Shown: in pieces, positions 1 to 64,000 of the stretch
How positions within the stretch are numbered: position 1 is the first letter of the stretch
Layout: each line of letters opens with the position of its first letter
From: Chloroflexota bacterium
GTDB lineage: Bacteria; Chloroflexota; Dehalococcoidia; SM23-28-2; RBG-16-64-32
Reading direction: 5' to 3'
Assembly (NCBI GenBank): GCA_036732045.1
Contig: DAINDD010000005.1
Location: 11,710-75,709 of the forward strand
Length of the DNA: 64,000 bases
Position numbers and translations under genes: made by a program
Notes under the pieces: model-generated
Seen by the model: the letters and a program-made list of their open reading frames with translations, nothing else
What the model was told of the DNA's origin: nothing
Databases searched by the model: none

Positions 1-248
1 GGCACATGCGCATCCACGGACGGACAACGCACCTTGACGACGAAGGAGTGCTTGTTCTTGAAGGAATACAGATGGTAGACCGATTCCAGCTCCGTCAGGT
101 AGTCGACCCCGCTCTGGCAGCGCAGGTAGTCGAACGCGAGCCGCTGGTCCCGCAAGAGCGTCTCCATCACGCGCACGAATTCGTCACGCTGGACGGTGAC
201 AGTCTCGTCGAGGGGCGTCGCAGTGATGTCGAAGCGAACGCCGGGCAT
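1..248 (-). CDS. nuoC: NADH-quinone oxidoreductase subunit C (30 kDa subunit), 5' part; continues beyond window start
   Basis: Minus-strand translation from ATG at 248 gives MPGVRFDITATPLDETVTVQRDEFVRVMETLLRDQRLAFDYLRCQSGVDYLTELESVYHLYSF..., matching the NuoC motif (F.FL.DI.G.DYL...VVYHL.S). Lies immediately downstream of nuoB. Start may instead be the GTG at 320 overlapping the nuoB stop. Confidence 0.6.
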   Translation of the reverse strand, partial: MPGVRFDITATPLDETVTVQRDEFVRVMETLLRDQRLAFDYLRCQSGVDYLTELESVYHLYSFKNKHSFVVKVRCPSVDAHV

Positions 249-316
249 GATCTGCGCGAGCAGCGTCGCGATCGGCCCCGGTGCCGGCGGGGGCGTTTCC
301 TGGACAGCCTCCTGAG

Positions 317-937
317 TCACCTGGACCGGCCGATCTTGCCGCGCTCCTCCATGATTTTCTTCTGGAGCGCCAGGAAGGCGTCCATCAGCGCCTCCGGCCG
401 GGGCGGGCAGCCGGGGACGTAGACGTCAACGGGGATGATCTTGTCCACGCCCTGCAGTACGCGGTCGTAACGGGTGTAGGGACCGCCGTTGGTGGCACAG
501 GCGCCCATCGAGATCACCCACTTCGGGTTTGGCATCTGCTCGTAGAGGAGCTTGACCGCCGGGGCCATCTTCTTGGTGACGGTGCCGGAGACGATCATCA
601 CGTCTGACTGGCGCGGCGACGGCCACGGCACGATGCCGAAGCGGTCGAGGTCGTGGCGGGCCATGAACGTGGAGATCATCTCGATCGCGCAGCAGGCCAG
701 CCCGAAGGTCAGCGGCCAGAGCGATGACTTGCGGCCCCAGGCGATGATCCAGTCGGCGGGCATCTGCATGATGCCGGGCAGCAGCTGGCGGTAGATGGCT
801 GTGCCCTGCGAGGGATCGGCGGCGGTCGGCTCCAAGCTCTTGATGCGATGGCGCACCTCGGGCGCAACGACGTCTGAGATTGAAAGCTGCGGGTCGTCCT
901 GGACCTCGTAGACCTCGATCTTCTGGGGGTCAGGCAT
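317..937 (-). CDS. nuoB: NADH-quinone oxidoreductase subunit B (Fe-S, 20 kDa)
   Basis: 206 aa with GLACCAIEM...SPRQSD...CPPRPEAL motifs diagnostic of NuoB; follows nuoA. Confidence 0.9.
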
Positions 938-940
938 CGC

Positions 941-1366
941 TCACCTCCACCGCAGCACGCCCTTCTTCCAGGCGTAGAGTAGGCCGAACGTGAGGATGCC
1001 GATGAAGACAACCATCTCCCAGAACGCCGACTTGCCGATCGCGACGAAGCGGATCGCCCAAGGGAAGAGGAAGGCAGCCTCGATATCGAAGATTAGGAAG
1101 AGGATGGCGAACAGATAGTAGCGGAAGTGGACCTGGACGCGGCTGCGGCCGATGGTGAGCATACCGCATTCGTAGGTGATTCCCTTGGCTTCCGTCTTCT
1201 GGCGAGGCGAAAGGATGAGGTTGCCGACGAGGGCGGAGCCGACGAGCAGGAATCCGAGGATTGCGGAGAGGAAAACGGCGATGTAGTTGTTGAAAATGTC
1301 GCCGATCATGGGCGCGGCGTTCTTGTGCCAGCTAATTGTGCCATTTTCCACAAGCGATGCTAGCAC
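941..1366 (-). CDS. nuoA: NADH-quinone oxidoreductase subunit A
   Basis: 141 aa, three-TM small hydrophobic protein with the FDIE..FLFPW motif typical of NuoA/ND3. Confidence 0.85.
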   Translation of the reverse strand: MLASLVENGTISWHKNAAPMIGDIFNNYIAVFLSAILGFLLVGSALVGNLILSPRQKTEAKGITYECGMLTIGRSRVQVHFRYYLFAILFLIFDIEAAFLFPWAIRFVAIGKSAFWEMVVFIGILTFGLLYAWKKGVLRWR

Positions 1367-1558
1367 CGCGCCAATATAGTGTCGAGTAGCGTCAGGGCGT
1401 CGTTAGAGGCGAAGCACAGCGTGTAGCGCTGCGCCACCGTCGCGATGTGGAACGCACACCCGATCGGCGCCCTGAACCCATTTGGTTGAACCAACGGGGA
1501 GCATCGGCGCGATTTTAGGGGCGCAGCATGCGGCGCCCCTAAAGCATTCGTCGGCAGG

Positions 1559-4243
1559 TCAGGCCAGCTCGTCCAGCCGCTGTTCAAGCGCTGCCAGCCG
1601 CGATCGGGCTGATGCCAGCATCTCTTCCTGGCGCGCGACGACGTCTGCCGGCGCCTTCGAGAGGAATTCGGCGTTGCCGAGCTTCTGTTTGAGCCGGTTA
1701 ACCTCCGCTTGCGCTTCGTGCAACTGCTTGGCAGTGCGCTCCCGCTCGGCTTTAGGGTCGATGAGGCCCGCGAGAGGTAGCACGACCTGTGCATGCGAAA
1801 GAACCGCGGTAGCGACCTGGTCGGTTGGCGCTTCGTTGACGCCGGCGACGATGTGGAGCGGGCGGACGCGGGCGAGCGTTTCGACCAGCGGGCGAGCTGC
1901 TTCGAGGACGTCGCGGGAGCCGTCGCTGGCTACGTAGGCTTCGACGAAGCGGCCCGGGTCGACCTGGCGCTCGGCTCGTATGTTGCGGATGGCGCGCACG
2001 ACGTCGATCAAGAGTGCGGCGCGGCCGTCGGCTTCAGTGTCGGGCTCGCCCTCGCCGAGCGGATAGGCGGCGATGATCAGGGCTTCCTCCAGACCGTCGA
2101 CGTGGTCGCGGAGGTGCTGCCAAATGATCTCAGTGACGAAGGGCATGATGGGGTGCAGGAGACGCAGGCTGGACTGCAGGACGTAGGCCAGGACCGACAG
2201 AGGTGACTTGTCGCCGTCCTTCAGGCGCACCTTGGACATCTCCAGGTACCAGTCGCAGTACTCGCTCCAGAGGAAGTCGTAGAGCACGCGGCCGGCCTCG
2301 TTCAGCTGGAAATCGGTCAGCAGTTTGTTCACCTCGGTCGCCGTCGCTAGCGTGCGCGAGACGATCCAGCGGTCCTCCAGCGGCCAGTCCTTGCGCGCCG
2401 CCACTGAGCGCAGGATGTCGTCGCTGGGGAGGGTGACGCGCTCACCTTTCATGCTCTGGATGACGAAGCGGGAGGCGTTCCAGATCTTGTTCGCGAAGTT
2501 GCGCGCGGCCTCCAGCTTCTCACCGAAGAGGCGAAAGTCGTTGCCGGGCGTGCCGCTGGTGGCCAGGGTGTAGCGCACGGCGTCGGTGCCGTACTTCTCG
2601 GTGAGGCTTAGCGGGTCGACGACGTTGCCGCGGCTCTTCGTCATCTTGCGGCCCTGCGCATCGCGTATGAGACCGTGCAGGTAGACGTGGCGGAAGGGGA
2701 CATCGCCCATGTCGTACAGGCCGAGCATGATCATCCGCGCGACCCAGAAGAAGAGGATGTCGTACCCCGTCTCCAGCACGGACGTTGGGTACCAGTACTT
2801 GAGGTCGGGCGTCTCCTCCGGCCAGCCGAGCGTGGAGAACGGCCACAACCCGGACGAGAACCACGTATCGAGGACGTCGGGGTCCTGCTCGAGCTTTGCG
2901 GAGGCGCACTTCGGGCAGGTCGTTGGGTCGTCCACTGCTGCGAAGGCGTCGCCGTTGTCACAGTACCAGACGGGTATGCGGTGGCCCCACCAGAGCTGGC
3001 GGGAGATGCACCAGTCGCGGATGTTCTCCATCCAGCGCATGTACTCGTCTTTGAAACGGCGGGGAATCATCTGGATGCGACCATCCCGCACGGCTGCGAT
3101 CGCCTTCTCAGCGAGCGGCTTCGTATTCACGAACCACTGCTTGCTCGCCAATGGCTCGACTATCGTGTCGCAGCGCTCGCAGTGGCCGACGGAGAGCGTG
3201 TGGTCTTCGACGTGGTCCAGCAAGCCTAGCCGTTCGAGGTCTTTGACAATCAGCTCGCGCGTCTCAAAGCGGTCGAGGCCGTTGTAAGGGCCGGCCTCGG
3301 CGTTCATCGTGGCATCCGGGTTCATCGCAATGATGATCGGCAGGCCGTGGCGCGCGCCGATCTCGAAGTCGGTTGGGTCGTGGCCGGGCGTCACTTTGAC
3401 GGCGCCGGTGCCGAACTCGGCCTCCACAGCTTCGTCGGTGACGATCGGGATGTGTCGCTCGATGATCGGGAGCAGCGCCTCGCGGCCGATGATCGACTTC
3501 CAGCGTGGGTCGTCCGGGTTCACCGCCACGGCCACGTCGCCGACGATCGTCTCGGGGCGAGTGGTGGCGACGGTGACGTACTCCTCGGTCGGGTGACCGC
3601 CCTCGTCCAGCAGCGGGTAGCGGACGTACCAGAGGTGGCCCTGCGTCTCCTCGTGCTCGACCTCCAGATCGGAGATCGCGGTCATGCAGCGCGGGCACCA
3701 GTTGATGATACGCTCGCCCTTGTAGATCAGGCCGTCGTTGAAGAGACGCGTGAACGTCTCGCGGACCGCGCATTGCGGGCCGTCGTCCATCGTGAAGACT
3801 TCGCGGCTCCAGTCGCACGAAACGCCGAGGCGCATGTGCTGGAGGACGATGCGGGTGCGTATCTGGCCGACCCATTTCCAGACGCGCTCCACGAACTGCT
3901 CGCGGCCCAGGTCGAAGCGGCTCTGGCCTTCCTTGGCGATCTGCTTTTCGACGACGTTCTGCGTAGCGATGCCGGCGTGGTCGACGCCCGGCAGCCAGAG
4001 GGTCGGGTCGCCGAGCATGCGGTGCCAGCGGATCAGCGTGTCTTCGACGGTAGCCGTCAGCGCGTGGCCCAGGTGCAGCTCTCCGGTCACATTGGGTGGC
4101 GGCATGATGATGCAGAAGGGCTCGCGGCCCGGGCTTGGGCGCGGCTTGAAGAAGCCCTTGTCCATCCACATCTGGTAGAGAGCAGCCTCGACCGCGTGCG
4201 GGTCGTACGCCTTGGGCATGTCAGTGGTGGGCTTGTCAGCCAT
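1559..4243 (-). CDS. valS: valine--tRNA ligase
   Basis: Class I aaRS HLGH-type motif (HLGHALTATVED) and KMTKSRGN (KMSKS) motif, C-terminal coiled coil. Start refined to MADKPTTD (ATG at 4243) inside the longer listed ORF 1559..4330. Confidence 0.95.
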   Translation of the reverse strand: MADKPTTDMPKAYDPHAVEAALYQMWMDKGFFKPRPSPGREPFCIIMPPPNVTGELHLGHALTATVEDTLIRWHRMLGDPTLWLPGVDHAGIATQNVVEKQIAKEGQSRFDLGREQFVERVWKWVGQIRTRIVLQHMRLGVSCDWSREVFTMDDGPQCAVRETFTRLFNDGLIYKGERIINWCPRCMTAISDLEVEHEETQGHLWYVRYPLLDEGGHPTEEYVTVATTRPETIVGDVAVAVNPDDPRWKSIIGREALLPIIERHIPIVTDEAVEAEFGTGAVKVTPGHDPTDFEIGARHGLPIIIAMNPDATMNAEAGPYNGLDRFETRELIVKDLERLGLLDHVEDHTLSVGHCERCDTIVEPLASKQWFVNTKPLAEKAIAAVRDGRIQMIPRRFKDEYMRWMENIRDWCISRQLWWGHRIPVWYCDNGDAFAAVDDPTTCPKCASAKLEQDPDVLDTWFSSGLWPFSTLGWPEETPDLKYWYPTSVLETGYDILFFWVARMIMLGLYDMGDVPFRHVYLHGLIRDAQGRKMTKSRGNVVDPLSLTEKYGTDAVRYTLATSGTPGNDFRLFGEKLEAARNFANKIWNASRFVIQSMKGERVTLPSDDILRSVAARKDWPLEDRWIVSRTLATATEVNKLLTDFQLNEAGRVLYDFLWSEYCDWYLEMSKVRLKDGDKSPLSVLAYVLQSSLRLLHPIMPFVTEIIWQHLRDHVDGLEEALIIAAYPLGEGEPDTEADGRAALLIDVVRAIRNIRAERQVDPGRFVEAYVASDGSRDVLEAARPLVETLARVRPLHIVAGVNEAPTDQVATAVLSHAQVVLPLAGLIDPKAERERTAKQLHEAQAEVNRLKQKLGNAEFLSKAPADVVARQEEMLASARSRLAALEQRLDELA

Positions 4244-4440
4244 AGTAGGAAAAGGATAGCAGACGGCGTCTGTGTTCCAACATGTTGCCGGCATGATTAG
4301 TTTTCCCGAGGAATCTAGTCGTGCGATCATGCACTGCGAACGTACGTGCGAAGGATGAAATGACAGCTTCTACCACCTCTGAACGCTATCTGTAACAGCT
4401 GTGCCGCGAGTCCTTTCTACGGCTCTGGAGTTGGCCGCAC

Positions 4441-4992
4441 GTGTACAAAGACCAGAGGTCCGCGGGGGGCACGTCCGACGGGAAGGAGGTTTGTGATCTT
4501 CTGGCGGTGTTTGACCGTCATGTATTCATTTTCTCGGACAAGTACTGCGATTTTCCGAACACAGGTGACACAAGACTCGATTGGCGGAGATGGTACAGGC
4601 GCGCAGTTGTTTCTTCTGCGAAGCAGGTTCGTGGCGCAGAACGGTGGATAAAAGACCATCCCAGTAGGCTTTTCCTCGATCCTGCTTGCTCAATTCCGTT
4701 TCCACTTCTTCTGCCAAGTCCGTCCGAAGCAAAATATCATCGCATCGTTGTAGCGCACGGTGCTGGCTCGCGTTGTCAGCAGGAATTCGGTGGTTCCGGT
4801 AGCCTAATGATATCGCCTGACGTCGACGGCGCCGAAACGCCATTTACCATTGGATCGCTCCCCCCGCTCGACCAATACGTGCACGTAGTCGACGACTTTA
4901 CATTGGATGTGCTGTTGAAGACCGTAGACACGGTTGTCGATCTGGCGCAGTACTTTGAGCGTAAGGAGGAGCCGTTAGATCTGGCAAGCTGA
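4441..4992 (+). CDS. hypothetical protein (lower-GC islet)
   Basis: 183-aa ORF with GTG start. Its stop overlaps the ATG of the next ORF (TGATG), suggesting translational coupling. No recognisable motifs. Confidence 0.35.
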   Translation: MYKDQRSAGGTSDGKEVCDLLAVFDRHVFIFSDKYCDFPNTGDTRLDWRRWYRRAVVSSAKQVRGAERWIKDHPSRLFLDPACSIPFPLLLPSPSEAKYHRIVVAHGAGSRCQQEFGGSGSLMISPDVDGAETPFTIGSLPPLDQYVHVVDDFTLDVLLKTVDTVVDLAQYFERKEEPLDLAS

Positions 4993-5804
4993 TGATCGCC
5001 ACTGGCGAGGAAGATATTCTCGCGTATTACCTTCAGCACGTCGATGAAGCTGGCCGCCATTATTTCAATGTCCCTGAGCACGTGACGGGCATCTTCATCG
5101 ACGAGGGTCTCTGGGAGAGATTTCGTAGTCATCCTGATCGACTCGCGCAGATAGAAGCGGACAGCATCAGCTACGCCTGGGACGCGCTCATCGACGAATT
5201 CGCTAAGAACATCCTGGATGGAACCCAGCACTTCGCGACAAGCGCGTCTATTTCTGAGCAGGAAGTCGGGCTACGATTTATGGCCTCGGAAAACCGGACA
5301 CGACGCCGAGCGCTATCAAACTCTCTAATGACGGTTCTGGAGCGCGCCGACAAAGAATGGCGGGCCACTCGGATTATTCCACCATGGTCTTCGGGTGAGC
5401 CATACTACGTGCTGCTCTCCCTCCAACGGCCAGAGGACAAATCGGAGGAAGAATACCGCGAAGTGCGCAGGGGTCTCCTCGAGTCGTATTGCATGGTTGT
5501 TCGGTCCCAATACCCTGATGCCGAAGCGGTGGTAGGCATCGCATCTGAGCCGCTCAAATCGCACGGACGCTCGGAGGACTTGTTGTATCTAGACGGGACA
5601 CATTGGACCGATGAACTCCAAAGTGAAGCGCTACGGCTAAAGGACGAACTGGATATTTTGCGCGACCCCAAAATGTTCCGCGTATCCGTGTCGGAGTATC
5701 CCCAAGGGATGGACTCCAAACACGGACGGGATCGCAACAAGCCATGCCCGTGCGGCAGCGGACGGAAGCTGAAACGATGCCATGGATTGCGCCATCGGAA
5801 CTAG
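4992..5804 (+). CDS. SEC-C motif domain protein (YecA-like C-terminal zinc ribbon)
   Basis: 270 aa ending ...KPCPCGSGRKLKRCHG, the SEC-C metal-binding motif. GC content clearly lower than flanking valS and MBL genes. Confidence 0.6.
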   Translation: MIATGEEDILAYYLQHVDEAGRHYFNVPEHVTGIFIDEGLWERFRSHPDRLAQIEADSISYAWDALIDEFAKNILDGTQHFATSASISEQEVGLRFMASENRTRRRALSNSLMTVLERADKEWRATRIIPPWSSGEPYYVLLSLQRPEDKSEEEYREVRRGLLESYCMVVRSQYPDAEAVVGIASEPLKSHGRSEDLLYLDGTHWTDELQSEALRLKDELDILRDPKMFRVSVSEYPQGMDSKHGRDRNKPCPCGSGRKLKRCHGLRHRN

Positions 5805-5924
5805 TTAGCAGACGGCGTCCTCCTTCCACACACTCGTAATCTGTTCTCCTTGACCCGCGCAAATGCGCATGACAATCTGGTCACGTCGCCCGTCTGGAGG
5901 AGATTCCAGGAAGTTGCCCCGCTT

Positions 5925-6791
5925 ATGGGTCATTGGTTTCGTATCGGAGATTTCGAGCTGCTTGTCGTGTCTGATGGCGTCATCCGCCAGGACGCCGGGG
6001 CGACGTTCGGCCTCGTGCCGCGGGTAATGTGGGAGCCGTTTGTGACGGACATCGACGAGAAGTATCGCCTGGAGGTTGGGCTGAACTCGCTGATCATTCG
6101 GGGGTCCGGTAAGACGGCGCTCGTGGACACGGGCTGCGGGACGAAGACGAAGCGCGCGCCGGGCGCGATGGGAATCGAGAACGCGGGGGCACTGTTGCCC
6201 AACCTCCACAGGGAGGGTATTGCAGCGGAAGATGTCGACATTGTGATCAACTCGCACCTGCATTTCGATCACTGCGGGGGCAACACAGTCAACGACGGCG
6301 GCAGCGTGCGCCCGGCCTTCCCCCGCGCGCGCTACCTGATCCAGAAGGGCGAGTGGGACGCCGCCATGCACCCGAACGACCGCACGCGCGGCACGTACCT
6401 CCCCGAGAACTTTGAGCCGTTGGACGCCGCGAAACAGGTGGCGCTAATTGACGGCGATGCCGATGTCCTGCCCGGCGTGAGGATGACCCGCGCGCCGGGC
6501 CACACGAAGGACCACGTCGTAGTGGAGATCGAATCCGGCGGCGACTACGGCCTCTACATCGGCGAGTTGTCGCAGCATCCGGTGCAGCTGGAGCGGCTGG
6601 CCTGGATCAGCGCCTTCGATATTTTGCCTGTCGTCTCGCTGGAGACGAAGAAGCGCTTCGTCGAGAAGTCGCTGGAGAAGGACGCGACGCTGATCTCCGT
6701 CCACCACGAATACCCGGGCGTCGGGCGTCTGCAGATGGACGGTGGGAAGCGCAAGTGGCAGGCGCTAAACGAAAACGGAGCGGATGCATGA
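5925..6791 (+). CDS. MBL-fold metallo-hydrolase
   Basis: HLHFDHCGG (HxHxDH) zinc-binding motif plus later His/Asp residues. Start placed at MGHWFRIGD; the listed ORF begins at 5850. Confidence 0.8.
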   Translation: MGHWFRIGDFELLVVSDGVIRQDAGATFGLVPRVMWEPFVTDIDEKYRLEVGLNSLIIRGSGKTALVDTGCGTKTKRAPGAMGIENAGALLPNLHREGIAAEDVDIVINSHLHFDHCGGNTVNDGGSVRPAFPRARYLIQKGEWDAAMHPNDRTRGTYLPENFEPLDAAKQVALIDGDADVLPGVRMTRAPGHTKDHVVVEIESGGDYGLYIGELSQHPVQLERLAWISAFDILPVVSLETKKRFVEKSLEKDATLISVHHEYPGVGRLQMDGGKRKWQALNENGADA

Positions 6792-6900
6792 TCCGCTCCG
6801 TTTTCCGGCAGCCCAATTGGACTGTGCACGCTCCGACTAAGGTACCTTTAGCGTACAACAGTCCTCGTGAGATATCGCGGCTTGGGCGACCTTCTCGAGG

Positions 6901-6974
6901 TACCCCTGGTGGGACTCGAACCCACATCCTCACCTTAGTCGGAGGTGTGCTCTCTCCGATCGAGCTACCGGGGC
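6901..6974 (-). tRNA. tRNA-like gene, putative tRNA-Val(GAC) with non-canonical features (possible pseudo-tRNA)
   Basis: Minus-strand sequence GCCCCGG-TA-GCTC..GAGC-A-CACCT-CCGACTA-AGGTG-AGGAT-GTGGG-TTCGAGT-CCCAC-CAGGGGT-A. Perfect T-arm (GGTTCGAGTCC), D-arm and anticodon stem. The anticodon loop is CCGACUA (C33 and U37 instead of U33/R37) and the acceptor stem has a G6-A67 mismatch. The CCA tail is only partly encoded. Confidence 0.55.
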
Positions 6975-7019
6975 ACGGCAGGAGCCTACGAACTCGCGAG
7001 GCGGGGGCACAATAAGTAA

Positions 7020-8126
7020 GTGGCACACAACACCGGCACTCTCCTCCACACGCCACTGTACGAGGAGCACGTGCGGCTCGGAGCGCGGATGGTCCCCTTC
7101 GCGGGCTGGGAGATGCCCGTCCAGTACACCGGCGTAATCGAAGAGCACAACGCCGTCCGCGGGCGGGCCGGGATGTTCGACGTCTCGCACATGGGGCGCT
7201 TCGAAGTGGATGGCCCGGACGCCGGCCGGTTTCTGCGATACGTCTGTACCTGGGACATGACCCTCCTGGCGCCGGGGGAAGGCCACTACGCTGCGGCCTG
7301 CAATGAGCTCGGCGGCATCGTAGATGACGTCTACATTTTCTGCCTCGCGCCGGAACGCCACTTCATCGTCGTCAACGCCTCCAACGCGCCGAAGATGCGA
7401 GCGTGGATGCGCGAGCAGATCGGCGCCTCTAATGCGCGCTTGGTCGACCGACACGAGTCGACGGCAATGATCGCGGTGCAGGGGCCCGAGGCGCTCGGTC
7501 GGCTGGCGGGACTGCTCGGCGAGGCGTTCGTCGGCTCGATCAAGCCGCGGCGCTGCGCGGAGGTGGAGTGGCAGGGACAGACCCTGTTCGCCTCGCGCAC
7601 CGGATATACGGGCGAGGACGGGCTGGAGATTGTTGTCGAGGCGGCGGTTGCGCCCGAGCTGTGGCGAGCGCTGCTCGATTCCGGTGTCACGCCGGCCGGC
7701 CTTGGCGCCCGCGACACGCTGCGACTGGAAGCGGCGCTACTCTTGTACGGCAACGACATGGACGAGGAGACGAACCCGTTCGAGGTTGGCCTGGACTGGG
7801 TGTTGACGTTCGACGATGGGGCCGACTTCCTCGGGCGGACGGCGCTCCAGCATATCGAGAAGGCAGGCGCCGAGCGAACCTTGGTCTGCCTGCGCGCGCT
7901 GGACCGGGGCGTCATGCGCCACGGTTGCGTGGTCGTCCGCGAAGGCGAAGGCGTCGGCGTCGTGACCAGCGGTACGTTTTCGCCAACGCTGGGCGTGAGC
8001 ATCGGCATGGGGTTCGTCCCGTCGGCGCTTTCGGCCGAAGGCACCCGGCTGGACGTCGACGTGCGCGGCCGGATACTGCCGGTTGAGATCGTGCCGCGCC
8101 CGTTCTACAAGCGACCGAAACAATAG
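7020..8126 (+). CDS. gcvT: glycine cleavage system aminomethyltransferase T
   Basis: 368 aa, GTG start; N-terminus ...GARMVPFAGWEMPVQYTG...MFDVSHMGR typical of GcvT. First gene of the gcvT-H-PA-PB operon. Confidence 0.9.
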   Translation: MAHNTGTLLHTPLYEEHVRLGARMVPFAGWEMPVQYTGVIEEHNAVRGRAGMFDVSHMGRFEVDGPDAGRFLRYVCTWDMTLLAPGEGHYAAACNELGGIVDDVYIFCLAPERHFIVVNASNAPKMRAWMREQIGASNARLVDRHESTAMIAVQGPEALGRLAGLLGEAFVGSIKPRRCAEVEWQGQTLFASRTGYTGEDGLEIVVEAAVAPELWRALLDSGVTPAGLGARDTLRLEAALLLYGNDMDEETNPFEVGLDWVLTFDDGADFLGRTALQHIEKAGAERTLVCLRALDRGVMRHGCVVVREGEGVGVVTSGTFSPTLGVSIGMGFVPSALSAEGTRLDVDVRGRILPVEIVPRPFYKRPKQ

Positions 8127-8140
8127 TTAAGGAGACGAGC

Positions 8141-8530
8141 TTGGCCAGTCCTTCTGACCTGAAGTACACGAAGGAACACGAGTGGGTACGTATTGACGCC
8201 GATATCGGCACCGTAGGCATTACGGACTATGCACAGAACCAGCTGGGCGACATCGTCTTCGTCGACCTGCCGATGCCACGCACGCAAGTCGGCGCACTCC
8301 AGAAGTTCGGCGAGATCGAGTCGGTGAAGGCTGTCTCGGAACTGTTTTCGCCCGTCTCCGGCGAGGTGCTTGAGCGCAACGAGACGCTGGCCGACAACCC
8401 GCAGTGGGTGAACGACGACCCCTACGGCGACGGCTGGATGATCCGCGTGCGGCTCTCGGCCACTGGTGAGATCGACAAGCTGATGTCGGCCGAAGAGTAC
8501 GAGACGTTCCTGCAAACGGCGGATCACTGA
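8141..8530 (+). CDS. gcvH: glycine cleavage system H protein (lipoyl carrier)
   Basis: 129 aa with lipoyl-lysine motif ESVKAVSE; AAGGAG RBS upstream. Confidence 0.9.
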   Translation: MASPSDLKYTKEHEWVRIDADIGTVGITDYAQNQLGDIVFVDLPMPRTQVGALQKFGEIESVKAVSELFSPVSGEVLERNETLADNPQWVNDDPYGDGWMIRVRLSATGEIDKLMSAEEYETFLQTADH

Positions 8531-9846
8531 TGCCATCCAGCCCACACCCGTACATCCCGAACACCGACGCTGACCGGGAGCGGATGCTGAGCGCGATCGG
8601 GGTCGGCGGTGTGGACGAGCTGTTTACTGACATTCCGGCGGAGTTCCGGATCGACGGCCTCGCCCTTCCGCCGGCGCCGAGCGAACCGGACCTCTCGCGC
8701 GAGCTGTCGGACCTGGCGCATCGCAACCGGGTCGCCGGCAACGGCATCGCGTTCTTCCTCGGTGGCGGCGCTTACCGGCACTTTATCCCGAGCACGGTCT
8801 CACACATCGTCGGCCGCAGCGAGTACTACACCGCCTACACGCCGTACCAGCCCGAGATTAGCCAGGGAACACTGCAGACGATGTTCGAACTGCAGTCGAT
8901 GACATGCGAGCTGACGGGGATGGACGTGGCGAACGCGGGTATGTACGACGGGGCCAGCGCTCTCGCAGAGGCCTGTCTGATGGCCTGCCGCCTGACAGGT
9001 CGCAGCCACATCGCGGTACACCGGAGCGTGAACCCGGCCTATCTCGACGTTGTGCGCACATACGCCTTTGGACCGGAGCTGCAGATCGATGAAATTGATG
9101 CCGACGAGATGACCTCGGAGCACGCCTGTCTCGCCGTCCAGCAACCGGGGTTCCTCGGCGAACTGGAGGACGTTTGGGCGCTGGGAGAGGCCGCGCACGC
9201 GGCGGGGGCGCTGTACGTCGTCGCCGCGGACCCGATCTCGCTGGGCATGCTGGCGCCGCCGGGCGATTACGGCGGGGACATCGCCGTCGCGGAGGGCCAA
9301 AGTCTCGGCTGGGCACCGAACTATGGCGGCCCGTACATCGGTCTCTTCACCTGCAAGAGCGACTTTGTGAGACAGATGCCGGGCCGTATCGTCGGTCGCA
9401 CCACCGACCTCGATGGCCGCACGGCGTACGTCCTCACGCTGCAGACGCGCGAGCAGCACATCCGCCGCGAGCGAGCGACGTCCAACATCTGCACGAGCCA
9501 GCAACTGGTGGGGCTGGCGGCGACGGTCTACCTGGCGACGGTCGGCAAGCATGGCCTTCGCCTGGTCGCCGAGGCCTGCTACCACAAGGCGCACTACGCG
9601 GCACAGATCATCGATGCGCTGCCCGGCTATGCGGTCGAGGCGAGCCGGACGTTCTTCAAAGAGTTCGTCGTCCGCTGCCCGATGCCGCCGGCGGAGATCA
9701 ACCACCTCCTCCTCCAGCGAGACATCATCGGCGGTCTCGACGTCTCGGACCATGTCGGCAACGGCATGCTGCTCTGTGTAACGGAGATGAACAATCGCGA
9801 GGAGATCGAACGGTTACGGGACGCGCTGGCGGAGGTGGGACGATGA
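8530..9846 (+). CDS. gcvPA: glycine dehydrogenase (decarboxylating) subunit 1
   Basis: 438 aa, N-terminal half of split P protein; start overlaps the gcvH stop. Confidence 0.9.
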   Translation: MPSSPHPYIPNTDADRERMLSAIGVGGVDELFTDIPAEFRIDGLALPPAPSEPDLSRELSDLAHRNRVAGNGIAFFLGGGAYRHFIPSTVSHIVGRSEYYTAYTPYQPEISQGTLQTMFELQSMTCELTGMDVANAGMYDGASALAEACLMACRLTGRSHIAVHRSVNPAYLDVVRTYAFGPELQIDEIDADEMTSEHACLAVQQPGFLGELEDVWALGEAAHAAGALYVVAADPISLGMLAPPGDYGGDIAVAEGQSLGWAPNYGGPYIGLFTCKSDFVRQMPGRIVGRTTDLDGRTAYVLTLQTREQHIRRERATSNICTSQQLVGLAATVYLATVGKHGLRLVAEACYHKAHYAAQIIDALPGYAVEASRTFFKEFVVRCPMPPAEINHLLLQRDIIGGLDVSDHVGNGMLLCVTEMNNREEIERLRDALAEVGR

Positions 9847-11351
9847 CCATGACCGAAGACTTCGCCGGCCCTGGCCCGAACGCCGAACCGACAAGCGCAC
9901 TGCCCCGGGACGACGTCGGCGGGCGCCTGACGTTCGATCGTAGCAAGGCCGGGCGGATCGGTGTGATTCTGCCCGCGCTTGACGTGCCGGCGGCGGCGAT
10001 GCCGGAGTCCCGTCTTCTGCGGGAGGAACTGACGCTGCCAGAGATGGCGCAGAACGATGTGATTCGCTACTTCGTCGGGCTCAGCCGGCTCAACTACAGC
10101 ATCGACACCGGCCTCTACCCGCTCGGCTCCTGCACGATGAAGTACAACCCGAAAATCAACGAGGACATCGCGCGTCTGCCCGGCTTCGCGCAGGCGCACC
10201 CACAGCAACAGCCGGAGACCGTGCAGGGCGCGCTCGCGGTGCTGTTCGAGCTTCAGGAAACGCTGGCCGAGATCACCGGCATGGACGCGGTTGGACTGGC
10301 CCCGGCGGCGGGCGCGCAGGGTGAGCTGTCCGGGGTTCTGATGATCAAGGCCTACCACCTGGCGCGCGGCGAGACGGCCCGTACGAAGGTGCTCGTCCCG
10401 GACTCCGCGCATGGGACGAACCCGGCGACGGCGGCGATGGCCGGCTTCGACGTCGTCACCGTGCCCTCCGACGCCAGCGGCAACGCCGATATCGACTTCC
10501 TCGCGACGAATCTGGACGAGACGGTCGCGGCGATTATGTACACGCTGCCATCGACGCTGGGCATCTTCGACCCGCACATCGGCCGCATCGGCAGGCTCGT
10601 GCACGAACACGGCGCGCTGCTCTACGGTGATGGCGCCAACCAGAACGCCCTCCTCGGCCGCGCGCGCTTCGGCGACATGGGCTTTGACGTCGTCCACCTC
10701 AACCTGCACAAAACGTTCTCGACACCGCACGGCGGCGGAGGACCCGGCGCCGGCCCCGTTTGCGTGAAGTTGCCGCTCGCGCCCTACCTCCCGGCACCGA
10801 TCGTCCAGAAATACGGGGCGTCCTATAGCCTGGCCCGCCCGGAGAAGAGCATCGGCAAGACGATGGCCTTTCACGGCAACTTCGGCGTGCTTGTCCGGGC
10901 GCTCACGTACATCAAGTCGATGGGCGGCGACGGCCTCCGCGCGATCGCCGACAACGCCGTGATCAATGCCAACTACTTGCAAGCGCGCCTCCGCGAAGCC
11001 TACAAGCTCGCGGTCAACCGCACCTGCATGCATGAGGTCGTGCTCTCCGGCAGCCGCCAGAAGGGCCGTGGCGTGAAGACCTTGGACGTCGCCAAGCGTC
11101 TGATCGACTACGGCTTCCACCCGCCGACGATCTACTTCCCGCTGATCGTCGACGAAGCGATGATGATCGAGCCGACCGAGACGGAGGGTATCGAAGCGCT
11201 GGACGCCTTCTGCGAGGCGATGCTGGCGATCGACCGCGAGTCCCTGGAACAGCCGGAGATGGTGAAGGGCGCGCCGTACAACGCCCCGCTCCGCCGCTTG
11301 GACGAAGCGACGGCCGCGCGTAAGCCGGTCTTGCGGTGGACGCCCGGCTAA
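9843..11351 (+). CDS. gcvPB: glycine dehydrogenase (decarboxylating) subunit 2 (PLP-binding)
   Basis: Start MTMTEDFAG at ATG 9843 overlaps the gcvPA stop (ATGA). The listed ORF 9174..11351 is an upstream over-extension in the same frame. C-terminal PLP-fold half of P protein. Confidence 0.9.
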   Translation: MTMTEDFAGPGPNAEPTSALPRDDVGGRLTFDRSKAGRIGVILPALDVPAAAMPESRLLREELTLPEMAQNDVIRYFVGLSRLNYSIDTGLYPLGSCTMKYNPKINEDIARLPGFAQAHPQQQPETVQGALAVLFELQETLAEITGMDAVGLAPAAGAQGELSGVLMIKAYHLARGETARTKVLVPDSAHGTNPATAAMAGFDVVTVPSDASGNADIDFLATNLDETVAAIMYTLPSTLGIFDPHIGRIGRLVHEHGALLYGDGANQNALLGRARFGDMGFDVVHLNLHKTFSTPHGGGGPGAGPVCVKLPLAPYLPAPIVQKYGASYSLARPEKSIGKTMAFHGNFGVLVRALTYIKSMGGDGLRAIADNAVINANYLQARLREAYKLAVNRTCMHEVVLSGSRQKGRGVKTLDVAKRLIDYGFHPPTIYFPLIVDEAMMIEPTETEGIEALDAFCEAMLAIDRESLEQPEMVKGAPYNAPLRRLDEATAARKPVLRWTPG

Positions 11352-11567
11352 CGGCGTCCACGAACCACTGATCCTGAGGTTCTCGAAGGATGCGAGCGGG
11401 CGGGATGATGGCTCACAGCGGGATGTGGCGATAAGGCGGCCCTTGCGATAGCAGTCGTTCGACCTCTCCACCACGCAGATAAGAAGATGCACATCGCGCG
11501 AGGACATTCGCTTATCCGCTAATGTCCGTTGTGAGTCCCACGCGCCGCGCGGTAAAGTAGGCCCACT

Positions 11568-12767
11568 ATGACTACCGGGGAATCACTTGGCGAACTGGTT
11601 GTCCCGCAGCGCAACCTTCTCGGGCCCGGGCCTTCGAACGTGCACCCGCGGGTATACCGGGCGATGACCGCGCCGGTGATCGGCTACCTCGATCCCGTAT
11701 TCATCCAGCTGATCGACGACACGCAGCGGCCGCTCCGGACGATCTTCCGCACGGAGAACGACATGACGATGGCGATCTCCGGCACAGGAACCTGCGGAAT
11801 GGAAGCGGCGATCTACAACGTCGTCGAGCCGGGGGACAACGTCATCGTCTGCGTCAACGGCTTTTTCGGCACGCGTATGGCCGACATGGCGAAGCGCTGC
11901 GGCGCCAACGTCACCGTCGTCGAGGCCGAGTGGGGACGCATCATCGAGCCGAACCAGGTCCGCCAAGCACTGAAGTCTGCCGGCGGGCCGGTCAAGGTCG
12001 TAGCGATCGTCCACGGCGAGACGAGCACGGGCATCCTGCAGCCGCTGGAAGAGATATCGAAGATCGCGCACGAGCAAGGCGCGCTGGTCCTGGCCGATGC
12101 CGTCACGAGCCTCGCCGGTTGCGAGCTGTTGATCGACGAGTGGGGCATCGATGTCTGCTACTCCGGCACGCAGAAGTGCCTCTCAGCGCCGCCCGGAATG
12201 TCGCCGCTGACGATGAGCGCCGCGGCGATGGAGGTCGTCGAAAAGCGCGAGGAGCCGGTGCGCAGCTTCTACGTCGACATGGCGATGCTGGGCCGCTACT
12301 GGAGCGGCAGCGGCACGCGCATGTACCACCACACGCCGCCGATGACGATGCTCTACGCGCTGCGTGAGGGTCTGCGGATCGTGCAGGAGGAGGGGATGGA
12401 GGCGCGCATCTCCCGGCACAAGCGAAACGCAGCCGCGCTGGCTGCGGGCGTCGAGGCGATGGGCCTGTCGCTGCACGCGCAGGAAGGCTATCGACTGCCA
12501 CCGCTGACGACGGTGAGCGTACCCGATGGCGTCGACGAGCTGAAGCTGCGACAAAGCTTATTGTACGAGCACAACATCGAGATCGGCGGCGGCATCGGCG
12601 GGCTGCAGGGCAAGATCCTGCGCATCGGCCTGATGGGGTACGGCTCGACCGAGCCGAACGTGCTGAGCCTGCTCTTCGCCCTGGAGGACGGCTTCATCAA
12701 GCAAGGGCACAAGGTCGAGCGCGGCGCCGGAGTCTCCGCAGCCGTCCGCTCGTACGAGCAGCGCTGA
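11568..12767 (+). CDS. class V aminotransferase (alanine/serine--glyoxylate aminotransferase-like)
   Basis: 399 aa, AGXT-type fold; genomic association with the gcv operon. Confidence 0.8.
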   Translation: MTTGESLGELVVPQRNLLGPGPSNVHPRVYRAMTAPVIGYLDPVFIQLIDDTQRPLRTIFRTENDMTMAISGTGTCGMEAAIYNVVEPGDNVIVCVNGFFGTRMADMAKRCGANVTVVEAEWGRIIEPNQVRQALKSAGGPVKVVAIVHGETSTGILQPLEEISKIAHEQGALVLADAVTSLAGCELLIDEWGIDVCYSGTQKCLSAPPGMSPLTMSAAAMEVVEKREEPVRSFYVDMAMLGRYWSGSGTRMYHHTPPMTMLYALREGLRIVQEEGMEARISRHKRNAAALAAGVEAMGLSLHAQEGYRLPPLTTVSVPDGVDELKLRQSLLYEHNIEIGGGIGGLQGKILRIGLMGYGSTEPNVLSLLFALEDGFIKQGHKVERGAGVSAAVRSYEQR

Positions 12768-12875
12768 TAGGTTCGTTTGGCAGAAATCGTTTGACGTAGT
12801 GACACGGATCACATTCACGAACTAACTGAGCGCGTGCTAGAATGCGCGCGGAATTCATAGAAGGAGGGAACGGAT

Positions 12876-13349
12876 ATGGCAACTCGAGAAGAACTGATGG
12901 GTGGGTTCCAGTTCGTGCCGGCGCAGGCCAAGCGCGTGGCAGGGATGCTTGACGGCTTGAGCGAGTGGGACACCAAGCGGCCCGCCGGCTGGTGCCCGAA
13001 GGAGATGTTCACGCACGTGGCTGTCACCGCGGGCATGATCCCGATGGTGGGCGCCGGCATGGTTAGTGCGCCGCCCGAGGCCGACGTCGTCGCTGGCATG
13101 GACATCGCGGCGGTCAACCAGCAGGGCATCGACTCGATGGCAGCGATGGACACGAAGCAGGTCCTCGACGCGCTCTCGGCCAACTACGTCAAGCTGGGCG
13201 ATTGGGTCAAGGCCCTGTCGGACGAGCAACTCGAGAGCAAGCACACGTTCCTCGGAATGCCGATCACTGCGTCCGACCTGATCATGACGCTGTGCGTGAT
13301 GCACTCGATTCACCACCTCTACGAGGCGCCGCTGCCGGTCTCTGTCTAG
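12876..13349 (+). CDS. DinB/ClbS-like four-helix-bundle family protein (hypothetical)
   Basis: 157 aa; possible His motif HSIHHL near the C-terminus. Preceded by TAGAAT -10-like box and GAAGGAGGG RBS. Family assignment is tentative. Confidence 0.45.
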   Translation: MATREELMGGFQFVPAQAKRVAGMLDGLSEWDTKRPAGWCPKEMFTHVAVTAGMIPMVGAGMVSAPPEADVVAGMDIAAVNQQGIDSMAAMDTKQVLDALSANYVKLGDWVKALSDEQLESKHTFLGMPITASDLIMTLCVMHSIHHLYEAPLPVSV

Positions 13350-13754
13350 TTGCCCCAACTCGACGATAGACGAGTCCTCCTGCTCGGCGCGGAGACTGAC
13401 CTCGGGGCCGCCACGGCCACAATGCTGGCGAACGCTGGGGCCCGGCTGGCGCTCGTCTCGGCGAGCCGGGAGGCCGAGGCCGCGTTCGCGGTGCAGCGGC
13501 TGGCACGGCGGCTGAACGCGACCTCGCAGGCGATCGACGCGACGAACGAGGCGGCGGTGCGTGTGATGGTGCGCCAGGTCTCGAAGGAAATGGGCGGCAT
13601 CGACGCGGCCGTCTCCTGCGTTGCCGATGCGACGGCTCGTGAGCTCTTCGAGCGGCACGCCCGGCGGGAGATGAAGCGCACGGGCGAGGGCGTATACGTC
13701 GATGCGATAGAGACGCCGGACGTCGTCGCCGCGATTGCTGGCGAACGCGAGTAG
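13350..13754 (+). CDS. SDR-like N-terminal fragment (possibly degenerate)
   Basis: 134 aa with RVLLLGAETDLGAATATMLANAGARLALVS resembling an SDR Rossmann N-terminus but lacking the catalytic YxxxK. Start is TTG. May be non-functional. Confidence 0.3.
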   Translation: MPQLDDRRVLLLGAETDLGAATATMLANAGARLALVSASREAEAAFAVQRLARRLNATSQAIDATNEAAVRVMVRQVSKEMGGIDAAVSCVADATARELFERHARREMKRTGEGVYVDAIETPDVVAAIAGERE

Positions 13755-13787
13755 CTTGTAAGCTTGCCTCGCGCAAGATCCCCGTGG

Positions 13788-13831
13788 GTCAGGGCCCCAG
13801 CCCTGACGCCAGTCAAGGCTAGGGCCTTGAC
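13788..13831. promoter_or_regulatory. tandem hairpins / inverted repeats GTCAGGGC-ccca-GCCCTGAC and GTCAAGGC-tagg-GCCTTGAC upstream of the enoyl-CoA hydratase/SDR operon
   Basis: Two perfect 8-bp-stem palindromes 4 bp apart, ~40 bp upstream of the AGGAGG RBS at 13861. The same GTCAAGG/CCTTGAC core recurs at 32058..32108. Confidence 0.4.
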
Positions 13832-13871
13832 CTATCAGGTGGACGGACGGTGCGCCGCGAAGGAGGCCCGT

Positions 13872-14723
13872 ATGCCCTACGAGACGATTCTCTACGAGCC
13901 GGGCGACGGCGTCGCGCGGATCACGCTGAACCGCCCGGAGAAGCTGAACGCGATCTCCTGGCAGATGCAGGAAGAGCTGCAGCAGGCGCTCTGGCAGGCC
14001 GACCGCGACCCGGCCGTACACGCGGTAACGATCCGCGGCGCGGGAGGCTCGTTTTCCGCCGGCTACGACATCTCGCCGCCGCCGGGCGCAGGGGCCACGC
14101 ACGCCGCGTCCGGCCACACGATGGAGCGCGACGTCTGGTTCCTCGAGCAGGCCACGCGAATGCGGATGACGATCTGGGAGATGCACAAACCGGTGATCGC
14201 CGGCATCCACGGCCACTGCCTCGCGGGCGGCACGGACGTCGCGTTCTTGTGCGACATCGTCATCGCCGCCGACGACGCCAAGATCGGCTATCCGCCGGTG
14301 CGGGCGCTCGGCTCGCCGGTCAATCATATGTGGACGTACCTCGTCGGGCCGCAATGGGCCAAGCGGCTGCTGCTGACCGGCGACACGATTTCCGGGGCCG
14401 AAGCAGAACGCATCGGCCTCGTGCTGAAGGCGGTGCCGTCCGAGCGACTCGACGTTGAGCTGGACGATCTCGCGGGCCGGATGGCGCTGATCGACGTCGA
14501 TCTCTTGGCCGCGAACAAACGCATCGTGAACATGGCGCTGGAGCTGATGGGTGCGCAGACGATGCAACGGATGGCGACAGAGCGCGACGCGATCGCCCGG
14601 CAGGCGCCGATTGTACACGAGTTCTACGCGATGGCGAAGGAGAAAGGACTGAAGGCGGCGCTGGAGTGGCGCGACAACCGCTTCGGAGACGGTCGCGGCG
14701 CGAAGACGGGGGAAGAGGCGTAG
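13872..14723 (+). CDS. enoyl-CoA hydratase/isomerase family protein
   Basis: Crotonase fold (ARITLNRPEKLNAIS...GAGGSFSAGYDI). Start at ATG 13872 preceded by AAGGAGG RBS; the listed ORF starts further upstream. Confidence 0.85.
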   Translation: MPYETILYEPGDGVARITLNRPEKLNAISWQMQEELQQALWQADRDPAVHAVTIRGAGGSFSAGYDISPPPGAGATHAASGHTMERDVWFLEQATRMRMTIWEMHKPVIAGIHGHCLAGGTDVAFLCDIVIAADDAKIGYPPVRALGSPVNHMWTYLVGPQWAKRLLLTGDTISGAEAERIGLVLKAVPSERLDVELDDLAGRMALIDVDLLAANKRIVNMALELMGAQTMQRMATERDAIARQAPIVHEFYAMAKEKGLKAALEWRDNRFGDGRGAKTGEEA

Positions 14724-15536
14724 ATGGGCGTCCTCGACAAGCTCAGACTGGCTGGAAGAGTGGCGATCGTCACCGGCGCCGGGCGCGGGCTCGGGCGGGC
14801 GATGGTGCTTTCGCTGGCAGATGCGGGCGCGGACATCGTGGCCACGGCCCGGACGGAAGCGCAGGTGGAAGAGACGGCGGACCTCGTAAAGGCGCGCGGG
14901 CGAGCGTGCACCTGGGTGCGCTGCGACGTCACCGACTCAGCGTCTGTCGCGACGATGGTGCAGCGCACGCTCGATGCGCACGGGCGGATCGATATCCTGG
15001 TCAATAACGCGGGCGGCGCGACCGAGGGAATGGGCAACACGATCGACGACATTAGCGACAAGCAGTGGCGGATCGGCATCGATACGAATCTGACGGGCGC
15101 GGTCTACTGTTCGCGCGCGGCGATCCCGCACATGTTGGCGATAGGCGGCGGCAAGATCATCAATGTCACGTCCGGATTCGGGTTGCGCGCGGGGCGCAAC
15201 AACTACATGTATACCAGCGCCAAGGCCGGGCTCATCAACTTTACGCGTTCGCTGGCCCTTTCGTACACTGACCGCATACAGGCCAATCTCATTGCGCCGG
15301 GCTTCTTCCCGCACGGCGACCCACAAGCGATGGGCTTCACCGGCGGCGGCAAGTTCACCCCGATGGGACGCCTCGGCCGGGACGAAGAGTTGGGCCCGCT
15401 GTGCGTGTTCCTGGCCTCGGACATGACGTCGTACATGAACGGCCAGATCATCGTGCTGGACGGCGGCGGACTCGCCGGTGGGCACGCGCCGACCGGCTTC
15501 GCGCCGGTCGTGCCGCTGACGTGGGACATAGCCTGA
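14724..15536 (+). CDS. SDR family oxidoreductase
   Basis: AIVTGAGRGLGRAM glycine-rich motif, NNAG, YxxxK-type core. Confidence 0.85.
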   Translation: MGVLDKLRLAGRVAIVTGAGRGLGRAMVLSLADAGADIVATARTEAQVEETADLVKARGRACTWVRCDVTDSASVATMVQRTLDAHGRIDILVNNAGGATEGMGNTIDDISDKQWRIGIDTNLTGAVYCSRAAIPHMLAIGGGKIINVTSGFGLRAGRNNYMYTSAKAGLINFTRSLALSYTDRIQANLIAPGFFPHGDPQAMGFTGGGKFTPMGRLGRDEELGPLCVFLASDMTSYMNGQIIVLDGGGLAGGHAPTGFAPVVPLTWDIA

Positions 15537-16306
15537 TGGCGAGCGAGTTCTCGCTGGACGGCAAGGCCGCGCTCGTGATCGGCGCGTCGAACTCGATCGG
15601 GCGGGCGATTGCGGTCGCACTCGGCGAGGCGGGCGCGGACGTGGCCGTGGCGACGACAACGTTGGCGCGGGACGAGGAGGTGATCGCCAACTCCTGCTCC
15701 AACGAACTGTGGGCGCTCAACCGTAAGACGTTCGCGCAGGCGATTGACTCGTCCGACGAGCGCGATGTCGAGGCGCTGATCAGCCGTGCGGCGTCAGAGT
15801 TCGGCCGGCTCGACATCCTTGTGAACGCGCAGGACTTGCCGTTCGCTCAGCCCGCAGCCGAGATAGCATTCGCGGACTGGCGGCGCGTGATGGACGTGAA
15901 CCTCGGCGGTGTCTTCCTCGCCTCGCGCGCAGCTTCTTCTGTCATGCTCGCGCAGGGAAGCGGGCGGATCATCAACGTCGCGTCTGTGCTCGGCGAGCGT
16001 GGGATGGTCAACGGCGCTGCTTACTGCGTGGCGCAGGCGGGCGTGCTTAACCTGACCCGCGCGCTGGCGTTGGAATGGGCGCGGCACGGCATCAACGTGA
16101 ACGCGATCGGCGCGGGCTGGACCGAGGGGATGGGGATCATCGGCGGCGATGAGGGCCGCCAGAAGCTGGAACGCTACCTGCCGTACAAGCGCCTCGCGAA
16201 GCCTGAAGAGATCGCGGGCGCGGCGGTATACCTTGCGTCGGAGACGTCGGCGTATCTGACAGGCCAGGTGATCTGGATCGAAGGCGGCGCCCTGAGCCAC
16301 GTCTGA
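15536..16306 (+). CDS. SDR family oxidoreductase
   Basis: MASEFSLDGKAALVIGASNSIGRAIA...; ATG overlaps the stop of the previous SDR (TGATG). The listed ORF is over-extended upstream. Confidence 0.85.
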   Translation: MASEFSLDGKAALVIGASNSIGRAIAVALGEAGADVAVATTTLARDEEVIANSCSNELWALNRKTFAQAIDSSDERDVEALISRAASEFGRLDILVNAQDLPFAQPAAEIAFADWRRVMDVNLGGVFLASRAASSVMLAQGSGRIINVASVLGERGMVNGAAYCVAQAGVLNLTRALALEWARHGINVNAIGAGWTEGMGIIGGDEGRQKLERYLPYKRLAKPEEIAGAAVYLASETSAYLTGQVIWIEGGALSHV

Positions 16307-16339
16307 ACATTCCGCGCTCGTTCGATATACTGACCTCAC

Positions 16340-17479
16340 GTGAAGACGAAAGTTCCTGCCACCGAGCGCGCTGATCTCCGGCGCTACCAGGCCAATCTGG
16401 ATGACGAGATTGACGGCATCGCCATTTACCAAATGCTGGCGGCGGCCGAGAAAAACCCCGAACGCAAGCGCATCTTCTCGGAGCTCACAGAGGTCGAGGA
16501 GCGGCACGCCGACGTTTGGCGGAAGAAGCTGCGGGACAGCGGTGTTGCACCCCGCGAACACGGCCCGAGCCTGAAGATCCGCGCGATCGGCTTCGCTGCG
16601 CGGACGTTCGGTGTGCGCTCGGTCCTGCCCCTCGTTCGTAGCCTGGAAGCCGGTGCTTACGGTGCATACATGGCGCAGGACGAGGCGGCGCAGGCGATGG
16701 CGCCCGACGAGCGCGAACACCGGAAGACGATGTCGCGTCTGGAGCGCGGCGACCGAGAGCCCTCGGAGGCGATCCTTTCGCGGGAGCGCTGGCACCGCAC
16801 AGGCGGCGGCGGTGCGCTGCGGGCAACGATCTTCGGCGTGAGCGACGGGTTGACCTCCAACACAGCGCTGGTCATGGGCTTCGCCGGCGCGGCGACGAGC
16901 GGAAGCTTCGTGCTGCTGGCGGGCATCGCCGGCGTAATCGCTGGCGCATTCTCAATGGCGACCGGCGAGTATGTCTCGATGCGGGCTCAGCGCGAGCTGT
17001 TCGAGCGCCAGATTGAGCTCGAGCGCGCCGAGTTGCAGTCGGCGCCCGATGAAGAGATGCGAGAGCTTTCATTGATATACCAAGCGAAGGGCTTGCCAAA
17101 GAGCGAGGCCGACGCCACGGCCACGCGGTTGATGGAGAACCCGGACGTCGCTCTGAACACGCTCGTGCGGGAGGAGCTGGGCCTGGACCCCAGCGAGCTC
17201 GGGTCGCCGTGGGGAGCGGCGTCCGGTTCGTTCGTGGCCTTCGGACTCGGCGCGCTGCTGCCCGTGATTCCATTCTTCTTTGGCAGCGCCAGTGCGCCGT
17301 TCATCGCGGTGAGTGCGGCCCTGAGTGCCGTCGCTCTGTTCGCCGTGGGAGCCGGCGTTTCGTTGTTCACCGGCAAGAGCATGCTTTACAGCGGCGCGAG
17401 ACAGGTGGCGCTCGGCGCTGCTGCCGCGACCGTAACGTTCATCATCGGCCACATCATCGGCGTCTCAACCAACGTCTAG
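16340..17479 (+). CDS. VIT1/CCC1 family iron/manganese transporter with N-terminal ferritin-like (rubrerythrin-like) domain
   Basis: 379 aa, GTG start. N-terminal ~150 aa soluble domain with EE..H motifs, followed by GVSDGLTSNTALVMGFAGA and multiple TM segments typical of VIT/DUF125. Confidence 0.75.
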   Translation: MKTKVPATERADLRRYQANLDDEIDGIAIYQMLAAAEKNPERKRIFSELTEVEERHADVWRKKLRDSGVAPREHGPSLKIRAIGFAARTFGVRSVLPLVRSLEAGAYGAYMAQDEAAQAMAPDEREHRKTMSRLERGDREPSEAILSRERWHRTGGGGALRATIFGVSDGLTSNTALVMGFAGAATSGSFVLLAGIAGVIAGAFSMATGEYVSMRAQRELFERQIELERAELQSAPDEEMRELSLIYQAKGLPKSEADATATRLMENPDVALNTLVREELGLDPSELGSPWGAASGSFVAFGLGALLPVIPFFFGSASAPFIAVSAALSAVALFAVGAGVSLFTGKSMLYSGARQVALGAAAATVTFIIGHIIGVSTNV

Positions 17480-18115
17480 CGCCGCGATCTCATCGTCCGA
17501 CAAACCGAGCAGATCGCGCAGGACATAGGCGTTGTGCTCACCCGGCTCAGGCGCTGGCAGACGGATGTGCGCCGGCGATTCGCTCAAATGCCAGTGCGGG
17601 CCGGCAATCTCGATGGTCCCATTCCGTGTCGAGACCGGTTCCAGGGTCACGCCGTTCGACTCGCCGCGCGACGGCGAACCTCGTTGCGGAGCCGCGATGT
17701 CGATCCGGTCGCCTACGCCGGTGCGGCGTCTGTCCCATAGTGCGAGGCCGGCTGCTCCGGCCGCCGCGACGGCGGACATCACATCGTCGCTGGGCGGTAA
17801 CGACAGGACGATCAGGCGGTCGTTTCGCCGGCTCAGATCTTCGAATGTCAGGCCGAGGGCGCCCAGCGACTCGGCAACGACGATGTCGGACAGGTCAACG
17901 AGGCGCAGGATCGCGTCGCGGCCGGCCGGACTCGATACGTCGAGCGTGCAGCCGTACTTGTTGCAGTCCAGGCGTGCGTCCGCTCCCGCTCGCGTTGGCG
18001 GCTGGATGCGGATCACCTCCGCGCCCATGTCCCCAAGGAGACGCGCAGCGTACCGGCCGGCCCGGCCGGATGTCAAGTCCAGCACGCGCACGGCGAAGAG
18101 CGGCAGGCGGAACAT
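17465..18115 (-). CDS. CaiB/BaiF CoA-transferase family III-like protein, unusually short (217 aa)
   Basis: N-terminus VRVLDLTSGRAGRYAARLLGDMGAEVIRIQPP and NK..LD..SP.GR..LV...D.VV motif match family III CoA-transferases. The C-terminus keeps GEHN..VL..LG.SDDEIAAL, but ~180 aa of the central catalytic region are absent. Start at MFRLP (ATG 18115) overlaps the stop of the upstream GNAT gene. Confidence 0.55.
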   Translation of the reverse strand: MFRLPLFAVRVLDLTSGRAGRYAARLLGDMGAEVIRIQPPTRAGADARLDCNKYGCTLDVSSPAGRDAILRLVDLSDIVVAESLGALGLTFEDLSRRNDRLIVLSLPPSDDVMSAVAAAGAAGLALWDRRRTGVGDRIDIAAPQRGSPSRGESNGVTLEPVSTRNGTIEIAGPHWHLSESPAHIRLPAPEPGEHNAYVLRDLLGLSDDEIAALDVG

Positions 18116-18600
18116 CAGGCGATCCTCATCTCGTAGTCGAATACGCGGTAGGGTCCGATCATGCGCTCGCCGGTCAGCGTGAAGCCGTAACCTTCGTAAA
18201 GCTGGTGAGCGGCGGGCTGCCGTTTGGTCGTGTCGAGGATGACGCGGTCGTAGCCGGACTCGCGGCAGAACTCGACCGCCGTATCGAGCAGCGCCTTCGC
18301 CAGGCCGCGCCGCCGCCAGGCCTCGGTGACGCGCATTCGCCGCAGACGGCCCGTCTTCGCATCGACGCGGGCGATCGCCGCGATCGCGGCGAGGCCGTCC
18401 GGCGCTTCGATCACCCAGAAGTTGCAACCGGCGGAGAGGTACGTCTCGTCGATGCTGTGCAGGTCGTCCTCGTAGCCCTTCGCCGCGTCTCGGTACTCCA
18501 ATCCGGTCTGCTGCACGCCCTCCAAGTGCAGGCGCCAGACGTCGTCGTGGTCGCGAGCTTCGTAGCAGCGGATCCGCAGGGTCGGCGGCAGGCGGAGCAT
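18115..18600 (-). CDS. GNAT family N-acetyltransferase
   Basis: 161 aa; acetyl-CoA binding motif region RRMRVTEAWRRRGLAKALL (R/Q-x-x-G-x-G/A type). Confidence 0.75.
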   Translation of the reverse strand: MLRLPPTLRIRCYEARDHDDVWRLHLEGVQQTGLEYRDAAKGYEDDLHSIDETYLSAGCNFWVIEAPDGLAAIAAIARVDAKTGRLRRMRVTEAWRRRGLAKALLDTAVEFCRESGYDRVILDTTKRQPAAHQLYEGYGFTLTGERMIGPYRVFDYEMRIA

Positions 18601-18602
18601 CG

Positions 18603-19286
18603 CTAGATTACTCCCGCCGCGCGAAGCAGGGGAAGATCGGCCGCGCGCAGGCCCATCTCTTCGCAGAAGAACTGAGCATTGTGCTCGCCGAGAGCGGGGG
18701 CCGGCGCGTCTGTCCAGGCAACGGCGGACATCTGGAACGGCGCGCCCTCGTACGCGCCTTCACCAGACGGCAGGTGAAGCCCCAGGGCGACGGCCGAGGC
18801 GAGGCATTCCGGCGCGGCGATCTCGATGTGCTGGGGGATTTCGTGCGAGTCCGCGTTGTGCGCCGCGATCGCCGATGCCGCGAAAGCGTTGAGGCCGGCC
18901 GCGCACTCGGCGAGCGAGTCGCCGCTGCCCTGGATCGATGTCAGGATGATGCGGCGCTTGATCGCCTGCAGCTCCGCGAAGCCGAGCCCGAGCGCGTCTA
19001 TGGCACCCGGCGCGAAGCACTCGACGATCAGGTTCGCGCCTTCCACCATATCGCGGAAGAGCAGGTGGCCCGTCGCCGTGCGGATGTCCAGTGTGATGCT
19101 GCGCTTGCCGGCGGCAAGCCGGCTCCACGCTTCGTGAGGACGCAATGGGTTGCCCGCCGGCCGCTCGACGACGATGACGTCGGCGCCGTAGCCGGCAAAA
19201 AGCCTGGCACAGTATGCTCCGGCGATTCCGTCGGACAGGTCGAGCACCAGGAGATCGGCGAGCGTGGTCTCTGGTTCGTCAGGCAT
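18603..19286 (-). CDS. CaiB/BaiF CoA-transferase family III-like protein, unusually short (228 aa)
   Basis: LADLLVLDLSDGIAGAYCARLFAGYGADVIVVERPAG N-terminal motif and C-terminal ALGEHNAQFFCEEMGLRAADLPLLRAAGVI. Start refined to MPDEPETT (ATG 19286). Paralogous to 17465..18115. Confidence 0.55.
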   Translation of the reverse strand: MPDEPETTLADLLVLDLSDGIAGAYCARLFAGYGADVIVVERPAGNPLRPHEAWSRLAAGKRSITLDIRTATGHLLFRDMVEGANLIVECFAPGAIDALGLGFAELQAIKRRIILTSIQGSGDSLAECAAGLNAFAASAIAAHNADSHEIPQHIEIAAPECLASAVALGLHLPSGEGAYEGAPFQMSAVAWTDAPAPALGEHNAQFFCEEMGLRAADLPLLRAAGVI

Positions 19287-20037
19287 TGGCGTGCGATTGA
19301 CCTCCGTCAACGACGATCGTGGCGCCGGTGACCCACGAAGCCTTCGGCGAGCAGAGGAACACGACAACGGCCGCGACTTCCTCCGCTGTGCCGAAGCGGC
19401 CGAGCGGAATGTTCTGTTCAACGAAGCGGGCCATGCCTTCCGGGTCTTCCTGCTGGCGCCGGTACCAGGTCCCGGCAGGATGGCTGATCGAGCCGGGCGC
19501 GACGGTGTTGACACGGATGCCGTCCGGGGCGAAGGCCCGAGCCATCGCCTTGGCCTCGCTGATCAGTGCCGCCTTCATCGCGTTGTAGGAGGGCTGGCCG
19601 CCGGCCTCCTTGCCCCAGATCGACGACAGATGCACGATCGAGCCGCCGCCAGCCTCGCGCATCTGCGCCGCGACGAGCCGTGCCAGCCGCACCGCCGGTA
19701 GCAGCAGGACCTCGAACGATTGGCGCAACGCCTCGTCCTCGAAGCCCGGGGCCGAGAAATGGAGGCTCGTGACCAACGCGTCAACGCGTCCGAAGCGTTC
19801 GACAGCGGCGTCGACGAGACGTACACAGGCGGTCTCTTCCGTCAGGTCGGCGGCCACGGTCAGTACCTCTGCACCGGCAGCCTCCACCTCGCGTACAGCA
19901 TCGCGCAGTGTGGTCTCCTCGCGGGCGGCCATGACGACGCGGGCGCCCTCGCCGGCCAGCAACAGCGCGGCCGCCTTGCCGATCCCACGCGAGGCGCCGG
20001 CGACGATCACTACCTTTCCGCTGAGACCGAGATCCAT
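19279..20037 (-). CDS. SDR family oxidoreductase
   Basis: GKVVIVAGASRGIGKAAA glycine-rich motif. Confidence 0.85.
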   Translation of the reverse strand: MDLGLSGKVVIVAGASRGIGKAAALLLAGEGARVVMAAREETTLRDAVREVEAAGAEVLTVAADLTEETACVRLVDAAVERFGRVDALVTSLHFSAPGFEDEALRQSFEVLLLPAVRLARLVAAQMREAGGGSIVHLSSIWGKEAGGQPSYNAMKAALISEAKAMARAFAPDGIRVNTVAPGSISHPAGTWYRRQQEDPEGMARFVEQNIPLGRFGTAEEVAAVVVFLCSPKASWVTGATIVVDGGQSHANA

Positions 20038-20107
20038 CCTGACTCACATGCGCACAACGCGCACTATCGTAGCAAATCCTTCGGGAGCCTCAGGATCGGC
20101 CTGGGGA

Positions 20108-22030
20108 TTAGATGCGGTCGCCAACAGGGAGGCAACCGGTGGGCAGTGGTATCTGGTTGGCGCCCGATAGCTTGATCAGCACTACGAGCACGTCTCGCGC
20201 TGTGATGGAGCCGTCGCAGTCGGCGTCAAGAAACATGTGGTCGCCGATCGCCGCGCCGATGCTTGGGCAGTCGTCCGGGGCCGGGCCGCGTTCCCTGAGC
20301 GCCAGGTAGTCCAGAAACTGCATTACATCGGTCTCGGTCACATAGCCGTCGCAATTGATGTCGCCCTGCCTGGGCTGAGGCCCAGCCGTCGGTGTCGGGG
20401 TTGGCGTCGGGACCGGCGACGGCGTGGGAGTCGGTGAAGCTGTTGGCGTGATGACGGCATGGAGCAGATAGCAGGCGGAGAACTCGGAGCTGCTCTCAGG
20501 GTCGGAGGCGGACATCGTGAGATAGACGTCTCCGGTAAGTTCGACGTTGTAAAAATTGCGGTTGAAGGTGTCCGAGGCAATAGAGGCGTTGAAGCCCAGG
20601 CTGCCCAGGAAATACCTGCCTTCGCCGTAGCCGCTCGGATCGCAAGCGTCGTTCCAGAAGAAGAACATGTTGTAGTAGTGGCCGGGATAGGTGTCCAGCG
20701 TGCCAAAAATCGTTAGCGTCGAGCCGTCGTAAGTGGCACCGGCAATGACCGGATAGTTCATAAGCCGGTTCGGACCCGTCGCGCTGTTCCCGTCGGTGCC
20801 ACCGTCGGCGTCCGGGCAGGTCGCCGGGTTTGAACCGGGGACGCAGGGAGGGGTGCCGTAGTCGTTCGGGAGCACCTGGCCGTCATCGTAGATGTCCACG
20901 CCCAAGCCACCGTTAGAGTACGTGAAGTTTGGGTCGACGTAGTTGTCCGGGCCGGCCGAGGCGGCCAGACCGACGCCGGCCCATGTGTTGTAGGCGATCG
21001 TGTTCTCTTCGCCGACGCTGAAGGCGCCACCGATGGTGTTATCTGAGGCGTCTTGCGATAGGTAGACGCCGTCATGCCCGTTCGGCAGCGGCGTCTCGCC
21101 GTCTCCAGCTACGCCGATGTAGTTGCCCTTGACGTTCATGTGGGCGCCCCCCGAGGTGGATATGGCAATGCCGTTGGCGGCGTTGCCAGAGACGAGGTTG
21201 CCGCCGTTGGAAACGCTGCCGCCGATCGTGCTTCCTGATCCCATAACCGTCCCGCCACCTCCCTGCATGTCGATACCGCTGGCGCCGTTCGGGAGGGCCT
21301 GCAGCCCTGTGACGTCTGTGCCGATAAAGTTACCCTCGATGTCCGACGGGGTGCCGCCGGTGACAGAGATGCCAGCGCCGGTGTTAGCGGAGATCAGGTT
21401 GCGCTTCGCGGGCTCGCCGCCACCTATGGCGTTGCCTGGCTCGCTGCTGCGAAGCGAGATGCCGAGGCCGTTGGGGCCTGCCGTTACGCCGTCCGGCAAG
21501 ACGCCGATGTAGTTGCCCACGATCGTGGCACTCGTGGCGAACGTCGCCACCTTGATGCCGTAGTCCGCGAAGTTTACGAAGGAAATGCCTTCAACAGTGA
21601 GGTTGTCGCTGGAAAGCCAAAGTCCCCACCGGTTGCCGGAGGTTAACTTGTCGCCGTTAAGGACGATCTGGATGTTGGCGTTGCCGGGCTGCATCGCGGC
21701 GGCCGAATTGGGGTGGGCACCCGGCTGCGAATAACCGTCGATCGTCAGGGCGTTCTTCGAGATGATCGCGGGCAGTTCGCTTCCCGTTGGTTCGATAACG
21801 TGCTGGCCGGAGCCGAGGATGTTGAACTTAATCGTGTCGCCGGCCTGGGCCGCATTGATCGCCTCCCGGAGAGTGCAGTCCTGGGGAGTGCAGTTGCCGT
21901 CATCGTGATCATCGGCCGTCGTAACGACGACGTTACTGGCTGCGGCGTCCTGCCTGCTCGCGCCGCCGGCTACGGCGAGTGCGAGAACTACGATCAGCAA
22001 AGCGGTGGCGGGCGAGAAGGCGTTGCGCAT
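20108..22030 (-). CDS. secreted right-handed parallel beta-helix repeat protein with C-terminal dockerin-type domain
   Basis: Signal peptide, then conserved N-terminal CTLREAINAAQAGDTIKF motif and long Gly/Asn-rich beta-helix repeats. A PT-rich linker (TPTASPTPTPSPVPTPTPTPT) leads to two dockerin-like Ca-binding repeats (GDINCDGYVTETD ... DADCDGSITARD). Confidence 0.75.
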   Translation of the reverse strand: MRNAFSPATALLIVVLALAVAGGASRQDAAASNVVVTTADDHDDGNCTPQDCTLREAINAAQAGDTIKFNILGSGQHVIEPTGSELPAIISKNALTIDGYSQPGAHPNSAAAMQPGNANIQIVLNGDKLTSGNRWGLWLSSDNLTVEGISFVNFADYGIKVATFATSATIVGNYIGVLPDGVTAGPNGLGISLRSSEPGNAIGGGEPAKRNLISANTGAGISVTGGTPSDIEGNFIGTDVTGLQALPNGASGIDMQGGGGTVMGSGSTIGGSVSNGGNLVSGNAANGIAISTSGGAHMNVKGNYIGVAGDGETPLPNGHDGVYLSQDASDNTIGGAFSVGEENTIAYNTWAGVGLAASAGPDNYVDPNFTYSNGGLGVDIYDDGQVLPNDYGTPPCVPGSNPATCPDADGGTDGNSATGPNRLMNYPVIAGATYDGSTLTIFGTLDTYPGHYYNMFFFWNDACDPSGYGEGRYFLGSLGFNASIASDTFNRNFYNVELTGDVYLTMSASDPESSSEFSACYLLHAVITPTASPTPTPSPVPTPTPTPTAGPQPRQGDINCDGYVTETDVMQFLDYLALRERGPAPDDCPSIGAAIGDHMFLDADCDGSITARDVLVVLIKLSGANQIPLPTGCLPVGDRI

Positions 22031-22039
22031 TAGGTCGTC

Positions 22040-22500
22040 AAGCCCGGCGTCTGAACCAGGCGCCGACCCTGCAATTGAAGATACGCGACTGGCCCCTAAA
22101 GGTCACGCGTTACTGCTGGACGATAGTCACCGTATCGCCGACTTGAAACCAAAATCCCGCCGGAGTGGGCGTAAGTAGCACGGCAAAGATCAGGTCAGAC
22201 AAGGCGTCGGTAGGGTTGACCGGGCCGCCGCAATTGTTATCGCCCCACGACTGGATCGCGCCGTTTGCCAGCGCGGGATCGCCGACCGCTTGCTAAGTGC
22301 CGCCCGGAGAATTGTCGCGCCGACTCCCGCGATGGGTGAGGATGCGGCCGCGTCGTCGGCGGCAACGAGAGGTCGTCGCAGTTCAGGTCCCCCGGACGCG
22401 CTGCTGGCCGGTTGGCGTCGCGGTCGGAGAGGTCGGCGGTACTAGCCGAGAAACGCCGAGCGACGGTTGTACTTGAACGCGTCGACAGTCCGAAGAAGCG
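22040..22500 (-). pseudogene. decayed dockerin-like ORF fragments
   Basis: Minus-strand frames give PGDLNCDDL... and, after a frame change, WGDNNCGGPVNPTDALSDLIFAVLL...FQVGDTVTIVQQ*. These resemble dockerin repeats and the C-terminus of the neighbouring 640-aa protein, but are interrupted by stops and frameshifts. Confidence 0.3.
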
Positions 22501-22569
22501 CACGAGATCTGTCCTTGCTGGTTGGGGAATGAAGTTCGCGGGAATCCATCAGAAGGGCGGACCGCTTCG

Positions 22570-23352
22570 CTATTCCGGCGGGCGGATCGGCTGCGGCCGC
22601 TCGCCGGCGGAAAAACGCTGCAGCCAGGCCGGCATCGCGGGGTCACCAAGCGAACTGCGGGTCGCCTCGATCTCGTACCGCAGCCCTTCGTCGATTGGAA
22701 AATCGAACGAGGCCAGCGCGGCGAGGCGGTCGTTCCGCATCGCCGTCTGCGGATACGTCGAGAGGACGCCGGCGACCTCCAGCGCCCGGTCCAGCGCCTT
22801 GCCCGGCGGCACGACCTCCTGGACCAGCCCCATGCGCAGGGCTTGGCCCGCTTCGATTAGTGCGCCGGTGATGATCAGGTAGAGCGCATTGCCCATGCCG
22901 ACGATGCGCGGCAGCCGCTGGGTGCCGCCGTCGGCCAAGGGGACGCCCCAGCGCCGGTTGAGTACCCCAAACTGCGCCGTGCGGTCGGCGATGCGGAAGT
23001 CGCACCAGCTGGCGAGCTCGAGGCCGCCGGCCGTGCAGTAGCCGTTGACGGCGGCGATCGTGGGCTTCCCGACATCCGTGATACGGGAGATGCCCATCGG
23101 GCCGGACTCGCCCACGCCGGGCCGTTCGGTCACCGTGTTCAGCGCTTTCAGGTCAGCGCCGGCGCAGAAGGCCGTCTCGCCCGCTCCGGTGAGGATCATC
23201 ACGTCGAGCGCATCGTCGGCCTTGAACGCCTCTACGGCTTTGTGCAGCAGACTCGCCGTCTCGCCGTCCACGCAGTTGCGGACGGGCGCGCGGTTAATGG
23301 TGACGACGAAGGCTCGGCTACGTCGCTCGGCCAGGACTTTTGGTGCGTCCAC
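22570..23352 (-). CDS. enoyl-CoA hydratase/isomerase family protein
   Basis: 260 aa crotonase fold (VVTINRAPVRN...LTGAGETAFCAGADLKAL). Confidence 0.85.
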   Translation of the reverse strand: MDAPKVLAERRSRAFVVTINRAPVRNCVDGETASLLHKAVEAFKADDALDVMILTGAGETAFCAGADLKALNTVTERPGVGESGPMGISRITDVGKPTIAAVNGYCTAGGLELASWCDFRIADRTAQFGVLNRRWGVPLADGGTQRLPRIVGMGNALYLIITGALIEAGQALRMGLVQEVVPPGKALDRALEVAGVLSTYPQTAMRNDRLAALASFDFPIDEGLRYEIEATRSSLGDPAMPAWLQRFSAGERPQPIRPPE

Positions 23353-23355
23353 AGG

Positions 23356-23865
23356 CTAGCCCGTCGCGCTGACGATGTCGTTGACATGGCCAGCGACGTG
23401 CATGACCGCGACGTAATTGAAGACGGTGCCGAGCGGGCCACTGGTGCCGCCGGCGCTCGTTACTTCTTGCAGGAACAGATCGTCGTCAGCCGCTTCGACG
23501 GCGGCGATGGTGGTGGCGCGGTTCTTGCGGAAGATCTCGAGCAGCTCTTCGGCGCTGGTGTCGGCGTAGCGTTCGATCGAGCGGTCGTTGTAGGAGTTGA
23601 TGCCGCCGCTTGCTGTTCGGGTAGGCGGCGAGGAAGGCTTCTTCTCGGTCGGAGCATCGGCATTGCGCGCCACCTCAATCAGCTTCGGGTAGGTCCATTC
23701 GATTGCGGTGATGTGGGCGAGGATCTGGCGTCCGTTCCAGCCGTTTTCGTAGCGGCCTTCTTCGAAGCGCTCGGCGGGGAGGCGGCTGAGTTTGTCGATG
23801 GTGTCCTTCTCGCCCTGGCGGAGGGCGGCGAGGAACTGCGGCTTGGTGATCGTCTCAGGTGCCAT
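23356..23865 (-). CDS. DinB family protein
   Basis: 169 aa with ILAHITAIEW and MHVAGHVNDI His motifs typical of the DinB/YfiT four-helix bundle. Confidence 0.55.
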   Translation of the reverse strand: MAPETITKPQFLAALRQGEKDTIDKLSRLPAERFEEGRYENGWNGRQILAHITAIEWTYPKLIEVARNADAPTEKKPSSPPTRTASGGINSYNDRSIERYADTSAEELLEIFRKNRATTIAAVEAADDDLFLQEVTSAGGTSGPLGTVFNYVAVMHVAGHVNDIVSATG

Positions 23866-23982
23866 ACGGGCCTCCTATCTGACTCTTACGCGAACGTGAG
23901 AGTAGCGGGCAGCGGACGATACTGTCAAGGGGTTGAACGCTGTAAAGGGCGCGCCCCTACTGCGTTTCGTGAGGCCGCTGGT

Positions 23983-25002
23983 CTACGTCAGCTTCATCTC
24001 GCTGCTGTGGCCGGGGAACATGCGAGCGGTGGGGTCGATATGTGCCTTGCAGGCGTTGGCGGCGATGGCGGCGTGACCGAAGCCCGTCACGAGGAGATTG
24101 AGAGGGATGGAGCCCTGGACAGCGGCGATGTCGCCGGCCGCGAACACGCCCGGCAGCGTCGTCGCCATTAGCAGGTCGGTCTTGATGTGACGGTTGTCGA
24201 TCATCTCGAGCCCCCAGCCTTCGATCGCGCCGAGGTTCGCCTTGAAGCCGGTGCTGATCAGCACGATGTCGATGTCCAGCGTCCGCTCTTCGCCGCTGCG
24301 GTTGTCGTAGATCGTCGCCTGGGTCGGCGTCTGGCCGTCGCCGTCGATGCGCTTCAGCTCCCAGAAGGTCATTACGGGGATGTTCGTCATGGCCAGGGTC
24401 GCCATGCTGCCCTCGTGAGCACGGAACTGGTCGCGGCGGTGGATGATCGTGATGCTCTTTGCCCAGTCCTTCAGGTTGAGCGCCCAGTCGACGGCCGTGT
24501 CGCCGCCGCCGATGATCAGGATGCTTTTGTCACGGAAGGCCCGCTTGTCCTTCACGAAATAGTACACGCCTTGGTCGACATAATCGGCAACGCCCGGGCG
24601 ATCGAGCCGGTTGGGCTCGAAGGCGCCGATGCCGGCCGTGATGATGACGGAGCGCGTGAGGTGGGCGTCCGTCACGTTGCCGATGCGCCACACCTCCTCG
24701 CCTTCGAGTTGCTTGCGGGTCAGCGTCTCGATGCGCTGGCCCAGGACCATCGTCGGCTGGAAGAGGTGGATCTGCTCGATCAAGAGCTTGACGAGGTCCT
24801 TGGCCAGGACCTTTGGGTGGCCGGGCACGTCGTAGATGAACTTCTCCGGGTAGAGGACGGCCAGCTGCCCGCCGACTTCCGGCAGCGCTTCGATGATCTT
24901 CGTGCGCATCCCGCGCAGCCCAGCGTAGAAGGCAGCGAAGAGTCCGGTCGGGCCGCCGCCGATGATCGTCACGTCGTAAACTTCGGTCGTTTCGTCCGGC
25001 AT
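23983..25002 (-). CDS. ferredoxin--NADP+ reductase (thioredoxin-reductase-like FAD/NAD(P)-binding)
   Basis: 339 aa; VTIIGGGPTGLFAAFYAG FAD motif and second ILIIGGGDTAVDWAL NAD(P) motif. YumC-type FNR architecture without the TrxR CxxC. Confidence 0.8.
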   Translation of the reverse strand: MPDETTEVYDVTIIGGGPTGLFAAFYAGLRGMRTKIIEALPEVGGQLAVLYPEKFIYDVPGHPKVLAKDLVKLLIEQIHLFQPTMVLGQRIETLTRKQLEGEEVWRIGNVTDAHLTRSVIITAGIGAFEPNRLDRPGVADYVDQGVYYFVKDKRAFRDKSILIIGGGDTAVDWALNLKDWAKSITIIHRRDQFRAHEGSMATLAMTNIPVMTFWELKRIDGDGQTPTQATIYDNRSGEERTLDIDIVLISTGFKANLGAIEGWGLEMIDNRHIKTDLLMATTLPGVFAAGDIAAVQGSIPLNLLVTGFGHAAIAANACKAHIDPTARMFPGHSSEMKLT

Positions 25003-25098
25003 ACGTCACCTCACCCTCATATCGTACAGAGCCACGCGCTCAACGTCCCGTGTCGGCCGCGGCTTGACGGTTTCGCCGGTTCGGCGGAGCCTAGACGC

Positions 25099-25461
25099 AT
25101 GCCCGGCGAAAAAGTGGCATGGGACCTGGTGACGCGGACGGCGCCGCCCGTGCTGGCTGACTACGCCTTCGACTACATTGGCTACCGCAACGAAACCGGC
25201 GGTTTTCACCAGATCACGACGCCGTCCGGTGGCGTCGTAGTTATCCTCAACCTGGGCGACCCGTACCGCATCCAGAACGGCCTGGGGGCTGCCTCCGAGA
25301 ACTTCGATAGCTTTATCGCGGGCCTGAGCGATGTCCCCGGCTACGTCGAAGCGACAGGGCTCTCTGCCGGCGTCCAGGTGAACCTGACGCCGGTCGGCGC
25401 ACGGCTTGTACCGCCGCCCGCGAGCACGCGGGACGGTGGCACCACGCGCTCGACTGTATAG
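25099..25461 (+). CDS. hypothetical protein
   Basis: 120-aa frame (MPGEKVAWDLV...GFHQITTPSGGVVVILNLGDPYRIQ...) stays open across an otherwise intergenic stretch. Its TAG overlaps the GTG start of the downstream protease gene. Same frame as the spurious antisense ORF 24187..25461. Confidence 0.3.
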   Translation: MPGEKVAWDLVTRTAPPVLADYAFDYIGYRNETGGFHQITTPSGGVVVILNLGDPYRIQNGLGAASENFDSFIAGLSDVPGYVEATGLSAGVQVNLTPVGARLVPPPASTRDGGTTRSTV

Positions 25462-25826
25462 TGAGATCCATGGGAATCTTTAGCGTTCCAATATCCGTCG
25501 GCGACGAGACCGCCCAGCGATCCGAGGATATCGAGGCCATGGTGGATACCGGCGCCAGTAACACAACGCTGCCCGCCGAACTACTCGATCGCCTCGGCAT
25601 CCGGCCGCACCGGTCTGCGATCTTCGAGCTGGCCGAGGGGCGCGAGTTGGAGCTACCTATCGGGCGCGCCTGGGTGAGAGTCGATGGACAGCAGGAGTTC
25701 ACTCAAGTCGTCTTAGGTCCGCCGGGCAGAGGACCCCTTTTGGGCGCGATCACCCTTGAAGAGATGAACCTCGCGGTCGACCCGGTCGCCAAACGCCTCG
25801 TGCCCGTCCACCGATACCTGGCTTAG
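25461..25826 (+). CDS. retropepsin-like (clan AA) aspartic peptidase
   Basis: 121 aa with the VDTGAS catalytic Asp-Thr-Gly motif. Confidence 0.65.
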   Translation: MRSMGIFSVPISVGDETAQRSEDIEAMVDTGASNTTLPAELLDRLGIRPHRSAIFELAEGRELELPIGRAWVRVDGQQEFTQVVLGPPGRGPLLGAITLEEMNLAVDPVAKRLVPVHRYLA

Positions 25827-25836
25827 GCCGCCGCAC

Positions 25837-27393
25837 CTACAACCCTTCCATGTACTCCGCGATGGCGTCCAGGTGCACCTTCTGCACGGCGATCTCCGGC
25901 GCGTGCACGATCTCGTCGGCCGCCCAGACGATGACCGGCTTGCCCTCGCGCGTTACTCCGATGATGTTGTTCATTACGTTCATCAGGTTCTCGGTGATGC
26001 GCAGCGTGTTCGGCTTCACCGGCTCGGCGAGCTGGCCGTTGCGGATCACGTAGGAGTCGGCGACGACCGTACCGGTGAAGTCGCCGGCACGCATACCGTT
26101 GACCGGGTACGTATACCACAGCCGCCCGATGTAGACCCCGTTGCCGACGAGCTTGCAGACCGCGCTGGTGTCTGGTACGTCGCCGGGCAGCATCACGTTG
26201 GTCGGATGGATGCCGGGCTGGGCGTCGAAGTGACGTCCGCCACCGCGAGCGTAGCGGAACCCGTTGCGCGGGACGAACGCCTGCTTCCAGCCGTTGGGGT
26301 CGACGCCGAGCTTCTCCTTCGCGCCGGGGTCGCGCATGACGCGCTGCGACTCGTACCAGTTGGAGAGCAGGCCGACCAGCACGCCGTCCTTGATCAGCTC
26401 GGTGCGACCGGTCGGCAGGCCTTCGTCCGTGATCCCTTTCGAACCGACGAGCCCGCGAGCGGCACCGTCATCGACAATCGTCAGCTTGTCGGAGGCGACC
26501 TTCTGGCCGAGCTTGCCCATGAACGGCGAGGCCTGCGCGTAGAAGGTGCCGGCGTCCAGCCCGGGCATCAGGATGTAATGCAGGATCTCCATCACCGCCT
26601 CGCGGCCGAAGACGACGTTGTAGTCGCCCGTAGGCAGCCGCACGCCACCAACGCCGGCGATCGCGTTGTGCGCCGCCTCGCGCCCGGCTTCGTCGGTCAG
26701 GCCGGCCAGCGTCGTCGTGGCCGCGTAGCCCGACCCCTTGGCGCCCTCGCGCTCCACCATCGAGGTGATGAACGACATCACGAGCGTCGATTCGTCGGCC
26801 TGCACCTGCGGCATTGCCGCCGAGCAGATCGCCATGCGCTCCTGGATTATCGTCACGTCGCCGCCGATGATCAGGCCGAGCTCCGGCATCCTCTCCGGCC
26901 GCTCGACGAGCGTGGTCAGCGTCTCGGACGTCTCGAAGACGCGCAGGCCGCCGGCTAGGACACGCCAGCCGGTCTCGGACAGCGCTTCATCCTTGATGTC
27001 CATGATCTGCTGGTCGGCGTAGTCCGTCAGCGTGCGCTTTTCGCCGGTGGGCCGCGCGAGCGAGACGAACTCCGGGTCGTCCGATGCGCCCTGCCGCGCT
27101 TTGGCCAGCGCCGAGCGGACGCCGTCGAGGCTGATGTCGGAGGTTTCGGACCCGAAGCCGATGCGCCTCGCGTCGCCGACTCCTCCGAAGATGGCCTGCA
27201 CGCCGATCCCGTAGTTGACGACGGACTTCGGCTCCTCGACACCGTTGCAGGGGATGTGCGAGGTGTAGTTCAGCCGCGCCAGCAAGATGCCGTTGGAGGA
27301 TGCGTAGACCTCCGCCTCCTCGACGTCGTCTTGCTGCTTGAGGTATGCGAGGCCCGCTTCGACGGCGCGCTCGAGGTCATTCGTGGTGATCAT
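25837..27393 (-). CDS. TldD/PmbA family metallopeptidase
   Basis: 518 aa; TldD/PmbA N- and C-terminal domains. Confidence 0.85.
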   Translation of the reverse strand: MITTNDLERAVEAGLAYLKQQDDVEEAEVYASSNGILLARLNYTSHIPCNGVEEPKSVVNYGIGVQAIFGGVGDARRIGFGSETSDISLDGVRSALAKARQGASDDPEFVSLARPTGEKRTLTDYADQQIMDIKDEALSETGWRVLAGGLRVFETSETLTTLVERPERMPELGLIIGGDVTIIQERMAICSAAMPQVQADESTLVMSFITSMVEREGAKGSGYAATTTLAGLTDEAGREAAHNAIAGVGGVRLPTGDYNVVFGREAVMEILHYILMPGLDAGTFYAQASPFMGKLGQKVASDKLTIVDDGAARGLVGSKGITDEGLPTGRTELIKDGVLVGLLSNWYESQRVMRDPGAKEKLGVDPNGWKQAFVPRNGFRYARGGGRHFDAQPGIHPTNVMLPGDVPDTSAVCKLVGNGVYIGRLWYTYPVNGMRAGDFTGTVVADSYVIRNGQLAEPVKPNTLRITENLMNVMNNIIGVTREGKPVIVWAADEIVHAPEIAVQKVHLDAIAEYMEGL

Positions 27394-27411
27394 GTGTTGT
27401 CTCCTCAGATC

Positions 27412-27675
27412 CTAAGGAACCCGCCCGGTAACTGTTAGCTGGTAGGTTCCATCAGTTTTCCGTGGCCTCAATCGATATGCCGTGATACCGATCTCCTCCC
27501 AGTCCTGGGCAGCGACAAGAAGGAGACGCGCAAGGTGAACAGGTTGATCTTTCGACAATCCGATACCCACCGTCTTGAGGTTGGTGACAGTCCTCCGCGT
27601 CGCCTCGGTAGGATAGACGCTCAGGCACCTCGCATTAATGTCGAGCCTAACTTGGGCAGTTGACTTTAGAGGCAT
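27412..27675 (-). CDS. small hypothetical protein (87 aa)
   Basis: ATG preceded by strong AGGAGGG RBS (tacAGGAGGGtccatATG). Lies in a ~320-bp lower-GC spacer between the aldolase/SDR gene and TldD paralog 1. Translation: MPLKSTAQVRLDINARCLSVYPTEATRRTVTNLKTVGIGLSKDQPVHLARLLLVAAQDWEEIGITAYRLRPRKTDGTYQLTVTGRVP. The listed ORF extends to a GTG at 27738; my hand count of line 27661 disagreed with the ORF track by one base, so I used the track frame. Confidence 0.4.
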   Translation of the reverse strand: MPLKSTAQVRLDINARCLSVYPTEATRRTVTNLKTVGIGLSKDQPVHLARLLLVAAQDWEEIGITAYRLRPRKTDGTYQLTVTGRVP

Positions 27676-27712
27676 ATGGACCCTCCTGTATTCAAGAATG
27701 GTACTCCACGCT

Positions 27713-29767
27713 TCATCGCGGCATCCCCTCTGCCCCACCCCCGACCGTGATCACACACCCCGACGTGAACGCCGAGCGGTCGGAGGCCAGCCAGAGGGCG
27801 GCTTCGGCGACGGCTTCGGCGGGGACGGTGGCAGTGCGGAAGATGCTGCGTTCGGCGTAACGGGCGAGGATCTCGGCCTCCGTCTTGCCAGACTGCAGGG
27901 CGCGCTCCTGGACGAGCGCCCGGAAGAGCGGCGTGTCGACGGCGTCGGCGTTGATGTAGTTCGCCGTGATGCCGTGGCGCGAGAGCTCGTTGGCGACGTT
28001 GCGGACGTAGTGGACGAGCGCGGCCTTGGACGCGCCGTAGGCCGCAGCGCCCTCACCCGGCGCGAAGGCGGCCTTTGAGGCGTTGTAGATCAGCCGGCCG
28101 CCCTGCCCCTGCGCGAGCATGACCTGCGAAGCTGCGCGGGTGGCGGCGACTGCGCCCTGGTAGTGGACGCGCAGCTGCTCCTGCACCTCGGCATCGGGCA
28201 TCGCCGAGACGGGGTGCAGCTCGGGCGGGACGCCGGGCGAGTAGAACAGCACGTCGACGCCGCCGAAGTGGACGATTGCGTCGCGAAAGGCGTGCTCGAT
28301 GGCTGTGGGGTCGGCAGCGTTGGCAGCGAGCGCAAGGGCCCGCTCCGGCGTCGCGGCGTTGCTCTCCTCGGCGACCTGCTGCGCGCGCCCGAGATCGAGG
28401 TCGACTACGGCGACGTGCGCTCCTTCCGCTGCGAAACGAATCGCCGTCGCGCGGCCGATCCCGCTGGCGCCGCCGATGATCACGGCGATCTTGCCCTCGA
28501 GGTCGCGGCGGGTTTTCGCGCCCTCGTTGATCTTGCGGCGCTCCAGCGGCCAGTACTCCATCTCGCATGCGTCGGCCTCCGATAGCGATTCGAAACGCTC
28601 GACCGCCTCGGCGCCGGTCATCGCGTCCATCGTGGCGCGGTAGCAGTCGCCGGCTTTGAGCGCGTTGCGAAGGTCTTTCCCGGCGTAGAACGCGCCGACG
28701 CCCGGGACGGCGATGACCTTCAGCCAATCGGCTATGAGCGCGCGCTGGCCGTGGGCGACGGCGTAGCGGAGGTAGTCGTCGTGCGCGGCGCGAATGGCGG
28801 TGCGGACGGCGTCCGCTGCCCCGCTCCCGGTCAGGCTGAAGCCTGACCCCCCTAAGGTGAGAGGGCGGCGGCCGGCGCGCATGATGTGCTCCGGAGTCAT
28901 AACGCCGCGTTGGGCGATTTCGGGGAAGCGCTCGGCGGCGATGTGGTCACGGGTCTGCGGCGAGTCATCGAAGGCGAGGACGGTGCGCCAGCCTAGGGTC
29001 GCGAGCTCGCCGCGGAGGATCGGAGCGATGGCGGCGGCGGACGCACGGCGCTCGTCGTCGGCGAGGTCGGGTGTGGCGCGCGGGCCGAAGATCTGCTTGT
29101 CCTTGTGCTGTTCGGCGACGTACTTCTCGGCGCGGCTGATGATCGAGGTGAGATTCGAGTAGCACTCCTTGGCCGTGGCACCCCAGACGGCGAGGCCATG
29201 CTTCTCCATGACGAGCGCGATCGCGCCATCGGGCAACCCGGCGCCGTACTTCTCGGCCATACGCTTGGCCAGCGGGAAGCCGGGGCGCACGTACTCCAGG
29301 AACGCGGTGTCTTTGCCCAACAACCGCTCGACGTGCGAACGGGCGGACGGTGTGTTGGTGAGCGAGAGGGTGGCGACGTCGTGCGTGTGGGCGACGAACT
29401 TGCGCGGGATCAGCGAGTGCAGCGGCGTCTCGACGCTGGGCAGTGGGTCGGAATCGCGGAGCATGCAGGCGCGCATCAGGCGCATCATCTCTTCGTCGGA
29501 CATCGAGTCGCGCTCGCGGAGGATGGCGAGGCGGTCGAGATAGAGGTGAGTGAAGCCGCCGGGCCCGATCGTTCGCAGGTCGGTGCCGCTGCCCTTGACG
29601 GCGAGCGCTTGCACGCGGCAGCCGAAGACGTCGTCCGTCTCGAGTTTGACGCTTGTGTTGCCGCCTCCCGGCTGGACCAGCGCAAGGTCCTGCCCGATGA
29701 GGTTCGAAAGGTGGACGAGCTGCGAGATGTCGTCGCTTCCGGCTTTGGCGTCGTTCCAGGGCAGCAT
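27713..29767 (-). CDS. bifunctional class II aldolase (rhamnulose-1-phosphate aldolase-like) / short-chain dehydrogenase
   Basis: 684 aa. N-terminal class II aldolase/adducin domain, C-terminal SDR (GKIAVIIGGASGIGRATA). Start overlaps the stop of the upstream methyltransferase gene. Confidence 0.85.
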   Translation of the reverse strand: MLPWNDAKAGSDDISQLVHLSNLIGQDLALVQPGGGNTSVKLETDDVFGCRVQALAVKGSGTDLRTIGPGGFTHLYLDRLAILRERDSMSDEEMMRLMRACMLRDSDPLPSVETPLHSLIPRKFVAHTHDVATLSLTNTPSARSHVERLLGKDTAFLEYVRPGFPLAKRMAEKYGAGLPDGAIALVMEKHGLAVWGATAKECYSNLTSIISRAEKYVAEQHKDKQIFGPRATPDLADDERRASAAAIAPILRGELATLGWRTVLAFDDSPQTRDHIAAERFPEIAQRGVMTPEHIMRAGRRPLTLGGSGFSLTGSGAADAVRTAIRAAHDDYLRYAVAHGQRALIADWLKVIAVPGVGAFYAGKDLRNALKAGDCYRATMDAMTGAEAVERFESLSEADACEMEYWPLERRKINEGAKTRRDLEGKIAVIIGGASGIGRATAIRFAAEGAHVAVVDLDLGRAQQVAEESNAATPERALALAANAADPTAIEHAFRDAIVHFGGVDVLFYSPGVPPELHPVSAMPDAEVQEQLRVHYQGAVAATRAASQVMLAQGQGGRLIYNASKAAFAPGEGAAAYGASKAALVHYVRNVANELSRHGITANYINADAVDTPLFRALVQERALQSGKTEAEILARYAERSIFRTATVPAEAVAEAALWLASDRSAFTSGCVITVGGGAEGMPR

Positions 29768-30435
29768 CAGGCCTTTCGCCCCCAGACGAGGCAGCCGCGT
29801 TTGGTGATCGTGACCGGCGTCTCGATGTTGTCGGCAAGTGCCGGATCGGCTAAGCGCTGGGTAAGGTATTCGCGAACTGAATCGCGGTCCGGCAGCGTGA
29901 ACATCGGCGCGTCCCAGGCTTCGACTTCGATCTCGGCGAACACTGCGCCGACGATGGCCGGCGCCTCTTCGGCGTCGAAGGTGGTCGGCTCGCTCGACGG
30001 CTCGACTTCGGGCGAATCGTCGCGCCGGCTGGTGCTGGCGACGAAAAGCCCACCCCGCCGCAACACGCGGTATGCCTCGCGGATCACGACCAGTGGGTCT
30101 TCGATGTGGTACAGCATCCAGAGCGCCGCCACCGCACCAGCCGAGTCGTCGCGTACTGGCAGGAGTTGAGCGTCTGCCATGACGACGGGCTGCGTCGAGC
30201 GCGAGACCTGAGAGGGCGAGAGGTCGATGCCGAGATAGCGCACGTCCGATCCGAGCAAGTCGCCGAGGCGTCCGTGACCGGAGCCCACGTCAATGACAGG
30301 TGACAAACCTTCGGCGACAATACGGGCCGCAACGAACTCGTGCACATCACCGGCGGCGCGGGCCTCAGCGGGCCGTCTTATCCAGCGTTCAGGGTTGGTG
30401 TCGTAGTCGCATGGTAGGGCAGGCGGACGGCTCAT
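29767..30435 (-). CDS. class I SAM-dependent methyltransferase
   Basis: VIDVGSGHGRLGDLLGS (motif I) ... LRRGGLFVAST; overlaps both neighbouring genes (operonic). Confidence 0.75.
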   Translation of the reverse strand: MSRPPALPCDYDTNPERWIRRPAEARAAGDVHEFVAARIVAEGLSPVIDVGSGHGRLGDLLGSDVRYLGIDLSPSQVSRSTQPVVMADAQLLPVRDDSAGAVAALWMLYHIEDPLVVIREAYRVLRRGGLFVASTSRRDDSPEVEPSSEPTTFDAEEAPAIVGAVFAEIEVEAWDAPMFTLPDRDSVREYLTQRLADPALADNIETPVTITKRGCLVWGRKA

Positions 30436-31997
30436 TTGCCGGTCAGACGGGCGCGAGAGCGCATCGTCGGGCCGCCGTTGCCCATGCGCTTGGTCTGCAT
30501 CGGCTGGCCCTTGCCGCAGTTGGGGATCGCGAAAAGGCGGAAGTCGTTGCCGACGGCGTCCACGTTCATGAAGTAGTCGCGGCTGTCACTGGTCAAGCCG
30601 CCGTCGCGGAACATCTCGCCGATTTCGCCGTTCTTGATCTCGTACACCTTCATCGCCGTGATGCGGAAGTTCTCCCGAGACTCCGCGATCGACGGGATAC
30701 GGTGGCCGACGACGTAATAGCCGTCCTTCACCTCGCGGATGATCTCGCCGGGGTCGCGGTCGCCGGGCGCGAAGGCCGTGTTCGACATGCGGATCAGCGG
30801 CACGAAGGAGGCGTCGGTCGCCTTGTAGTGGCCGTTCGGCTCCGCCTCGGTGATGGCGGCGGTCTGGCGGCTGTTCGAGAAGCCGTTGAAGATGCCTTTG
30901 TCGAAGTGGTAGATGCGGTGGGCGGGTGTCCCCTCGTCGTCGTACATGTAGTGGCCGAAGCCGTCTATGGTCGGGTCGCTGAAGGCGGTGACGAGGTCGG
31001 AGCCGATGCGCTTGCCGAGCTGGTTGTCCTTGAGGTCGCGCAGGAACCAGGAGCGGCCGGCGTACCCCGTCTCGAACTTGAGAGCGCGGTCGAGCTCGGT
31101 CGGGTGGCCGACGATTTCATGGCTTACGAGCGCGTTGTAGTGCGGGTCGGTGACGACGACGACTTCCTTGTCCGTGGCCTTCAGTGGCTTGCAGGCGCAG
31201 AGCGCAACGGTGTCGCGGGCAAGGGTCATCGAGAAGTCCATCAGGCTGTCGAAGTGGATGTACTCGTCGTCGGCGCCATGGGTGATCAGCTCCCAGCCGC
31301 GCTGGTGTCCTGTGAAGTCGTACAGCTCCTGGTAACCCTCGCCGGAAGATGCGATTACGAAGCACGTGCCCTCGCTAATCGCGCGGGTCTGCTGGATATT
31401 GGCGCCTTCCGAACTTACGAAGAGCTGTCGCTCCAGCTGCGTGGACGCCGAAATGTAGTTGTAGGCGACGGCCGAATCGAGGCCCTTCACGCGCTCCGAG
31501 ACGTCGCGGACGTAGTGCGACACGTCGTCGAGCGGTACGTCGCGCGGGTCAGTCTCATGGCGCGCGTCGACGGTGTCCTGCCGCACATCGATCGGGGCCA
31601 GGGACGTGTCGTAGAGGGCGCTGCCGAGAACCGCGAAGCGGCTGCGGATGCCGTCCTTGGAGCGGCCGTTGGCGATGGCGCGCGCGTAGGCGTGGTCGAG
31701 TGCTTCGCGGAGGCGCTCGTTGAGGCGCGGGAGGTCGGCGGTGCCGACGAGCTCACCGAAATAGCCGGGCGCCGCGAAGTGCTCGCCGGCCAGGACGCGC
31801 ACGCCGAAGGCGAACCCGTAGTCCTCGCCGGCGAACTTGTCCATGCCGTTCTCGGAGACGGCTCCCTTGCCCTCGCTGATCTCAATCCGCACGTCCGCGT
31901 AGCGGCAAAAGCGCTTGCCGCGGGCGTACTGCGCGACCAGGTCGAAGACGGCGTCCCTGATATCGGGGATGACGTCGATGCTTACCTTCTCGGGCAC
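30432..31997 (-). CDS. TldD/PmbA family metallopeptidase (second paralog)
   Basis: 521 aa with TldD/PmbA domain (…GRSWFLRDLKDNQLGKRIGSDLVTAFSDPTIDGFGHYMYDDEG...). Confidence 0.85.
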   Translation of the reverse strand: MPEKVSIDVIPDIRDAVFDLVAQYARGKRFCRYADVRIEISEGKGAVSENGMDKFAGEDYGFAFGVRVLAGEHFAAPGYFGELVGTADLPRLNERLREALDHAYARAIANGRSKDGIRSRFAVLGSALYDTSLAPIDVRQDTVDARHETDPRDVPLDDVSHYVRDVSERVKGLDSAVAYNYISASTQLERQLFVSSEGANIQQTRAISEGTCFVIASSGEGYQELYDFTGHQRGWELITHGADDEYIHFDSLMDFSMTLARDTVALCACKPLKATDKEVVVVTDPHYNALVSHEIVGHPTELDRALKFETGYAGRSWFLRDLKDNQLGKRIGSDLVTAFSDPTIDGFGHYMYDDEGTPAHRIYHFDKGIFNGFSNSRQTAAITEAEPNGHYKATDASFVPLIRMSNTAFAPGDRDPGEIIREVKDGYYVVGHRIPSIAESRENFRITAMKVYEIKNGEIGEMFRDGGLTSDSRDYFMNVDAVGNDFRLFAIPNCGKGQPMQTKRMGNGGPTMRSRARLTGK

Positions 31998-32057
31998 GTG
32001 GTCCCTCCGATTGACAGGAGTCGTGAGGCAGAGGCGGTGCGGCTTCAGCGATTGTCT

Positions 32058-32108
32058 GGTGAGCGAGGGTCAAGGGTCAAGCGCGCCCTTGACCCCTGAC
32101 CGCTCACG
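32058..32108. promoter_or_regulatory. extended imperfect palindrome GTGAGCGAGGGTCAAGGGTCAAG-cgcgc-CCTTGACCCCTGACCGCTCAC between divergent TldD/PmbA and dcd genes
   Basis: ~50-bp inverted repeat centred on CGCGC, sharing the GTCAAGG/CCTTGAC and CCCTGAC cores with the 13.8-kb hairpins. Confidence 0.4.
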
Positions 32109-32123
32109 CCTGACGCTTAGACA

Positions 32124-32705
32124 GTGAGCGTTCTCAGCGACCGCAGCATCAAGAAGGCGCTGGCAGCCGGCCGTCTTGGCATTGAACCGCTGGACGAGCA
32201 GGCGATCCAGCCGGCCTCCGTGGACCTGCGGCTGGACAGCGTCTTTCGCGTCTTCCGGACGACGAGCCGGCCTTACGTGGACGTCGCACAGGATGTGGAC
32301 GACCTGACCGAGCTCGTCGAGATATCGCCCGAGGAGCCGTTCGTGATCCACCCGGGCAGCTTCTGTCTGGGCTCCACGTTGGAGACGATCACGATTCCGA
32401 ATGACATCGTGGCGCGGGTGGACGGCAAGTCCTCGCTCGGGCGGCTGGGACTGCTCGTGCACGCGACGGCGGGCTACGTCGACCCTGGTTGGACGGGCAA
32501 GCTGACGCTGGAGCTGTCGAACCAGTCGCAGATGCCGATCGCGCTGTACTACGGGATGCGGATCGCGCAGATCAGCTTCATCGAGCTGACGACGGCAGTC
32601 GACCGGCCGTACGGCAGCGAGGAGCTTGGCTCCAAGTACCAGGGCCAGACGGGCCCGACGCCGTCGCGGATCTCGCGCGAGTTCTTCCGCAAAGACCAGA
32701 TGTGA
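32124..32705 (+). CDS. dcd: dCTP deaminase
   Basis: 193 aa; MSVLSDRSIKKALAAGRLGIEPLDEQAIQPASVDLRL N-terminus typical of Dcd/dUTPase superfamily. Confidence 0.9.
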   Translation: MSVLSDRSIKKALAAGRLGIEPLDEQAIQPASVDLRLDSVFRVFRTTSRPYVDVAQDVDDLTELVEISPEEPFVIHPGSFCLGSTLETITIPNDIVARVDGKSSLGRLGLLVHATAGYVDPGWTGKLTLELSNQSQMPIALYYGMRIAQISFIELTTAVDRPYGSEELGSKYQGQTGPTPSRISREFFRKDQM

Positions 32706-32780
32706 CTGGCTGGACAACTTGGGGCGTGGGCGCTACTATCCCGACGCAGCGCACGGCATTTCGTTTTTTGGAGGTGATCG

Positions 32781-33365
32781 ATGACAGCGTATCCGGTGAC
32801 ATTCGATGTCGCGAAGCCGGAGAAATTCCAGCGGCCCGCAGTATTCATCCGCCTGATCGGCTACTTCATCCTGGGCATCGTTAACTGGCTCGTCATCGTC
32901 TTGCTTCCGGTCTACGCCGCTTTGCGGATATCCTCGAAGGGAGCCGACCGCTTTCTGCAAGAGGACGGGGAGAAGATCAAAGGTTGGCTGCGTTCATACA
33001 TCGGCCTTTACGCGTATGTGATGGTCACGACCGACGTGTTCGATGGCGTCGGCGACCCCTCATTCCGCTTCGACGTGACGCCTCAGGGTAAGCCAACAGT
33101 TGGGTCGGCGCTGCTGCGCTGGATCACGATCATTCCGAGCCTACTGATTCTCGGCGCGCTGGCGTCGGTGGGCTATGTCATCTGGATCATCGCCTCGGTC
33201 ATGATCCTGATCCAGGAGGACTACCCCGCCGGACTTTACGACTTTCAGTGCGGCGTCGTGCGCTGGGCGGCGAGGCTGGCCGTGTATCACGCCTCGCTTG
33301 TTCAGGAGTACCCGCCGTTCGCCTTCGACATGGGCGCCGAGGCGCAGTTGACGAACCCGGCATAG
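32781..33365 (+). CDS. DUF4389-like integral membrane protein
   Basis: 194 aa, two hydrophobic pairs of TM helices. Resembles DUF4389 small membrane proteins; assignment from memory. Confidence 0.5.
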   Translation: MTAYPVTFDVAKPEKFQRPAVFIRLIGYFILGIVNWLVIVLLPVYAALRISSKGADRFLQEDGEKIKGWLRSYIGLYAYVMVTTDVFDGVGDPSFRFDVTPQGKPTVGSALLRWITIIPSLLILGALASVGYVIWIIASVMILIQEDYPAGLYDFQCGVVRWAARLAVYHASLVQEYPPFAFDMGAEAQLTNPA

Positions 33366-33374
33366 CCGACCGCG

Positions 33375-34601
33375 CTAAGTCAGCAGATCGCCGGTGGCGC
33401 TGGCCGTCTTGCCGGTTTCCTGATAGGCCGCGATCAGGTTCTTGGCGATCGTTTGCATGTGCACTTCGTCGGCGCCGTCCACCAGACGGGCGGAGCGGGC
33501 GTTGCGCATCATCCCCTCCAGCGGCGTGTCCGTGGAGTAGCCGAGCGCGCCGTGCACCTGGATGGCGCGGTCGATGACCCGCCAGAGCGTGTTGGCGACG
33601 TGCACCTTGGCCATGGAGACTTCTTGCTTAAACGGCAGCTTGTTCTCGATCTTGTACGCGGCGTGCAGCACCATCAGCTTGGCGGTGTACAGCTCGATCG
33701 CAGACTCCGCCATCATCCACTGGATCGACTGCTTTTCGGCGAGCAGGGAGCCGTGCGCGTAGCGCTTCAGCGCGCGGTCGACGAGCATCTCCAGCGCGAT
33801 CTCTGCGTTGCCGATCCAACGCATGCAGTGGGCCAGCCGCGCCGGGCCGAGGCGGTACTGGCCGAGGAGGTGTCCCTCGCCGCGGCCGCCGAGCATGTTG
33901 CCGTTCGGTACGCGTAGGTCGGTGATCCTGATCTCGCAGTGGTTGCCGCGGCCGTGCATCGTGTCGATGTCCCTGACGATCTCGAAGCCTTCTGACGGCA
34001 GGTCGACGAGGAAGGCGGAGTTGCGGGCCTGCGGCGGGTCGGCGTCGGGGTCCGTGCAGGCGATGAGGATGGCGAACTGCGCACCCTTGGCACCGGAGAT
34101 GAACCACTTGTGGCCGTTGATCACCCAGTCGTCGCCGTCTTTGACCGCGCGCGTCTGGATCAGTGTTGGGTCAGAGCCCGCGACCTCCGGCTCCGTCATC
34201 GCGAAGCAGGAGCGCGACCGTCCCTCGGCCAGCGGGCGCAGGTAGCGCTCCTTCTGGTCGTCGGTGGCCCAGTGCAGGAGGGTGTGCATGTTGCCTTCGT
34301 CCGGGGCCTGTGCATTGATGGCGAATGGACCGATCCCTGTGCGCCCCGCTTCGGCCGATACGAAGGCCATGCCAACGGGCCCCAGGTCCATGCCGTCCCA
34401 CTCCTTAGGCAGGTGCGGATTCCAGAGGCCCTGAGCCTTCGCCTTCTGGCGCAGTTCGAAGATGCTGCGGACGTAGGCGCCGCGGTCGGCCTCTTCTTCC
34501 TTCAGCTTCTGTTCGACAGGGCGGACTTCGTTGTCCATGAACGCGCGGACGCGCAGGCGGACCTCTTCGAGGTCTGGGGCCAGTTGGAAATCGATAGGCA
34601 T
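33375..34601 (-). CDS. acyl-CoA dehydrogenase family protein (ACAD10/11-like)
   Basis: Start refined to MPIDFQLAPD (ATG 34601). C-terminal ...MHVANTLWRVIDRAIQVHGALGYSTDTPLEGMMRNARSARLVDGADEVH typical ACAD helix. Confidence 0.85.
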   Translation of the reverse strand: MPIDFQLAPDLEEVRLRVRAFMDNEVRPVEQKLKEEEADRGAYVRSIFELRQKAKAQGLWNPHLPKEWDGMDLGPVGMAFVSAEAGRTGIGPFAINAQAPDEGNMHTLLHWATDDQKERYLRPLAEGRSRSCFAMTEPEVAGSDPTLIQTRAVKDGDDWVINGHKWFISGAKGAQFAILIACTDPDADPPQARNSAFLVDLPSEGFEIVRDIDTMHGRGNHCEIRITDLRVPNGNMLGGRGEGHLLGQYRLGPARLAHCMRWIGNAEIALEMLVDRALKRYAHGSLLAEKQSIQWMMAESAIELYTAKLMVLHAAYKIENKLPFKQEVSMAKVHVANTLWRVIDRAIQVHGALGYSTDTPLEGMMRNARSARLVDGADEVHMQTIAKNLIAAYQETGKTASATGDLLT

Positions 34602-34719
34602 GGGGACGACCTTTCTTCGTTGTGCTTCGTGGGGCCGATTGTAGTGGGCTTGCGGTAGAATGTCACGGCGGACGGGGAGGAAGAGGGGCGCGGGAAGAAG
34701 GAAGGACGAATCGCAAACG

Positions 34720-35772
34720 ATGACTACAACCGACAGCCCGCCCGGAATCGACCTGCAGGCACTGGTGCCGTGGATGAGCGAACACGTCGCCGCAGTGAAG
34801 TCACTTTCGGCGAAGGTCGTCGGGCACGGGCGCTCCAACATCACCTATCGCATCGAGGCCGAGGACGAGCGCTCCTGGGTGCTGCGCCGCCCGCCGCTCT
34901 CGCACGTGCAGGCGACGGCGCACGACATGGGGCGCGAGTTCCGCATCCTCTCGGCGCTGGAGCCGACGGGCTTCCCGGCGCCGCAGCCCTACGCGCTCTG
35001 CACCGACGATTCCGTGATCGGTGCAAAGTTCTATATTATGGAGTACGTGGATGGATTTATCGCCGTGGATGCTGCCGAAGTCGGGCGGCGGTTCGATGAA
35101 GACGCCCGGCGTAAAATCGGCGAAGAGCTGGTCGATGTGCTGGTGCGCTTGCACACGTTCAAGCCGGACGAGATCGGCCTCTCAGACTTCGGGAAGCCGC
35201 AGGGCTACCTCGAGCGGCAAGTGCGGCGTTTCGCCGAGCAGCTAGAGCAGATCCGCTACCGGGAGACGCCGGAGCTGGACGAGCTGGCGCGGCGCCTCGG
35301 CCAGTCGATTCCACCAGAGCGTACGGCAGGCATCGTGCACGGCGATTACCGGCTCGACAATGCGATCTTAAACGACGAAGGTCACCTGATCGCGGTGCTG
35401 GACTGGGAGATGTGTACGCTCGGTGACTCGCTCGCCGATCTCGGGCTGTTGCGGATGTACTGGGGCCGGCCGACGAGCTCACAGATCGCGATCGGGAGCG
35501 TCGGTGTGATGTCGCTGCCAGGCTTCCCGACGTGGGAGGAGGCCGCGGCGCGCTACGAGGAGAAGAGCGACGTCAGCCTGGCCAACCTGGACTTCTACAC
35601 GGTGCTGGCGCATTTCAAGCTGGGCGTGATCCTGGAGAACATGTACAAGCGCTTTCTCGGTGGCGGCACCGTTGGGGCCGGATTCGAGATGATCGGCCAG
35701 CAGGCAGTGCTACTGGGCAGGAACGGGCTGGAAGTGGCCAACGCTTCGCCGATCGCATCGCTGCGAGGCTGA
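34720..35772 (+). CDS. phosphotransferase (APH/choline-kinase-like) family protein
   Basis: HGDYRLDNAIL catalytic loop and DWEMCTLGD motif. Divergent from the ACAD gene (split ACAD10/11 architecture). Confidence 0.8.
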   Translation: MTTTDSPPGIDLQALVPWMSEHVAAVKSLSAKVVGHGRSNITYRIEAEDERSWVLRRPPLSHVQATAHDMGREFRILSALEPTGFPAPQPYALCTDDSVIGAKFYIMEYVDGFIAVDAAEVGRRFDEDARRKIGEELVDVLVRLHTFKPDEIGLSDFGKPQGYLERQVRRFAEQLEQIRYRETPELDELARRLGQSIPPERTAGIVHGDYRLDNAILNDEGHLIAVLDWEMCTLGDSLADLGLLRMYWGRPTSSQIAIGSVGVMSLPGFPTWEEAAARYEEKSDVSLANLDFYTVLAHFKLGVILENMYKRFLGGGTVGAGFEMIGQQAVLLGRNGLEVANASPIASLRG

Positions 35773-35846
35773 AGTGCCAACGGCACAACCCTCGATTCAG
35801 GTTCCGGGCGGATTCTTGGTCGTCGAGACGTTTGATCGTCTATATC

Positions 35847-36455
35847 GTGACTTCGGGAAGCCCTGGGGATGGACCCGAGCCGTTCTACGGAATTCCGCGA
35901 GTGGGTGTCGGGCCAGAGGGTGCGCTCAATCGCTACCGAGGAATTGATCGGGATCCACTCGAACCCTTTTCTGACGAGGAAGTTGCAATGCTCGATTGCC
36001 TCGTGGCGCCGAGGATTGAGTACGAAGCCCAACGACGTCTCGCCGAACTTGAAGAAGCTGGACGTACCGACGACGATTTCATCTTCCATGAAGAAGACGG
36101 GCACGCTGTCTACGCGCTGTTCACGTGCCCTGCTGACTATGAGCTGATCTGGGTTCGCGACTCGACGGTGGATATTGAGGAACCGGATGGATGGCTACCC
36201 TTGGGCTTTGAGCCAACTTGGTTTACCGGCGATCACTTCTCCGCGATAGGCGATTGTCTGTTCCTTCCTCGGTGGCATGGGCCCGATAAGGATGGCACGC
36301 TGTTTAGGCGTAACTTCGAGTCCCTCAATGCGAACGGCCTGTGTGAGACCGCAGACGAGGCCCGCGAATACCTGGCGTATTACCGATCGCTTGATTGGAC
36401 CGAGGACGGGCAATACGTGATGGCAGAGGTGAGAGGGCCGACCATCAAAAGCTAG
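35847..36455 (+). CDS. hypothetical protein (lower-GC patch)
   Basis: Open frame with plausible protein-like composition (…DDFIFHEEDGHAVYALFTCPADYELIWVRDSTVDIEEPDGWLPLGFEPTWFTGDHFSAIGDCLF…). Start ambiguous: GTG 35847 or ATG 35988. A competing 92-aa ORF (35869..36147) lies in another frame. Confidence 0.35.
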   Translation: MTSGSPGDGPEPFYGIPRVGVGPEGALNRYRGIDRDPLEPFSDEEVAMLDCLVAPRIEYEAQRRLAELEEAGRTDDDFIFHEEDGHAVYALFTCPADYELIWVRDSTVDIEEPDGWLPLGFEPTWFTGDHFSAIGDCLFLPRWHGPDKDGTLFRRNFESLNANGLCETADEAREYLAYYRSLDWTEDGQYVMAEVRGPTIKS

Positions 36456-36555
36456 TGTTGGGACCGCGTCGCTTCGGGGGTAGCGCTGAAGCGCTGATCA
36501 GCTCCTGTTGATTGAGCAGACGGCGAGGGCGAGCAGTCGCATAGGTAACCCCTGG

Positions 36556-37359
36556 TTACTGGCTCTGGGCTGGGTCCTGGCGCTGGAAGCGCATCGGCGC
36601 TTCGACGATGCGCGGTGGGCGGCCATAGGTAACGGCCATCGCGACACCGTTCAGCGATTCGTTGCTCACTAGCTCGAGGACGGCTTCGGCGATCGTTTGC
36701 GGCGCGATCAGCGGCAGGTTCTTGAGGAACGCCTCGCGCTGGGCCAGATCAGCCTCCGTCAGGTTGCGGTCGGCCATGCGCACCATCGGCGTGTCGACGA
36801 CGCCCGGGCAGACGCAGTTCACGCGGATCTTCGCCTCGGCTTGCAGGTAGCCCAGAGAGCGCGTGAAGCCGACGACGCCGTGCTTGGCGGCCGCGTAGAT
36901 TGGGTCGGGCAAGTAGCCTATCAGCCCGGCGATCGAGGCCGTGTTGACGACGACGCCTCCGCCGTGCCGCTTGAGCGCAGGCACGGCGGCCTGCGTCCCG
37001 GCGATCACGGCCCAGAGGTCGATGAACAGCGTCCGCTCCCAATCTTCGATCCGAGCGTCGGGGAAGATCGGCCGCGGGGTGCCGACGCCAGCGTTGTTGT
37101 GGATGATGTCGAGTCCGCCGTATATCTTCTCGGCGTGGGCGACCATCGCGTCGAGTTCTCCGCGATCGCGCACATCCACGTGGCTGAACGAGGCCTTGCC
37201 GCCGGCGCCTTCGATCTGCGAGACGGTCTCGCGTCCGCCGTCTTCGTTCACATCGGCGACGACGACGCATGCGCCCGCCGTAGCGAGAGCGATGGCGGTA
37301 GCGCGGCCTATGCCGGAGCCGGCGCCGGTAACGATGGCTACTTTGTCTTTGGGGTCCAT
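36556..37359 (-). CDS. SDR family oxidoreductase
   Basis: MDPKDKVAIVTGAGSGIGRATA; start at ATG 37359 with GGAGAA RBS. The listed ORF is over-extended to 37812. Confidence 0.85.
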   Translation of the reverse strand: MDPKDKVAIVTGAGSGIGRATAIALATAGACVVVADVNEDGGRETVSQIEGAGGKASFSHVDVRDRGELDAMVAHAEKIYGGLDIIHNNAGVGTPRPIFPDARIEDWERTLFIDLWAVIAGTQAAVPALKRHGGGVVVNTASIAGLIGYLPDPIYAAAKHGVVGFTRSLGYLQAEAKIRVNCVCPGVVDTPMVRMADRNLTEADLAQREAFLKNLPLIAPQTIAEAVLELVSNESLNGVAMAVTYGRPPRIVEAPMRFQRQDPAQSQ

Positions 37360-37460
37360 ACGGTTCTCCTTCGCCGAGTAGTCTAGCAGGCGGGTAGGCG
37401 CATGTGGAAAGGTTGCTAACTGCCCCCTTGGCACGCCTATAATCCGTCCGCTAGTAGCCC

Positions 37461-38435
37461 ATGATTCGCCCTCGATCGTTTGCGCTTGTTGTCGTCTTGC
37501 TGGTCTCGCTGGGCGTCTTCTATGCCCTCTTCGGCTGGCCACTCGGTGGTAGCGACTCAACCGGCAAGCAGGCGGCGGCCGTCGAGGACGCGACCCGGGC
37601 ACCTGTGCAGGCCGCGCCGGTGCCGACGGCCGATCCCTCGCCGGCAGCGAGCGATGGCTGCGCGCCGCCGTCGGACCCGTCCTTTCTCTCGGCGAATCAG
37701 ATCGTTGCCTACTACGGAAGTCCGTATGCGGCACAGCTCGGCATCCTCGGGCAGCACATGCCGGACGAGCTGGCCTCGATGCTGAAGGACCAGGCGGCCA
37801 GACTCGACGCACTCAACGGCTTTCGGGGCGTGCAGCCGGCCTTCGACATCATCTACGAGACAGCGCAGTCATCTCCAGGCAACGAAGGTCTGTACCTGCA
37901 GTACGTGGACAACGAGACCATGAAGCAGTACACCGACCTCGCCTGCAAAGACCATTTCTTCGTCTTCCTCGACCTGCAGATCGGGCGCAGCAATGTGGCA
38001 ACGGAGGTGAACAAAGTGCTGCCGCTCCTGCGCGGCTCGAACGTGCACGTCGCGCTCGACCCTGAGTTCACGATGCAGGAAGGCGAGGTGCCCGGCCAGA
38101 CGATCGGACACATGGACGCGAGTCAGATCAACGCGGCCCAGCAGATCATGGAGAACTTCGTGGAGCAAAACGGCCTGCCAGACAAGATCCTGGTCGTGCA
38201 CGAGTTCGACGCTCCCATGATCACGAACCCGGACCAGATCCAGAGCTTTCCGCACGTGCAGCTGGTGATCGATATGGACGGCTTCGGCCCGAAGGAAACG
38301 AAGATCAAGAAGTTCGGTTGGTACGCTCAGCCGGCGCAACACTCCGGCATCAAGATCTTCTTCCACCAGGACGACCCGGTGATGACAGAGCAAGAGGTGG
38401 AAGCGCTGAACCCAAACCTAATCATTTATCAGTAG
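37461..38435 (+). CDS. membrane-anchored extracytoplasmic hypothetical protein
   Basis: N-terminal signal anchor (FALVVVLLVSLGVFYALFGW), Pro/Ala-rich linker, then a ~250-aa domain of unknown function. Confidence 0.55.
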   Translation: MIRPRSFALVVVLLVSLGVFYALFGWPLGGSDSTGKQAAAVEDATRAPVQAAPVPTADPSPAASDGCAPPSDPSFLSANQIVAYYGSPYAAQLGILGQHMPDELASMLKDQAARLDALNGFRGVQPAFDIIYETAQSSPGNEGLYLQYVDNETMKQYTDLACKDHFFVFLDLQIGRSNVATEVNKVLPLLRGSNVHVALDPEFTMQEGEVPGQTIGHMDASQINAAQQIMENFVEQNGLPDKILVVHEFDAPMITNPDQIQSFPHVQLVIDMDGFGPKETKIKKFGWYAQPAQHSGIKIFFHQDDPVMTEQEVEALNPNLIIYQ

Positions 38436-39140
38436 CGCCGGGTCCTCCGCCGGGTCGCGTCTCGAGAACCAGGGCGGCAGCTCCTTTGCATAAAGTGCGA
38501 TGCCGACGATTGTGTAGACCATCAGGGTGGCAACAACGGTGACGGCCCCGCCCGAGCGCAGATTGTCGCCGAGAAATGCCAGAATCACGCTCGATAGTGC
38601 CGTGCCCGTGGTGGTGAGGGCAAGGAACGTCTGGTACTTCATCTTTGAGAGCCCGGCGGCGTAGCTAATGAGATCAAAGTTGATGCTCGGCAGCAGCCAG
38701 GTCAGGAAGACCATCACTGGGGTGACTCGCGTTGCCGTCCAGCGGATCTCCCGCGCGGAATGCAGGTCGAAGATGCGCTCGATGACGTGTCGTCCGTCGC
38801 GCCTCGCGATCGTGAAGTTTGCCGATGCCGCCACGGTGACGGAGGTGATTGCGAAAACGCTGCCAATCGTAACCCCGAAGATGAACCCGGCTGCGACCGA
38901 CAGCATAAACTCGGGAAAGAACGGCGAAAGTGTGCTTACCAGAAACAGCAGCGCCAGTAGCATCGCGGCCCAGACGAGGTGATGCCGGAGCGCCACGTGG
39001 ATTCCGTTGAGAGCCTGTTTTCCATCGTCGTTCGACACGATGATCATGAGGAGTCCGAGCACCGCCACGGACACGAGGAGCTTCGTGACGATGGGGTGAT
39101 AGATGAAGTAACGCCTTCGGATCGTGGATGGCGGCGGCAA
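38418..39140 (-). CDS. TVP38/TMEM64 (DedA-related) family membrane protein
   Basis: 240 aa, multi-TM with SNARE-associated Golgi protein-like pattern. Confidence 0.7.
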   Translation of the reverse strand: MPPPSTIRRRYFIYHPIVTKLLVSVAVLGLLMIIVSNDDGKQALNGIHVALRHHLVWAAMLLALLFLVSTLSPFFPEFMLSVAAGFIFGVTIGSVFAITSVTVAASANFTIARRDGRHVIERIFDLHSAREIRWTATRVTPVMVFLTWLLPSINFDLISYAAGLSKMKYQTFLALTTTGTALSSVILAFLGDNLRSGGAVTVVATLMVYTIVGIALYAKELPPWFSRRDPAEDPALLIND

Positions 39141-39576
39141 GCGCGTCCTCTCAGCTAAAACAAATGGAGGAGCCTGTGACAGACTCCTCCGTTTGACGCC
39201 ATATGAATTTCAGTGCCGCGGCGATTGTATCACGTCGGGCCTTCTCCTCTGGCCGGGCGGAAAAGTTAACGCTTCAGGCGCGGATCGGGCTGATTGTTAT
39301 AAAACTGCAACCGAATCCGGTGTTCACTTTTTTCGGTAAGACAGGTTATTCTTAGCCCTCTCAGAGGGGAACCAAAAGGAGCAGCGAAGGTGTCGCCCCA
39401 CCAATCGTCCCGCACTCGCGCTCAAAGCCGAAGGCCGGCGCGCCCCGCCGAGTTCAGGCAGACCAAGCCACTGACCGCTCGGGCCGACTATCAGCTTGAC
39501 CGAATGAGTTGGATGCGCATCCAGCGCGACTACTTTAGCCCCTACGCCTGTCGCCAATAGAGTTGCCGGCAGGCAC

Positions 39577-39612
39577 CGGCACTGAGACAAAGCCCGCCAC
39601 CCTGCCGGCGGG
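39577..39612 (+). terminator. GC-rich hairpin followed by U-rich tract (intrinsic-terminator-like), 45 bp upstream of the acyl-CoA synthetase start
   Basis: AAAGCCCGCC-accctgcc-GGCGGGCTTT followed by CTGCTTAT. An alternative pairing GCCGGCAGG (39565-39573) with CCTGCCGGC (39591-39599) would compete with the terminator stem. Confidence 0.3.
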
Positions 39613-39656
39613 CTTTCTGCTTATAATCCCTTCATCACACTCGGGAGGACGGATCG

Positions 39657-41234
39657 ATGGAAGTCCCGCTGCTAGTAAACGATTTTCTGCGTAGGGCGGC
39701 GAAGCTCTACCCGGAGAAGATCGCGATCGTGGACGGCGCACGGCGCTTCACCTACCGCGAGTACCAACAGCGCGTTAACCAACTCGGCCACGCGCTTCTA
39801 TCGCTGGGGATCGAGCCGGGCGACCGCGTCTGCATCCTGAGCCCGAACTCTCACTTCTTCCTCGAGGCGTACTACGGCGTCACGCAGATCGGCGCGATCC
39901 TTGTGCCGCTGAACTACCGCCTGACCGCCGCCGACCATGAGTACATCATCAATCACGCCGGCGTGAAGGCCGTGCTTGTCGATCACGAGTACACCGCGCT
40001 CGTGGACGGGATCAGGCCGCAGCTGCGGTCCGTCGAACACTGGATCGTCGGAGGCGACGACATCGAAGCGCCAGCCGGCTGGCGCTCCTGGGAGCAGCTG
40101 ATCGGGGAGTGCCCGGCAACCCCAACGCGACCCGTTGAGCAGGACGAGAACGATGTCACTTCGATCAACTACACGTCCGGCACCACCGCGCGTCCCAAGG
40201 GCGTAATGCTGACGCATCGCAACTGCTACATCAACGCCTACAACTTCATCGCGCATCTGGAGATCCGTCACGACGACGTCGAGCTGTGGACGCTGCCGAT
40301 GTTCCACGCCAACGGCTGGGGCGGGCCGTTCGCGCTGACAGCGATGGGCGCGACACACGTCGTCTTGCGCGCAGTGCAAGCGGACGACATCCACCGTCTG
40401 ATTGAGGAGGAGGGCGTCACGTTCGGCTGCATGGCGCCGGCCGTCCTCAGCACTATCCTCAACTACGAGAAGCACGCCCAGCACAACTTCCGCACCCGGC
40501 CGCGGTTCGTCGTCGCCGGTGCGCCGCCGCCGGCCGCCTTCATCAAGCGGCTGGAGGAAGAGCTGGGCTGGCAGTTCCTCCAAATCTACGGCCTGACCGA
40601 GACAGCGCCTATCCTCACCGTGTCCACCCCGGACTACTACACCGCGCCGGACGACTACGCCCGCCGCGCCCGCGCCGGTGTAGAGGCGATCGGCGTCGAC
40701 GTGCAGGTGCTGGACGACGCCGGGAAGCCGGGGCCGCAGGACAACACGACGATCGGCGAGGTCTGCGCGCGGTCGAACGTCGTTCTGAAGGGCTATTGGA
40801 AGCAGCCGGAGGAGACGGCCGCCACAATCTACGACGGCTACTTTCACAGCGGCGACCTGGCGGTCTGGGACGAGCATGGCAACATCCATATCGTCGACCG
40901 CAAGAAGGACGTCATCATCTCCGGCGGCGAGAACATAAGCTCACCCGAGATCGAGGATGCGCTCTACAAGCACCCCGCCGTGCTGGAGTGCGCCGTGATC
41001 GGCGTGCCGAGCGAGAAATGGGGCGAGACACCGAAGGCGCTGATCGTCCTGCGAGCAGGTGCGACTGCCGATGAGGAAGAGATCATCGTCTTCACCCGGG
41101 AACACCTGGCCCACTTCAAATGCCCGACGTCGGTCGAGTTCGTGGAGTCGCTACCACGAACGGCGACGGGCAAGCTGCAGAAGTACGTGATCCGCGAGGC
41201 TTACTGGCAAGGAGTCGAGCGCCGCGTCGGCTGA
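39657..41234 (+). CDS. AMP-dependent acyl-CoA synthetase/ligase
   Basis: 525 aa; TSGTTARPKGV AMP-binding motif, GDLAVWDEHGNIHIVDRKKDVIISGGENI. Confidence 0.9.
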   Translation: MEVPLLVNDFLRRAAKLYPEKIAIVDGARRFTYREYQQRVNQLGHALLSLGIEPGDRVCILSPNSHFFLEAYYGVTQIGAILVPLNYRLTAADHEYIINHAGVKAVLVDHEYTALVDGIRPQLRSVEHWIVGGDDIEAPAGWRSWEQLIGECPATPTRPVEQDENDVTSINYTSGTTARPKGVMLTHRNCYINAYNFIAHLEIRHDDVELWTLPMFHANGWGGPFALTAMGATHVVLRAVQADDIHRLIEEEGVTFGCMAPAVLSTILNYEKHAQHNFRTRPRFVVAGAPPPAAFIKRLEEELGWQFLQIYGLTETAPILTVSTPDYYTAPDDYARRARAGVEAIGVDVQVLDDAGKPGPQDNTTIGEVCARSNVVLKGYWKQPEETAATIYDGYFHSGDLAVWDEHGNIHIVDRKKDVIISGGENISSPEIEDALYKHPAVLECAVIGVPSEKWGETPKALIVLRAGATADEEEIIVFTREHLAHFKCPTSVEFVESLPRTATGKLQKYVIREAYWQGVERRVG

Positions 41235-41240
41235 GCTGCC

Positions 41241-42011
41241 TCACTGATCGGTAGTGATGCCACCGTCGACCGGGATCACGGCCCCGGTCAGGTATGCGCC
41301 CGCGCGCGATGACAGGTAGATCGCCGCACCGGCCATGTCCTCCGGCCGGCCGACCCGCCCGAGCGGACACTGACCGACAATCGCGTCCCCGAAGCGCTGC
41401 AGTGTCTCGTGCATCATCTTGCTTTCGAACGGCCCAGGCGCGATCGCGTTCACCGTAATCCGCTCCGCCGCGAACTTGCGGGACAAAACGCGCGTCATGT
41501 GCAGCACAGCCGCCTTGCTCGCCGAGTAGGCGTACGTGTCGAGGAAAGGCGCCTTGATGCCGTCGATCGAGCCGATGTTGATTACGCGCGCCGGGTCGTC
41601 GTCGCTGGCAGCCTTGCGCAGCAGTTGACGCAGGAAGCGAGTCAGGTGGAAGACGCCCTTCACGTTGAGCGCGAACACGCGGTCGAAAGCTGCGTCCGGG
41701 TACTCATCGAGAGGAGCGCCCCAGTTGTTGCCGGCGTTGTTTACCAGGATGTGCAGCCGCTCCTCTCGCTTGCCGATCTCGTCCGCGAGCTCCCTGCAGC
41801 CGGCCTCGGTACTGAGGTCGGCGGGGATTGCGATGCAGGTCCCGGACTTCGACAAGTCCTTGGCAACGCCCTCGATGACGTCCGCTTTGCGAGAGGAGAC
41901 GTAGGTCTTCGCGCCGGCCTCGACGAACCCCTGGGCGATCATGAGGCCGATGCCCTGCCCGCCGCCTGTAACGACGGCCACTTTGTCCCGAACGGAGAAG
42001 AGGTCTTGCAT
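41241..42011 (-). CDS. SDR family oxidoreductase
   Basis: MQDLFSVRDKVAVVTGGGQGIGLMIA; start refined to ATG 42011. Confidence 0.85.
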   Translation of the reverse strand: MQDLFSVRDKVAVVTGGGQGIGLMIAQGFVEAGAKTYVSSRKADVIEGVAKDLSKSGTCIAIPADLSTEAGCRELADEIGKREERLHILVNNAGNNWGAPLDEYPDAAFDRVFALNVKGVFHLTRFLRQLLRKAASDDDPARVINIGSIDGIKAPFLDTYAYSASKAAVLHMTRVLSRKFAAERITVNAIAPGPFESKMMHETLQRFGDAIVGQCPLGRVGRPEDMAGAAIYLSSRAGAYLTGAVIPVDGGITTDQ

Positions 42012-42031
42012 AGTCGGTCCTTTCTGGCGCT

Positions 42032-43462
42032 TCAATCGTCTGCGATGAAGACTGTCTTGTATTCGGAGTAGTCGACCAGCGCGGCCGTCCCGTGCTCGCG
42101 GCCGATGCCGGACTGCTTGACGCCGCCGAACGGCGCCTCGATGTGCACGGAGCTCGATGAGTTGATCGAGAGCACACCGGTCTCGACGCTGCGAGCCACC
42201 CGCAACGCTCGCCCGACATCGCGCGTCCAGATTGAGCCGGAGAGGCCGTAGATCGAGTCGTTGGCCAGCCGGACGGCCTCATCCTCGCCCTCGAAGGCGA
42301 CGATTGCGACGACCGGGCCGAAGATCTCCTCGCGCATGATGCGCATCTCCGGCCGCACGTCCACGAAGACGGTCGGCGTCAGGTAGTTCCCCGGCGAGTC
42401 GGGCCGCTCGCCTCCGCAGACTCGCCGCGCACCCTCCGACTCACCGATCGCGACGTAGGCCTCGACCTTCTCGCGGTGTTCGGGCGTGATCAGCGGGCCG
42501 ACCTCCGTCGACTCATCCGCGGTGTCGCCGATGCGGAGTGACTTGGCGCGGGCGGCGAAGCGCTCGACGAACTCGTCGAAGACCGCGCGCTCGACCAGCA
42601 CGCGGCTGCGAGCGCAGCAGTCCTGGCCGGCGTTATCGTAGACTGCCCAGACGGACGACTCGACGCACTTCTCCAGTTCGGCGTCGGCGAAGACGATCGA
42701 CGCCGACTTGCCGCCGAGCTCCAGCGAGACGCGCTTGATGGCCGCGCCGGCTGCTTGCATGATGTGCGCGCCGACTTCTGTGGACCCGGTGAACGATATC
42801 TTGCGCACGAGCGGGTGCTGGATCAGCGCCTCGCCAGCCTCCGAGCCCTTGCCCGGCACGATGTTGAGGACGCCCGGCGGCAGGCCTGCCTCTGTGGCGA
42901 GCTCAGCCATAGCCAGCGCGGTGAGCGGTGTCACCTCCGCCGGCTTGACGACGACGGAGTTGCCGATCGCCAACGCCGGCGCGACTTTCCAGGAGAGGAT
43001 CGCCATCGGGAAGTTCCACGGTGTGATCGCCGCACAGACACCGATCGGCTCGCGGAAGGTGAGGAGGGTGCCAGCGGCCTGGCAGGGCACGGTCTCGCCG
43101 CCGAACTTGTCGACGGCGCCCGCGTAGTAGTCGAAGCTCGCCGCGACCGCGCCGATCTCCCCGCGCGCGGCGCTGATGGGCTTGCCCGCGTTCTGCGACT
43201 CCAACTGCGCGAGCCGCTCCGTGTCGCGCCGGACGAGATCAGCGATGCGGCGTAGCACGTCTCGCCGTTCACGGACGGGCGCGCGACGCCAGACGCCGGC
43301 CTGGTAACGCTCGTGCGCCAGCGCGACTGCGCCATCAACGTCAGCGGCCGAGGCCCGCGCGACCCGCGCGATCTCGCTGCCGTTGGCCGGGTTGCGGACC
43401 GAGGTCTCGCTGCCGCCGGACTCGACGTGCCCGCCGCCGATGTAGAGGCCGTGGGTGGTCAC
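42032..43462 (-). CDS. aldehyde dehydrogenase family protein
   Basis: 476 aa; ELGGKSA and catalytic Cys region GQDCCA. Confidence 0.9.
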   Translation of the reverse strand: MTTHGLYIGGGHVESGGSETSVRNPANGSEIARVARASAADVDGAVALAHERYQAGVWRRAPVRERRDVLRRIADLVRRDTERLAQLESQNAGKPISAARGEIGAVAASFDYYAGAVDKFGGETVPCQAAGTLLTFREPIGVCAAITPWNFPMAILSWKVAPALAIGNSVVVKPAEVTPLTALAMAELATEAGLPPGVLNIVPGKGSEAGEALIQHPLVRKISFTGSTEVGAHIMQAAGAAIKRVSLELGGKSASIVFADAELEKCVESSVWAVYDNAGQDCCARSRVLVERAVFDEFVERFAARAKSLRIGDTADESTEVGPLITPEHREKVEAYVAIGESEGARRVCGGERPDSPGNYLTPTVFVDVRPEMRIMREEIFGPVVAIVAFEGEDEAVRLANDSIYGLSGSIWTRDVGRALRVARSVETGVLSINSSSSVHIEAPFGGVKQSGIGREHGTAALVDYSEYKTVFIADD

Positions 43463-43875
43463 GCCGTGCCGCCTCCCGTGCGAAGGACCTGCTCTGTCTC
43501 CTTGTGTACCTGGAGCACCTTGGCATAACCGTCTTCCATCTGTTTAACGATCGACTTCACCGTTGATCGCTTCGATATTGCGTAGAACCCTGACATCGTC
43601 CACGGCCTTTCCATCATCACGTGCTTAGCAAGATCGTTCAGACGGTCTAGCAGCGCGAAATGTGTCGAGCAACGCTCGTTCCATGCTTCTAGAACCAAGG
43701 TCAGAGCCGGGACCGCTCTGTCGCGATCTAGATCTATCCCTTCGCGATAATCGGCCTCGGTTGGTTGCCGTATTTGGAAATCACATTCCTTTGCTTCCAA
43801 GGTGACGTTAGACAGCGCCATCATGCCCCAGTCCAAGACGACCCTATCGCCAAGCAATTCTTGAATGGGCAGCAA
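43459..43875 (-). CDS. hypothetical protein (lower-GC patch)
   Basis: 138 aa; stop overlaps the ALDH start; no recognisable motifs. Confidence 0.4.
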   Translation of the reverse strand: MLPIQELLGDRVVLDWGMMALSNVTLEAKECDFQIRQPTEADYREGIDLDRDRAVPALTLVLEAWNERCSTHFALLDRLNDLAKHVMMERPWTMSGFYAISKRSTVKSIVKQMEDGYAKVLQVHKETEQVLRTGGGTA

Positions 43876-44221
43876 AACAATCTATCGGTAGGGACTCGAA
43901 CTGAGAGCCGAGAAATTCCGGAATCTGCTTTGGCGCAAGCACGCTATCGTGCGCGATTTGTCTTACAGTTCGAATCATGAAACTAGCTATTTGGTAATTC
44001 TGCAGGTGGACACTGAGCAGAATGCTAAGTGAGTCGTGAAACTTCTGAATTCCGTCTGTCAAGAACCGTTGAGTAGCCAGCTCCGACTGCCTTTGTTGGC
44101 GATATACCCATAGACCCAGGAGTACGGCGATCATCGGGCCGAGCAAAATAGCACCGGCAGCAAGAAGGTCTGCATCAATTCCGAACAGCGACCGTGTCGG
44201 CAGATCGGTTTGCGGATTCAT
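43844..44221 (-). CDS. hypothetical membrane protein (lower-GC patch)
   Basis: 125 aa with one N-terminal TM (LLAAGAILLGPMIAVLLGLWVY); overlaps the upstream SDR stop. Confidence 0.4.
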   Translation of the reverse strand: MNPQTDLPTRSLFGIDADLLAAGAILLGPMIAVLLGLWVYRQQRQSELATQRFLTDGIQKFHDSLSILLSVHLQNYQIASFMIRTVRQIAHDSVLAPKQIPEFLGSQFESLPIDCFAAHSRIAWR

Positions 44222-44994
44222 TCCGGCGTCACGTAAGCGGCCGTGATGCCGCCGTCGATGATGAACTGCGCGCCGGTCATGAACGACGACTCGTCCGAGG
44301 CGAGGTAGAGCGCGGCCTTCGCGATCTCCTTCGCCTCTCCGAAGCGGCCGATCGGGATGTGTACGAGGCGACGCTGCAGCTTCTCCTCCGTGTTGAGGAA
44401 CTTCATCAGCAGCTCGGTCTTTAGCGGGCCCGGACAGAGCGCGTTGATGCGAATGTTCTCGCGGGCGTGGACGATCGCCAGCTCGCGCGTCATCGAGAGG
44501 ACTGCGCCCTTGGAGGCGGTGTAGGCGACCTGCGCCGTCGCCGAGCCCATTACGGCGACGATGGAGGCGGTGTTGATGATCGAGCCGCCGCCGGCGCGAC
44601 GGATGGCGGGGATGCCGTACTTGCAGCCGAGGAAGACGCCCTTGGCGTTGATCTCCATCGTCAGGTCCCAGACGGCCTCCGTGGTGTTCGTGGCCTCGTC
44701 GTCGTCGGAATGCATGATGCCGGCGTTGTTGAACAGCACGTGGAGCTTGCCGTACTCCGACTCTGCGAAGTCGATCATCGCCTTGCAGTCCTCGGCCTTG
44801 GTGACGTCGGCGTGGAAGGCTGTCGCCTTGCCGTCGGCCCGCTCGACCATGACGACGGTCTGGCGAGCGGTGTTCTCGTCCAGGTCAACGGCGACCACCT
44901 CGGCACCCTCCGTCGCGAAGAGAATGGCGCTTTCCCGGCCGATGCCGCTGCCGGCGCCGGTGATCAGCGCGACTTTTCCGTCCAATCGTCCCAT
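44218..44994 (-). CDS. SDR family oxidoreductase
   Basis: GKVALITGAGSGIGRESA. Confidence 0.85.
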   Translation of the reverse strand: MGRLDGKVALITGAGSGIGRESAILFATEGAEVVAVDLDENTARQTVVMVERADGKATAFHADVTKAEDCKAMIDFAESEYGKLHVLFNNAGIMHSDDDEATNTTEAVWDLTMEINAKGVFLGCKYGIPAIRRAGGGSIINTASIVAVMGSATAQVAYTASKGAVLSMTRELAIVHARENIRINALCPGPLKTELLMKFLNTEEKLQRRLVHIPIGRFGEAKEIAKAALYLASDESSFMTGAQFIIDGGITAAYVTPE

Positions 44995-45085
44995 GTGTCC
45001 TCCGGTCGTTCGATTCCCGCCGCCGTAGCCGAGGCTTTCCGGCCTCGGTCCTGGCCTGGAGAGGCCCGGTTACGGGAATGGCGGC

Positions 45086-46480
45086 CTATATCCTCTCGAA
45101 GTAGCGCCAGCGCTCCCAGTCCGTGACGGCGCGGTCGTAGGAGGCCTGCTCGTCGTGGAAAAAGTGGGCGTAGTGCTCCTGCACGTCCCCGCCGAATGCC
45201 TGCCGCACGAAATCGCTCGACTCGAACAGCGCGAGCGCGTCGCGCAGGGTGGCCGGCACGCGCGGGAGGCCGGCCGCCTCGTAGACGTCGCCGACGAAGA
45301 CGGGTGGCGGCTCGATCTTCTTCGCGATGCCGTCGAGGCCGGCGGCCAGCACGGCGGCGTAGGCGAGGTACGGATTGCAGTCGGCGCCGGGGATGCGGCA
45401 CTCGATGCGGAGCGACTTTCCCTCGCCGACGACGCGGAAGCCGGCGGTGCGATTGTCGTAGCTCCAGGCGATGCCGGTTGGCGCCCAGGAGCCGGGCAGG
45501 TAGCGCTTGTAGGAGTTGATCGTCGGGGCGAAGAAGACCATTAGCTCCGGCGCGTGGGCCATCCAGCCGCCGAGGAACCAGCGGAAGTCGTCCGAGCATT
45601 GCACCGGCCCGAACGCCTGCGAGCCCGGGAAGACACTGTCGTCGCCGCGCCAGAGACTCAGGTGCACATGGCAGCTGGAGCCCGCCTGGTCCGCGAACGG
45701 CTTGGCCATGAACGTGATGCTACAGCCCAGGCCCTCCGCGATCTCCTTCATGCCCAGCTTCATCACGGAGTGCCGGTCGGCCATCGTCAGGACGCCGGCG
45801 TAGCGGATGTTCATCTCGTGCTGGCCGCGGCCCCACTCGCCTTTCGAGTTCTCGACGGGGATGCCTGACGCGGCGAGGTGGCGGCGGACTGCGCCGTTGT
45901 AGCGCTCCTCGCGGGTGCCCTGGAGGAGGTGGTAATCCTCGACGTACCAGCCGGCGGGAGTAAGGTCGTCGTAGCGCTTCGCCGCCGCGGCTTTGTACGT
46001 GTCGTCGAAGAGGTAGTACTCCAGCTCCGAGGCCGCTTTCGCCGTGTAGCCCTCCTCCGTCGCGCAGTCGAGCTGCCGGCGCAAGATCGAGCGCGGGGCG
46101 ACGGTGACGAGCTCGTGCGTCATTGTATCGTGCAAGTCACAGAGGACAAACGCCGTGCGGTCCAGCCAGGAGACCGTGCGCAATGTCGAGAGGTCGGGTG
46201 CCATGTGGAAGTCGCCGTAGCCCTGCTCCCAGCTGGCGTAGCGGTAGCCGGGAACCGGGTTCATCTCCATGTCCACCGTCAGCAGGTAGTCGCAGGCATG
46301 AGAGCCTGTCGCGTGCACCTCATCGACGAAGAAGCCGGCGTCGAACCGCTTTCCGTGCAGGCGGCCGTAGTGGTCCGTGAAGGCGACGACGACCGTATCG
46401 ACGGCGCCGCTCTCCACCTGGGCGCGCAACTCTTCGAGCGTCAGCATTCCACGTGTCATGGGATGCTCCCGATTATCCAC
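45086..46480 (-). CDS. glutamine synthetase family protein (GlnA3/PuuA-like gamma-glutamyl ligase)
   Basis: 464 aa with GS catalytic domain motifs (…KPFADQAGSSCHVHLSLW…). Confidence 0.85.
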   Translation of the reverse strand: MDNREHPMTRGMLTLEELRAQVESGAVDTVVVAFTDHYGRLHGKRFDAGFFVDEVHATGSHACDYLLTVDMEMNPVPGYRYASWEQGYGDFHMAPDLSTLRTVSWLDRTAFVLCDLHDTMTHELVTVAPRSILRRQLDCATEEGYTAKAASELEYYLFDDTYKAAAAKRYDDLTPAGWYVEDYHLLQGTREERYNGAVRRHLAASGIPVENSKGEWGRGQHEMNIRYAGVLTMADRHSVMKLGMKEIAEGLGCSITFMAKPFADQAGSSCHVHLSLWRGDDSVFPGSQAFGPVQCSDDFRWFLGGWMAHAPELMVFFAPTINSYKRYLPGSWAPTGIAWSYDNRTAGFRVVGEGKSLRIECRIPGADCNPYLAYAAVLAAGLDGIAKKIEPPPVFVGDVYEAAGLPRVPATLRDALALFESSDFVRQAFGGDVQEHYAHFFHDEQASYDRAVTDWERWRYFERI

Positions 46481-46534
46481 AAACGGGGCGCGCGCGGGAA
46501 GCTCGCAGCAGACGGAAGAGCGTTCTCGGGCGCG

Positions 46535-47323
46535 TCAATAGGAGCGGCACACCGGCCATGGGGAGAGCGCGTCCCCGGCGGTCAGGGCTGGTAAGTACTC
46601 TTGCTGGTAGGCGACCGTAGCGTTCGTCAGGGGATCGTCCCAACCAGGGAACTGGTAGCTGATCTGGAACAGGCCCCAGTAGCCCGCCGGGTTGACTGAG
46701 GCCGGGTTCAATCCTGATTCGCATGCAGCTATCCGTACCATTTGATCGCAGGGCCAGGACAGCGAGCAGATCGCGGCGACCACGTCGCTGGATGCCGGCG
46801 GCACGTACGGCGTGGCAGCCGGCGGTGGCGCAGCAGTGATCGCCGCCGGAGTGGGTTGCGCGACCGGCACGACGTCTGAGGCAGGGTCCGGTAGTGGAAG
46901 TTCAGTGGCCGGAGCGGGTGGGAGCGCGAAAGCGGCTGCCGGCACCGGGATCGACAGCACCTGGCCGATCTGCAGGAAGTCGTCGACGCTGACTCCGTTC
47001 GCGGCGGCGATGTCGAAGGGCGTTACGCCGAACCAACCGGCGAGCTCTAACAGCGTCTCTCCGGGGCGGACTTCCATAGTCGGCAGTGGTTCTGGCGTGG
47101 GCGTCGGCAACGGGCTCGGCGTTGGCTGGGCTGTCGGAGGGACGGTGGTCTCGGCTTGAGGCAACTCAAGGTTACGCAGCGACTCAGCGCGGTGCGGGGA
47201 GAGGGCGGCGGTCGTGAGCGCGGCCGCAACCAGGGTCTGGGGCGAATCATGCCCGCCGTCCTGCTTTGCCGGAGCTGACAGAGCGGGAACGATCAGCACG
47301 GCTGCCAGCGCGAGGCAAATCAC
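46535..47323 (-). CDS. secreted LysM domain protein with Rpf-like transglycosylase-like C-terminal domain
   Basis: GTG start, signal peptide, PT-rich region, LysM (RPGETLLELAGWFGVTPFDIAAANGVSVDDFLQIGQVLSIP), and C-terminal ACESGLNP...GYWGLFQI resembling the Rpf/transglycosylase-like motif. Confidence 0.7.
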   Translation of the reverse strand: MICLALAAVLIVPALSAPAKQDGGHDSPQTLVAAALTTAALSPHRAESLRNLELPQAETTVPPTAQPTPSPLPTPTPEPLPTMEVRPGETLLELAGWFGVTPFDIAAANGVSVDDFLQIGQVLSIPVPAAAFALPPAPATELPLPDPASDVVPVAQPTPAAITAAPPPAATPYVPPASSDVVAAICSLSWPCDQMVRIAACESGLNPASVNPAGYWGLFQISYQFPGWDDPLTNATVAYQQEYLPALTAGDALSPWPVCRSY

Positions 47324-47453
47324 GAGTACGTGTCTAACTATCAGTCATTCCCCCCTGCTATTCCGTGGAGTCCTGTACGTCCCGCTGCGGAAGCCCAGCG
47401 CTCGGACGCAGGCACCGGGAACAAGTCTGCCAGCATTGGCCGAGTTTGACAAA

Positions 47454-47496
47454 TCGCTAACGGCGAACGGGAGCGGGGGCGAATTAGCGTTGCCTC
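47454..47496 (+). repeat. direct repeat copy A (left boundary of lower-GC insert)
   Basis: TCGCTAACGGCGAACGGGAGCGGGGGCGAATTAGCGTTGCCTC; ~93% identical to copy B at 50441..50481. Confidence 0.7.
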
Positions 47497-47872
47497 GTCG
47501 ATCCGTTAGGATGATGGTAAGTGCGCCGGGAGAGGCGGAAGGGAAAGTGAGTAAAACTGGGATTTCGTTTGGTAATTTCGTGTTTTTAGGAGTACGGAGT
47601 AATTCCGGAAGTAGACCGTATGGCGACGTCGATTTATATCTGGAAGGCGAGGATGGTCTTCAGCGCTTGACCGATTATAATTGCACTTTTGTGCTCAAAA
47701 GCTGGAGATTATGTTTAGTGAATTCCTGCTTGCCAGCGCGTCACCCAGTGCTTCTTGACGTTCCGTTATGGTGGCCCGATTGTAGGGGCCTCAATCGCCC
47801 TTCGCCAAGGTTGCACCAACTCTTCGCAAAGGTAGAATCAACAAGCCGGACACCACGTTTCGAGGGGGAACT

Positions 47873-50118
47873 ATGACCATTACTGTTTTCAAACAAGCCA
47901 ACTACGACGTCAATGGCCTCGTGACGTTGATCGGAATGGGGCAAATCGGACTTCCCGACATCCAGCGACCGTTCGTCTGGAACAACATCAAGGTCCGGGA
48001 TCTGTTCGATTCGATGTACAAGGGTTATCCGGTCGGCTATCTGCTCCTTTGGCAGAACGCGCTCACGGAGGACGCGAAGCAAATCGGTGTGGACGAAAGA
48101 CAGCGCGTGCCCAGCCTTTTGATCGTGGACGGGCAACAGCGCTTGACTTCGCTCTACGCGGTGGTGAGGGGAATCAAAGTCCTCCGCGAGAACTTCACGG
48201 CGGAGCAGATTGGCATCGCGTTCAACCCGCTTCTCGAGAAGTTTGAGGTAGTCGACGCCGCTATTCGGCGAGACAAGTCGTACATCCCCAACATCTCTGC
48301 TGCGTGGAGTCCGAAACCGGGCCTAGTTCCTTTCGTCAACGAGTACATCGCAGCGCTGAAGGCGACACGCGAAGTTTCCGAGGAAGATGAGCAGCGGATC
48401 AATGACTCCATCACCCGCCTTCACGGGCTGCAAAACTTCCCGTTCACTGCGCTCGAATTGGCATCCAATATCAGCGAAGAGGACGTGGCGGATGTATTCG
48501 TCCGCATCAACAGCAAAGGGACTCCGCTCAACCAGGCGGACTTCCTGCTTACTTTGATGTCAGTGTTCTGGGATGAAGGCCGGGCGGGGCTTGAAACATT
48601 CTGCCGGCAAGCGAAAGCGCCCGGCACGGGACCGTCGCCTTACACGCACTTCGTTACTCCTGCACCCGACCAGCTACTCCGCGTGGCTGTCTCGTTGGGG
48701 TTCAAGCGCGCGCGACTAAGCAATGTGTACTCGATCCTTCGCGGCAAGGATCTCGAAACCGGAGAGTTCACGGCTGAGAGACGGGACCAGCAGTTTGCAG
48801 TGCTGAAACAAGCGCAGACGCGGGTCCTAAATCTGACGTACTGGCACGACTTCTTCAAGGCGATCATGCTATCGGGACACCGGAGTTCAAAAACGATCAG
48901 CTCGCAAACGGGGTTGATCTACGCTTACGCGTTTTATCTGATAGGACGATGCGAGTACGGCGTGGAAGAGCACCGGCTCCGGCGAGCGATCGCACGCTGG
49001 TTCTTCATGTCGAGCTTGACGGCGCGATACTCGAGTTCGCCAGAGTCCGCGATGGAATTTGATCTGGCGCGCTTGCGGGAAGTGAAGGACGCCGAAGCAT
49101 TCGTCCGGGCCCTCGACCGCGTGTGCGACGAATCTCTTACCAGCGACTTCTGGTCGATCACGCTGCCAAACGAATTGGCGACCTCGTCTCCAAGGAGCCC
49201 GTCGCTGTTCGCGTTCTACGCAGCGTTAGTGCTGCTGGACGCTAAAGTGCTCTTCTCACCCTCAAAGTTAGTGACCTGTTGGACCCCGCTTTGCATGGCA
49301 ACCGCGCAGCGATCGAGCGTCACCACCTGTTCCCGAAGGGATACCTCAAGAGCATCGGCATAACCGAGCTTCGCGAGACCAACCAGATTGCCAACTTCGC
49401 ACTCGTAGAGTGGGGGGACAACGCCGACGTGTCGGATAGGGCACCGGCGGACTACCTACCCGAGTACCGCGACAAACTTGGCCCGAAAGAGCTTCAAAAG
49501 ATGTACGGCTGGCATGGGCTTCCCGACGGTTGGGAAACCATGGCGTACCCGGACTTTCTGATGAGGCGCCGTGACCTTATCGCCGGGATCATCAAGGAAG
49601 GTTTCGCGCGGCTTAGCGGAGAAGTACCAACAGACGGTCAAATTATTCTAAGCCTGGACGAGATTGTCGGGAACGGTGAAACAAGTCGCGTGGAGTTCAA
49701 GGCGACTCTCCGGACAAATCTGCACACCCAACAAATCGACCCTAAGATGGAACTGGCAACCTTGAAAACCCTGGCTGCCTTTCTGAACACTAGCGGGGGA
49801 ACCTTGATTATCGGTGTGTCCGACCACGGTGCCCCCCTTGGGCTAAACGCTGACGGATTTCAAAACGAGGACAAGATGCAACTGCATCTGGCAAACCTAA
49901 TCAACGGCCGGATCGGGCCCCACTACATGATGTACATGCATCCGCGATTCGAGGACTATCAAGGCAAACGAGTAATCGCAGTGGAATGTTCGCCAAGTAA
50001 GTCGGCCGTATTCGTCAAGGATGGCAACGCAGACCGGTTCTACATTCGCACCGGTGTTTCGACTTCTGAACTGACTAACGCCCAAACGCAAGAGTTCATC
50101 AAGCAACGGTTCAGCTAG
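47873..50118 (+). pseudogene. GmrSD-like type IV restriction-family protein (DUF262 + DUF1524) fused to C-terminal AlbA_2/Schlafen-like domain; disrupted by a frameshift near 49245-49280
   Basis: N-terminal DUF262/ParB-like DGQQR motif (LLIVDGQQRLTSLYAV). After the frame change, DUF1524 His-Me finger motifs (AAIERHHLFPKGYL ... NQIANFALVEWGDNADVS), then AlbA_2 motifs (GETSRVEFKATL ... LAAFLNTSGGTLIIGVSD ... RFYIRTGVSTSEL). Listed as two ORFs (47873..49363 frame 2; 49279..50118 frame 1). Confidence 0.7.
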
Positions 50119-50392
50119 CGCGGCAGACATCGATCAGAATGATATGAGCTAGGTCAATCGTGGAACCGCGAAGCGCCTGTCGCTGCTAGTCCGCCGTCGA
50201 GCAAACGTCCAGGCCGGGTCCCTCTTCGACTCGGCTACCCTCCGGGGTGGGCAAGCAGGGCTGGCGCCCTACCCCACCAAAGGGCGCGGGAACCGCGCGA
50301 CGCGGCCAGGGCGCTGCGAGCCGGAGTGCGGCAAGCCAGCGCGCCTACCAGCCGCCGGAGCGCTAGGGGCGCTGAGCGTCGGTCATCGAGCG

Positions 50393-50440
50393 CACGGTGC
50401 TGATCGCCACCCACGACGACTCCATCGCCCGCCAGGCAGT
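50393..50440 (+). other. duplicated 3'-end fragment of the ABC ATPase gene (copy of 52671..52718)
   Basis: GCACGGTGCTGATCGCCACCCACGACGACTCCATCGCCCGCCAGGCAG matches the authentic gene end (…RTVLIATHDDSIARQA…) with 2 mismatches, then diverges directly into repeat copy B. Confidence 0.7.
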
Positions 50441-50481
50441 CGCCAACGGCGAACGGGAGCGGGCGAATTAGCGTCGCCTCA
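50441..50481 (+). repeat. direct repeat copy B (right boundary of lower-GC insert)
   Basis: TCGCCAACGGCGAACGGGAGCGGGCGAATTAGCGTCGCCTC. Confidence 0.7.
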
Positions 50482-50562
50482 CCCCTCTCTAACGTTCTCT
50501 TAAGCTGCGCCTCCTAGCCTGTCATCAGCCCCATACTCTACGAGGAGAGGTGCCATATAGAT

Positions 50563-52029
50563 ATGAGAACGATGAAACGCAGCGTTAGAGCGCTGATCCG
50601 AAGTCCCTTGCGTGCGGCGCTGATGGTGGGCGTCCTCGCCGTCAGCATCGGGCTGGCACTGATCATGATCACGGTGAACGGTGCTTTCGCGCAGCGCCTG
50701 GACGACGTGCGGGCCCAGGTCGGCACGGAGATCACGGTACGGCCGGCGGGCAGCTTCGGCGGCGGCTTCTTCGGCGGCGACAATGGCGGCGGCGCAAGCC
50801 CCACGGCAACCCCCGCGCCCGGCAGCAGCACCGCCGCGACAGCGGATCCGATCATCACGGATGCCGACCTGCAACAGTTGACCACCATCCCGCACGTGGC
50901 GAGCATCACTCGCGTGATCACGACGCGGTACAGCGGCACCAACCTCGTGTCCGGCATTACTTTTGGCGGAGGAGCGAACGCGACACCGCGGCCGGGTCGG
51001 GGCAACGGCGGCGGCGGCCGTGGCGGCATCCTGGTGACGGGTACGGACGACCCGAACACGCTGGCGTCAGTCGGTGTGCAGGACGTCACGCTGTCCTCCG
51101 GTCGCTCTTTCACGGCCGCCGATGAGGGGACCGACGTTGCGGTCGTCGGGCAGACGCTGGCCACGGCGAACAACTTGAGCGTCGGCAGCACGTTCGTCCT
51201 CGATCCAACGAGCACGACGACAACCAGCACCACGACGAACAGCACTACCGCCGCGACAACGTCCGGCACCACGATGACGGTGATCGGCATCTACACAACC
51301 GGCACGCAGTTCGGCGACAACTCAATGGCGCTGCCGATCGACACAGCTCGCACCATCTTTAGCCGGTCGAACGAGGTTGACCAGGCGATCGTCAAGGCCG
51401 ACAGCGTCGACAACGTCGACGCTGTCAGCACGGCGATCAAGTCCAGCCTTGGCACCGACAAGGCTGACGTCACGACCGCGCTGTCCACATTCTCCACGAT
51501 CAGCTCGCCGCTCTCCGATGCGCAGAGCAGCAGCCAGATCGGGATGATCGTAGCGCTAATCGCGTCCGCAGCGATCATCCTCTTCTCGATCGGGCTTGTG
51601 GCACGGCAGCGGGTCCGCGAGATCGGGATCATGAAGGCGGTCGGCGCTTCCAGCTGGAACGTGATCGGTCAGTTCGGGATCGAAACGGGCATCATGAGCA
51701 TCGGCGCCGCACTTCTGGGTGCTTTGGCAACGTTCCCGCTCGCGCAGACCGTCGCCAACGGGCTCGTTTCCAGCCCTTCGACGGCTGTTGGAGGCCGCGG
51801 CGGCGCGGCCGCCGGAGTGGCGGGTCGCGGCGGCGGAAGATTCTTCGCGGCGGCCGGAAACGCAGCGGGCGGAGCGAACGGTCTGCTCGGCAGCGTCAAC
51901 GTTGCGGTTTCGCCGGAGGTCTTCCTTTACGCGCTGGCGATTGCTGTCGGCCTCGCGCTGGTTGCGACAATCGTGCCTGTCTGGTATGTCGGTCGCGTGC
52001 GGCCAGCGGAGGTGCTGCGCCATGAGTGA
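50563..52029 (+). CDS. ABC transporter permease, MacB/FtsX family
   Basis: 488 aa; N-terminal TM, large Thr/Gly-rich periplasmic domain, C-terminal FtsX 3-TM bundle (IGIMKAVGASSWNVIGQF). Confidence 0.8.
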   Translation: MRTMKRSVRALIRSPLRAALMVGVLAVSIGLALIMITVNGAFAQRLDDVRAQVGTEITVRPAGSFGGGFFGGDNGGGASPTATPAPGSSTAATADPIITDADLQQLTTIPHVASITRVITTRYSGTNLVSGITFGGGANATPRPGRGNGGGGRGGILVTGTDDPNTLASVGVQDVTLSSGRSFTAADEGTDVAVVGQTLATANNLSVGSTFVLDPTSTTTTSTTTNSTTAATTSGTTMTVIGIYTTGTQFGDNSMALPIDTARTIFSRSNEVDQAIVKADSVDNVDAVSTAIKSSLGTDKADVTTALSTFSTISSPLSDAQSSSQIGMIVALIASAAIILFSIGLVARQRVREIGIMKAVGASSWNVIGQFGIETGIMSIGAALLGALATFPLAQTVANGLVSSPSTAVGGRGGAAAGVAGRGGGRFFAAAGNAAGGANGLLGSVNVAVSPEVFLYALAIAVGLALVATIVPVWYVGRVRPAEVLRHE

Positions 52030-52768
52030 TCAGATTACGAACGAAGTAACCGCAGGCCCGCCGACGGTCAACGGCACGACCTTCACGGCGGTGGTCGAGA
52101 ACCTGAAGAAACACTTCAAGAGCGGGCCCGCCGAAGTGCCGGCGGTGGACGGCGTCAGCTTCAAGCTCCCGGCGGGCGAACTGATCGTCCTGCGCGGGCC
52201 CAGCGGCTGTGGCAAGAGCACGCTGCTCAACTTGCTCGGCGCGCTGGACAAGCCGGACTCTGGCACGGTGATGGTGGGTGGGGTCGACGTGGGCAAGCTC
52301 AGCGGCGGCGCGGAGGTGGACTATCGCAGGCGGAAGGTTGGCTTCGTGTTCCAGATGTTCAACCTGATGCCGCAGCTCTCGGCCCTCGAAAACGTAATGC
52401 TGCCGCTGGAGCTGGCCGGCGGCAAGTCCACGAAAACGATGCGCGCGCGCGCCGAGGCACTTCTCGGCCGGGTCGGGCTGGCAACGGACCGCTGGGTCAG
52501 GCGCCCGGCGAAGCTGTCCGGCGGCGAGCAGCAGCGTGTCGCCATAGCCCGCGCGCTGGCCAACGATTGCCCGCTGATTCTGGCCGACGAGCCGACGGCG
52601 AACCTGGACTCGAAGACCGGTGCTGTGATCGTGGAGCTGTTGCGAAGCCTGGCGGCCGAGAACCGCACGGTGCTGATCGCCACTCACGATGACTCCATCG
52701 CCCGCCAGGCAGATGAGGTGATGGACATGCGGGACGGCCGCTTCGTGGGGGCGGGCGCGCCGGTATAG
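52022..52768 (+). CDS. ABC transporter ATP-binding protein (MacB/LolD-type)
   Basis: Start MSDQITNEV (ATG 52022) overlaps the permease stop; Walker [10 protein letters not shown], signature [15 protein letters not shown], Walker B LILADEPT. Confidence 0.9.
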   Translation: MSDQITNEVTAGPPTVNGTTFTAVVENLKKHFKSGPAEVPAVDGVSFKLPAGELIVLRGPSGCGKSTLLNLLGALDKPDSGTVMVGGVDVGKLSGGAEVDYRRRKVGFVFQMFNLMPQLSALENVMLPLELAGGKSTKTMRARAEALLGRVGLATDRWVRRPAKLSGGEQQRVAIARALANDCPLILADEPTANLDSKTGAVIVELLRSLAAENRTVLIATHDDSIARQADEVMDMRDGRFVGAGAPV

Positions 52769-52929
52769 ACGAATCTCACAATCGAACGAATCACCGGTGT
52801 TTCCGCCGGCGATTCCTGTTTCGCACCGGCGAGTATTGTCGGGTGCCAAAATTGCATCCGTCATGTTCCGCATCATGAGGCCAATCGTGCGCATTCATAG
52901 TGTAAGCCACCAAGGGCTGGCCCACCGAC

Positions 52930-53250
52930 GATCCGTCCAGTCGCTAACAATCCGAGGCCAATGACTGTCCCGTTTGCAGGCGTCAGTTGCAGCGGGCGAT
53001 GGGGCCGCGCGCGATTATAGTGCTCGACGTACTCCCGCAGCACTGCCCGCAGATGGTGCTCGTTAAGTGATGATCAGGAGGTCCAAACACTCTCTGCGCA
53101 GTGTGCCGACGACGCACTCGCCGATGGCGTTCGCCTTCGGCGAGTGCACGGGGTGAGGATTGTCTCGATGCCGATCTGAGCGGCCCGTGGATGAAATTGC
53201 CCTCATAGCACAGACTCAAGTTTCAGACTCAGACGTAATTTTGGCACCCA
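52930..53250 (-). pseudogene. decayed IS (DDE integrase-core, IS481/IS3-like) transposase remnant
   Basis: Minus-strand frames give ...[58 protein letters not shown]. This resembles the conserved rve C-terminus (…P.sNG..ER…L.RE…Y…YN..RPH..L…P) but is broken by in-frame stops and frame changes. Recognition is from memory of family consensus. Confidence 0.45.
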
Positions 53251-53450
53251 CAGGCTCTCGAACTGCTTTACCACGGCGGCGAGGTTCGTGTGACCTTTGG
53301 CATCTCTTCCCAGCGCATGATCCCGCTCCCTTGCGCCGCGCGTCCAATGGGTGTGAGGTGCGCGTGACGCGGCTGTTGACCGGACTGTGACGCTTGGAAA
53401 GAGTCCTCTTAACTAGTATCTTTTTGCCGGGCCAACTGACCGTGTACGGG

Positions 53451-53527
53451 TTTGGTCGGGGCGCTCGGATTCGAACCGAGGACCTCCTGAACCCCATTCA
53501 GGTGCGCTACCGGGCTACGCCACGCCC
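53451..53527 (-). tRNA. tRNA-Pro (anticodon GGG)
   Basis: CGGGGCG-TG-GCGT..GCGC-A-CCTGA-ATGGGGT-TCAGG-AGGTC-CTCGG-TTCGAAT-CCGAG-CGCCCCG-A-CCA. Canonical cloverleaf, U33, G37, encoded CCA. Confidence 0.85.
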
Positions 53528-53601
53528 CGACCGGAGGACTCGGATATCGTACCACGCCCGGAAATCGGTCGGCCAGCAGATCGGGTCGGCTGCGCGCGCG
53601 G

Positions 53602-54429
53602 CTAGTACGTGTGAGAAAGGGCGATGATGACGACGCCGGCCACGGCGACGAGGGCGAACTCGCTGGCCGTCTTGTGGCTGAGGCGGCGCGCCAGGTAGTT
53701 ATGCATGAGGCCCGTCATCAGGTAGAAGGCCAGCAGCAGAAAGACGGCGGCGGCGCGTTCGTCCAGCGGCAGGAAGTGGGCCGTCCAGGCAGCCTCGCCC
53801 AGCAGGACGCCGATCGCCAGCGAATAGAGGATCGTCCGCGTCGAGTCCATGCCTTCTTCGCGCAGGACTTCGATCGCCAGCAGAACGCTGACGATGCCGG
53901 CGGCGAACGACGCGGTGAAGAGGCTGAGGTCGAAGTCGTAGATCGTCGCGAAAAAGAGGAAGGCTATTACGTAGGTCGCGCCGTTTAGGATCAGGCGAGT
54001 CAGCTGGTAATTCGGCGACGTGCGGTCGACGGACTCGTACTCGGCGCGGAGGATTGCCCAGAAGGGAACGACGGAGAGCAGGCCCGCGGCCGCCGACCAG
54101 TATCCGCTGGCCATCTCGTTGAGGAATATGCCGACACTCAGCATGAAAAGCACTGGCACAAACAGGTAGAGTGCGGTGTCGTCCAAGCGCTCGAAAGCGG
54201 CGTCGGGGTGGTGGCGGACGATAGCGTCGGTGCCAAACGCAGCTAGCGCAGTAAGGAGAAGGAGGAGCCAGTTCTGAGTGGGCTGTACGGTCAGGTAGAG
54301 GGTGAGGCCCAACGCAAGCACGACGGCCAGGACATGGATCCTGTCCAGCCGGTTCGAAATCTCCCCCAGAGTAAGCGGCGTCCGCTGCGCGATTCGCGCC
54401 TCAGCGCGGACCCGGGTGAATTGCTTCAC
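53602..54429 (-). CDS. polytopic membrane protein of unknown function
   Basis: 275 aa with ~7 predicted hydrophobic helices; no catalytic motif recognised. Confidence 0.6.
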   Translation of the reverse strand: MKQFTRVRAEARIAQRTPLTLGEISNRLDRIHVLAVVLALGLTLYLTVQPTQNWLLLLLTALAAFGTDAIVRHHPDAAFERLDDTALYLFVPVLFMLSVGIFLNEMASGYWSAAAGLLSVVPFWAILRAEYESVDRTSPNYQLTRLILNGATYVIAFLFFATIYDFDLSLFTASFAAGIVSVLLAIEVLREEGMDSTRTILYSLAIGVLLGEAAWTAHFLPLDERAAAVFLLLAFYLMTGLMHNYLARRLSHKTASEFALVAVAGVVIIALSHTY

Positions 54430-54523
54430 GGGGAAACAGGCTAACCGTGTCCCGGAAGGCTGTCAACCGCTCGATATCCGATTACGATACCTGCGGGCGT
54501 GAGCATTTGTGAGATTGTGATCC

Positions 54524-57500
54524 CTACGTCCCCTGACCGGCCGAGCCCGCCGCGACCGGCTCGTCAGCGGCTTTGGCGTTTGCCACCTGCTCCAAACTAC
54601 GTCTTAACCTCTCGCGCCAGCCCTCCGTCAGTTCCACTCGCAGCGAATGGCGGGTCAGCTGGACGCCGCGCGGCACCGCGCCCTCCAGCACATCGAGAGG
54701 CAGCGCTTCGCCCTCGCGCATGCGGATGACGGCGGCGCCGTCATCCGTCGTGATCGACTGCACGCCGATAAGCCTGGCCATAGCACGCAAAACGACGACG
54801 TACATCAGGTTGCGCGCCACGGGCGGCGGTTCGCCGAGCCGGTCGACCATCTCCTGGCCGATGTCCGCGACGGCCTCTGGATCGGCGGCGGCGCTCAGGC
54901 GCTGGTAGAGGGCGAGGCGGGTGTTCAGGTCCGGGACGTAGGACGTGGGCAAGTGCGCCGAGATCGGCAGGTCGATCGTCACGCCCGGCCCTTCGCTCTC
55001 GGGCGCTGGCGTCTCACCCCGCATCAGCGCGCGGTAGCGCTCGACGGCGTTGGCCAGCAGCTTCACGTAGAGGTCGAAGCCGATCGCCGACATGTAGCCG
55101 GACTGCTCGCCGCCCAGGAGGTTGCCGGCCCCACGGATCTCCAGGTCGCGCAGGGCAATCTGGAACCCTGCGCCCAGCTCCGTCGCCTCGAAGATCGTCT
55201 GCAGGCGCATGCGTGCGGTGTCGGTGAGGCGACCCTTCTTCTCGTGCAGGAGGTAAGCGTAGGCGCGGTTCGCCCCGCGCCCGACGCGGCCGCGGAGCTG
55301 GTAGAGCTGCGCGAGGCCCAGCTTGTCAGCCTGGTTGATGATGATCGTGTTCACGTTCGGGATGTCGAGGCCGGACTCGATGATCGTCGTGCAGACGAGC
55401 ACGTCGAGCTTGCCCTGCGTGAACTCGTCCATCGCCCGGGCCAGCATGTGCTCGTCCATCTGGCCGTGGCCGATCCCGATCTGCGCGTCGGGCACGATGT
55501 CCCGCACCTTGCTCGCGATGAGGTCGATGTTGTGCACGCGGTTATGCACGAAGTAGACCTGGCCGCCGCGCTCCAGCTCGCGGACGATCGCGTCGCGGAC
55601 GGTGCGTTCTTCGAACTCCGACACGTAGGTCTTGATCGGCAGGCGCTCTTCCGGCGGCGTCTCCATCGTCGACATGTCGCGAATGCCGCCCAGTGACATG
55701 TAAAGCGTGCGCGGGATCGGTGTCGCGGAAAGCGTAAGCACGTCGACCTCGCGGCGCATGTGCTTGAGGAACTCCTTGTGCGCGACGCCGAAGCGCTGCT
55801 CTTCGTCGATGACGACGAGGCCGAGCTCCTTGAAGCGGATGTCCTTCTGCAGCAGGCGGTGCGTGCCGATGATGATGTCGATTCCGCCCGTCGCCAGGTT
55901 TTCGACGATCTGCTTCTGCTCCGTGTCGCTGCGGAAGCGGGAGATGACGTCGACGCGCGCCGGAAAAGCGCCCAGACGCTCGCGAAAGGTGTTGTAGTGC
56001 TGCTGAGCGAGGACGGTCGTTGGTACGAGGATGGCGACCTGCTTGCCGTCCATCACGGCCTTGAACGCGGCGCGGATGGCGACCTCGGTCTTACCGTAGC
56101 CGACGTCTCCGCAGACGAGCCGGTCCATCGGCCGCGGCGTTTCCATGTCCCGCTTGACAGCGCTGATCGCGGCCAGCTGGTCCGGCGTCTCGACGTACGG
56201 GAACGAGCCTTCGAGCTCGGCCTGCCAGGCGGTGTCCGGGGGGTAGGCGTAGCCGGGCATAGCCTCGCGGGCGGCATATAGTGCGAGCAGGTCTTTGGCG
56301 AGTTGCTGCACGGCCTTGCGCACGCGCTGCTTGGCGCGCTGCCACTCGCCGCTGCTGAGCCTGGTCGGCGAGGGCGCGCGGTCGGATGGGCCGATGTAGC
56401 GGCTGACGCGGTCGAGCTGGTCGGTCGGGACGAAGAGGCGGTCGCCTTCGGCGTAGTGAAGCTCCAGGTACTCGCGCTCGTGCCCGTCGACGGTGCGCTG
56501 GATGAGGCCGTGGAACCTGGCGATGCCGTGGTCGATGTGTACTACGTATGTGCCCGGGACAAGCTCGGCGAGGAAAGCTTCGCGGTTGACCTGCTGGCGC
56601 GGCGCGGTCCGGCGCTGCTTGATGAAGCCGAACACCTCAGCGTCGGCCAGCAGCGTGAGCGACGTGTCGCAGGCCAGCCTCCAGCCTTCGGATAGCGAGC
56701 CGTGGACAAGCGAGAGCAGCGGCGGCTCGGCCGGCAAGTGCGCCAGCACGGCGACCGGCTGGCCCTGCTCCTCGAACAGCTCGGAGAGACGGTCCGCCTG
56801 CTGCGAGACGATCACTGTGCGGTGTCCGGCGGCCAGCCCAGCGATCGCCTCGTCGACGAGCTTGCGGAGCTGTCCGCCGTACGCCGGCGCGGCCGAGAAG
56901 GGCAGCGGCACGACCTTCGTCTCGCCTTCCATCGCCCACCGCGCGAGGGTAAGCACTCGTGACGCCTTCTCGATGCAGGCCGACAGGGCGGGCCAGTCCT
57001 CGATGGGCTGCGGCAGCCCGCGCGGGATCTCGCCCTGCCCTTCCAGCTCCGCGCGGCTGGTGACCGCATCCTCCTGCGCTTCGTCGACGGCCGCCTGCAG
57101 GTCGCTCATCTCGTCGACGATGAGCAGGCCACCGGCGGGCAGGTGGTCGAGCAGCGTGGCCGGCGCGAGGAACGGCACGTAGAAGTCGCGATTGGGGAAG
57201 GCGAGGTCGCTCTGCAAATACGCGACGTCCTCCTCGAACCGCGCCCGCACCTCGTCCGAGACCTGCTTGTAGTTGAGCCCGGCGAGCAGCTCCAGAGCCG
57301 GCTGCGCGCTGGCGAGCGCGATCTCCTGCGCCGGGCCGATCTGCAATTCGTCGACCGTCTGGATCGTGCGCTGCGTGGCCGTCGAGAAGTGGCGCAGGCT
57401 CTCGATCTCGTCGCCGAAGAACTCGATCCGCAGCGGGTCGTCCGCGGTCGGAGGGAAGACATCGACGATACCGCCGCGCCGGCTGAACTCGCCCGTCAGT

Positions 57501-58027
57501 TGCACGATCGGCGCACTCACGTAGCCGAGCCGGTCGAGCGCGACGATCAAATCTTCCATGTCCAGCGTCTGTCCCGTCGTTAGCGTCTGCACCGCGCCGC
57601 GCACGTCGGCCGGGGCCAGCGTCCGTTGCGCCACGGCGTGCGCAGAGGCGACAACCACGCACGGCTCTCCGGCGTCCAGCGCAGAGAGTACAGACAGCCG
57701 CTCCCGCACAGTCTCCGGGTCGGGCGAGAGCCGCTCAAAGGGGAGCACGTCTCGCTCAGGGAACAGGAGAACGCGTCGGCCCTCGCCGAGCCAGGCGGCC
57801 AGCTCCTCAGCGAGCAGTTGCGCCCGGGAGCCGCGCCCGGTCACAACAACCGCCGGCCCGGTCTCCGCCGAAAGGAGTGCGGCGAGCGCGGCGGGCTTCG
57901 CGGCGTCAGCCAGCCCGGCGATCTCGTGCGATGTCGCGGCAGAGAGGCGTTCGCGCAACTCGCGGAAGCCGGGCGCTTGTTCGATTGTCGGGAGCAGGCC
58001 CGAAATGTCCATCTTCCTCACAGACAA
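54524..58027 (-). CDS. mfd: transcription-repair coupling factor
   Basis: 1167 aa; UvrB-homology N-terminus, RNAP-interacting domain, SF2 helicase motifs (GDVGYGKTEVA, DEEQRFGV) and TRCF C-terminal domain. Confidence 0.95.
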   Translation of the reverse strand: MSVRKMDISGLLPTIEQAPGFRELRERLSAATSHEIAGLADAAKPAALAALLSAETGPAVVVTGRGSRAQLLAEELAAWLGEGRRVLLFPERDVLPFERLSPDPETVRERLSVLSALDAGEPCVVVASAHAVAQRTLAPADVRGAVQTLTTGQTLDMEDLIVALDRLGYVSAPIVQLTGEFSRRGGIVDVFPPTADDPLRIEFFGDEIESLRHFSTATQRTIQTVDELQIGPAQEIALASAQPALELLAGLNYKQVSDEVRARFEEDVAYLQSDLAFPNRDFYVPFLAPATLLDHLPAGGLLIVDEMSDLQAAVDEAQEDAVTSRAELEGQGEIPRGLPQPIEDWPALSACIEKASRVLTLARWAMEGETKVVPLPFSAAPAYGGQLRKLVDEAIAGLAAGHRTVIVSQQADRLSELFEEQGQPVAVLAHLPAEPPLLSLVHGSLSEGWRLACDTSLTLLADAEVFGFIKQRRTAPRQQVNREAFLAELVPGTYVVHIDHGIARFHGLIQRTVDGHEREYLELHYAEGDRLFVPTDQLDRVSRYIGPSDRAPSPTRLSSGEWQRAKQRVRKAVQQLAKDLLALYAAREAMPGYAYPPDTAWQAELEGSFPYVETPDQLAAISAVKRDMETPRPMDRLVCGDVGYGKTEVAIRAAFKAVMDGKQVAILVPTTVLAQQHYNTFRERLGAFPARVDVISRFRSDTEQKQIVENLATGGIDIIIGTHRLLQKDIRFKELGLVVIDEEQRFGVAHKEFLKHMRREVDVLTLSATPIPRTLYMSLGGIRDMSTMETPPEERLPIKTYVSEFEERTVRDAIVRELERGGQVYFVHNRVHNIDLIASKVRDIVPDAQIGIGHGQMDEHMLARAMDEFTQGKLDVLVCTTIIESGLDIPNVNTIIINQADKLGLAQLYQLRGRVGRGANRAYAYLLHEKKGRLTDTARMRLQTIFEATELGAGFQIALRDLEIRGAGNLLGGEQSGYMSAIGFDLYVKLLANAVERYRALMRGETPAPESEGPGVTIDLPISAHLPTSYVPDLNTRLALYQRLSAAADPEAVADIGQEMVDRLGEPPPVARNLMYVVVLRAMARLIGVQSITTDDGAAVIRMREGEALPLDVLEGAVPRGVQLTRHSLRVELTEGWRERLRRSLEQVANAKAADEPVAAGSAGQGT

Positions 58028-58318
58028 CGCTTCAAGGGGCCCCGCGCTTGTCGGGGCCCCTGCTATTCGGCTGGTTCTATCTTAGCAGGCTCAGTCGCCC
58101 ATCAGCAGCGCGCGCCAGCCACCGCAGCGCCGCGTCACCTCGCGCAGGTAGAACCCGAACGCCGGTCACCAGATCAGGTCGTTGGTGATGATCGTCCATC
58201 CGAACGCGCTCGGCAGCTTATCACTCGCGATCGCCCAAACGAAGCCGATTGGCCCGAGAATCTTACCTAGGAACCCGATCGCAATGATGTGCCGGTGCGC
58301 CGCCGGTCGCCGCGCCGC

Positions 58319-58573
58319 TCACCAGTAGGCCGGCGCGTAGACCAGCACGAACATCCCGACCACCTGCCAGAGCGGCGTGTAGTTGGGCCGGTCGATACCC
58401 AGGGCATCGAAGAGGGCGTGCGGGAAGATCATGTTGATGGCACCCCACGCCAGGTTATACAGCGCCGCGGCGTAGAACCACGGCTTGTAGGCGTTGAACG
58501 CTTCGTCAGAGCAGCCGGTGTCGGAGGTCATTCCTCGCCCCGATCGCTCGGAACTTTGCGAACAGTCCTTCAT
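58319..58573 (-). CDS. small membrane protein, N-terminal part of a reading frame interrupted by an in-frame TGA
   Basis: 84-aa ORF ending ...LVYAPAYW*. The same frame continues for 50 more codons (AARRPAAHRHIIAIGFLGKILGPIGFVWAIASDKLPSAFGWTIITNDLIW*) down to 58166. Confidence 0.45.
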   Translation of the reverse strand: MKDCSQSSERSGRGMTSDTGCSDEAFNAYKPWFYAAALYNLAWGAINMIFPHALFDALGIDRPNYTPLWQVVGMFVLVYAPAYW

Positions 58574-59165
58574 ACCCGAAGAACTCTCCGAGGAGCGGGC
58601 TCTTCACGGTCAACCCCATGCGAATTCCGTTGACTATCTCCGGGTCAACGAACTGGCTAGCGATTACGCTGCCTGTAAGAACGCCAGGAATCTGCAGGGT
58701 TACAGACGCGAACTGGAACCGCCACTGTGAGGCCTCTATCACGAACGTCCCGGGCGCTTCGAAACGAACGGTCCATATGAGTTCCAAACAACTTCCGGGC
58801 CCAAATCGCTCGACCACCGCGGCCAACTGTTCATCGTATGCCAGCTGTCCCACAAACCTGCGGCGACGGGGAAAGCGGAACTCGCGATCCCAGACCTGGA
58901 TGGTTCTGCCGTTCCGATTGGATGCGCGGATCGTCATCGTCACCGGAACGTGATCACCGGTCTCCGGAAAAAGCGTATTGACGTGCGAAAGGAGCCAGAG
59001 AGCCGGCGTGATCCACTTCGGTCGATGCCAGACTCGCAACATCTCTCCCTCGACGAGGACAAGGCACTTGTCCTCAGCCCGTAGCAGCAGTTGATCAGCG
59101 AACTGCTGCGGGAGTTCGTCGACCTGGGTGGCGAGTAGCTGTGAAAACGGACCATCGGATCGCAC
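58506..59165 (-). CDS. hypothetical protein (possibly DUF4166 family)
   Basis: 219 aa; no catalytic motif. Family assignment from memory is tentative. Overlaps the downstream small ORF by 68 nt, so the start may be internal. Confidence 0.5.
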   Translation of the reverse strand: MRSDGPFSQLLATQVDELPQQFADQLLLRAEDKCLVLVEGEMLRVWHRPKWITPALWLLSHVNTLFPETGDHVPVTMTIRASNRNGRTIQVWDREFRFPRRRRFVGQLAYDEQLAAVVERFGPGSCLELIWTVRFEAPGTFVIEASQWRFQFASVTLQIPGVLTGSVIASQFVDPEIVNGIRMGLTVKSPLLGEFFGYEGLFAKFRAIGARNDLRHRLL

Positions 59166-59169
59166 AGCG

Positions 59170-59757
59170 TCACCCGTTATAGTGGTTCATCGCCGCCTCA
59201 ACTCCCTCGGCCAGCATCAGCTCGACTGCCTGGGCCGCGCGGCTGACGGCGTCCTGGAGCGTCTTCGCCTGCTGGCCACCGGGGTCGCCCAACACGTAAT
59301 CGCCGACGACCTCCGGCTCCCAGGAGGGCTCGCCTTCCACGTGCGGCCGGCCGATGCCGACGCGGATGCGTGGGAAGTCACGGCTGCCGAGGCTGGCAAT
59401 GATCGACTTCAGCCCCTTGTAGCCGCCGTCACCGCCCTCCGCACGAATGCGAATGCGCCCCGCCGGCAGGTCGAGCTCGTCGTGGATCACCACAAGGTGT
59501 TGCGGGTCGATCTTGAAGCGGCGCATCGCTGGCACGACCGCTTCGCCGCTCTTGTTAACGTAGGTCCGCGGCTTCAGCAGCACGACCGGCGTCGGCCCGA
59601 TGCGTCCCTCACCGATGGCGGCCAGCGTCTTCGCCTTGAGGTTGATGCCGTGCAGCCGGGCGAGGCGGTTGACGCACCAGTAACCGACGTTATGGCGGTT
59701 GTGGGCGTACTCCGAGCCGGGGTTCCCGAGCCCTGCGATCAGCCAGCGGTCAGACAC
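59170..59757 (-). CDS. pth: peptidyl-tRNA hydrolase
   Basis: LIAGLGNPGSEYAHNRHNVG N-terminus and catalytic His region typical of Pth. Confidence 0.9.
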   Translation of the reverse strand: MSDRWLIAGLGNPGSEYAHNRHNVGYWCVNRLARLHGINLKAKTLAAIGEGRIGPTPVVLLKPRTYVNKSGEAVVPAMRRFKIDPQHLVVIHDELDLPAGRIRIRAEGGDGGYKGLKSIIASLGSRDFPRIRVGIGRPHVEGEPSWEPEVVGDYVLGDPGGQQAKTLQDAVSRAAQAVELMLAEGVEAAMNHYNG

Positions 59758-59977
59758 GCCCGCAATTCTAGCAGGGTGCTAGTAGAGCGAATCTTGTCCC
59801 TTCCTCTCCCCATTTTGAAAGTAGAACAAATCTGGGGGACACCCCCAGACCCCCGGCAGAGAGGCTTCGCCCCTCTGCACTTCCCATATTCGGCGCGAAT
59901 ATACCGATCCGTACTACGGGCCATGCCAACGCCTCAACCCCCCAAGCGGCGCGAATCGCCGAATCTTCGTCGCTGCG

Positions 59978-61087
59978 CTAGGGCGACGCAGTGGCGGACG
60001 GCGAAGCGGGCGTGGAGGATTGTGAAGCCGGCGTGGCGGTCGGCGAGGTCACGGGTGGGATGAAGTCGTCCGTGAAGACGCTGGAGATGTCCGTGATCGC
60101 ATGAGGGATAGCGCCGTATTGCACCAGGTAATCGTGGAGCGCCTGCCACTGCTCTCGCGTCTGGTAGCCGATGCCGCCGGACTGGGCGGCGGCCGTCTTG
60201 GCCATGGCGAGCTCCGTATCCAGCATGTAGCGCTGATGGGCGCGGTCTGCCTCCGGCGCATACTTCAGGACGATATCGATCGCTTCGTCGCGGTGCTGGT
60301 CGGCGTAGGCGATCCCCTGCAGCGCCGCCTTCACGAACCTCCGCACGACATCTGGGTTCTGCTGCACGTAGTCCTGCGTCGCGACGTAGGTCAGCCCGAG
60401 CGTGGGCGCGCCGTCGTCGGCCGCGGTGAAGAGCTTCGTCGGGTAGCCCAGGCGGCTCAGCGTGTCAGGCTCGTTGGCCAGGAACACCGGGTAGATGTCG
60501 ACCTGGCCTTGAGTCAGCACCTGCGGGTCGTAGCCGGTTCGTACCTCGCTGATGGAGGAGCGGTTGATGTGGTTCGCCGCAAGGATCGCCAGGTAGTCGG
60601 GCGCTACCGTGTCGCCCTTGTAGCCTGCCGTCTTGCCCACCCAGTCGGCCGGCGTCTGGATGCCGGAGTTTGCCAGCACAGCGAACCCCTGTTGCCCCGT
60701 CTGCCCGATCAGCGCGACCGAAACAAGCGGCAGCGATGGGTCGCCGGCGCGGTGATTCAGGACCTCGCCCGCGTCTGCGGTGGAGAACTGTACGGTGCCA
60801 GAGGCCAGAAGAGGAAAGTTGTCGCCGGGCGTCGTCACGTGCTGGATATCGACGTTCAGACCCTCGGCGGCGAAGAACCCTTTGTCCTTGGCGACGTAGG
60901 CGCCCACGAACGGCAGGTCGGCCTGGGGCTTGAAGCCGGCCATGAACGTTACGCTGACCGGAGCAGGGGTCGGCGTGGTGCTCTGCGCGTTGTCATCGCC
61001 GCCGCAAGCCGCGATCAGGATCGCGCCGGCCATCACGAAAGCGAGGGCAAGAAGTCCGCGTCGCTGTGTCCACGTTGCAAGGTCCAT
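59978..61087 (-). CDS. ABC transporter substrate-binding lipoprotein (NitT/TauT, SsuA/NMT1-like)
   Basis: Lipobox LIAACGG; NMT1/THI5-like periplasmic fold; PT-rich C-terminal tail. Confidence 0.8.
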   Translation of the reverse strand: MDLATWTQRRGLLALAFVMAGAILIAACGGDDNAQSTTPTPAPVSVTFMAGFKPQADLPFVGAYVAKDKGFFAAEGLNVDIQHVTTPGDNFPLLASGTVQFSTADAGEVLNHRAGDPSLPLVSVALIGQTGQQGFAVLANSGIQTPADWVGKTAGYKGDTVAPDYLAILAANHINRSSISEVRTGYDPQVLTQGQVDIYPVFLANEPDTLSRLGYPTKLFTAADDGAPTLGLTYVATQDYVQQNPDVVRRFVKAALQGIAYADQHRDEAIDIVLKYAPEADRAHQRYMLDTELAMAKTAAAQSGGIGYQTREQWQALHDYLVQYGAIPHAITDISSVFTDDFIPPVTSPTATPASQSSTPASPSATASP

Positions 61088-61105
61088 GTTCCGAGTTCCT
61101 CTCCG

Positions 61106-61885
61106 CTAGCTCGCGCTTCGCACGGAATCGTGCCAGAAGAGCAGACGGCGCTCTGCCAGCGAAAGGGCGATGTTGATCGCGATGCCGGTAAAGGCCAGCA
61201 CGGCGATAGCCACAAAGAGGTCAGGCGTGCGCAAGTTCAGCCACGACGAGTACACGACATAACCGAGCCCGTGCGTGCCAGTGAACCATTCGGCAACGAC
61301 GGCGCCGATCAACGCCAGGGGGTAGGCGACCCGCAGCGCACTGAGGACGTACGGCAGCGAGCTCGGGACGCGCAGCTTCCAGAACACCTGCCAAGGCGAA
61401 GCCGAGATCGAGCGGAAAAACTCGAGCGCGGCGGGATCGACGTCGCGGAATCCGATCATCGCGCTAACCAGCATCGGGAAGAAGCAGAGGAGGGCGGCGA
61501 CGATGATCTTGGGCTCCTCCCCAAACCCAAAGATGATGACGAGCACAGGCGTGATCGCCACCACCGGCGTCACCTTGGCCGCAATGGCCAGCGGGAAAAG
61601 CGCGCGCTCCAGCGGCCGCGAGTGCGCCATCACGACGGCCAACGCGATCGCCACCGCGGAGCCGGCAAGCAGGCCGAGCGTCGCCTCGTACAGGGTGTAG
61701 GCGCCTTCCTGCGAGAAGAACCACGGGCGCTCGTAGAAGCGCGCGGCGATGCGGTGCGGCGCCGGCACGACGATCACCGATACGTCTCGCCAGGCGATGT
61801 AAGCCTCCCACGCGCCGATGAGGATGGCGAGGGCTACGAGGGGCGGCAGAACCTGGCCGGCAAGGGCGCGAAGGAGCCTCTTCAT
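61106..61885 (-). CDS. ABC transporter permease (NitT/TauT family)
   Basis: 259 aa, 6 TM, binding-protein-dependent transport system inner membrane component. Confidence 0.85.
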   Translation of the reverse strand: MKRLLRALAGQVLPPLVALAILIGAWEAYIAWRDVSVIVVPAPHRIAARFYERPWFFSQEGAYTLYEATLGLLAGSAVAIALAVVMAHSRPLERALFPLAIAAKVTPVVAITPVLVIIFGFGEEPKIIVAALLCFFPMLVSAMIGFRDVDPAALEFFRSISASPWQVFWKLRVPSSLPYVLSALRVAYPLALIGAVVAEWFTGTHGLGYVVYSSWLNLRTPDLFVAIAVLAFTGIAINIALSLAERRLLFWHDSVRSAS

Positions 61886-62670
61886 GCCGCCTCTCGTAGC
61901 AGCCCACGCAGATAGTCAGAGTAGTCCAGGAAGGCCGGGCTGCGTTCGATTTCTTGCGTCCTCGGGCGCGCGAGCTCGACGTCGAGGTCAGCGACGATTC
62001 GGCCGGGCCGTCCGGAGAGGACGACTACGCGGTCGGAGAGGACGAGCGCTTCGGCGATGGAGTGTGTCACGAAGATGACAGTCTTGCGGCCGGCCGAATC
62101 GGTAGCCGCGCGGAGCCTCAGGAGCTCGTAACGCATCGCTGAGCGCGTGATCTCGTCCAGCGCGCCAAACGGTTCGTCCATCAGCAGCAGCGACGGATCG
62201 AAGGCCAGCGCCCGCGCGATGGCTACGCGCTGCTGCATGCCGCCCGAGAGTTGGTGTGGGTAGTAGTCGCGGAAGCCAGCAAGGCCGATGAGATCGAGGA
62301 GGGCTTCCGGGTCTGGGAGCGCGCGCGTCCGGCGGATACCGTCTATCTCCAGCGGCAGCCGCACGTTGGCGAGGACGTTGCGCCAGGGGAGCAGCGCCGG
62401 GTCCTGGAAGACGAAGCCGATCTCCCGCTTTCGCTGCGCTCGTTCGGGCGGCTCCTCGCGGATCAGCGCCGTTCCTGCGGACGGACGCAGGAGCCCGCCG
62501 GCGATTCGCAGCAGCGTAGACTTCCCGCAGCCGCTGGGCCCGATTATCGAGAGGAACTGGCCGGCGGGCACACTGAAGGACACGCCTTGCAGCGCGGTCA
62601 AGGGAGACTGCCCGTCGCTGAAGACGTGCGTAAGACTATTTAGAGAGACGTGGTACTGTGCTACGGCCAT
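61882..62670 (-). CDS. ABC transporter ATP-binding protein (SsuB/TauB-like)
   Basis: Start [10 protein letters not shown] (ATG 62670); Walker [37 protein letters not shown]. Confidence 0.9.
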
Positions 62671-62963
62671 CCCTCGCGAGATATCGGGACGTCGTCCCGG
62701 TGCGATATCGATCGCGGGGGTGCGGTCCGCCTCAGGCGGATGGCCAAGACCCGTGTGCCGGAGACGCACCCCGCGCCACTATTCCGGCGAGTCGCCCGCT
62801 GATTGTACGCGCAGGCGGCCCGCGCGAGCAACTCTGCTATCGCGTGGCCATCGCTAAACGATATACTGGCGCTCGCGCCGCGAGAGCATTTGAGCCTTGA
62901 GAGCAAGGGCATACGCGGCGCCATCGCTGCCAACGAACGATTTATCCCGGGAGTACGTAAACA

Positions 62964-63614
62964 GTGGCACGTATAGCATTTATCGGCGGCACCGGCCCCG
63001 AGGGGCTCGGCCTCGCCATGCGGTTTGTGAAGTCGGGCAACGCCGTGTTCATCGGCTCGCGGACAGAAGAGCGGGCGGCGGAGGCTGTCGCGCAGGTGCA
63101 GGCGGCGCTCCCCGAAGGCGAGGTATACGGCGGCTTCAACATAGAAGGCGCCGAGAAGGCGGAGTTCGTCTTCGTCACGGTGCCGGCGGACGCGCACCAC
63201 GACATCCTCGTCGAACTGGCGGAGGCGATCGGAGACAAGATCGTCGTCGATTGCGTCGTGCCGATGGTGATCGACAAGGACGGCCCGCGGCCGGCGCCGC
63301 CGCAAGCAGGCTCGGCGGCGGAGGAGGCACGAGACCTCTTGCCCAAGGCGAAGGTCGTCAGCGGCTTCCACCACGTGGACGGCAAGCAGCTTCAGAAGCT
63401 CGACCGGCCGATGCAAGGCGACGTACTTGTCTGCGGCGACCACAAGACCGCCAAGAAGAAAGTGATGGGTCTCGTCGAAGAGATCCAGTACATGCGCGCG
63501 CTGGACGGCGGCTCCCTCGTCAACTCCCGCATCACGGAGGCGATGACCGCGCTGCTGATCACGATCAACAAACAGTACAAGGCGCATTCCGGCATCAGCA
63601 TTACGGGCGTCTGA
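62964..63614 (+). CDS. npdG: NADPH-dependent F420 reductase
   Basis: GTG start; MARIAFIGGTGPEGLGLAMRF dinucleotide motif typical of Npd/FNO family. Confidence 0.75.
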   Translation: MARIAFIGGTGPEGLGLAMRFVKSGNAVFIGSRTEERAAEAVAQVQAALPEGEVYGGFNIEGAEKAEFVFVTVPADAHHDILVELAEAIGDKIVVDCVVPMVIDKDGPRPAPPQAGSAAEEARDLLPKAKVVSGFHHVDGKQLQKLDRPMQGDVLVCGDHKTAKKKVMGLVEEIQYMRALDGGSLVNSRITEAMTALLITINKQYKAHSGISITGV

Positions 63615-63659
63615 GGAACCGGGGACTCGGAAACAAGGAACTCGGCCGGCGCTGATCTC

Positions 63660-64000
63660 ATGACGAAGGAAATCCGGATCGTGCCTCTGTCCGGCATCCC
63701 TGAAGTCCGCGCGGGTGACGACGTTGCGAGGATGATCGTCGAGGCGGCGGGCACGGACCCGGGCATTCGCGCCGGCGATATCGTGGTCGTCACGCAGAAG
63801 ATCGTCTCGAAGTCCGAGGGACGGGTCGTTCGGCTGGACGGCGTCTCGCCGTCAGCAGAGGCGGAGCGCCTGGCGGAGGCGACGGAGAAGGACGCTCGGC
63901 TCGTCGAACTGATCCTCCGGGAGAGCGCCGGCATCGTTCGGCAACGCGGCCCGGTCCTGATCACCGAGACGCGGCACGGCTTCGTCTGCGCCAACGCCGG
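63660..64000 (+). CDS. cofE: coenzyme F420-0:L-glutamate ligase, 5' part (continues past window end)
   Basis: MTKEIRIVPLSGIPEVRAGDDVARMIVEAAG...VVVTQKIVSKSEGR matches the CofE N-terminus. Confidence 0.75.
   Translation, partial: MTKEIRIVPLSGIPEVRAGDDVARMIVEAAGTDPGIRAGDIVVVTQKIVSKSEGRVVRLDGVSPSAEAERLAEATEKDARLVELILRESAGIVRQRGPVLITETRHGFVCANA

Follow-up and report, generated by a model that had tools for sequence, protein, structure and literature searches.

The window, by which we mean the whole 64,000-nucleotide stretch of DNA that was analysed, comes from an uncultured member of the Dehalococcoidia. It encodes two unusually short homologues of family III CoA-transferases in a single operon, which raises the question of where such proteins come from and what they can still do. 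Four minus-strand open reading frames make up the operon: an SDR, a first short homologue (mini-CoAT A, hereafter A), a GNAT and a second short homologue (mini-CoAT B, hereafter B). The genes and the sites discussed below are located as follows.

20037 to 19279, minus strand: classical SDR, 252 aa, at the head of the operon
19286 to 18603, minus strand: A, 227 aa, putative BbsE-like partner-type family III CoA-transferase subunit, large domain only
18906 to 18908, minus strand: codon of A Glu127, in the alignment column of the nucleophile
18738 to 18794, minus strand: linker of A, about residues 165–183, in place of the small domain (Frc 216–375), pLDDT 84–96
18600 to 18115, minus strand: GNAT N-acyltransferase between A and B, 161 aa
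18115 to 17465, minus strand: B, 216 aa, putative BbsF-like catalytic-type family III CoA-transferase subunit, large domain only
17783 to 17785, minus strand: codon of B Asp111, placed by alignments at the catalytic nucleophile position (Frc D169, BbsEF chain B D178)
17642 to 17689, minus strand: linker of B, about residues 143–158, in place of the small domain (Frc 211–362), pLDDT 70–74

The open reading frames and their junctions bear out the tightly packed operon of SDR, mini-CoAT, GNAT and mini-CoAT described in an initial annotation of this DNA. In the sequence, the SDR frame runs 8 nt into that of A (ATGCCTGA), as that annotation had it. It had also placed a 4-nt overlap between a mini-CoAT and the GNAT; in fact a 2-nt spacer (TAGcgATG) lies between A and the GNAT, and the stop of the GNAT shares 1 nt with the start of B (TGATG). 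It was right that both proteins are truncated paralogues, and its lengths of 217 and 228 aa become 216 and 227 aa.

Both proteins belong to the family III CoA-transferases. Each covers part of the 366-position profile PF02515, well above its Pfam gathering cut-off of 23.3: residues 10–154 of A match profile positions 1–157 (E 3e-30, 106 bits), and residues 10–107 of B match positions 4–119, together with a second stretch (E 2e-24, 86.6 bits). This alignment, which the initial annotation had proposed, defined the profile positions covered. In phmmer searches against the PDB, full-length enzymes align through their residues 1–131 with the first ~125 aa of each protein and through residues 340–400 with the last ~50 aa. 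The GEHN tail is found in both (at residue 200 in A and residue 192 in B), and the two are 31% identical to each other. Profile and phmmer searches thus agree with the earlier description of truncated paralogues that keep the N-terminal region and the GEHN tail. The possibility raised there of a known short subfamily with an intact catalytic Asp is half right. The proteins do form a conserved short sub-family, and the Asp is kept in the window, but this sub-family is neither described nor curated, as no NCBIfam model reaches its cut-off.

Family III CoA-transferases are interlocked dimers, in which each active site combines the large domain of one subunit with the small domain of its partner. 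In the formyl-CoA transferase Frc, residues 131–166 and the Gly-rich loop 258–261 surround the acyl group; the Gly-rich loop is also credited with shielding the reaction intermediates from hydrolysis. We mapped the deletions in Frc numbering; in the Frc reference sequence used, D169 falls at its expected index, and the D169 column was confirmed independently against 9fn0_B. A lacks residues 49–57, 131–166 and 216–375, three deletions defined by full-length relatives at ~50–65% identity, and B lacks residues 42–56, 101–104, 127–166 and 211–362. About 170–200 aa are missing from each protein. The small domain and the linkers that make the interlocked ring are replaced by linkers of ~15–20 aa, and both the active-site loop and the Gly-rich loop fall within deleted segments. 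Judged from the fold, proteins without Frc 131–166 and ~211–375 could not form the ring. Of the central region that had been reported missing, the interlocking small domain is indeed gone; the position of the catalytic Asp persists, as D111 in B and as E127 in A.

Predicted structures are consistent with proteins reduced to one compact domain. The AlphaFold (AF2) models have a pLDDT of 94 for A and 90 for B, with the minimum for B in its linker. Among the best 50 PDB matches for each model, the match is confined to the large domain of family III CoA-transferases. The best Foldseek match of A is 9fn0_A, with a query-normalised TM-score of 0.82, and its best 50 matches are all proteins of 350–430 aa; the best 50 for B are likewise full-length enzymes only, with query-normalised TM-scores of ~0.8. 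Values of ~0.8 (query-normalised) were obtained for both models against BbsEF, Frc, YfdW and SUGCT. The models therefore indicate that the Rossmann-like large domain, built from the N-terminal part and the C-terminal tail, is present in A and B.

The origin of the pair is best seen in relatives with full-length subunits. Several Chloroflexota carry a syntenic cluster (loci L007, L014, L015 and L020–L025) consisting of SDR, A, an optional GNAT, B and a convergent VIT1 gene, in which A is ~397 aa and B ~414–422 aa. These clusters (for example L007 in GCA_040961615.1, and L014, L021, L022 and L024) share with the window the gene order, the convergent VIT1 and nearby ECH and SDR genes, and their A and B proteins are ~50–60% identical to the minis over shared columns. 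They differ in retaining all loops and the small domain, and in an invariant Asp in B. The SDR of the window is 67% identical to the one preceding a full-length A-B pair (L024), and its GNAT is 57% identical to the one between full-length A and B in L022. The initial annotation had presented the four genes as an undescribed arrangement of the minis. The search for it in other genomes that it proposed did find the arrangement, with full-length subunits in four loci (L007, L014, L021 and L022), so the cluster is inherited rather than mini-specific; the GNAT proved not to be a constant member.

Among the closest known systems is the heteromeric family III enzyme BbsEF, succinyl-CoA:(R)-benzylsuccinate CoA-transferase (PDB 9fn0, 9fol), which is likewise encoded by two adjacent paralogous subunit genes. 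Full-length A from L007 matches 9fn0_A at 3e-49 and 9fn0_B at 1e-19, and full-length B matches 9fn0_B at 2e-58 and 9fn0_A at 1e-28. Thus the A lineage is nearest to chain A, which has Tyr in the nucleophile column, and the B lineage is nearest to chain B, whose D178, the CoA-adduct residue according to the title of entry 9fol, aligns with the Asp of B. Among the 58 adjacent A-B pairs examined, full-length B always has this Asp, whereas the A-type partners in the full-length pairs vary in that column (Q, L, E, D, S, N, G). As in BbsEF, there is one gene for each subunit type and the nucleophile is conserved in only one of them. Because the column is variable in full-length A-types and is Tyr in BbsEF chain A, Glu127 of A is probably not catalytic. 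Superposed on the large domains of BbsEF, the A and B models give query-normalised TM-scores of 0.76–0.83, at ~16–20% identity in structural alignments, but BbsE and BbsF are ~410 aa long with full small domains and the minis are 227 and 216 aa without them. No glycyl-radical or benzylsuccinate synthase genes occur among the annotated neighbours (~11.5–25 kb of the window). On these sequence comparisons, A and B are very probably evolutionarily reduced BbsEF-type subunits, A derived from the BbsE-like partner and B from the Asp-bearing BbsF-like subunit. Descent from the two subunit types of such a pair, and the adjacency of A and B in 58/58 pairs, make an A-B heterodimer plausible.

The reduced proteins form a maintained lineage. 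Homologues of the same length occur on many Chloroflexota/Dehalococcoidia contigs, with frames intact down to ~47% identity, and 56 of 114 tallied hits of at least 195 aa are A homologues of the same size. Ratios of dN/dS are 0.26–0.27 for A and B vs. 0.13–0.22 for the SDR, values that indicate purifying selection on both mini genes. In neighbour-joining trees on 346 shared columns, the mini clade of the window has a single origin (bootstrap 0.99), with branches longer than those of the full-length clade. A second reduced lineage (L090, L092), with B proteins of 248–255 aa, appears to be independent, in which case the small domain was lost at least twice. Intermediate forms (376, 356, 301, 274, 248 and 216 aa) are extant.

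Our preferred explanation, to which we give a probability of roughly 0.55, is that a BbsEF-type pair was reduced to a degenerate CoA-ester-binding heterodimer that works with the SDR. Both subunits very probably shed two active-site loops and the entire small domain on one ancestral branch of uncultured Dehalococcoidia, leaving two compact Rossmann-like large domains of ~220 aa each that can no longer make the interlocked ring dimer, while the operon (SDR, A, optional GNAT, B) was passed on as it stood in the full-length form. Pairing of A with B via their large domains, and binding of the CoA part of the thioester, are probably retained. The parts that enclosed the acyl group and shielded covalent intermediates are gone, and with them, we think, the capacity for CoA transfer in a closed site; the minis are probably no longer ordinary CoA-transferases. 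What they do instead is suggested more tentatively: they might serve the translationally coupled SDR as an accessory that binds CoA esters with no catalysis, or with weak hydrolysis at most, a role that seems more likely than transfer. Where a GNAT is present, it could draw on the same acyl-CoA downstream, as an optional partner.

The alternative that survives best is that A and B are still an active, minimal CoA-transferase, in which the usual anhydride and thioester intermediates would arise on Asp111 of B, and either a new A/B interface, the SDR or the GNAT would complete the open site, or that site would suit a bulky carboxylate which a closed one would keep out. Purifying selection on both genes and their tight translational coupling would fit this. 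So would the Asp itself, which is present in 29/29 B proteins of the window sub-clade and, together with Glu, in 35 of the 38 B proteins of 240–305 aa (31 Asp, 4 Glu), a set that includes the independently reduced lineage. Residual Asp-dependent chemistry is possible on account of this retention in the window sub-clade and, for the most part, in the second lineage. The invariance is, however, unremarkable, given that 66/211 sites are equally invariant in the window sub-clade, and in the sister mini sub-clade the Asp is kept in 1/20 proteins and lost in 19/20. The nucleophile is absent from B of L003, L004, L005, L013 and L017, yet L005 and L017 have the same flanking genes as the window; orthologues that share the operon and its surroundings carry Gly or Ser there. 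Moreover, all elements that in Frc form the acyl pocket and protect the intermediates (131–166 and the small domain with loop 258–261) are deleted. We therefore consider an active transferase unlikely, and much the same holds for the broader proposal that a non-interlocked pair of large domains remains catalytic through Asp111, whether by transfer to bulky acceptors in an open site or as a thioesterase, which we regard as rather doubtful. If catalysis were retained, the interlocked ring, regarded as a hallmark of the family, would be dispensable, and its repeated independent loss in Dehalococcoidia would represent a new minimal enzyme architecture.

The partner genes bear on a further proposal, made in the initial annotation, that a minimised CoA-binding heterodimer hands an acyl group to the GNAT. 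The GNAT matches Pfam Acetyltransf_1 (PF00583; E 9e-15) and has the acyl-CoA-binding R/QxxGxG/A motif (RxxGxA, as RRRGLA at residues 96–101). Its position between A and B, with the 2-nt spacer on one side and the 1-nt overlap on the other, favours such a role, and several relatives have an orthologous GNAT between their full-length A and B genes, duplicated in L007 into a 333-aa double GNAT, which favours it too. The gene is nevertheless patchy in mini and full-length loci alike, being absent from mini loci L003 and L013 and from full-length loci L015, L016, L018, L023 and L024. The A-B unit thus functions without a GNAT at several loci, and feeding an inconstant partner is improbable as the core function. 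The gene that usually accompanies A-B is the SDR, the GNAT being optional. The SDR matches Pfam adh_short_C2 (E 3e-52) and has both the cofactor motif (GxxxGxG, as GASRGIG at 14–20) and the Ser...YxxxK catalytic residues (Ser138/139; YNAMK at 151–155) of classical SDRs. It lies directly upstream of A in all mini loci examined, although not in some full-length loci (L007, L016, L018 and L023).

An acyl-CoA hydrolase, in which Asp111 attacks the thioester and water resolves an anhydride left exposed without the loop and small domain, would fit with retention of the Asp and loss of the shielding elements, and would suit the guarding role ascribed to the Gly-rich loop of Frc. With a sister sub-clade that lacks the Asp and with the substrate-binding loops gone, we consider this quite improbable. 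Decaying remnants or frameshifted fragments of one gene, a reading that could appeal to the ~170–200 aa missing per protein and the longer branches, can be dismissed, because each mini combines N- and C-terminal regions and represents a paralogue of its own, in intact frames of conserved length with dN/dS of ~0.26, confident compact models and no leftover spacer.

Returning to the reduced CoA-ester-binding pair, what is new is that the two subunits of a heteromeric enzyme dropped the small domain together, in a lineage that is conserved and under selection. The graded size series amounts to a natural deletion experiment on what the large domain alone may provide (CoA binding, pairing, residual chemistry), and could show a route from enzyme to pseudoenzyme. 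Public records label these minis "CoA transferase," and Dehalococcoidia are rich in CaiB homologues (PMC5395668). In metabolic reconstructions of Dehalococcoidia the minis would count as working CoA-transferases, which is probably wrong.

Other members of the family place the minis in context. Frc/YfdW, CaiB, SUGCT, MCR and Mct share with them PF02515, the large-domain fold, the GEH(N/T) tail and the nucleophile position, but are interlocked homodimers of 355–430 aa, whereas the minis lack Frc 131–166 and ~211–375. DddD-like tandem fusions (~800 aa) also combine two different CaiB-like modules that work as a pair, but there the modules are joined in one chain and both halves are full-length; no fusion joining two mini halves turned up. 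The DddD-like architecture accounts for ~120 of the best 150 representatives for a profile of the short B proteins, and DddD-like open reading frames adjoin the A-B pairs in L016 and L023.

The window's two half-sized family III CoA-transferase (CoAT) paralogues, mini-CoAT A and mini-CoAT B (hereafter A and B), are two selected descendants, reduced to the large domain, of a pair like BbsEF, a two-subunit family III CoA-transferase (PDB 9fn0/9fol). They belong to four genes that are packed tightly on the minus strand from 20037 to 17465:

20037..19279, minus strand, SDR, 252 aa
19286..18603, minus strand, mini-CoAT A, 227 aa
18600..18115, minus strand, GNAT, 161 aa
18115..17465, minus strand, mini-CoAT B, 216 aa

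The 3′ end of the SDR gene runs 8 nt into A, a 2-nt spacer separates A from the GNAT gene, and the GNAT stop and B start have 1 nt in common (TGATG). This co-transcription-style packing with the SDR bears out the tight unit described in the initial annotation, including the 8-nt overlap, but the "4 nt" overlap given there is only 1 nt at the GNAT-B junction, and each of its protein lengths (228 and 217 aa) is one residue too long. A promoter and terminator scan gave an outcome no better than shuffled sequence, and a search for a further family III gene within the window found none. The 3′ end of B overlaps by 15 nt (17465-17479) that of a convergent rubrerythrin-VIT1 gene on the plus strand (16340..17479), an overlap that recurs in the related loci L001 (7826-7840) and L009 (9814-9828).

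Pfam assigns the GNAT and SDR clearly, and its family PF02515 matches both A (E 3e-30) and B (E 2e-24), covering only part of the 366-position profile. The scenario of frameshifted fragments raised in the initial annotation did not hold. In phmmer searches against the PDB, full-length enzymes align through residues 1-131 with the first ~125 residues of each mini and through residues 340-400 with its last ~50; because both ends of the fold are covered, neither is a fragment. Homologues shorter than 240 aa number 56 for A, counted among those of at least 195 aa, and 49 for B; these short proteins come from Chloroflexota/Dehalococcoidia metagenomes, with identity down to about 47%. Compared with the orthologous loci L009 and L001, A and B have a dN/dS of 0.26-0.27, as against 0.13-0.22 in the SDR and 0.09-0.16 in the neighboring VIT1 gene. 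AlphaFold2 models are compact and single-domain (pLDDT 94 for A, 90 for B), and in Foldseek searches they match the large domain of family III CoA-transferases (query-normalised TM-score ~0.8). A and B are thus real, selected short proteins, and pseudogene decay or frameshifting is ruled out by the homologue lengths, dN/dS and models.

Both proteins occur, exactly, in public records from a Dehalococcoidia MAG under the sole name "CoA transferase". NCBIfam has no model for the short forms, every match to A or B lying far below its cut-off, and we found no curated family there for small-domain-less family III proteins. The best 50 PDB matches listed per Foldseek search are all 350-430 aa and include no solved structure of such a protein. 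Within the literature searched, there was no report of truncated or small-domain-less family III enzymes, nor a paper on the BbsEF structure. Dehalococcoidia have large CaiB/BaiF and SDR expansions (PMC5395668), a natural setting for such degeneration.

Genomic context is decisive for the origin of the minis. Some near relatives of A are full-length, at 394-398 aa and about 50-65% identity, and a full-length version of the cluster, its subunits measuring about 397 aa (A) and about 414-422 aa (B), occurs in the related loci L007, L014, L015, L020-L022, L024 and L025. It comprises SDR, A, an optional GNAT and B, in most loci with the convergent VIT1 gene, and in the longer loci enoyl-CoA hydratase (ECH) and SDR genes lie nearby. 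Identity between the mini and full-length clusters is 67% for the SDR and 57% for the GNAT. The four-gene arrangement therefore recurs in relatives, as the initial annotation had suggested checking, but also with full-length subunits and with the GNAT as an optional member. Full-length A-B pairs without an SDR directly upstream are found in L007, L016, L018 and L023. In L007 (GCA_040961615.1), a 333-aa double GNAT (6325-7326) lies between A and B rather than a single GNAT of ~160 aa, and tandem CaiB-like fusions (DddD-like) adjoin the pairs in L016 (1668-4262, minus strand) and L023 (592-3048, minus strand).

Each full-length subunit favors a different chain of BbsEF: A is nearest chain A (9fn0_A 3e-49, versus 1e-19 for chain B) and B favors chain B (9fn0_B 2e-58, versus 1e-28 for chain A). 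The Asp of B aligns with D178 of BbsEF chain B, the CoA-adduct residue according to the title of entry 9fol, whereas chain A has Tyr in the nucleophile column. A comparison of 58 adjacent A-B pairs in GTDB genomes shows Asp in this column for all full-length B proteins, against a variable residue (Q, L, E, D, S, N or G) in A. This pattern identifies A as the BbsE-like partner subunit and B as the BbsF-like subunit of catalytic type.

In the numbering of formyl-CoA transferase (Frc), A lacks 49-57, 131-166 and 216-375, and B lacks 42-56, 101-104, 127-166 and 211-362; the Frc sequence behind this map has nucleophile D169 at the expected index. The deletions take out the loop before the nucleophile and the entire small domain, including its Gly-rich loop, and with them the parts that close the active site. 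The catalytic Asp, thought to be missing when the sequence was first read, is not: alignment to Frc and 9fn0_B places D111 of B and E127 of A in the nucleophile column. All 29 B proteins of the window's sub-clade have the Asp, which says little because 66 of 211 sites are equally invariant. The sister mini sub-clade keeps it in only 1 of 20 proteins; L005 and L017, which belong there and have the window's flanking genes, carry Gly. Among 38 B proteins of 240-305 aa, which include an independently reduced lineage, 31 have Asp and 4 Glu. Losses in the sister sub-clade, with retention elsewhere, indicate that the Asp is under relaxed constraint in the wider clade to which the window's B belongs.

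We propose that A and B would still pair in a putative complex and bind CoA esters, would no longer perform shielded CoA transfer, and would be kept as an accessory, either non-catalytic or weakly hydrolytic, to the SDR, which lies directly upstream in every mini locus and most full-length loci, usually with overlapping stop and start codons. With D111 in place, the window's B may retain residual Asp chemistry, and A/B might instead be a still-active transferase with an open site or, alternatively, a thioesterase; the relaxed constraint on the Asp sits more easily with the accessory role. The GNAT-feeding scaffold of the initial annotation is down-weighted because the GNAT is optional, being present in the window, L001, L004, L005 and L009 but missing from mini loci L003 and L013 as well as several full-length loci.

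Neighbor-joining trees built on shared columns for A, B and A+B group the window's minis into a single clade (bootstrap 0.99) whose sister is the nearest full-length clade; the minis have the longer branches. A second reduced set, with A of 229-230 aa and B of 248-255 aa, forms a separate clade:

L090 4309-5747, reduced A-B pair, B keeps Asp
L092 4305-5768, reduced A-B pair, B keeps Asp

In L090 an SDR again lies upstream of the pair, yet the neighborhood of this set differs (methyltransferase, alpha/beta-hydrolase, SDR and ETF genes). All minis are monophyletic in only 8.5% of replicates, which suggests that the small domain was lost at least twice and that the L090/L092 lineage was reduced independently. 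The two subunits need not shrink simultaneously: in L015 (4998-7160) A is down to 314 aa through loss of most of its small domain, whereas its partner B (405 aa) is still full-length and retains the Asp. A stepwise series of B sizes also exists, with proteins of 376, 356, 301, 274 and 248 aa. Of the best 150 representatives at 50% clustering, about 18 stand for short B-type clusters, and the rest are mostly tandem CaiB-CaiB fusions of ~800 aa, the commonest architecture among the best matches listed to the short-B profile (representatives P0254-P0399: ~790-880 aa, two tandem CaiB-like halves). Locus L008 (4171-6134) encodes a 282-aa A that has lost the small domain yet retains the loops, followed by a 400-nt gap and a B-like ORF without its N-terminal part; the locus may be decaying, or its assembly or gene calls may be at fault.

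Directly upstream of the SDR, a gene at 20108-22030 (minus strand) encodes a 640-aa protein that has a dockerin-like C-terminus as well as a beta-helix region and a linker rich in Pro and Thr; its position is conserved in relatives, but its sequence evolves fast (62% identity to L009, dN/dS 0.33). On the plus strand (13872-16306), an ECH gene is followed by two adjoining FabG-like SDR genes, the stop codon of one touching the start codon of the next, an arrangement syntenic in L001, L005, L009 and L017. Taken with the BbsEF-like pair, this gene set is loosely reminiscent of BbsH plus BbsCD; neither an acyl-CoA dehydrogenase nor a thiolase lies near 13872-16306, and a BbsCD-like assignment of the SDR pair (14724-16306) was rejected, BbsD being only PDB hit no. 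15 and not separable from FabG. A 587-aa ORF antisense to the ECH gene (12855-14618, minus strand) is probably an artefact of high G+C rather than a gene.

Follow-up and report, generated by a model that had tools for sequence, protein, structure and literature searches.

Genomic islands linked to tRNA genes are inserted by an integrase and have the tRNA 3' end repeated at their flank, while insertion sequences (IS) of the IS3/IS481 type carry an InsO-like DDE transposase of the rve/rve_3 kind and are associated with adjacent deletions. Among type IV restriction endonucleases, the BrxU/GmrSD proteins combine DUF262 with a DUF1524 His-Me finger, and one subgroup also carries AlbA_2, which is listed among the usual C-terminal additions in the group 3 His-Me finger proteins of GmrSD (PMC5714182). 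The tested representative of the HEC-05 family is 99.2% identical to BrxU (bioRxiv 10.1101/2024.01.29.577857). Features resembling these systems, together with a MacB/LolCDE-type exporter pair, lie within 6.2 kb of a Chloroflexota chromosome, between a LysM gene and a tRNA-Pro gene, in the 64-kb stretch of DNA analyzed here (the window). An earlier note regarded everything in this interval as acquired, probably as one old, decayed island at the tRNA that had later picked up a defence cassette. All of the features it named were found in their places, but the interval is better read, with a probability of about three in four, as a mosaic of at least three unrelated events and not a single island. 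On this reading it holds a phage-defence gene that arrived recently and is now frameshifted, an ABC transporter pair native to the chromosome, and, at a chromosomal rearrangement junction, what is left of a dead transposase. Each of the events is of an ordinary kind. The features are as follows.

46535..47323, minus strand: gene for a LysM-domain secreted protein (Pfam LysM, E=3e-8)
47454..47497, no strand: left copy of the target motif M, 43-44 bp, TCGCTAACGGCGAACGGGAGCGGGGGCGAATTAGCGTTGCCTC (direct repeat with 50440-50483)
47498..50439, plus strand: insertion of 2,942 bp, GC 0.569, bearing the GmrSD-like gene (gap in the L111 and L110 alignments)
47873..49363, plus strand: ORF A of the split gene, DUF262 (GmrSD_N) with RDLFDS and DGQQR motifs, and linker (Pfam GmrSD_N, E=1.5e-29)
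49259..49261, plus strand: frameshift, loss of 1 nt in the codon that joins LFS to LKVSDLL, short C run (frame analysis, and homologues reading LFS-x-x-KV)
49261..50118, plus strand: C-terminal part in the -1 frame, His-Me finger-like motif (ERHHLFP...NQIAN) and Schlafen/AlbA_2 (Pfam SLFN_AlbA_2, E=2e-19)
50119..50390, no strand: GC-rich (0.695) non-coding tail of the insert
50391..50439, plus strand: copy, 49 bp long, of a stretch from within the 3' part of the ABC ATPase gene (52664-52712), adjoining the right copy of M
50440..50483, no strand: right (native-side) copy of M, running on into the native FtsX leader
50563..52029, plus strand: native MacB/LolC-type FtsX permease (Pfam FtsX; GC3 0.818)
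52022..52768, plus strand: native ABC ATPase, LolD/MacB-like (Pfam ABC_tran, E=3.5e-35; GC3 0.872)
52769..53452, no strand: junction segment of 684 bp, GC 0.582, where two conserved synteny blocks meet (synteny break points)
52873..53210, minus strand: decayed C-terminal ~110 aa of an rve_3-type (IS3/IS481-like, InsO-like) DDE transposase (Pfam rve_3)
53453..53529, minus strand: tRNA-Pro(GGG), first element of a conserved DUF5656-Mfd block (ARAGORN, Rfam)

The FtsX-ABC pair is native by composition, synteny, and shared linkers. It adjoins GlnA-like and SDR genes in three relatives (L010, L109, and L113), and does so in two more (L110 and L111) with the LysM gene in between. The ATPase (NCBIfam LolD/MacB-like, E=4e-63 and 7e-61) shares 80% amino acid identity with that of L010, and is translationally coupled to FtsX, with overlapping start and stop codons. 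The Gly-rich and Thr-rich linkers of the FtsX periplasmic domain, described earlier as unusual, are present but are common to orthologues at 65-98% identity, with Thr tracts of differing length, and are a trait of the clade that does not point to foreign origin. Pfam misses MacB_PCD in the window protein because these low-complexity linkers interrupt the domain; the orthologue P0132 matches it. In the window, L110, and L111 the LysM gene (GC3 0.749) separates the GlnA-like gene from FtsX, whereas L010, L109, and L113 lack it at that place; it is an older, lineage-specific gene outside the recent insert. It had been labelled LysM/Rpf, and the LysM half of that label stands, while searches of Pfam, NCBIfam, and PDB sequences returned no Rpf or transglycosylase family. 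An ancestor of the lineage of the window, L110, and L111 would have acquired it in the spacer that parts the divergent GlnA-like gene and native FtsX-ABC (MacB/Lol-type) operon.

The GmrSD-like insert was correctly recognized as acquired. Two close relatives, L111 and L110, have empty sites and are colinear with the window over 44222-47496 and 50440/5-52768, where the divergent LysM and FtsX genes are separated by only ~500 bp, and their alignments to the window skip from 47495/6 to 50440/5. GC3 within the insert is 0.66-0.72, against 0.82-0.91 in native genes, and the drop in GC is real but limited to 47400-50150 (0.48-0.59, window mean 0.645). The insertion is identical (100%) across the independent contigs that span it. 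Motif M, now duplicated at its ends, is single-copy in both empty sites, and the 49-bp ABC piece matches the resident gene at 47/49 positions and the L110 orthologue at 47/47. Blastn and tblastx matched the tail neither to the loci compared nor to other parts of the window. After the split from L111 (92-94% nucleotide identity), 2.94 kb of foreign, lower-GC DNA would have entered the LysM-FtsX spacer, either by a local tandem duplication (M-FtsX-ABC, to 52712) whose first copy was then replaced, or in one template-switching repair event; the two scars fit both options, and not tRNA-directed integration. The cassette was found neither in a donor nor at any other genomic site, so the mechanism can be read only from these scars. 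As a counterpoint to the duplication model, the 43-bp flanking repeat also resembles an attL/attR pair made by an integrase.

The insert carries one gene, belonging by its domains to a widespread family of ~750-aa GmrSD_N/His-Me/AlbA_2 proteins (predicted BrxU-like type IV restriction). ORF A, for which the best PADLOC match was HEC-05 (BrxU-like, E=6e-31), keeps its native reading frame only to residue ~462, as judged by alignment to homologues of 749-752 aa, and the SLFN_AlbA_2 domain falls on an overlapping ORF at 49279-50118. A conceptual 747-aa fusion is colinear with the homologues over 100% of its length; these are all single proteins of ~750 aa, the best being 72% identical among the matches listed, and no intact allele of this lineage was among the matches listed in a search of 5.8 billion protein clusters. 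The truncated 496-aa product is identical on 13 contigs (NCBI, JGI, and ENA assemblies are among the 10 listed), and the same lesion occurs in at least 10 separate assemblies. The gene would have lost its nucleotide after insertion, and most likely represents a young pseudogene. GmrS and GmrD are reported to occur naturally as two separate genes (PMC4619093), so the split gene is not necessarily dead.

At the other end of the interval, the gene-poor stretch noted earlier as ~680 bp measures 684 bp (52769-53452). Homology to L110 and L109 ends at 52768/52773, on the side of the ABC stop codon, and homology to L009, L010, and L011 ends at the tRNA 3' end (53452/3), so that the segment with the remnant occupies exactly the place where synteny with all relatives stops from both sides. 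Two independent contigs, L001 and L002, carry it without a single difference (100% identity; overall window match, 99.6% and 100%). The transposase C-terminus broken by stops, as proposed, is indeed present: the two peptides quoted in the earlier note are both read from the minus strand, each in a frame of its own, and when stitched together they matched Pfam rve_3 (E=2.8e-10) and, at 56-64% identity, InsO-type transposases from metagenomes (E to 2e-29). What survives is the C-terminal third, ~110 codons spread over three frames and interrupted by one in-frame stop and three or more frameshifts; it still ends at its natural stop (52873-52875) but has lost the N-terminal part towards the tRNA, and weak similarity may reach ~53359. 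The NCBIfam models for IS3 (9e-9) and IS481 (1.3e-7) both scored far below cut-off, leaving the family assignment between these two. Neither a second IS copy nor terminal inverted repeats nor a target duplication was identified.

The tRNA-Pro-DUF5656-Mfd block is conserved in L009, L010, and L011. In the closest long contig, CAVTYE010000001, from the genome of L011, the ABC gene (plus strand) ends near 1,174,013 and tRNA-Pro (minus strand) lies near 1,261,125, oriented as in the window but ~87 kb apart; this gap could be partly an island gain there, and not a loss in the window lineage. The gene downstream of ABC is cupredoxin in L010 and L109 (absent from the window), TSP_3 in L110, trypsin in L112, and an unknown gene in L113. 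Nearly every relative thus has its own flank here, which leaves the ancestral neighbour of ABC uncertain. The proposed course is that an rve-type IS sat directly 3' of the ABC stop codon, that an IS-associated deletion or rearrangement took its 5' part and joined the ABC operon to tRNA-Pro-DUF5656-Mfd, and that the remaining fragment then decayed.

The single-island reading, in which the whole interval integrated at the tRNA-Pro 3' end, lost its integrase, and later captured the defence cassette, has several observations on its side. With the tRNA on the minus strand, its 3' end points towards the region and abuts it, as claimed; synteny with relatives ends precisely there, a mobile-element remnant adjoins it, and L011, the closest relative, has a tyrosine integrase directly after the same tRNA 3' end, making it plausible that tRNA-Pro(GGG) is an integration hotspot in this clade. 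The reading is nevertheless highly improbable. As had been noted, no integrase survives, and across all 64 kb neither an integrase nor a partial tRNA-Pro 3' repeat, expected near 47.3 kb, was found; the transposase remnant is of the rve kind known from IS, neither a tyrosine nor a serine integrase. The left block is colinear with relatives from position ~35 kb to 52768, leaving no island boundary at 47.3 kb, and the cassette sits in the LysM-FtsX spacer with a 43-bp target duplication of its own. The conserved GlnA-FtsX-ABC order and native composition refute this model, since FtsX-ABC, with native GC3, is syntenic with GlnA/SDR in five relatives, with tRNA-Pro nearby in none of them (0/5). 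Still harder to credit is that the junctions are assembly chimeras and the frameshift a sequencing error. The source is evidently metagenome-assembled, and many contigs end inside FtsX (50700-51090) and inside the tRNA, but the ABC-remnant-tRNA-DUF5656 junction recurs in L001 and L002, the LysM-GmrSD-FtsX arrangement recurs in L019-L024, and the truncated ORF is the same in assemblies from three sources.

Two narrower alternatives bear on single parts of the mosaic, and both are unlikely. The cassette might be a small, integrase-less, cis-mobilisable integrative element, its recombinase acting in trans or lost, with M as attB and its copies as attL and attR. A repeat of 43-44 bp has a length common among att cores, M occurs once in the empty sites, and it contains short TCGCC/GGCGA inverted repeats; set against these, no recombinase gene or remnant was found in the 2.94 kb, no further copy of M in the window, and no flanking repeat at the locus of the closest homologue (L016), while an ABC fragment joined precisely to the right repeat is unexpected for att recombination. 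It is similarly doubtful that the ABC/tRNA-Pro adjacency is ancestral, with islands gained or rearrangements in the relatives and an IS that entered an old spacer and decayed without deletion. The L011 integrase means that part of its 87 kb is probably island, in L010 the A block also neighbours the Mfd block, at a distance of 2.8 kb although inverted, and the flanks of ABC and tRNA-Pro differ in every lineage. Yet the adjacency was seen in no relative, the terminator-like hairpin and ~300 bp that follow the tRNA in both L009 and L010 are missing from the window, as is the cupredoxin gene shared by L010 and L109, and truncation of the transposase on its 5' side is the expected outcome of an adjacent deletion.

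Compared with known systems, the window gene resembles BrxU/GmrSD enzymes in its GmrSD_N domain with RDLFDS-type and DGQQR motifs and in the long linker that leads to an H-H...N motif region. It differs in the 1-nt deletion, which puts the nuclease and AlbA_2 part out of frame, in a nuclease region on which the Pfam DUF1524 model gives no score (as in the intact homologue P0001), and in having no BREX, Dnd, or Ssp partner genes nearby; its restriction role is a prediction. The transporter pair matches MacB/LolCDE-type exporters in its FtsX domain, its LolD/MacB-like ATPase, the overlapping codons, and the MacB_PCD of its orthologue, and departs from them where the linkers break up the periplasmic domain. 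The remnant has the rve_3 C-terminal signature of IS3/IS481-type elements (PKANA...ER...TLRRECLD...YNxxRPH) and, as with their adjacent deletions, lies at a rearrangement break point, although it keeps only ~110 codons and lacks the identifiable ends, target duplication, and second copy of an IS. As in tRNA-linked islands, foreign or decayed mobile DNA starts at a tRNA 3' end, where synteny is lost and where a relative carries an integrase. Here, however, there is no integrase or tRNA-derived direct repeat, the DNA beyond 684 bp is native, syntenic chromosome, and the defence cassette has a separate, unrelated insertion site.

The DNA between the LysM gene and tRNA-Pro(GGG) had been described in an earlier note as a single, seemingly acquired block, probably an old and decayed island abutting the tRNA. 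The window is Chloroflexota sequence of GC 0.645, its Mfd protein sharing 87%, 81% and 78% identity with those of three Chloroflexota MAGs (loci L011, L009 and L010, respectively), and the features that the note listed were all found where it had placed them:

46535-47323, minus strand, gene for a protein with a LysM domain
47873-49363, GmrSD_N ORF (Pfam GmrSD_N), overlapped by the next ORF
49279-50118, SLFN_AlbA_2 ORF, overlapping the GmrSD_N ORF
50563-52029, FtsX permease gene, upstream member of the pair with the ABC ATPase
52022-52768, ABC ATPase gene, in tandem with FtsX
52769-53452, gene-poor stretch of 684 bp with an rve_3 transposase fragment inside
53453-53529, minus strand, tRNA-Pro(GGG), 3' end facing left

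The observation is confirmed, but the unifying island interpretation is not. The mobile-derived share amounts to about 3.6 of 6.2 kb, and stems from two unrelated events, neither of them tRNA-directed. An Rfam scan of 46400-54600 returned the tRNA as its sole match, and a promoter and terminator scan gave no signal above chance. The first gene had been labeled LysM/Rpf; its LysM half stood, while an Rpf/transglycosylase identity was unsupported by Pfam, NCBIfam or PDB sequence search. An SLT/Rpf-like CESG...GLFQI motif in this protein is visible by eye only.

The tandem FtsX-type permease and LolD/MacB-like ATPase, a gene pair of the MacB/LolCDE exporter type, are a native operon. Their GC3 values (FtsX 0.818, ABC 0.872) match those of neighboring housekeeping genes (0.82-0.91), the GmrSD ORFs lie at 0.66-0.72, and the GC dip is limited to 47400-50150. 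Synteny of the pair with a GlnA-like gene was found in five relatives. The order in L010 is SDR and GlnA-like genes, a gap of 166 bp, then FtsX-ABC; the same adjacency occurs in L109 and L113, and in the close relatives L110 (~90% nucleotide identity) and L111 (92-94%) the LysM gene alone separates the GlnA-like gene from the pair. Everything between LysM and tRNA-Pro was supposed to be acquired, with conserved order and native composition named as the finding that would speak against it; both were found for FtsX-ABC, a third of the region. The Thr/Gly-rich domain of FtsX, earlier viewed as unusual, is a clade trait: its Gly-rich and Thr-rich segments align across orthologues of 65-98% identity, with length varying in the Thr tract only. 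Pfam reported no MacB_PCD in the window FtsX and found it at E=8e-18 in a 73%-identical orthologue (P0132), to which the alignment is colinear. Look-ups of the exact FtsX and ABC products returned nothing on record, and a metagenome scan with the ABC protein gave nearly all distant ABC paralogues, together with two matches of 72-73% (L029, L030) whose flanks were uninformative.

In independent metagenome contigs from one population, breaks recur within the Gly/Thr-rich segment of the FtsX gene, at window 50700-51090 (L019 ends at ~51011, L020 at ~50848, L021 at ~50699 and L022 at ~51089, and L001 begins at 51008). Taken with the Thr-tract length differences between orthologues, these contig ends suggest that the linker is hypervariable or repeat-prone.

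What remains of the island proposal is adjacency: the tRNA-Pro 3' end, at 53453, lies directly at non-syntenic DNA. A search for a partial tRNA-Pro 3' repeat, which would mark the far boundary of an island, found none in the 64 kb; a 25-mer, with as many as 3 mismatches allowed, and a 17-mer, with as many as 2, matched the tRNA alone. Neither a tyrosine or serine integrase nor a remnant of one was present by the window tRNA, bearing out the remark that no integrase survives; the rve_3 transposase fragment was the only element found. Atypical composition together with absence from relatives did not extend across the block, FtsX-ABC being native and syntenic, and was confined to 47498-50439. A unified old island at tRNA-Pro is thus contradicted by the missing tRNA repeat, by the native and syntenic FtsX-ABC pair, and by an insert that is bounded by a repeat of its own.

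At the matching tRNA position of L011, the closest relative, a Phage_integrase ORF was present. This tyrosine recombinase ORF (14798-15673, CAVTYE010000001.1) lies ~200 bp after tRNA-Pro(GGG); its similarity to the Phage_integrase catalytic domain stops halfway through that domain, so that it may be truncated, and no attR was found within the 8.9 kb fetched. Because of this ORF, tRNA-Pro(GGG) looks like a true integration site in the clade, though the window carries no such island.

The first of the two events is an insertion resolved by empty sites. L111 and L110 align with the window as far as 47495/6 and again from 50440/5, and in these two relatives a single unbroken spacer of ~500 bp was recovered by multiple alignment. 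A target motif of 43-44 bp, M (TCGCYAACGGCGAACGGGAGCGGGCGAATTAGCGTYGCCTC), occurs once in the empty sites and twice in the window (47454-47497 and 50440-50483). The copies enclose 2,942 bp of GC 0.569, made up of:

leader of 375 bp, AT-richer
GmrSD/BrxU-like gene
GC-rich sequence of 272 bp
50391-50439, a 49-bp copy of 52664-52712, a segment from within the ABC gene

The ABC piece is identical at 47 of 49 positions to the resident gene, and at 47 of 47 to the L110 orthologue. No recombinase gene was found within the insert; the leader, the 272-bp tail and the 684-bp junction gave noise only against all fetched loci (blastn, tblastx). Flanking repeats were also sought at L016, the locus of the closest GmrSD homologue, and none were found.

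The scars are, then, a 43-bp target duplication and 49 bp that were templated by a gene lying 2.2 kb away. Integration of the att type would account for the flanking repeat, but leaves the ABC fragment unexplained. A tandem duplication of the segment from M to 52712 fits, since the ABC fragment is joined exactly at the start of the right M: the duplication would have come first, fusing the fragment to the right repeat, and foreign DNA would then have replaced the first duplicate copy, giving the observed scars. Alternatively, one-step template-switching or end-joining with filler DNA may have made them. It is a long shot that the scars mark integrase-independent entry of single defence genes; such entry into intergenic spacers might proceed by replication template-switching or by end-joining with filler DNA, and could be general for the widely spread family of ~750-aa GmrSD-AlbA_2 proteins. 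The pattern itself is only a mild curiosity of the region.

The inserted gene is split. Its conceptual 747-aa fusion matches thousands of single-chain GmrSD_N + AlbA_2 proteins of ~750 aa from many phyla, a spread that is usual for defence genes moving by horizontal transfer; identities were mostly 62-66%, and 72% at best, among the matches listed. This architecture has already been described (PMC5714182). The N-terminal DUF262 (ParB/Srx-like) domain was recognized by Pfam as GmrSD_N (E=1.5e-29), with VDGQQRLTSL and RDLFDS motifs, and by PADLOC as BrxU-like HEC-05 (E=6e-31). A nuclease-region block (AIERHHLFPKGYL...TNQIANFALVEWGDN) aligns across homologues; Pfam DUF1524 was silent at E<=5, also for the intact homologue P0001. 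All 120 of the homologues among the matches listed are single proteins (747-778 aa). In the window the domains are not on one intact chain, the ORF being split by a 1-nt deletion at 49259-61: where homologues have LFS-x-x-KV, the window has LFS followed by two bases and, in the -1 frame, LKVSDLL. One and the same truncated product of 496 aa is encoded by 13 contigs, drawn from assemblies at NCBI, JGI and ENA, which excludes sequencing error. No intact allele of the window lineage appeared among the matches listed, inspection upstream of the nuclease part showed neither a start codon nor a Shine-Dalgarno sequence that was convincing, and the start chosen for this part differed among gene callers. 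Programmed frameshifting at 49259 was rejected, since on reading the sequence no slippery heptamer is visible at the site. The gene is probably a young pseudogene (roughly 0.7). It might instead still work as a two-subunit GmrS/GmrD-like enzyme, a possibility we consider unlikely. Enzymes of this family are marked by cutting DNA that carries modified bases (e.g., glucosyl-hmC) and by defending against phage; any such activity of the window copy would be putative.

The second event concerns the junction between ABC and tRNA-Pro, which was reproduced in two independent contigs. Homology of L110 and L109 to the window ends exactly at the ABC stop codon, and that of L009, L010 and L011 ends exactly at the tRNA 3' end, with non-syntenic DNA from 53452; rightward from tRNA-Pro, colinearity with the window extends to 64000 in L009 and L011, and to ~59770 in L010. 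The window lacks everything that follows ABC or tRNA-Pro in the relatives, and a cupredoxin gene after ABC is common to L010 and L109. On CAVTYE010000001, the 1.63-Mb contig of both L109 and L011, ABC (plus strand) and tRNA-Pro (minus strand) are oriented as in the window, ~87 kb apart, and a tyrosine integrase directly follows the tRNA. The claim of a decayed rve-type transposase C-terminus, on the minus strand and broken by stops, held up: the two peptides quoted for it lie in two different minus-strand frames, and stitched together they matched rve_3 at E=2.8e-10. The fragment covers the last ~110 codons (53210-52873), in which the frame shifts three times or more and one stop intervenes; the original stop codon is kept, and the N-terminal half is absent on the tRNA side. 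The recognizable part runs from ~DRDxxY(G)xxF to the C-terminus, short of a complete DDE core and N-terminal DNA-binding domain. Many metagenomic InsO-type transposase ORFs were 56-64% identical to the stitched peptides (best E=2e-29, among the matches listed), and tblastn matched the remnant to genes annotated 'integrase core domain-containing protein'. A repeat scan of 40000-56000 gave, among its 25 longest, no inverted repeat whose two arms both fall in 52769-53452, and distant blastn of the 684 bp against plasmids gave no match.

The best reading of this junction is an IS-associated deletion or rearrangement, which would have joined two native blocks. Alternatively, though less probably, the adjacency of ABC and tRNA-Pro may be old and the relatives have diverged, since both flanks, of ABC and of tRNA-Pro, are variable in every lineage. 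A simple inversion linking the window to L010 was rejected, since the L010 flank after the tRNA is unlike window 60-64 kb.

Nearly all relatives of the transposase remnant (P0241-P0360) are short rve_3-only ORFs of 90-190 aa, suggesting a lineage seen mainly in fragmentary form, or else as an orfB-like product of its own. Directly after tRNA-Pro, a strong terminator-like hairpin (GAGAATCCGCC...GGCGGATTCT) and ~300 bp are conserved between L009 (14561-14860) and L010 (14210-14510); these are absent from the window and L011, and have no Rfam match.

Elsewhere in the window, a second low-GC patch (4441-5804; GC 0.54-0.56, GC3 0.57-0.62) is found in the neighborhood of tRNA-Val (6899-6974), with ValRS (1559-4330) on one side and a metallo-beta-lactamase-fold gene on the other. 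Its two ORFs are 4441-4992, of no family, and 4992-5804, with a C-terminal SEC-C motif, and it is probably another small acquired insert. Within the conserved left block, window 42369-44221 is a further indel-prone spot: it is deleted in L111, cutting an aldehyde dehydrogenase to a 107-aa fragment, and L109 and L010 lack window 42027-44217.

The value of these results is mainly corrective, the 'island' being a native transporter operon between two unrelated scraps of mobile DNA, and they illustrate that tRNA adjacency and a transposase scrap are insufficient for calling an island. Together the empty and filled sites document cleanly, at base resolution, that a Chloroflexota chromosome took up a lone type IV restriction gene, which was probably inactivated not long afterwards; this is consistent with rapid turnover of defence genes, and no fresh question is raised for specialists. 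The BrxU/GmrSD-AlbA_2 gene, the IS remnant and the MacB-like transporter are all of known kinds. Like tRNA-integrated islands, the window has debris that starts at the tRNA 3' end, but it differs from them in having neither a tRNA-derived repeat nor an integrase. With the GmrSD/BrxU type IV enzymes, the inserted gene shares the N-terminal DUF262 domain and its DGQQR motif; however, the two domains that these enzymes normally carry on one polypeptide are split in the window copy.

What the first reader, a model, noticed from the sequence alone, without database searches (positions are those of the whole stretch)
47454..50481. ~3-kb lower-GC insert bounded by 42-bp direct repeats carrying a GmrSD-like (DUF262-DUF1524) gene fused to an AlbA_2/Schlafen-like domain
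Copies A (47454-47496) and B (50441-50481) are ~93% identical direct repeats. The DNA between them is ~55% GC in a ~67% genome. Its only gene reads as a type IV (modification-dependent) restriction endonuclease of the GmrSD family. It has the DGQQR motif and DUF1524 His-Me finger motifs (IERHHLFPKGYL, NQIANFALVEW), extended by a C-terminal ~150-aa AlbA_2 DNA-binding domain (EFK ... LAAFLNTSGGTLIIGVSD ... FYIRTGVSTSEL) of the kind found in Schlafen proteins. I do not recall this three-domain fusion as a characterised architecture. The boundary repeats suggest site-specific insertion or excision of a defence cassette.
Basis: partly seen in the sequence, partly recalled or inferred. Interest (0 to 1): 0.75.

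Follow-up and report, generated by a model that had tools for sequence, protein, structure and literature searches.

The report
Broken GmrSD–Schlafen defence gene islet
A small foreign DNA islet in a Dehalococcoidia chromosome carries one anti-phage gene of an already described, very widespread family (GmrSD-like protein fused to a Schlafen nuclease). The gene is broken by a one-base deletion, and the flanking repeats look like scars of a local duplication rather than mobile-element ends, so the finding is largely ordinary.

Summary
The repeats, the lower GC and the protein motifs are real, but three parts of the reading fail.

1. **The gene is not one ORF.** A 1-nt deletion at 49262-49269 splits it into 47873-49363 and a second frame ending at 50118. 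The same break is on 13 public contigs; the ten compared are 99.6-100% identical to the window.

2. **The architecture is neither rare nor uncharacterised.** The repaired 748-aa protein aligns end to end with thousands of intact ~750-aa homologues (62-72% identity).
   - GmrSD proteins with C-terminal AlbA_2 were noted in 2017.
   - A DUF262-Schlafen fusion (EcoSlfn7) was shown to protect E. coli from phages in 2026.
   - The "AlbA_2" domain keeps the Schlafen catalytic E-x4-E-x-K motif, so it is probably a nuclease, not merely a DNA binder.

3. **The repeats are not supported as att sites.**
   - Copy B directly abuts a 49-bp copy of the ABC ATPase gene 2.2 kb downstream, as a tandem-duplication junction would.
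   - There is no recombinase gene.
   - A related contig (L036) keeps copy A plus 118 bp and then carries different DNA.

Verdict: a recently inactivated member of a known defence family in a variable chromosomal spot. Low interest.

The parts
46535..47323 (-). LysM-domain gene, left neighbour. It is absent between GS and FtsX in the relatives L011, L012 and L014.
   Evidence: Pfam LysM 3.1e-08; tblastn synteny; GC3 75%
47454..47496 (.). Direct repeat copy A (43 nt)
   Evidence: the orthologous copy in L036 is 1 nt different from window copy B
47497..47614 (.). Low-GC segment shared with related contig L036. The L036/window alignment over 47287-47610 is 88% identical. Beyond about 47614 the two lineages carry unrelated DNA.
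47615..47872 (+). Cargo-specific upstream region of the defence gene (~50% GC). It is overlapped by the 220-aa ORF 47214-47876, which has no family hit and is probably spurious.
47873..49267 (+). Defence gene, part 1 (residues 1-465): the DUF262/GmrSD_N domain (47942-48550) with RDLFDS and DGQQR motifs, plus the helical linker. As it stands the ORF runs out of frame to the stop at 49361-49363.
49262..49269 (+). Frameshift site TCAAAGTT. One base is missing relative to all intact homologues (VLFSPSK|VSDLLDP).
   Evidence: gap-free alignment of the repaired protein; same site in ten public contigs
49267..50118 (+). Defence gene, part 2 (residues 466-748), in the -1 frame relative to part 1
49315..49422 (+). 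Divergent GmrSD_C / His-Me-finger-like motif region (E482-R-H-H-L-F-P ... N504..N508 ... N517)
49678..50070 (+). Schlafen/AlbA_2 domain. The catalytic-type motif E603-TSRV-E608-F-K610 lies at 49678-49701.
50119..50390 (.). GC-rich (~70%) spacer of unknown origin. It shows no similarity to the ATPase or FtsX genes or to any fetched locus.
50391..50439 (+). 49-bp copy (47/49 identical) of an internal piece of the ABC ATPase gene. It ends exactly where copy B begins.
50440..50480 (.). Direct repeat copy B (41 nt). Its right half belongs to the native FtsX upstream region, which is conserved in relatives.
50481..50571 (+). Native FtsX promoter/leader region, which can be aligned by eye with L011, L012 and L014
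50572..52029 (+). FtsX-type ABC permease gene, right neighbour
   Evidence: Pfam FtsX 4.1e-12; gene start as called in L001
52022..52768 (+). ABC transporter ATPase gene. Positions 52664-52712 are the source of the 49-bp fragment.
   Evidence: Pfam ABC_tran 3.3e-35

Best explanation
The segment is a small, compositionally foreign islet in a variable spot of a Dehalococcoidia (Chloroflexota) chromosome. It lies between a LysM gene and an FtsX/ABC-ATPase operon.

**The gene.** Its one gene belongs to a widespread, highly conserved ~750-aa single-gene defence family made of four parts:
- a BrxU-like GmrSD core, starting with an N-terminal DUF262 ParB/Srx-type NTPase domain carrying RDLFDS and DGQQR motifs;
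- a helical linker;
- a divergent GmrSD_C His-Me-finger-like domain;
- a C-terminal Schlafen (PF04326) nuclease domain with an intact E-x4-E-x-K active-site motif.

**How intact members probably work (inferred).** The NTP-dependent GmrSD-like part recognises invading phage DNA. The protein then attacks through the His-Me DNA nuclease, the Schlafen RNase (tRNase) or both. This corresponds to the DUF262-Slfn class whose E. coli member EcoSlfn7 protects against phages.

**State in this genome (frameshift shown, loss of function inferred).** A 1-nt deletion shifts the frame after residue 465. The sensor/NTPase half is therefore uncoupled from both nuclease modules. Because the first frame's stop lies beyond the ERHH motif, re-initiation could not rescue the His-Me domain. 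The gene is most likely a recently inactivated pseudogene.

**The repeats (inferred).** The 41-43-bp direct repeats are most likely a scar of a local rearrangement:
1. A tandem duplication of the unit 50440-52712 (FtsX promoter, FtsX, 5' part of the ATPase gene) created the junction "ATPase position 52712 | repeat", now seen at 50439|50440.
2. The interior of the first copy was later replaced by foreign DNA.

They are not recombination sites of a mobile cassette.
For: **Gene identity**
- PF03235 scores 1.5e-29 and PF04326 scores 2.1e-19.
- The best PADLOC model is HEC-05, which is BrxU (bioRxiv 10.1101/2024.01.29.577857).
- The family profile hits BrxU 7P9K at 4.7e-14, or 2.1e-22 with a broader profile, with colinear stretches along the whole chain.
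- An AF2 model of residues 389-748 has pLDDT 83.
- E603/E608/K610 are invariant in the family and align with E-x4-E-x-K of SLFN14. The motif and the EcoSlfn7 defence result come from PMC13056530.

**Family size and context**
- More than 8000 full-length homologues were found.
- 799 50%-identity representatives score E<=1e-30. The core (residues 1-585) occurs alone, with other C-terminal domains, or with Slfn.
- Intact homologues are single genes. Two of the three looked up (P0017, P0068) sit among other defence genes; P0001 lies among housekeeping genes.

**Frameshift**
- The two frames are shown, and the repaired protein aligns without gaps.
- The exact 496-aa ORF is on 13 contigs. The ten fetched, from independent NCBI, JGI and ENA assemblies, carry the identical site.
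- Only 4 of 223 highly conserved positions deviate, within the range of intact homologues. The break is therefore recent.

**Foreign origin and variable spot**
- GC and GC3 are low.
- Relatives L011, L012 and L014 have GS and FtsX only 130-170 bp apart.
- L036 shares 47287-47614 and then carries other DNA.

**Repeat origin**
- 50391-50439 matches 52664-52712 at 47/49 and ends exactly at the start of copy B.
- The right half of copy B can be lined up by eye with the FtsX upstream region of relatives.
- Similarity stops sharply outside these pieces.
- No recombinase domain was found in the ORFs tested, and no tRNA lies at a boundary.
Against: - No empty site and no intermediate (duplicated FtsX operon) was found, so the duplication-then-replacement order is inferred from a single junction.
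- PF07510 is not detected in this protein. Only 2 of 10 distant relatives give sub-threshold hits. The usual (D/E)H dyad reads HH, with a Glu two residues upstream.
- I could not obtain the EcoSlfn7 sequence, so orthology with the tested protein is unverified. A distant blastn search of E. coli genomes found nothing.
- The lack of extra damage in the gene is also compatible with continued function as two products.
- L006 has ten variants in the flanks but none in the island. This could mean the island moves between strains by some route.
Confidence: 0.6

Rival explanations
1. The segment is a mobile defence cassette that inserts and excises site-specifically, and the 42-bp repeats are its attL/attR sites or a target-site duplication.
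For: - The direct repeats bracket lower-GC DNA that holds a defence gene.
- The locus differs between lineages.
- The island is identical in L006 while its flanks carry 10 variants.
Against: - There is no integrase, transposase or other recombinase. The only other long ORF has no family hit.
- No tRNA lies at a boundary.
- The DNA just inside copy B is a 49-bp copy of the host's own ATPase gene, preceded by 70%-GC DNA.
- L036 keeps copy A plus 118 bp before its content diverges.
- The repeat core has no other true copy in the window, and only one orthologous copy in the metagenome collection.
- Homologues sit at unrelated sites, and nothing resembling this island's non-coding flanks was found at their loci.
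Confidence: 0.1
2. The interrupted gene is still functional. Either it works as two polypeptides (a GmrS-like N-terminal product plus a nuclease-bearing C-terminal product), or occasional -1 ribosomal slippage on A_AAG makes some full-length protein.
For: - Both halves are otherwise undamaged and as conserved as intact homologues.
- The break lies between modules.
- The shift site is A_AAG. From my own recollection, this is the slippery motif used by IS3-family elements.
- GmrSD was first reported as two subunits (PMC4619093).
Against: - None of the homologues examined is split there.
- There is no slippery heptamer.
- I see no Shine-Dalgarno-like stimulator upstream of the site (my reading of the sequence).
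- The downstream RNA folds no better than shuffled sequence (z -0.43).
- The first frame's stop (49361-49363) lies past the ERHH motif. The candidate internal start TTG 49291 has no obvious ribosome-binding site (sequence).
- The original "two-gene" GmrSD was later found to be one protein.
Confidence: 0.12
3. The frameshift is a sequencing or assembly error, and the organism has an intact gene.
For: It is a single-base difference next to a short A run.
Against: The identical site is present in ten contigs from independent assemblies of different samples. No intact allele more than 72% identical exists among 5.8 billion protein clusters.
Confidence: 0.03

Closest known systems
Prokaryotic Schlafen, DUF262-Slfn fusion class (EcoSlfn7 of E. 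coli UC4224; Perez Taboada et al., Nat Microbiol 2026, PMC13056530)
   Same: - A DUF262 domain is fused to a PF04326 Schlafen domain carrying the E-x4-(E/D)-x-K motif.
- It is a single-gene system.
- Homologues are often found in defence islands.
   Different: - The copy in this window is frameshifted.
- Sequence relatedness to EcoSlfn7 itself could not be checked.
- The mechanism of EcoSlfn7 was not dissected in that paper; tRNA cleavage was shown for RorSlfn5.
- This family also keeps a GmrSD_C-like His-Me region, which the DUF262-Slfn label does not mention.
BrxU (= PADLOC HEC-05), a GmrSD-family type IV restriction enzyme (PDB 7P9K/7P9M)
   Same: - It is the best PDB sequence hit and the best PADLOC model.
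- RDLFDS and DGQQR motifs are present.
- The nuclease-motif region can be aligned: N..N-x2-L-x-E...N.
   Different: - There is an extra ~150-aa Schlafen domain.
- PF07510 is not detectable.
- HHLFP stands in place of DHIYP.
- Only the N-terminal part aligns significantly by sequence.
GmrSD (Eco94GmrSD, EcoCT GmrSD) and SspE
   Same: - The layout DUF262 - linker - His-Me nuclease is shared.
- AlbA_2 is listed as a usual C-terminal addition in the DUF1524 group (PMC5714182).
   Different: - Sequence similarity is weak: the PADLOC SspE match is about E 3e-5 and N-terminal only.
- Substrate specificity (glc-hmC DNA, phosphorothioate sensing) cannot be inferred.
Human SLFN11/12/13/14 and the SAMD9 AlbA_2 domain
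   Different: This protein has a single lobe of ~150 aa rather than a two-lobed N-domain with a helicase. The partner domains are bacterial.

Membership tests
GmrSD family (type IV restriction enzymes) | N-terminal DUF262/GmrSD_N domain (PF03235) | tested here: met
   E 1.5e-29, 104 bits against a cut-off of 33.2, residues 24-226
GmrSD family (type IV restriction enzymes) | DGQQR nucleotide-hydrolysis motif, plus the BrxU-type RLFDS motif | tested here: met
   VDGQQR at residues 85-90 and RDLFDS at 42-47, largely invariant in the family.
GmrSD family (type IV restriction enzymes) | C-terminal DUF1524/GmrSD_C His-Me finger domain (PF07510) with a (D/E)H...N...N motif | tested here: inconclusive
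   - There is no PF07510 hit at E<=10.
- 2 of 10 distant relatives give sub-threshold hits at the same position.
- The dyad reads HH (484-485), with E482 two residues upstream.
GmrSD family (type IV restriction enzymes) | Modification-dependent DNA cleavage | not testable with these tools
   Needs biochemistry.
Prokaryotic Schlafen (pSlfn) defence proteins, DUF262-Slfn class | PF04326 domain longer than 100 aa | tested here: met
Prokaryotic Schlafen (pSlfn) defence proteins, DUF262-Slfn class | Catalytic E-x4-(E/D)-x-K motif | tested here: met
   E603-TSRV-E608-F-K610 is invariant among the homologues and aligns with TESTHVEFK of SLFN14. The motif is described in PMC13056530.
Prokaryotic Schlafen (pSlfn) defence proteins, DUF262-Slfn class | DUF262 and Slfn in one polypeptide | tested here: not met
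   This is met in all homologues. In this window the two domains lie in different frames.
Prokaryotic Schlafen (pSlfn) defence proteins, DUF262-Slfn class | Sequence homology to the tested protein EcoSlfn7; phage defence; tRNA cleavage | not tested
   The supplementary tables with the sequence are not held. A distant blastn search of E. coli genomes found nothing.
Site-specific integrative island (att-flanked) | Integrase or recombinase gene in or beside the element | tested here: not met
   The ORF list and Pfam scans of the segment and its neighbours show none.
Site-specific integrative island (att-flanked) | The repeats coincide with the limits of the foreign or variable DNA; an empty site holds one copy | tested here: not met
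   - L036 shares 118 bp beyond copy A.
- A fragment of a host gene abuts copy B.
- No empty site was found.
Dispersed intergenic repeat family | Many copies elsewhere | tested here: not met
   There are two copies in 64 kb. Of 39 metagenome contigs holding the 19-mer core, only one (L036) is homologous, and it lies at the same locus.
Programmed -1 ribosomal frameshift | Slippery heptamer, stimulatory structure, conservation in homologues | tested here: not met
   Only A_AAG is present. The downstream fold has z -0.43. All homologues are single ORFs.

The most novel reading that the evidence does not exclude
The frameshift is not a death blow but a throttle. Rare -1 slippage on A_AAG, or the two separate products acting together, would keep a potentially self-toxic protein at very low dose. 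That protein would carry two nucleases: a His-Me DNA nuclease and a Schlafen tRNase. The allele's presence in all 13 contigs and its undamaged motifs would then reflect selection rather than recent decay.
Probability: 0.06. Interest if true: 0.45.

Novelty: new member of a known kind. Interest (0 to 1): 0.2.

Why it matters
It matters little for discovery. The domain fusion that made the finding look new was catalogued in 2017, and a DUF262-Schlafen fusion was experimentally linked to phage defence in 2026. The copy here is broken.

Three modest points remain useful:
- **Family structure.** The DUF262-Slfn family retains a divergent GmrSD_C-like His-Me region that Pfam misses. These proteins may therefore carry two nuclease modules, which bears on how EcoSlfn7-type systems work.
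- **Family spread.** The family is unusually conserved (62-72% identity) across MAGs that the source records label Ardenticatenaceae, Thermoleophilia and Deltaproteobacteria. The window itself is from a Dehalococcoidia MAG.
- **A caution on repeats.** Direct repeats around a low-GC gene can be scars of local duplication and replacement at a variable chromosomal spot, not att sites.

Tried and rejected
- **AF2 of the whole 748-aa protein** with a 12-sequence alignment gave pLDDT 46 and was unusable. It was replaced by the C-terminal 360 aa with 121 sequences.
- **NCBIfam** gave no hit.
- **Rfam** on 47200-50700 gave no hit.
- **Promoter and terminator scan** gave nothing informative on the + strand.
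- **Folding of the repeats and of the RNA after the shift site** showed no unusual stability.
- **Exact look-ups of the FtsX and GS proteins** found nothing. The ABC ATPase look-up found only short contigs starting inside FtsX, so no empty site was seen.
- **Genome scan with FtsX** found only distant relatives (50-73% identity) that lack both LysM and the island.
- **Metagenome scan with the repeat core** gave 38 chance hits and one true relative.
- **Test of the GC-rich spacer 50119-50390 as a decayed ATPase remnant** showed no similarity.
- **Idea that the L036 cargo is a decayed restriction gene** got no Pfam support and was dropped.
- **Search for the E. coli homologue** by distant blastn found nothing. 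The paper's supplements are not held.
Full report
**Observation**

The two repeat copies exist: 47454-47496 (43 nt) and 50440-50480 (41 nt). They differ by two mismatches and a 2-nt indel. Each half of the repeat occurs only at these two sites in the 64-kb window, and no shuffle gave two matches.

The DNA between them is 56.9% GC against 64.5% for the window, but it is not uniform:
- The stretch up to the end of the gene is 55.3% GC.
- The last 320 bp (50119-50439) are 69.8% GC.
- GC3 of the gene is 66-72%, against 82-91% for most of the surrounding genes.

**The gene is interrupted**

The ORF list shows 47873-49363 (496 aa) and 49279-50118 in another frame. The DUF262 part is in the first frame. 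IERHHLFPKGYL, NQIANFALVEW and the AlbA_2 part are in the second.

Joining the frames at TCAAAGTT (49262-49269) gives a 748-aa protein. It aligns without a gap across the junction (VLFSPSK|VSDLLDP) to intact ~750-aa homologues. One base is therefore missing.

The break is real:
- The exact 496-aa ORF is on 13 public contigs from NCBI, JGI and ENA assemblies.
- The ten fetched are 99.6-100% identical to the window and carry the same site.
- NCBI names the ORF a DUF262 protein of a Dehalococcoidia MAG.
- No intact allele closer than 72% identity was found.

The break looks recent. The repaired protein deviates at only 4 of 223 positions that are at least 97% conserved in 120 homologues. Intact homologues have a median of 2 and a 95th percentile of 5.

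I found no sign of programmed frameshifting. There is no slippery heptamer, the downstream RNA folds no better than shuffles (z -0.43), and all homologues are single ORFs.

**What the protein is**

Sequence-family evidence:
- Pfam supports GmrSD_N (1.5e-29) and SLFN_AlbA_2 (2.1e-19), but not GmrSD_C/PF07510 even at E<=10.
- The best PADLOC model is HEC-05, which the authors equate with BrxU.
- A family profile finds BrxU (7P9K) at 4.7e-14, and at 2.1e-22 with a broader profile. Weak colinear stretches reach the C-terminal nuclease region, where N504, N508, L511, E513 and N517 line up with BrxU residues.

Structural evidence:
- An AF2 model of residues 389-748 with 121 homologues reached pLDDT 83.
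- Two of ten distant ~590-aa relatives give sub-threshold PF07510 hits at the same position.

I therefore read the middle domain as a divergent GmrSD_C. Its dyad reads HH instead of (D/E)H.

The C-terminal domain carries E603-x4-E608-x-K610. This motif is invariant in the family and aligns with the catalytic-site peptide of SLFN14. It is the E-x4-(E/D)-x-K motif that Perez Taboada et al. describe as catalytic. The domain is thus predicted to be a nuclease, not only a nucleic-acid binder.

**How common and how known**

The architecture is abundant:
- The homology search returned 7999 significant hits, and the top 120 are all ~750 aa with PF03235 plus PF04326.
- Against 1.84 billion 50%-identity representatives, 799 score E<=1e-30.
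- The core (residues 1-585) occurs alone (~590 aa), with N-terminal extensions, with other C-terminal domains, or with Slfn at 31-63% identity. One example of another C-terminal domain is RAMA on a Euzebya plasmid.

Intact homologues are solitary genes. Two of the three looked up sit among type III CRISPR, ResIII/methylase, TIR-STAND and similar genes.

The literature already covers the fusion:
- Jablonska et al. [quoted passage not shown]
- Perez Taboada et al. 2026 list DUF262 fusions as 1.8% of 5,930 prokaryotic Schlafens. They show that EcoSlfn7 reduces T7 plating about 540-fold.

I could not obtain the EcoSlfn7 sequence, so orthology is unverified.

**The surroundings and the repeats**

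The neighbours are chromosomal genes. On one side lie an aldehyde dehydrogenase, an SDR, glutamine synthetase (GS) and LysM. On the other lie an FtsX permease, an ABC ATPase, DUF5656 and Mfd.

In the relatives L011, L012 and L014, the GS and FtsX genes are divergent and only 130-170 bp apart. Neither LysM nor the defence gene is present. By eye, their FtsX upstream region lines up with the window from the right half of copy B onward. Copy B therefore sits in its native context on the right.

The decisive detail is on the left of copy B. Positions 50391-50439 are a 47/49 copy of 52664-52712 inside the ABC ATPase gene, and the similarity stops exactly where copy B starts. A tandem duplication of the unit 50440-52712 would create precisely this junction. 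In that reading, copy A is the start of the first unit, whose interior was later replaced by foreign DNA. No similarity survives beyond these pieces.

The only true relative found with the repeat core is L036, and it adds three points:
- It is 88% identical to 47287-47610, and the shared stretch ends near 47614. This covers the LysM 5' end, copy A and a further 118 bp. It then carries unrelated DNA.
- The variable DNA therefore does not begin at the repeat.
- Its repeat copy is one base from window copy B, and its similarity to the right flank of B runs about 10 nt further.

There is no recombinase gene and no tRNA at a boundary. The repeat is not a dispersed family.

**Conclusion**

The finding is a recently broken member of a known, widespread GmrSD-Schlafen defence family. 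It lies in a small foreign islet at a variable chromosomal spot. The flanking repeats are best explained as a duplication scar.

The gene identity and the frameshift are shown directly. The pseudogene status, the mechanism of intact family members and the duplication-then-replacement history are inferred.

Noticed in passing
window 43470-44230: This is a second low-GC islet (~50% GC) between the aldehyde dehydrogenase and SDR genes. It holds two 125-aa minus-strand ORFs (43459-43836 and 43844-44221) with no significant Pfam hit. GC3 of the second is 51%, against ~90% for its neighbours.
   Followed up: partly
L006 (ENA ERZ27248665), compared with window 47382-47418 and 50793-50823: This contig has 6 and 4 variants in the two flanks but none in the 3.4-kb island between them. 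The left-flank variants resemble L036. Either the island is shared by strains with diverged flanks, or the contig ends are chimeric.
   Followed up: partly
window 50699-51089 (5' part of the FtsX gene; GGC-rich stretch at 50748-50800): The six public contigs that reach this side end in this stretch, and contigs holding the ABC ATPase gene start inside FtsX. The cause could be strain variation or a coverage drop in the Gly-rich GGC repeat region.
   Followed up: no
window 47497-47614 and L036 222-326: A low-GC ~118-nt segment just right of copy A is conserved (~87%) between two lineages that carry different downstream DNA. It has no Rfam hit and no clear ORF conservation, and its function is unknown. 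It could be a shared promoter/leader or the end of an older insert.
   Followed up: partly
window 46535-47323: The LysM-domain gene is absent from the GS-FtsX interval of the relatives L011, L012 and L014. Its GC3 is 75%, lower than most of its neighbours. It may itself be a lineage-specific acquisition.
   Followed up: partly
L065 2974-5106 (Euzebya pacifica plasmid NZ_CP031166.1): This homologue of the 585-aa core (38% identity) carries a RAMA domain where this family has Schlafen. It lies near a phosphorothioated-DNA-binding restriction endonuclease gene. It illustrates swapping of C-terminal modules on one GmrSD-like core.
   Followed up: partly
window 52750-53530: A lower-GC stretch (~59%) lies downstream of the ABC ATPase gene and ends at a tRNA-Pro(GGG) gene (53453-53529, minus strand).
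   Followed up: no
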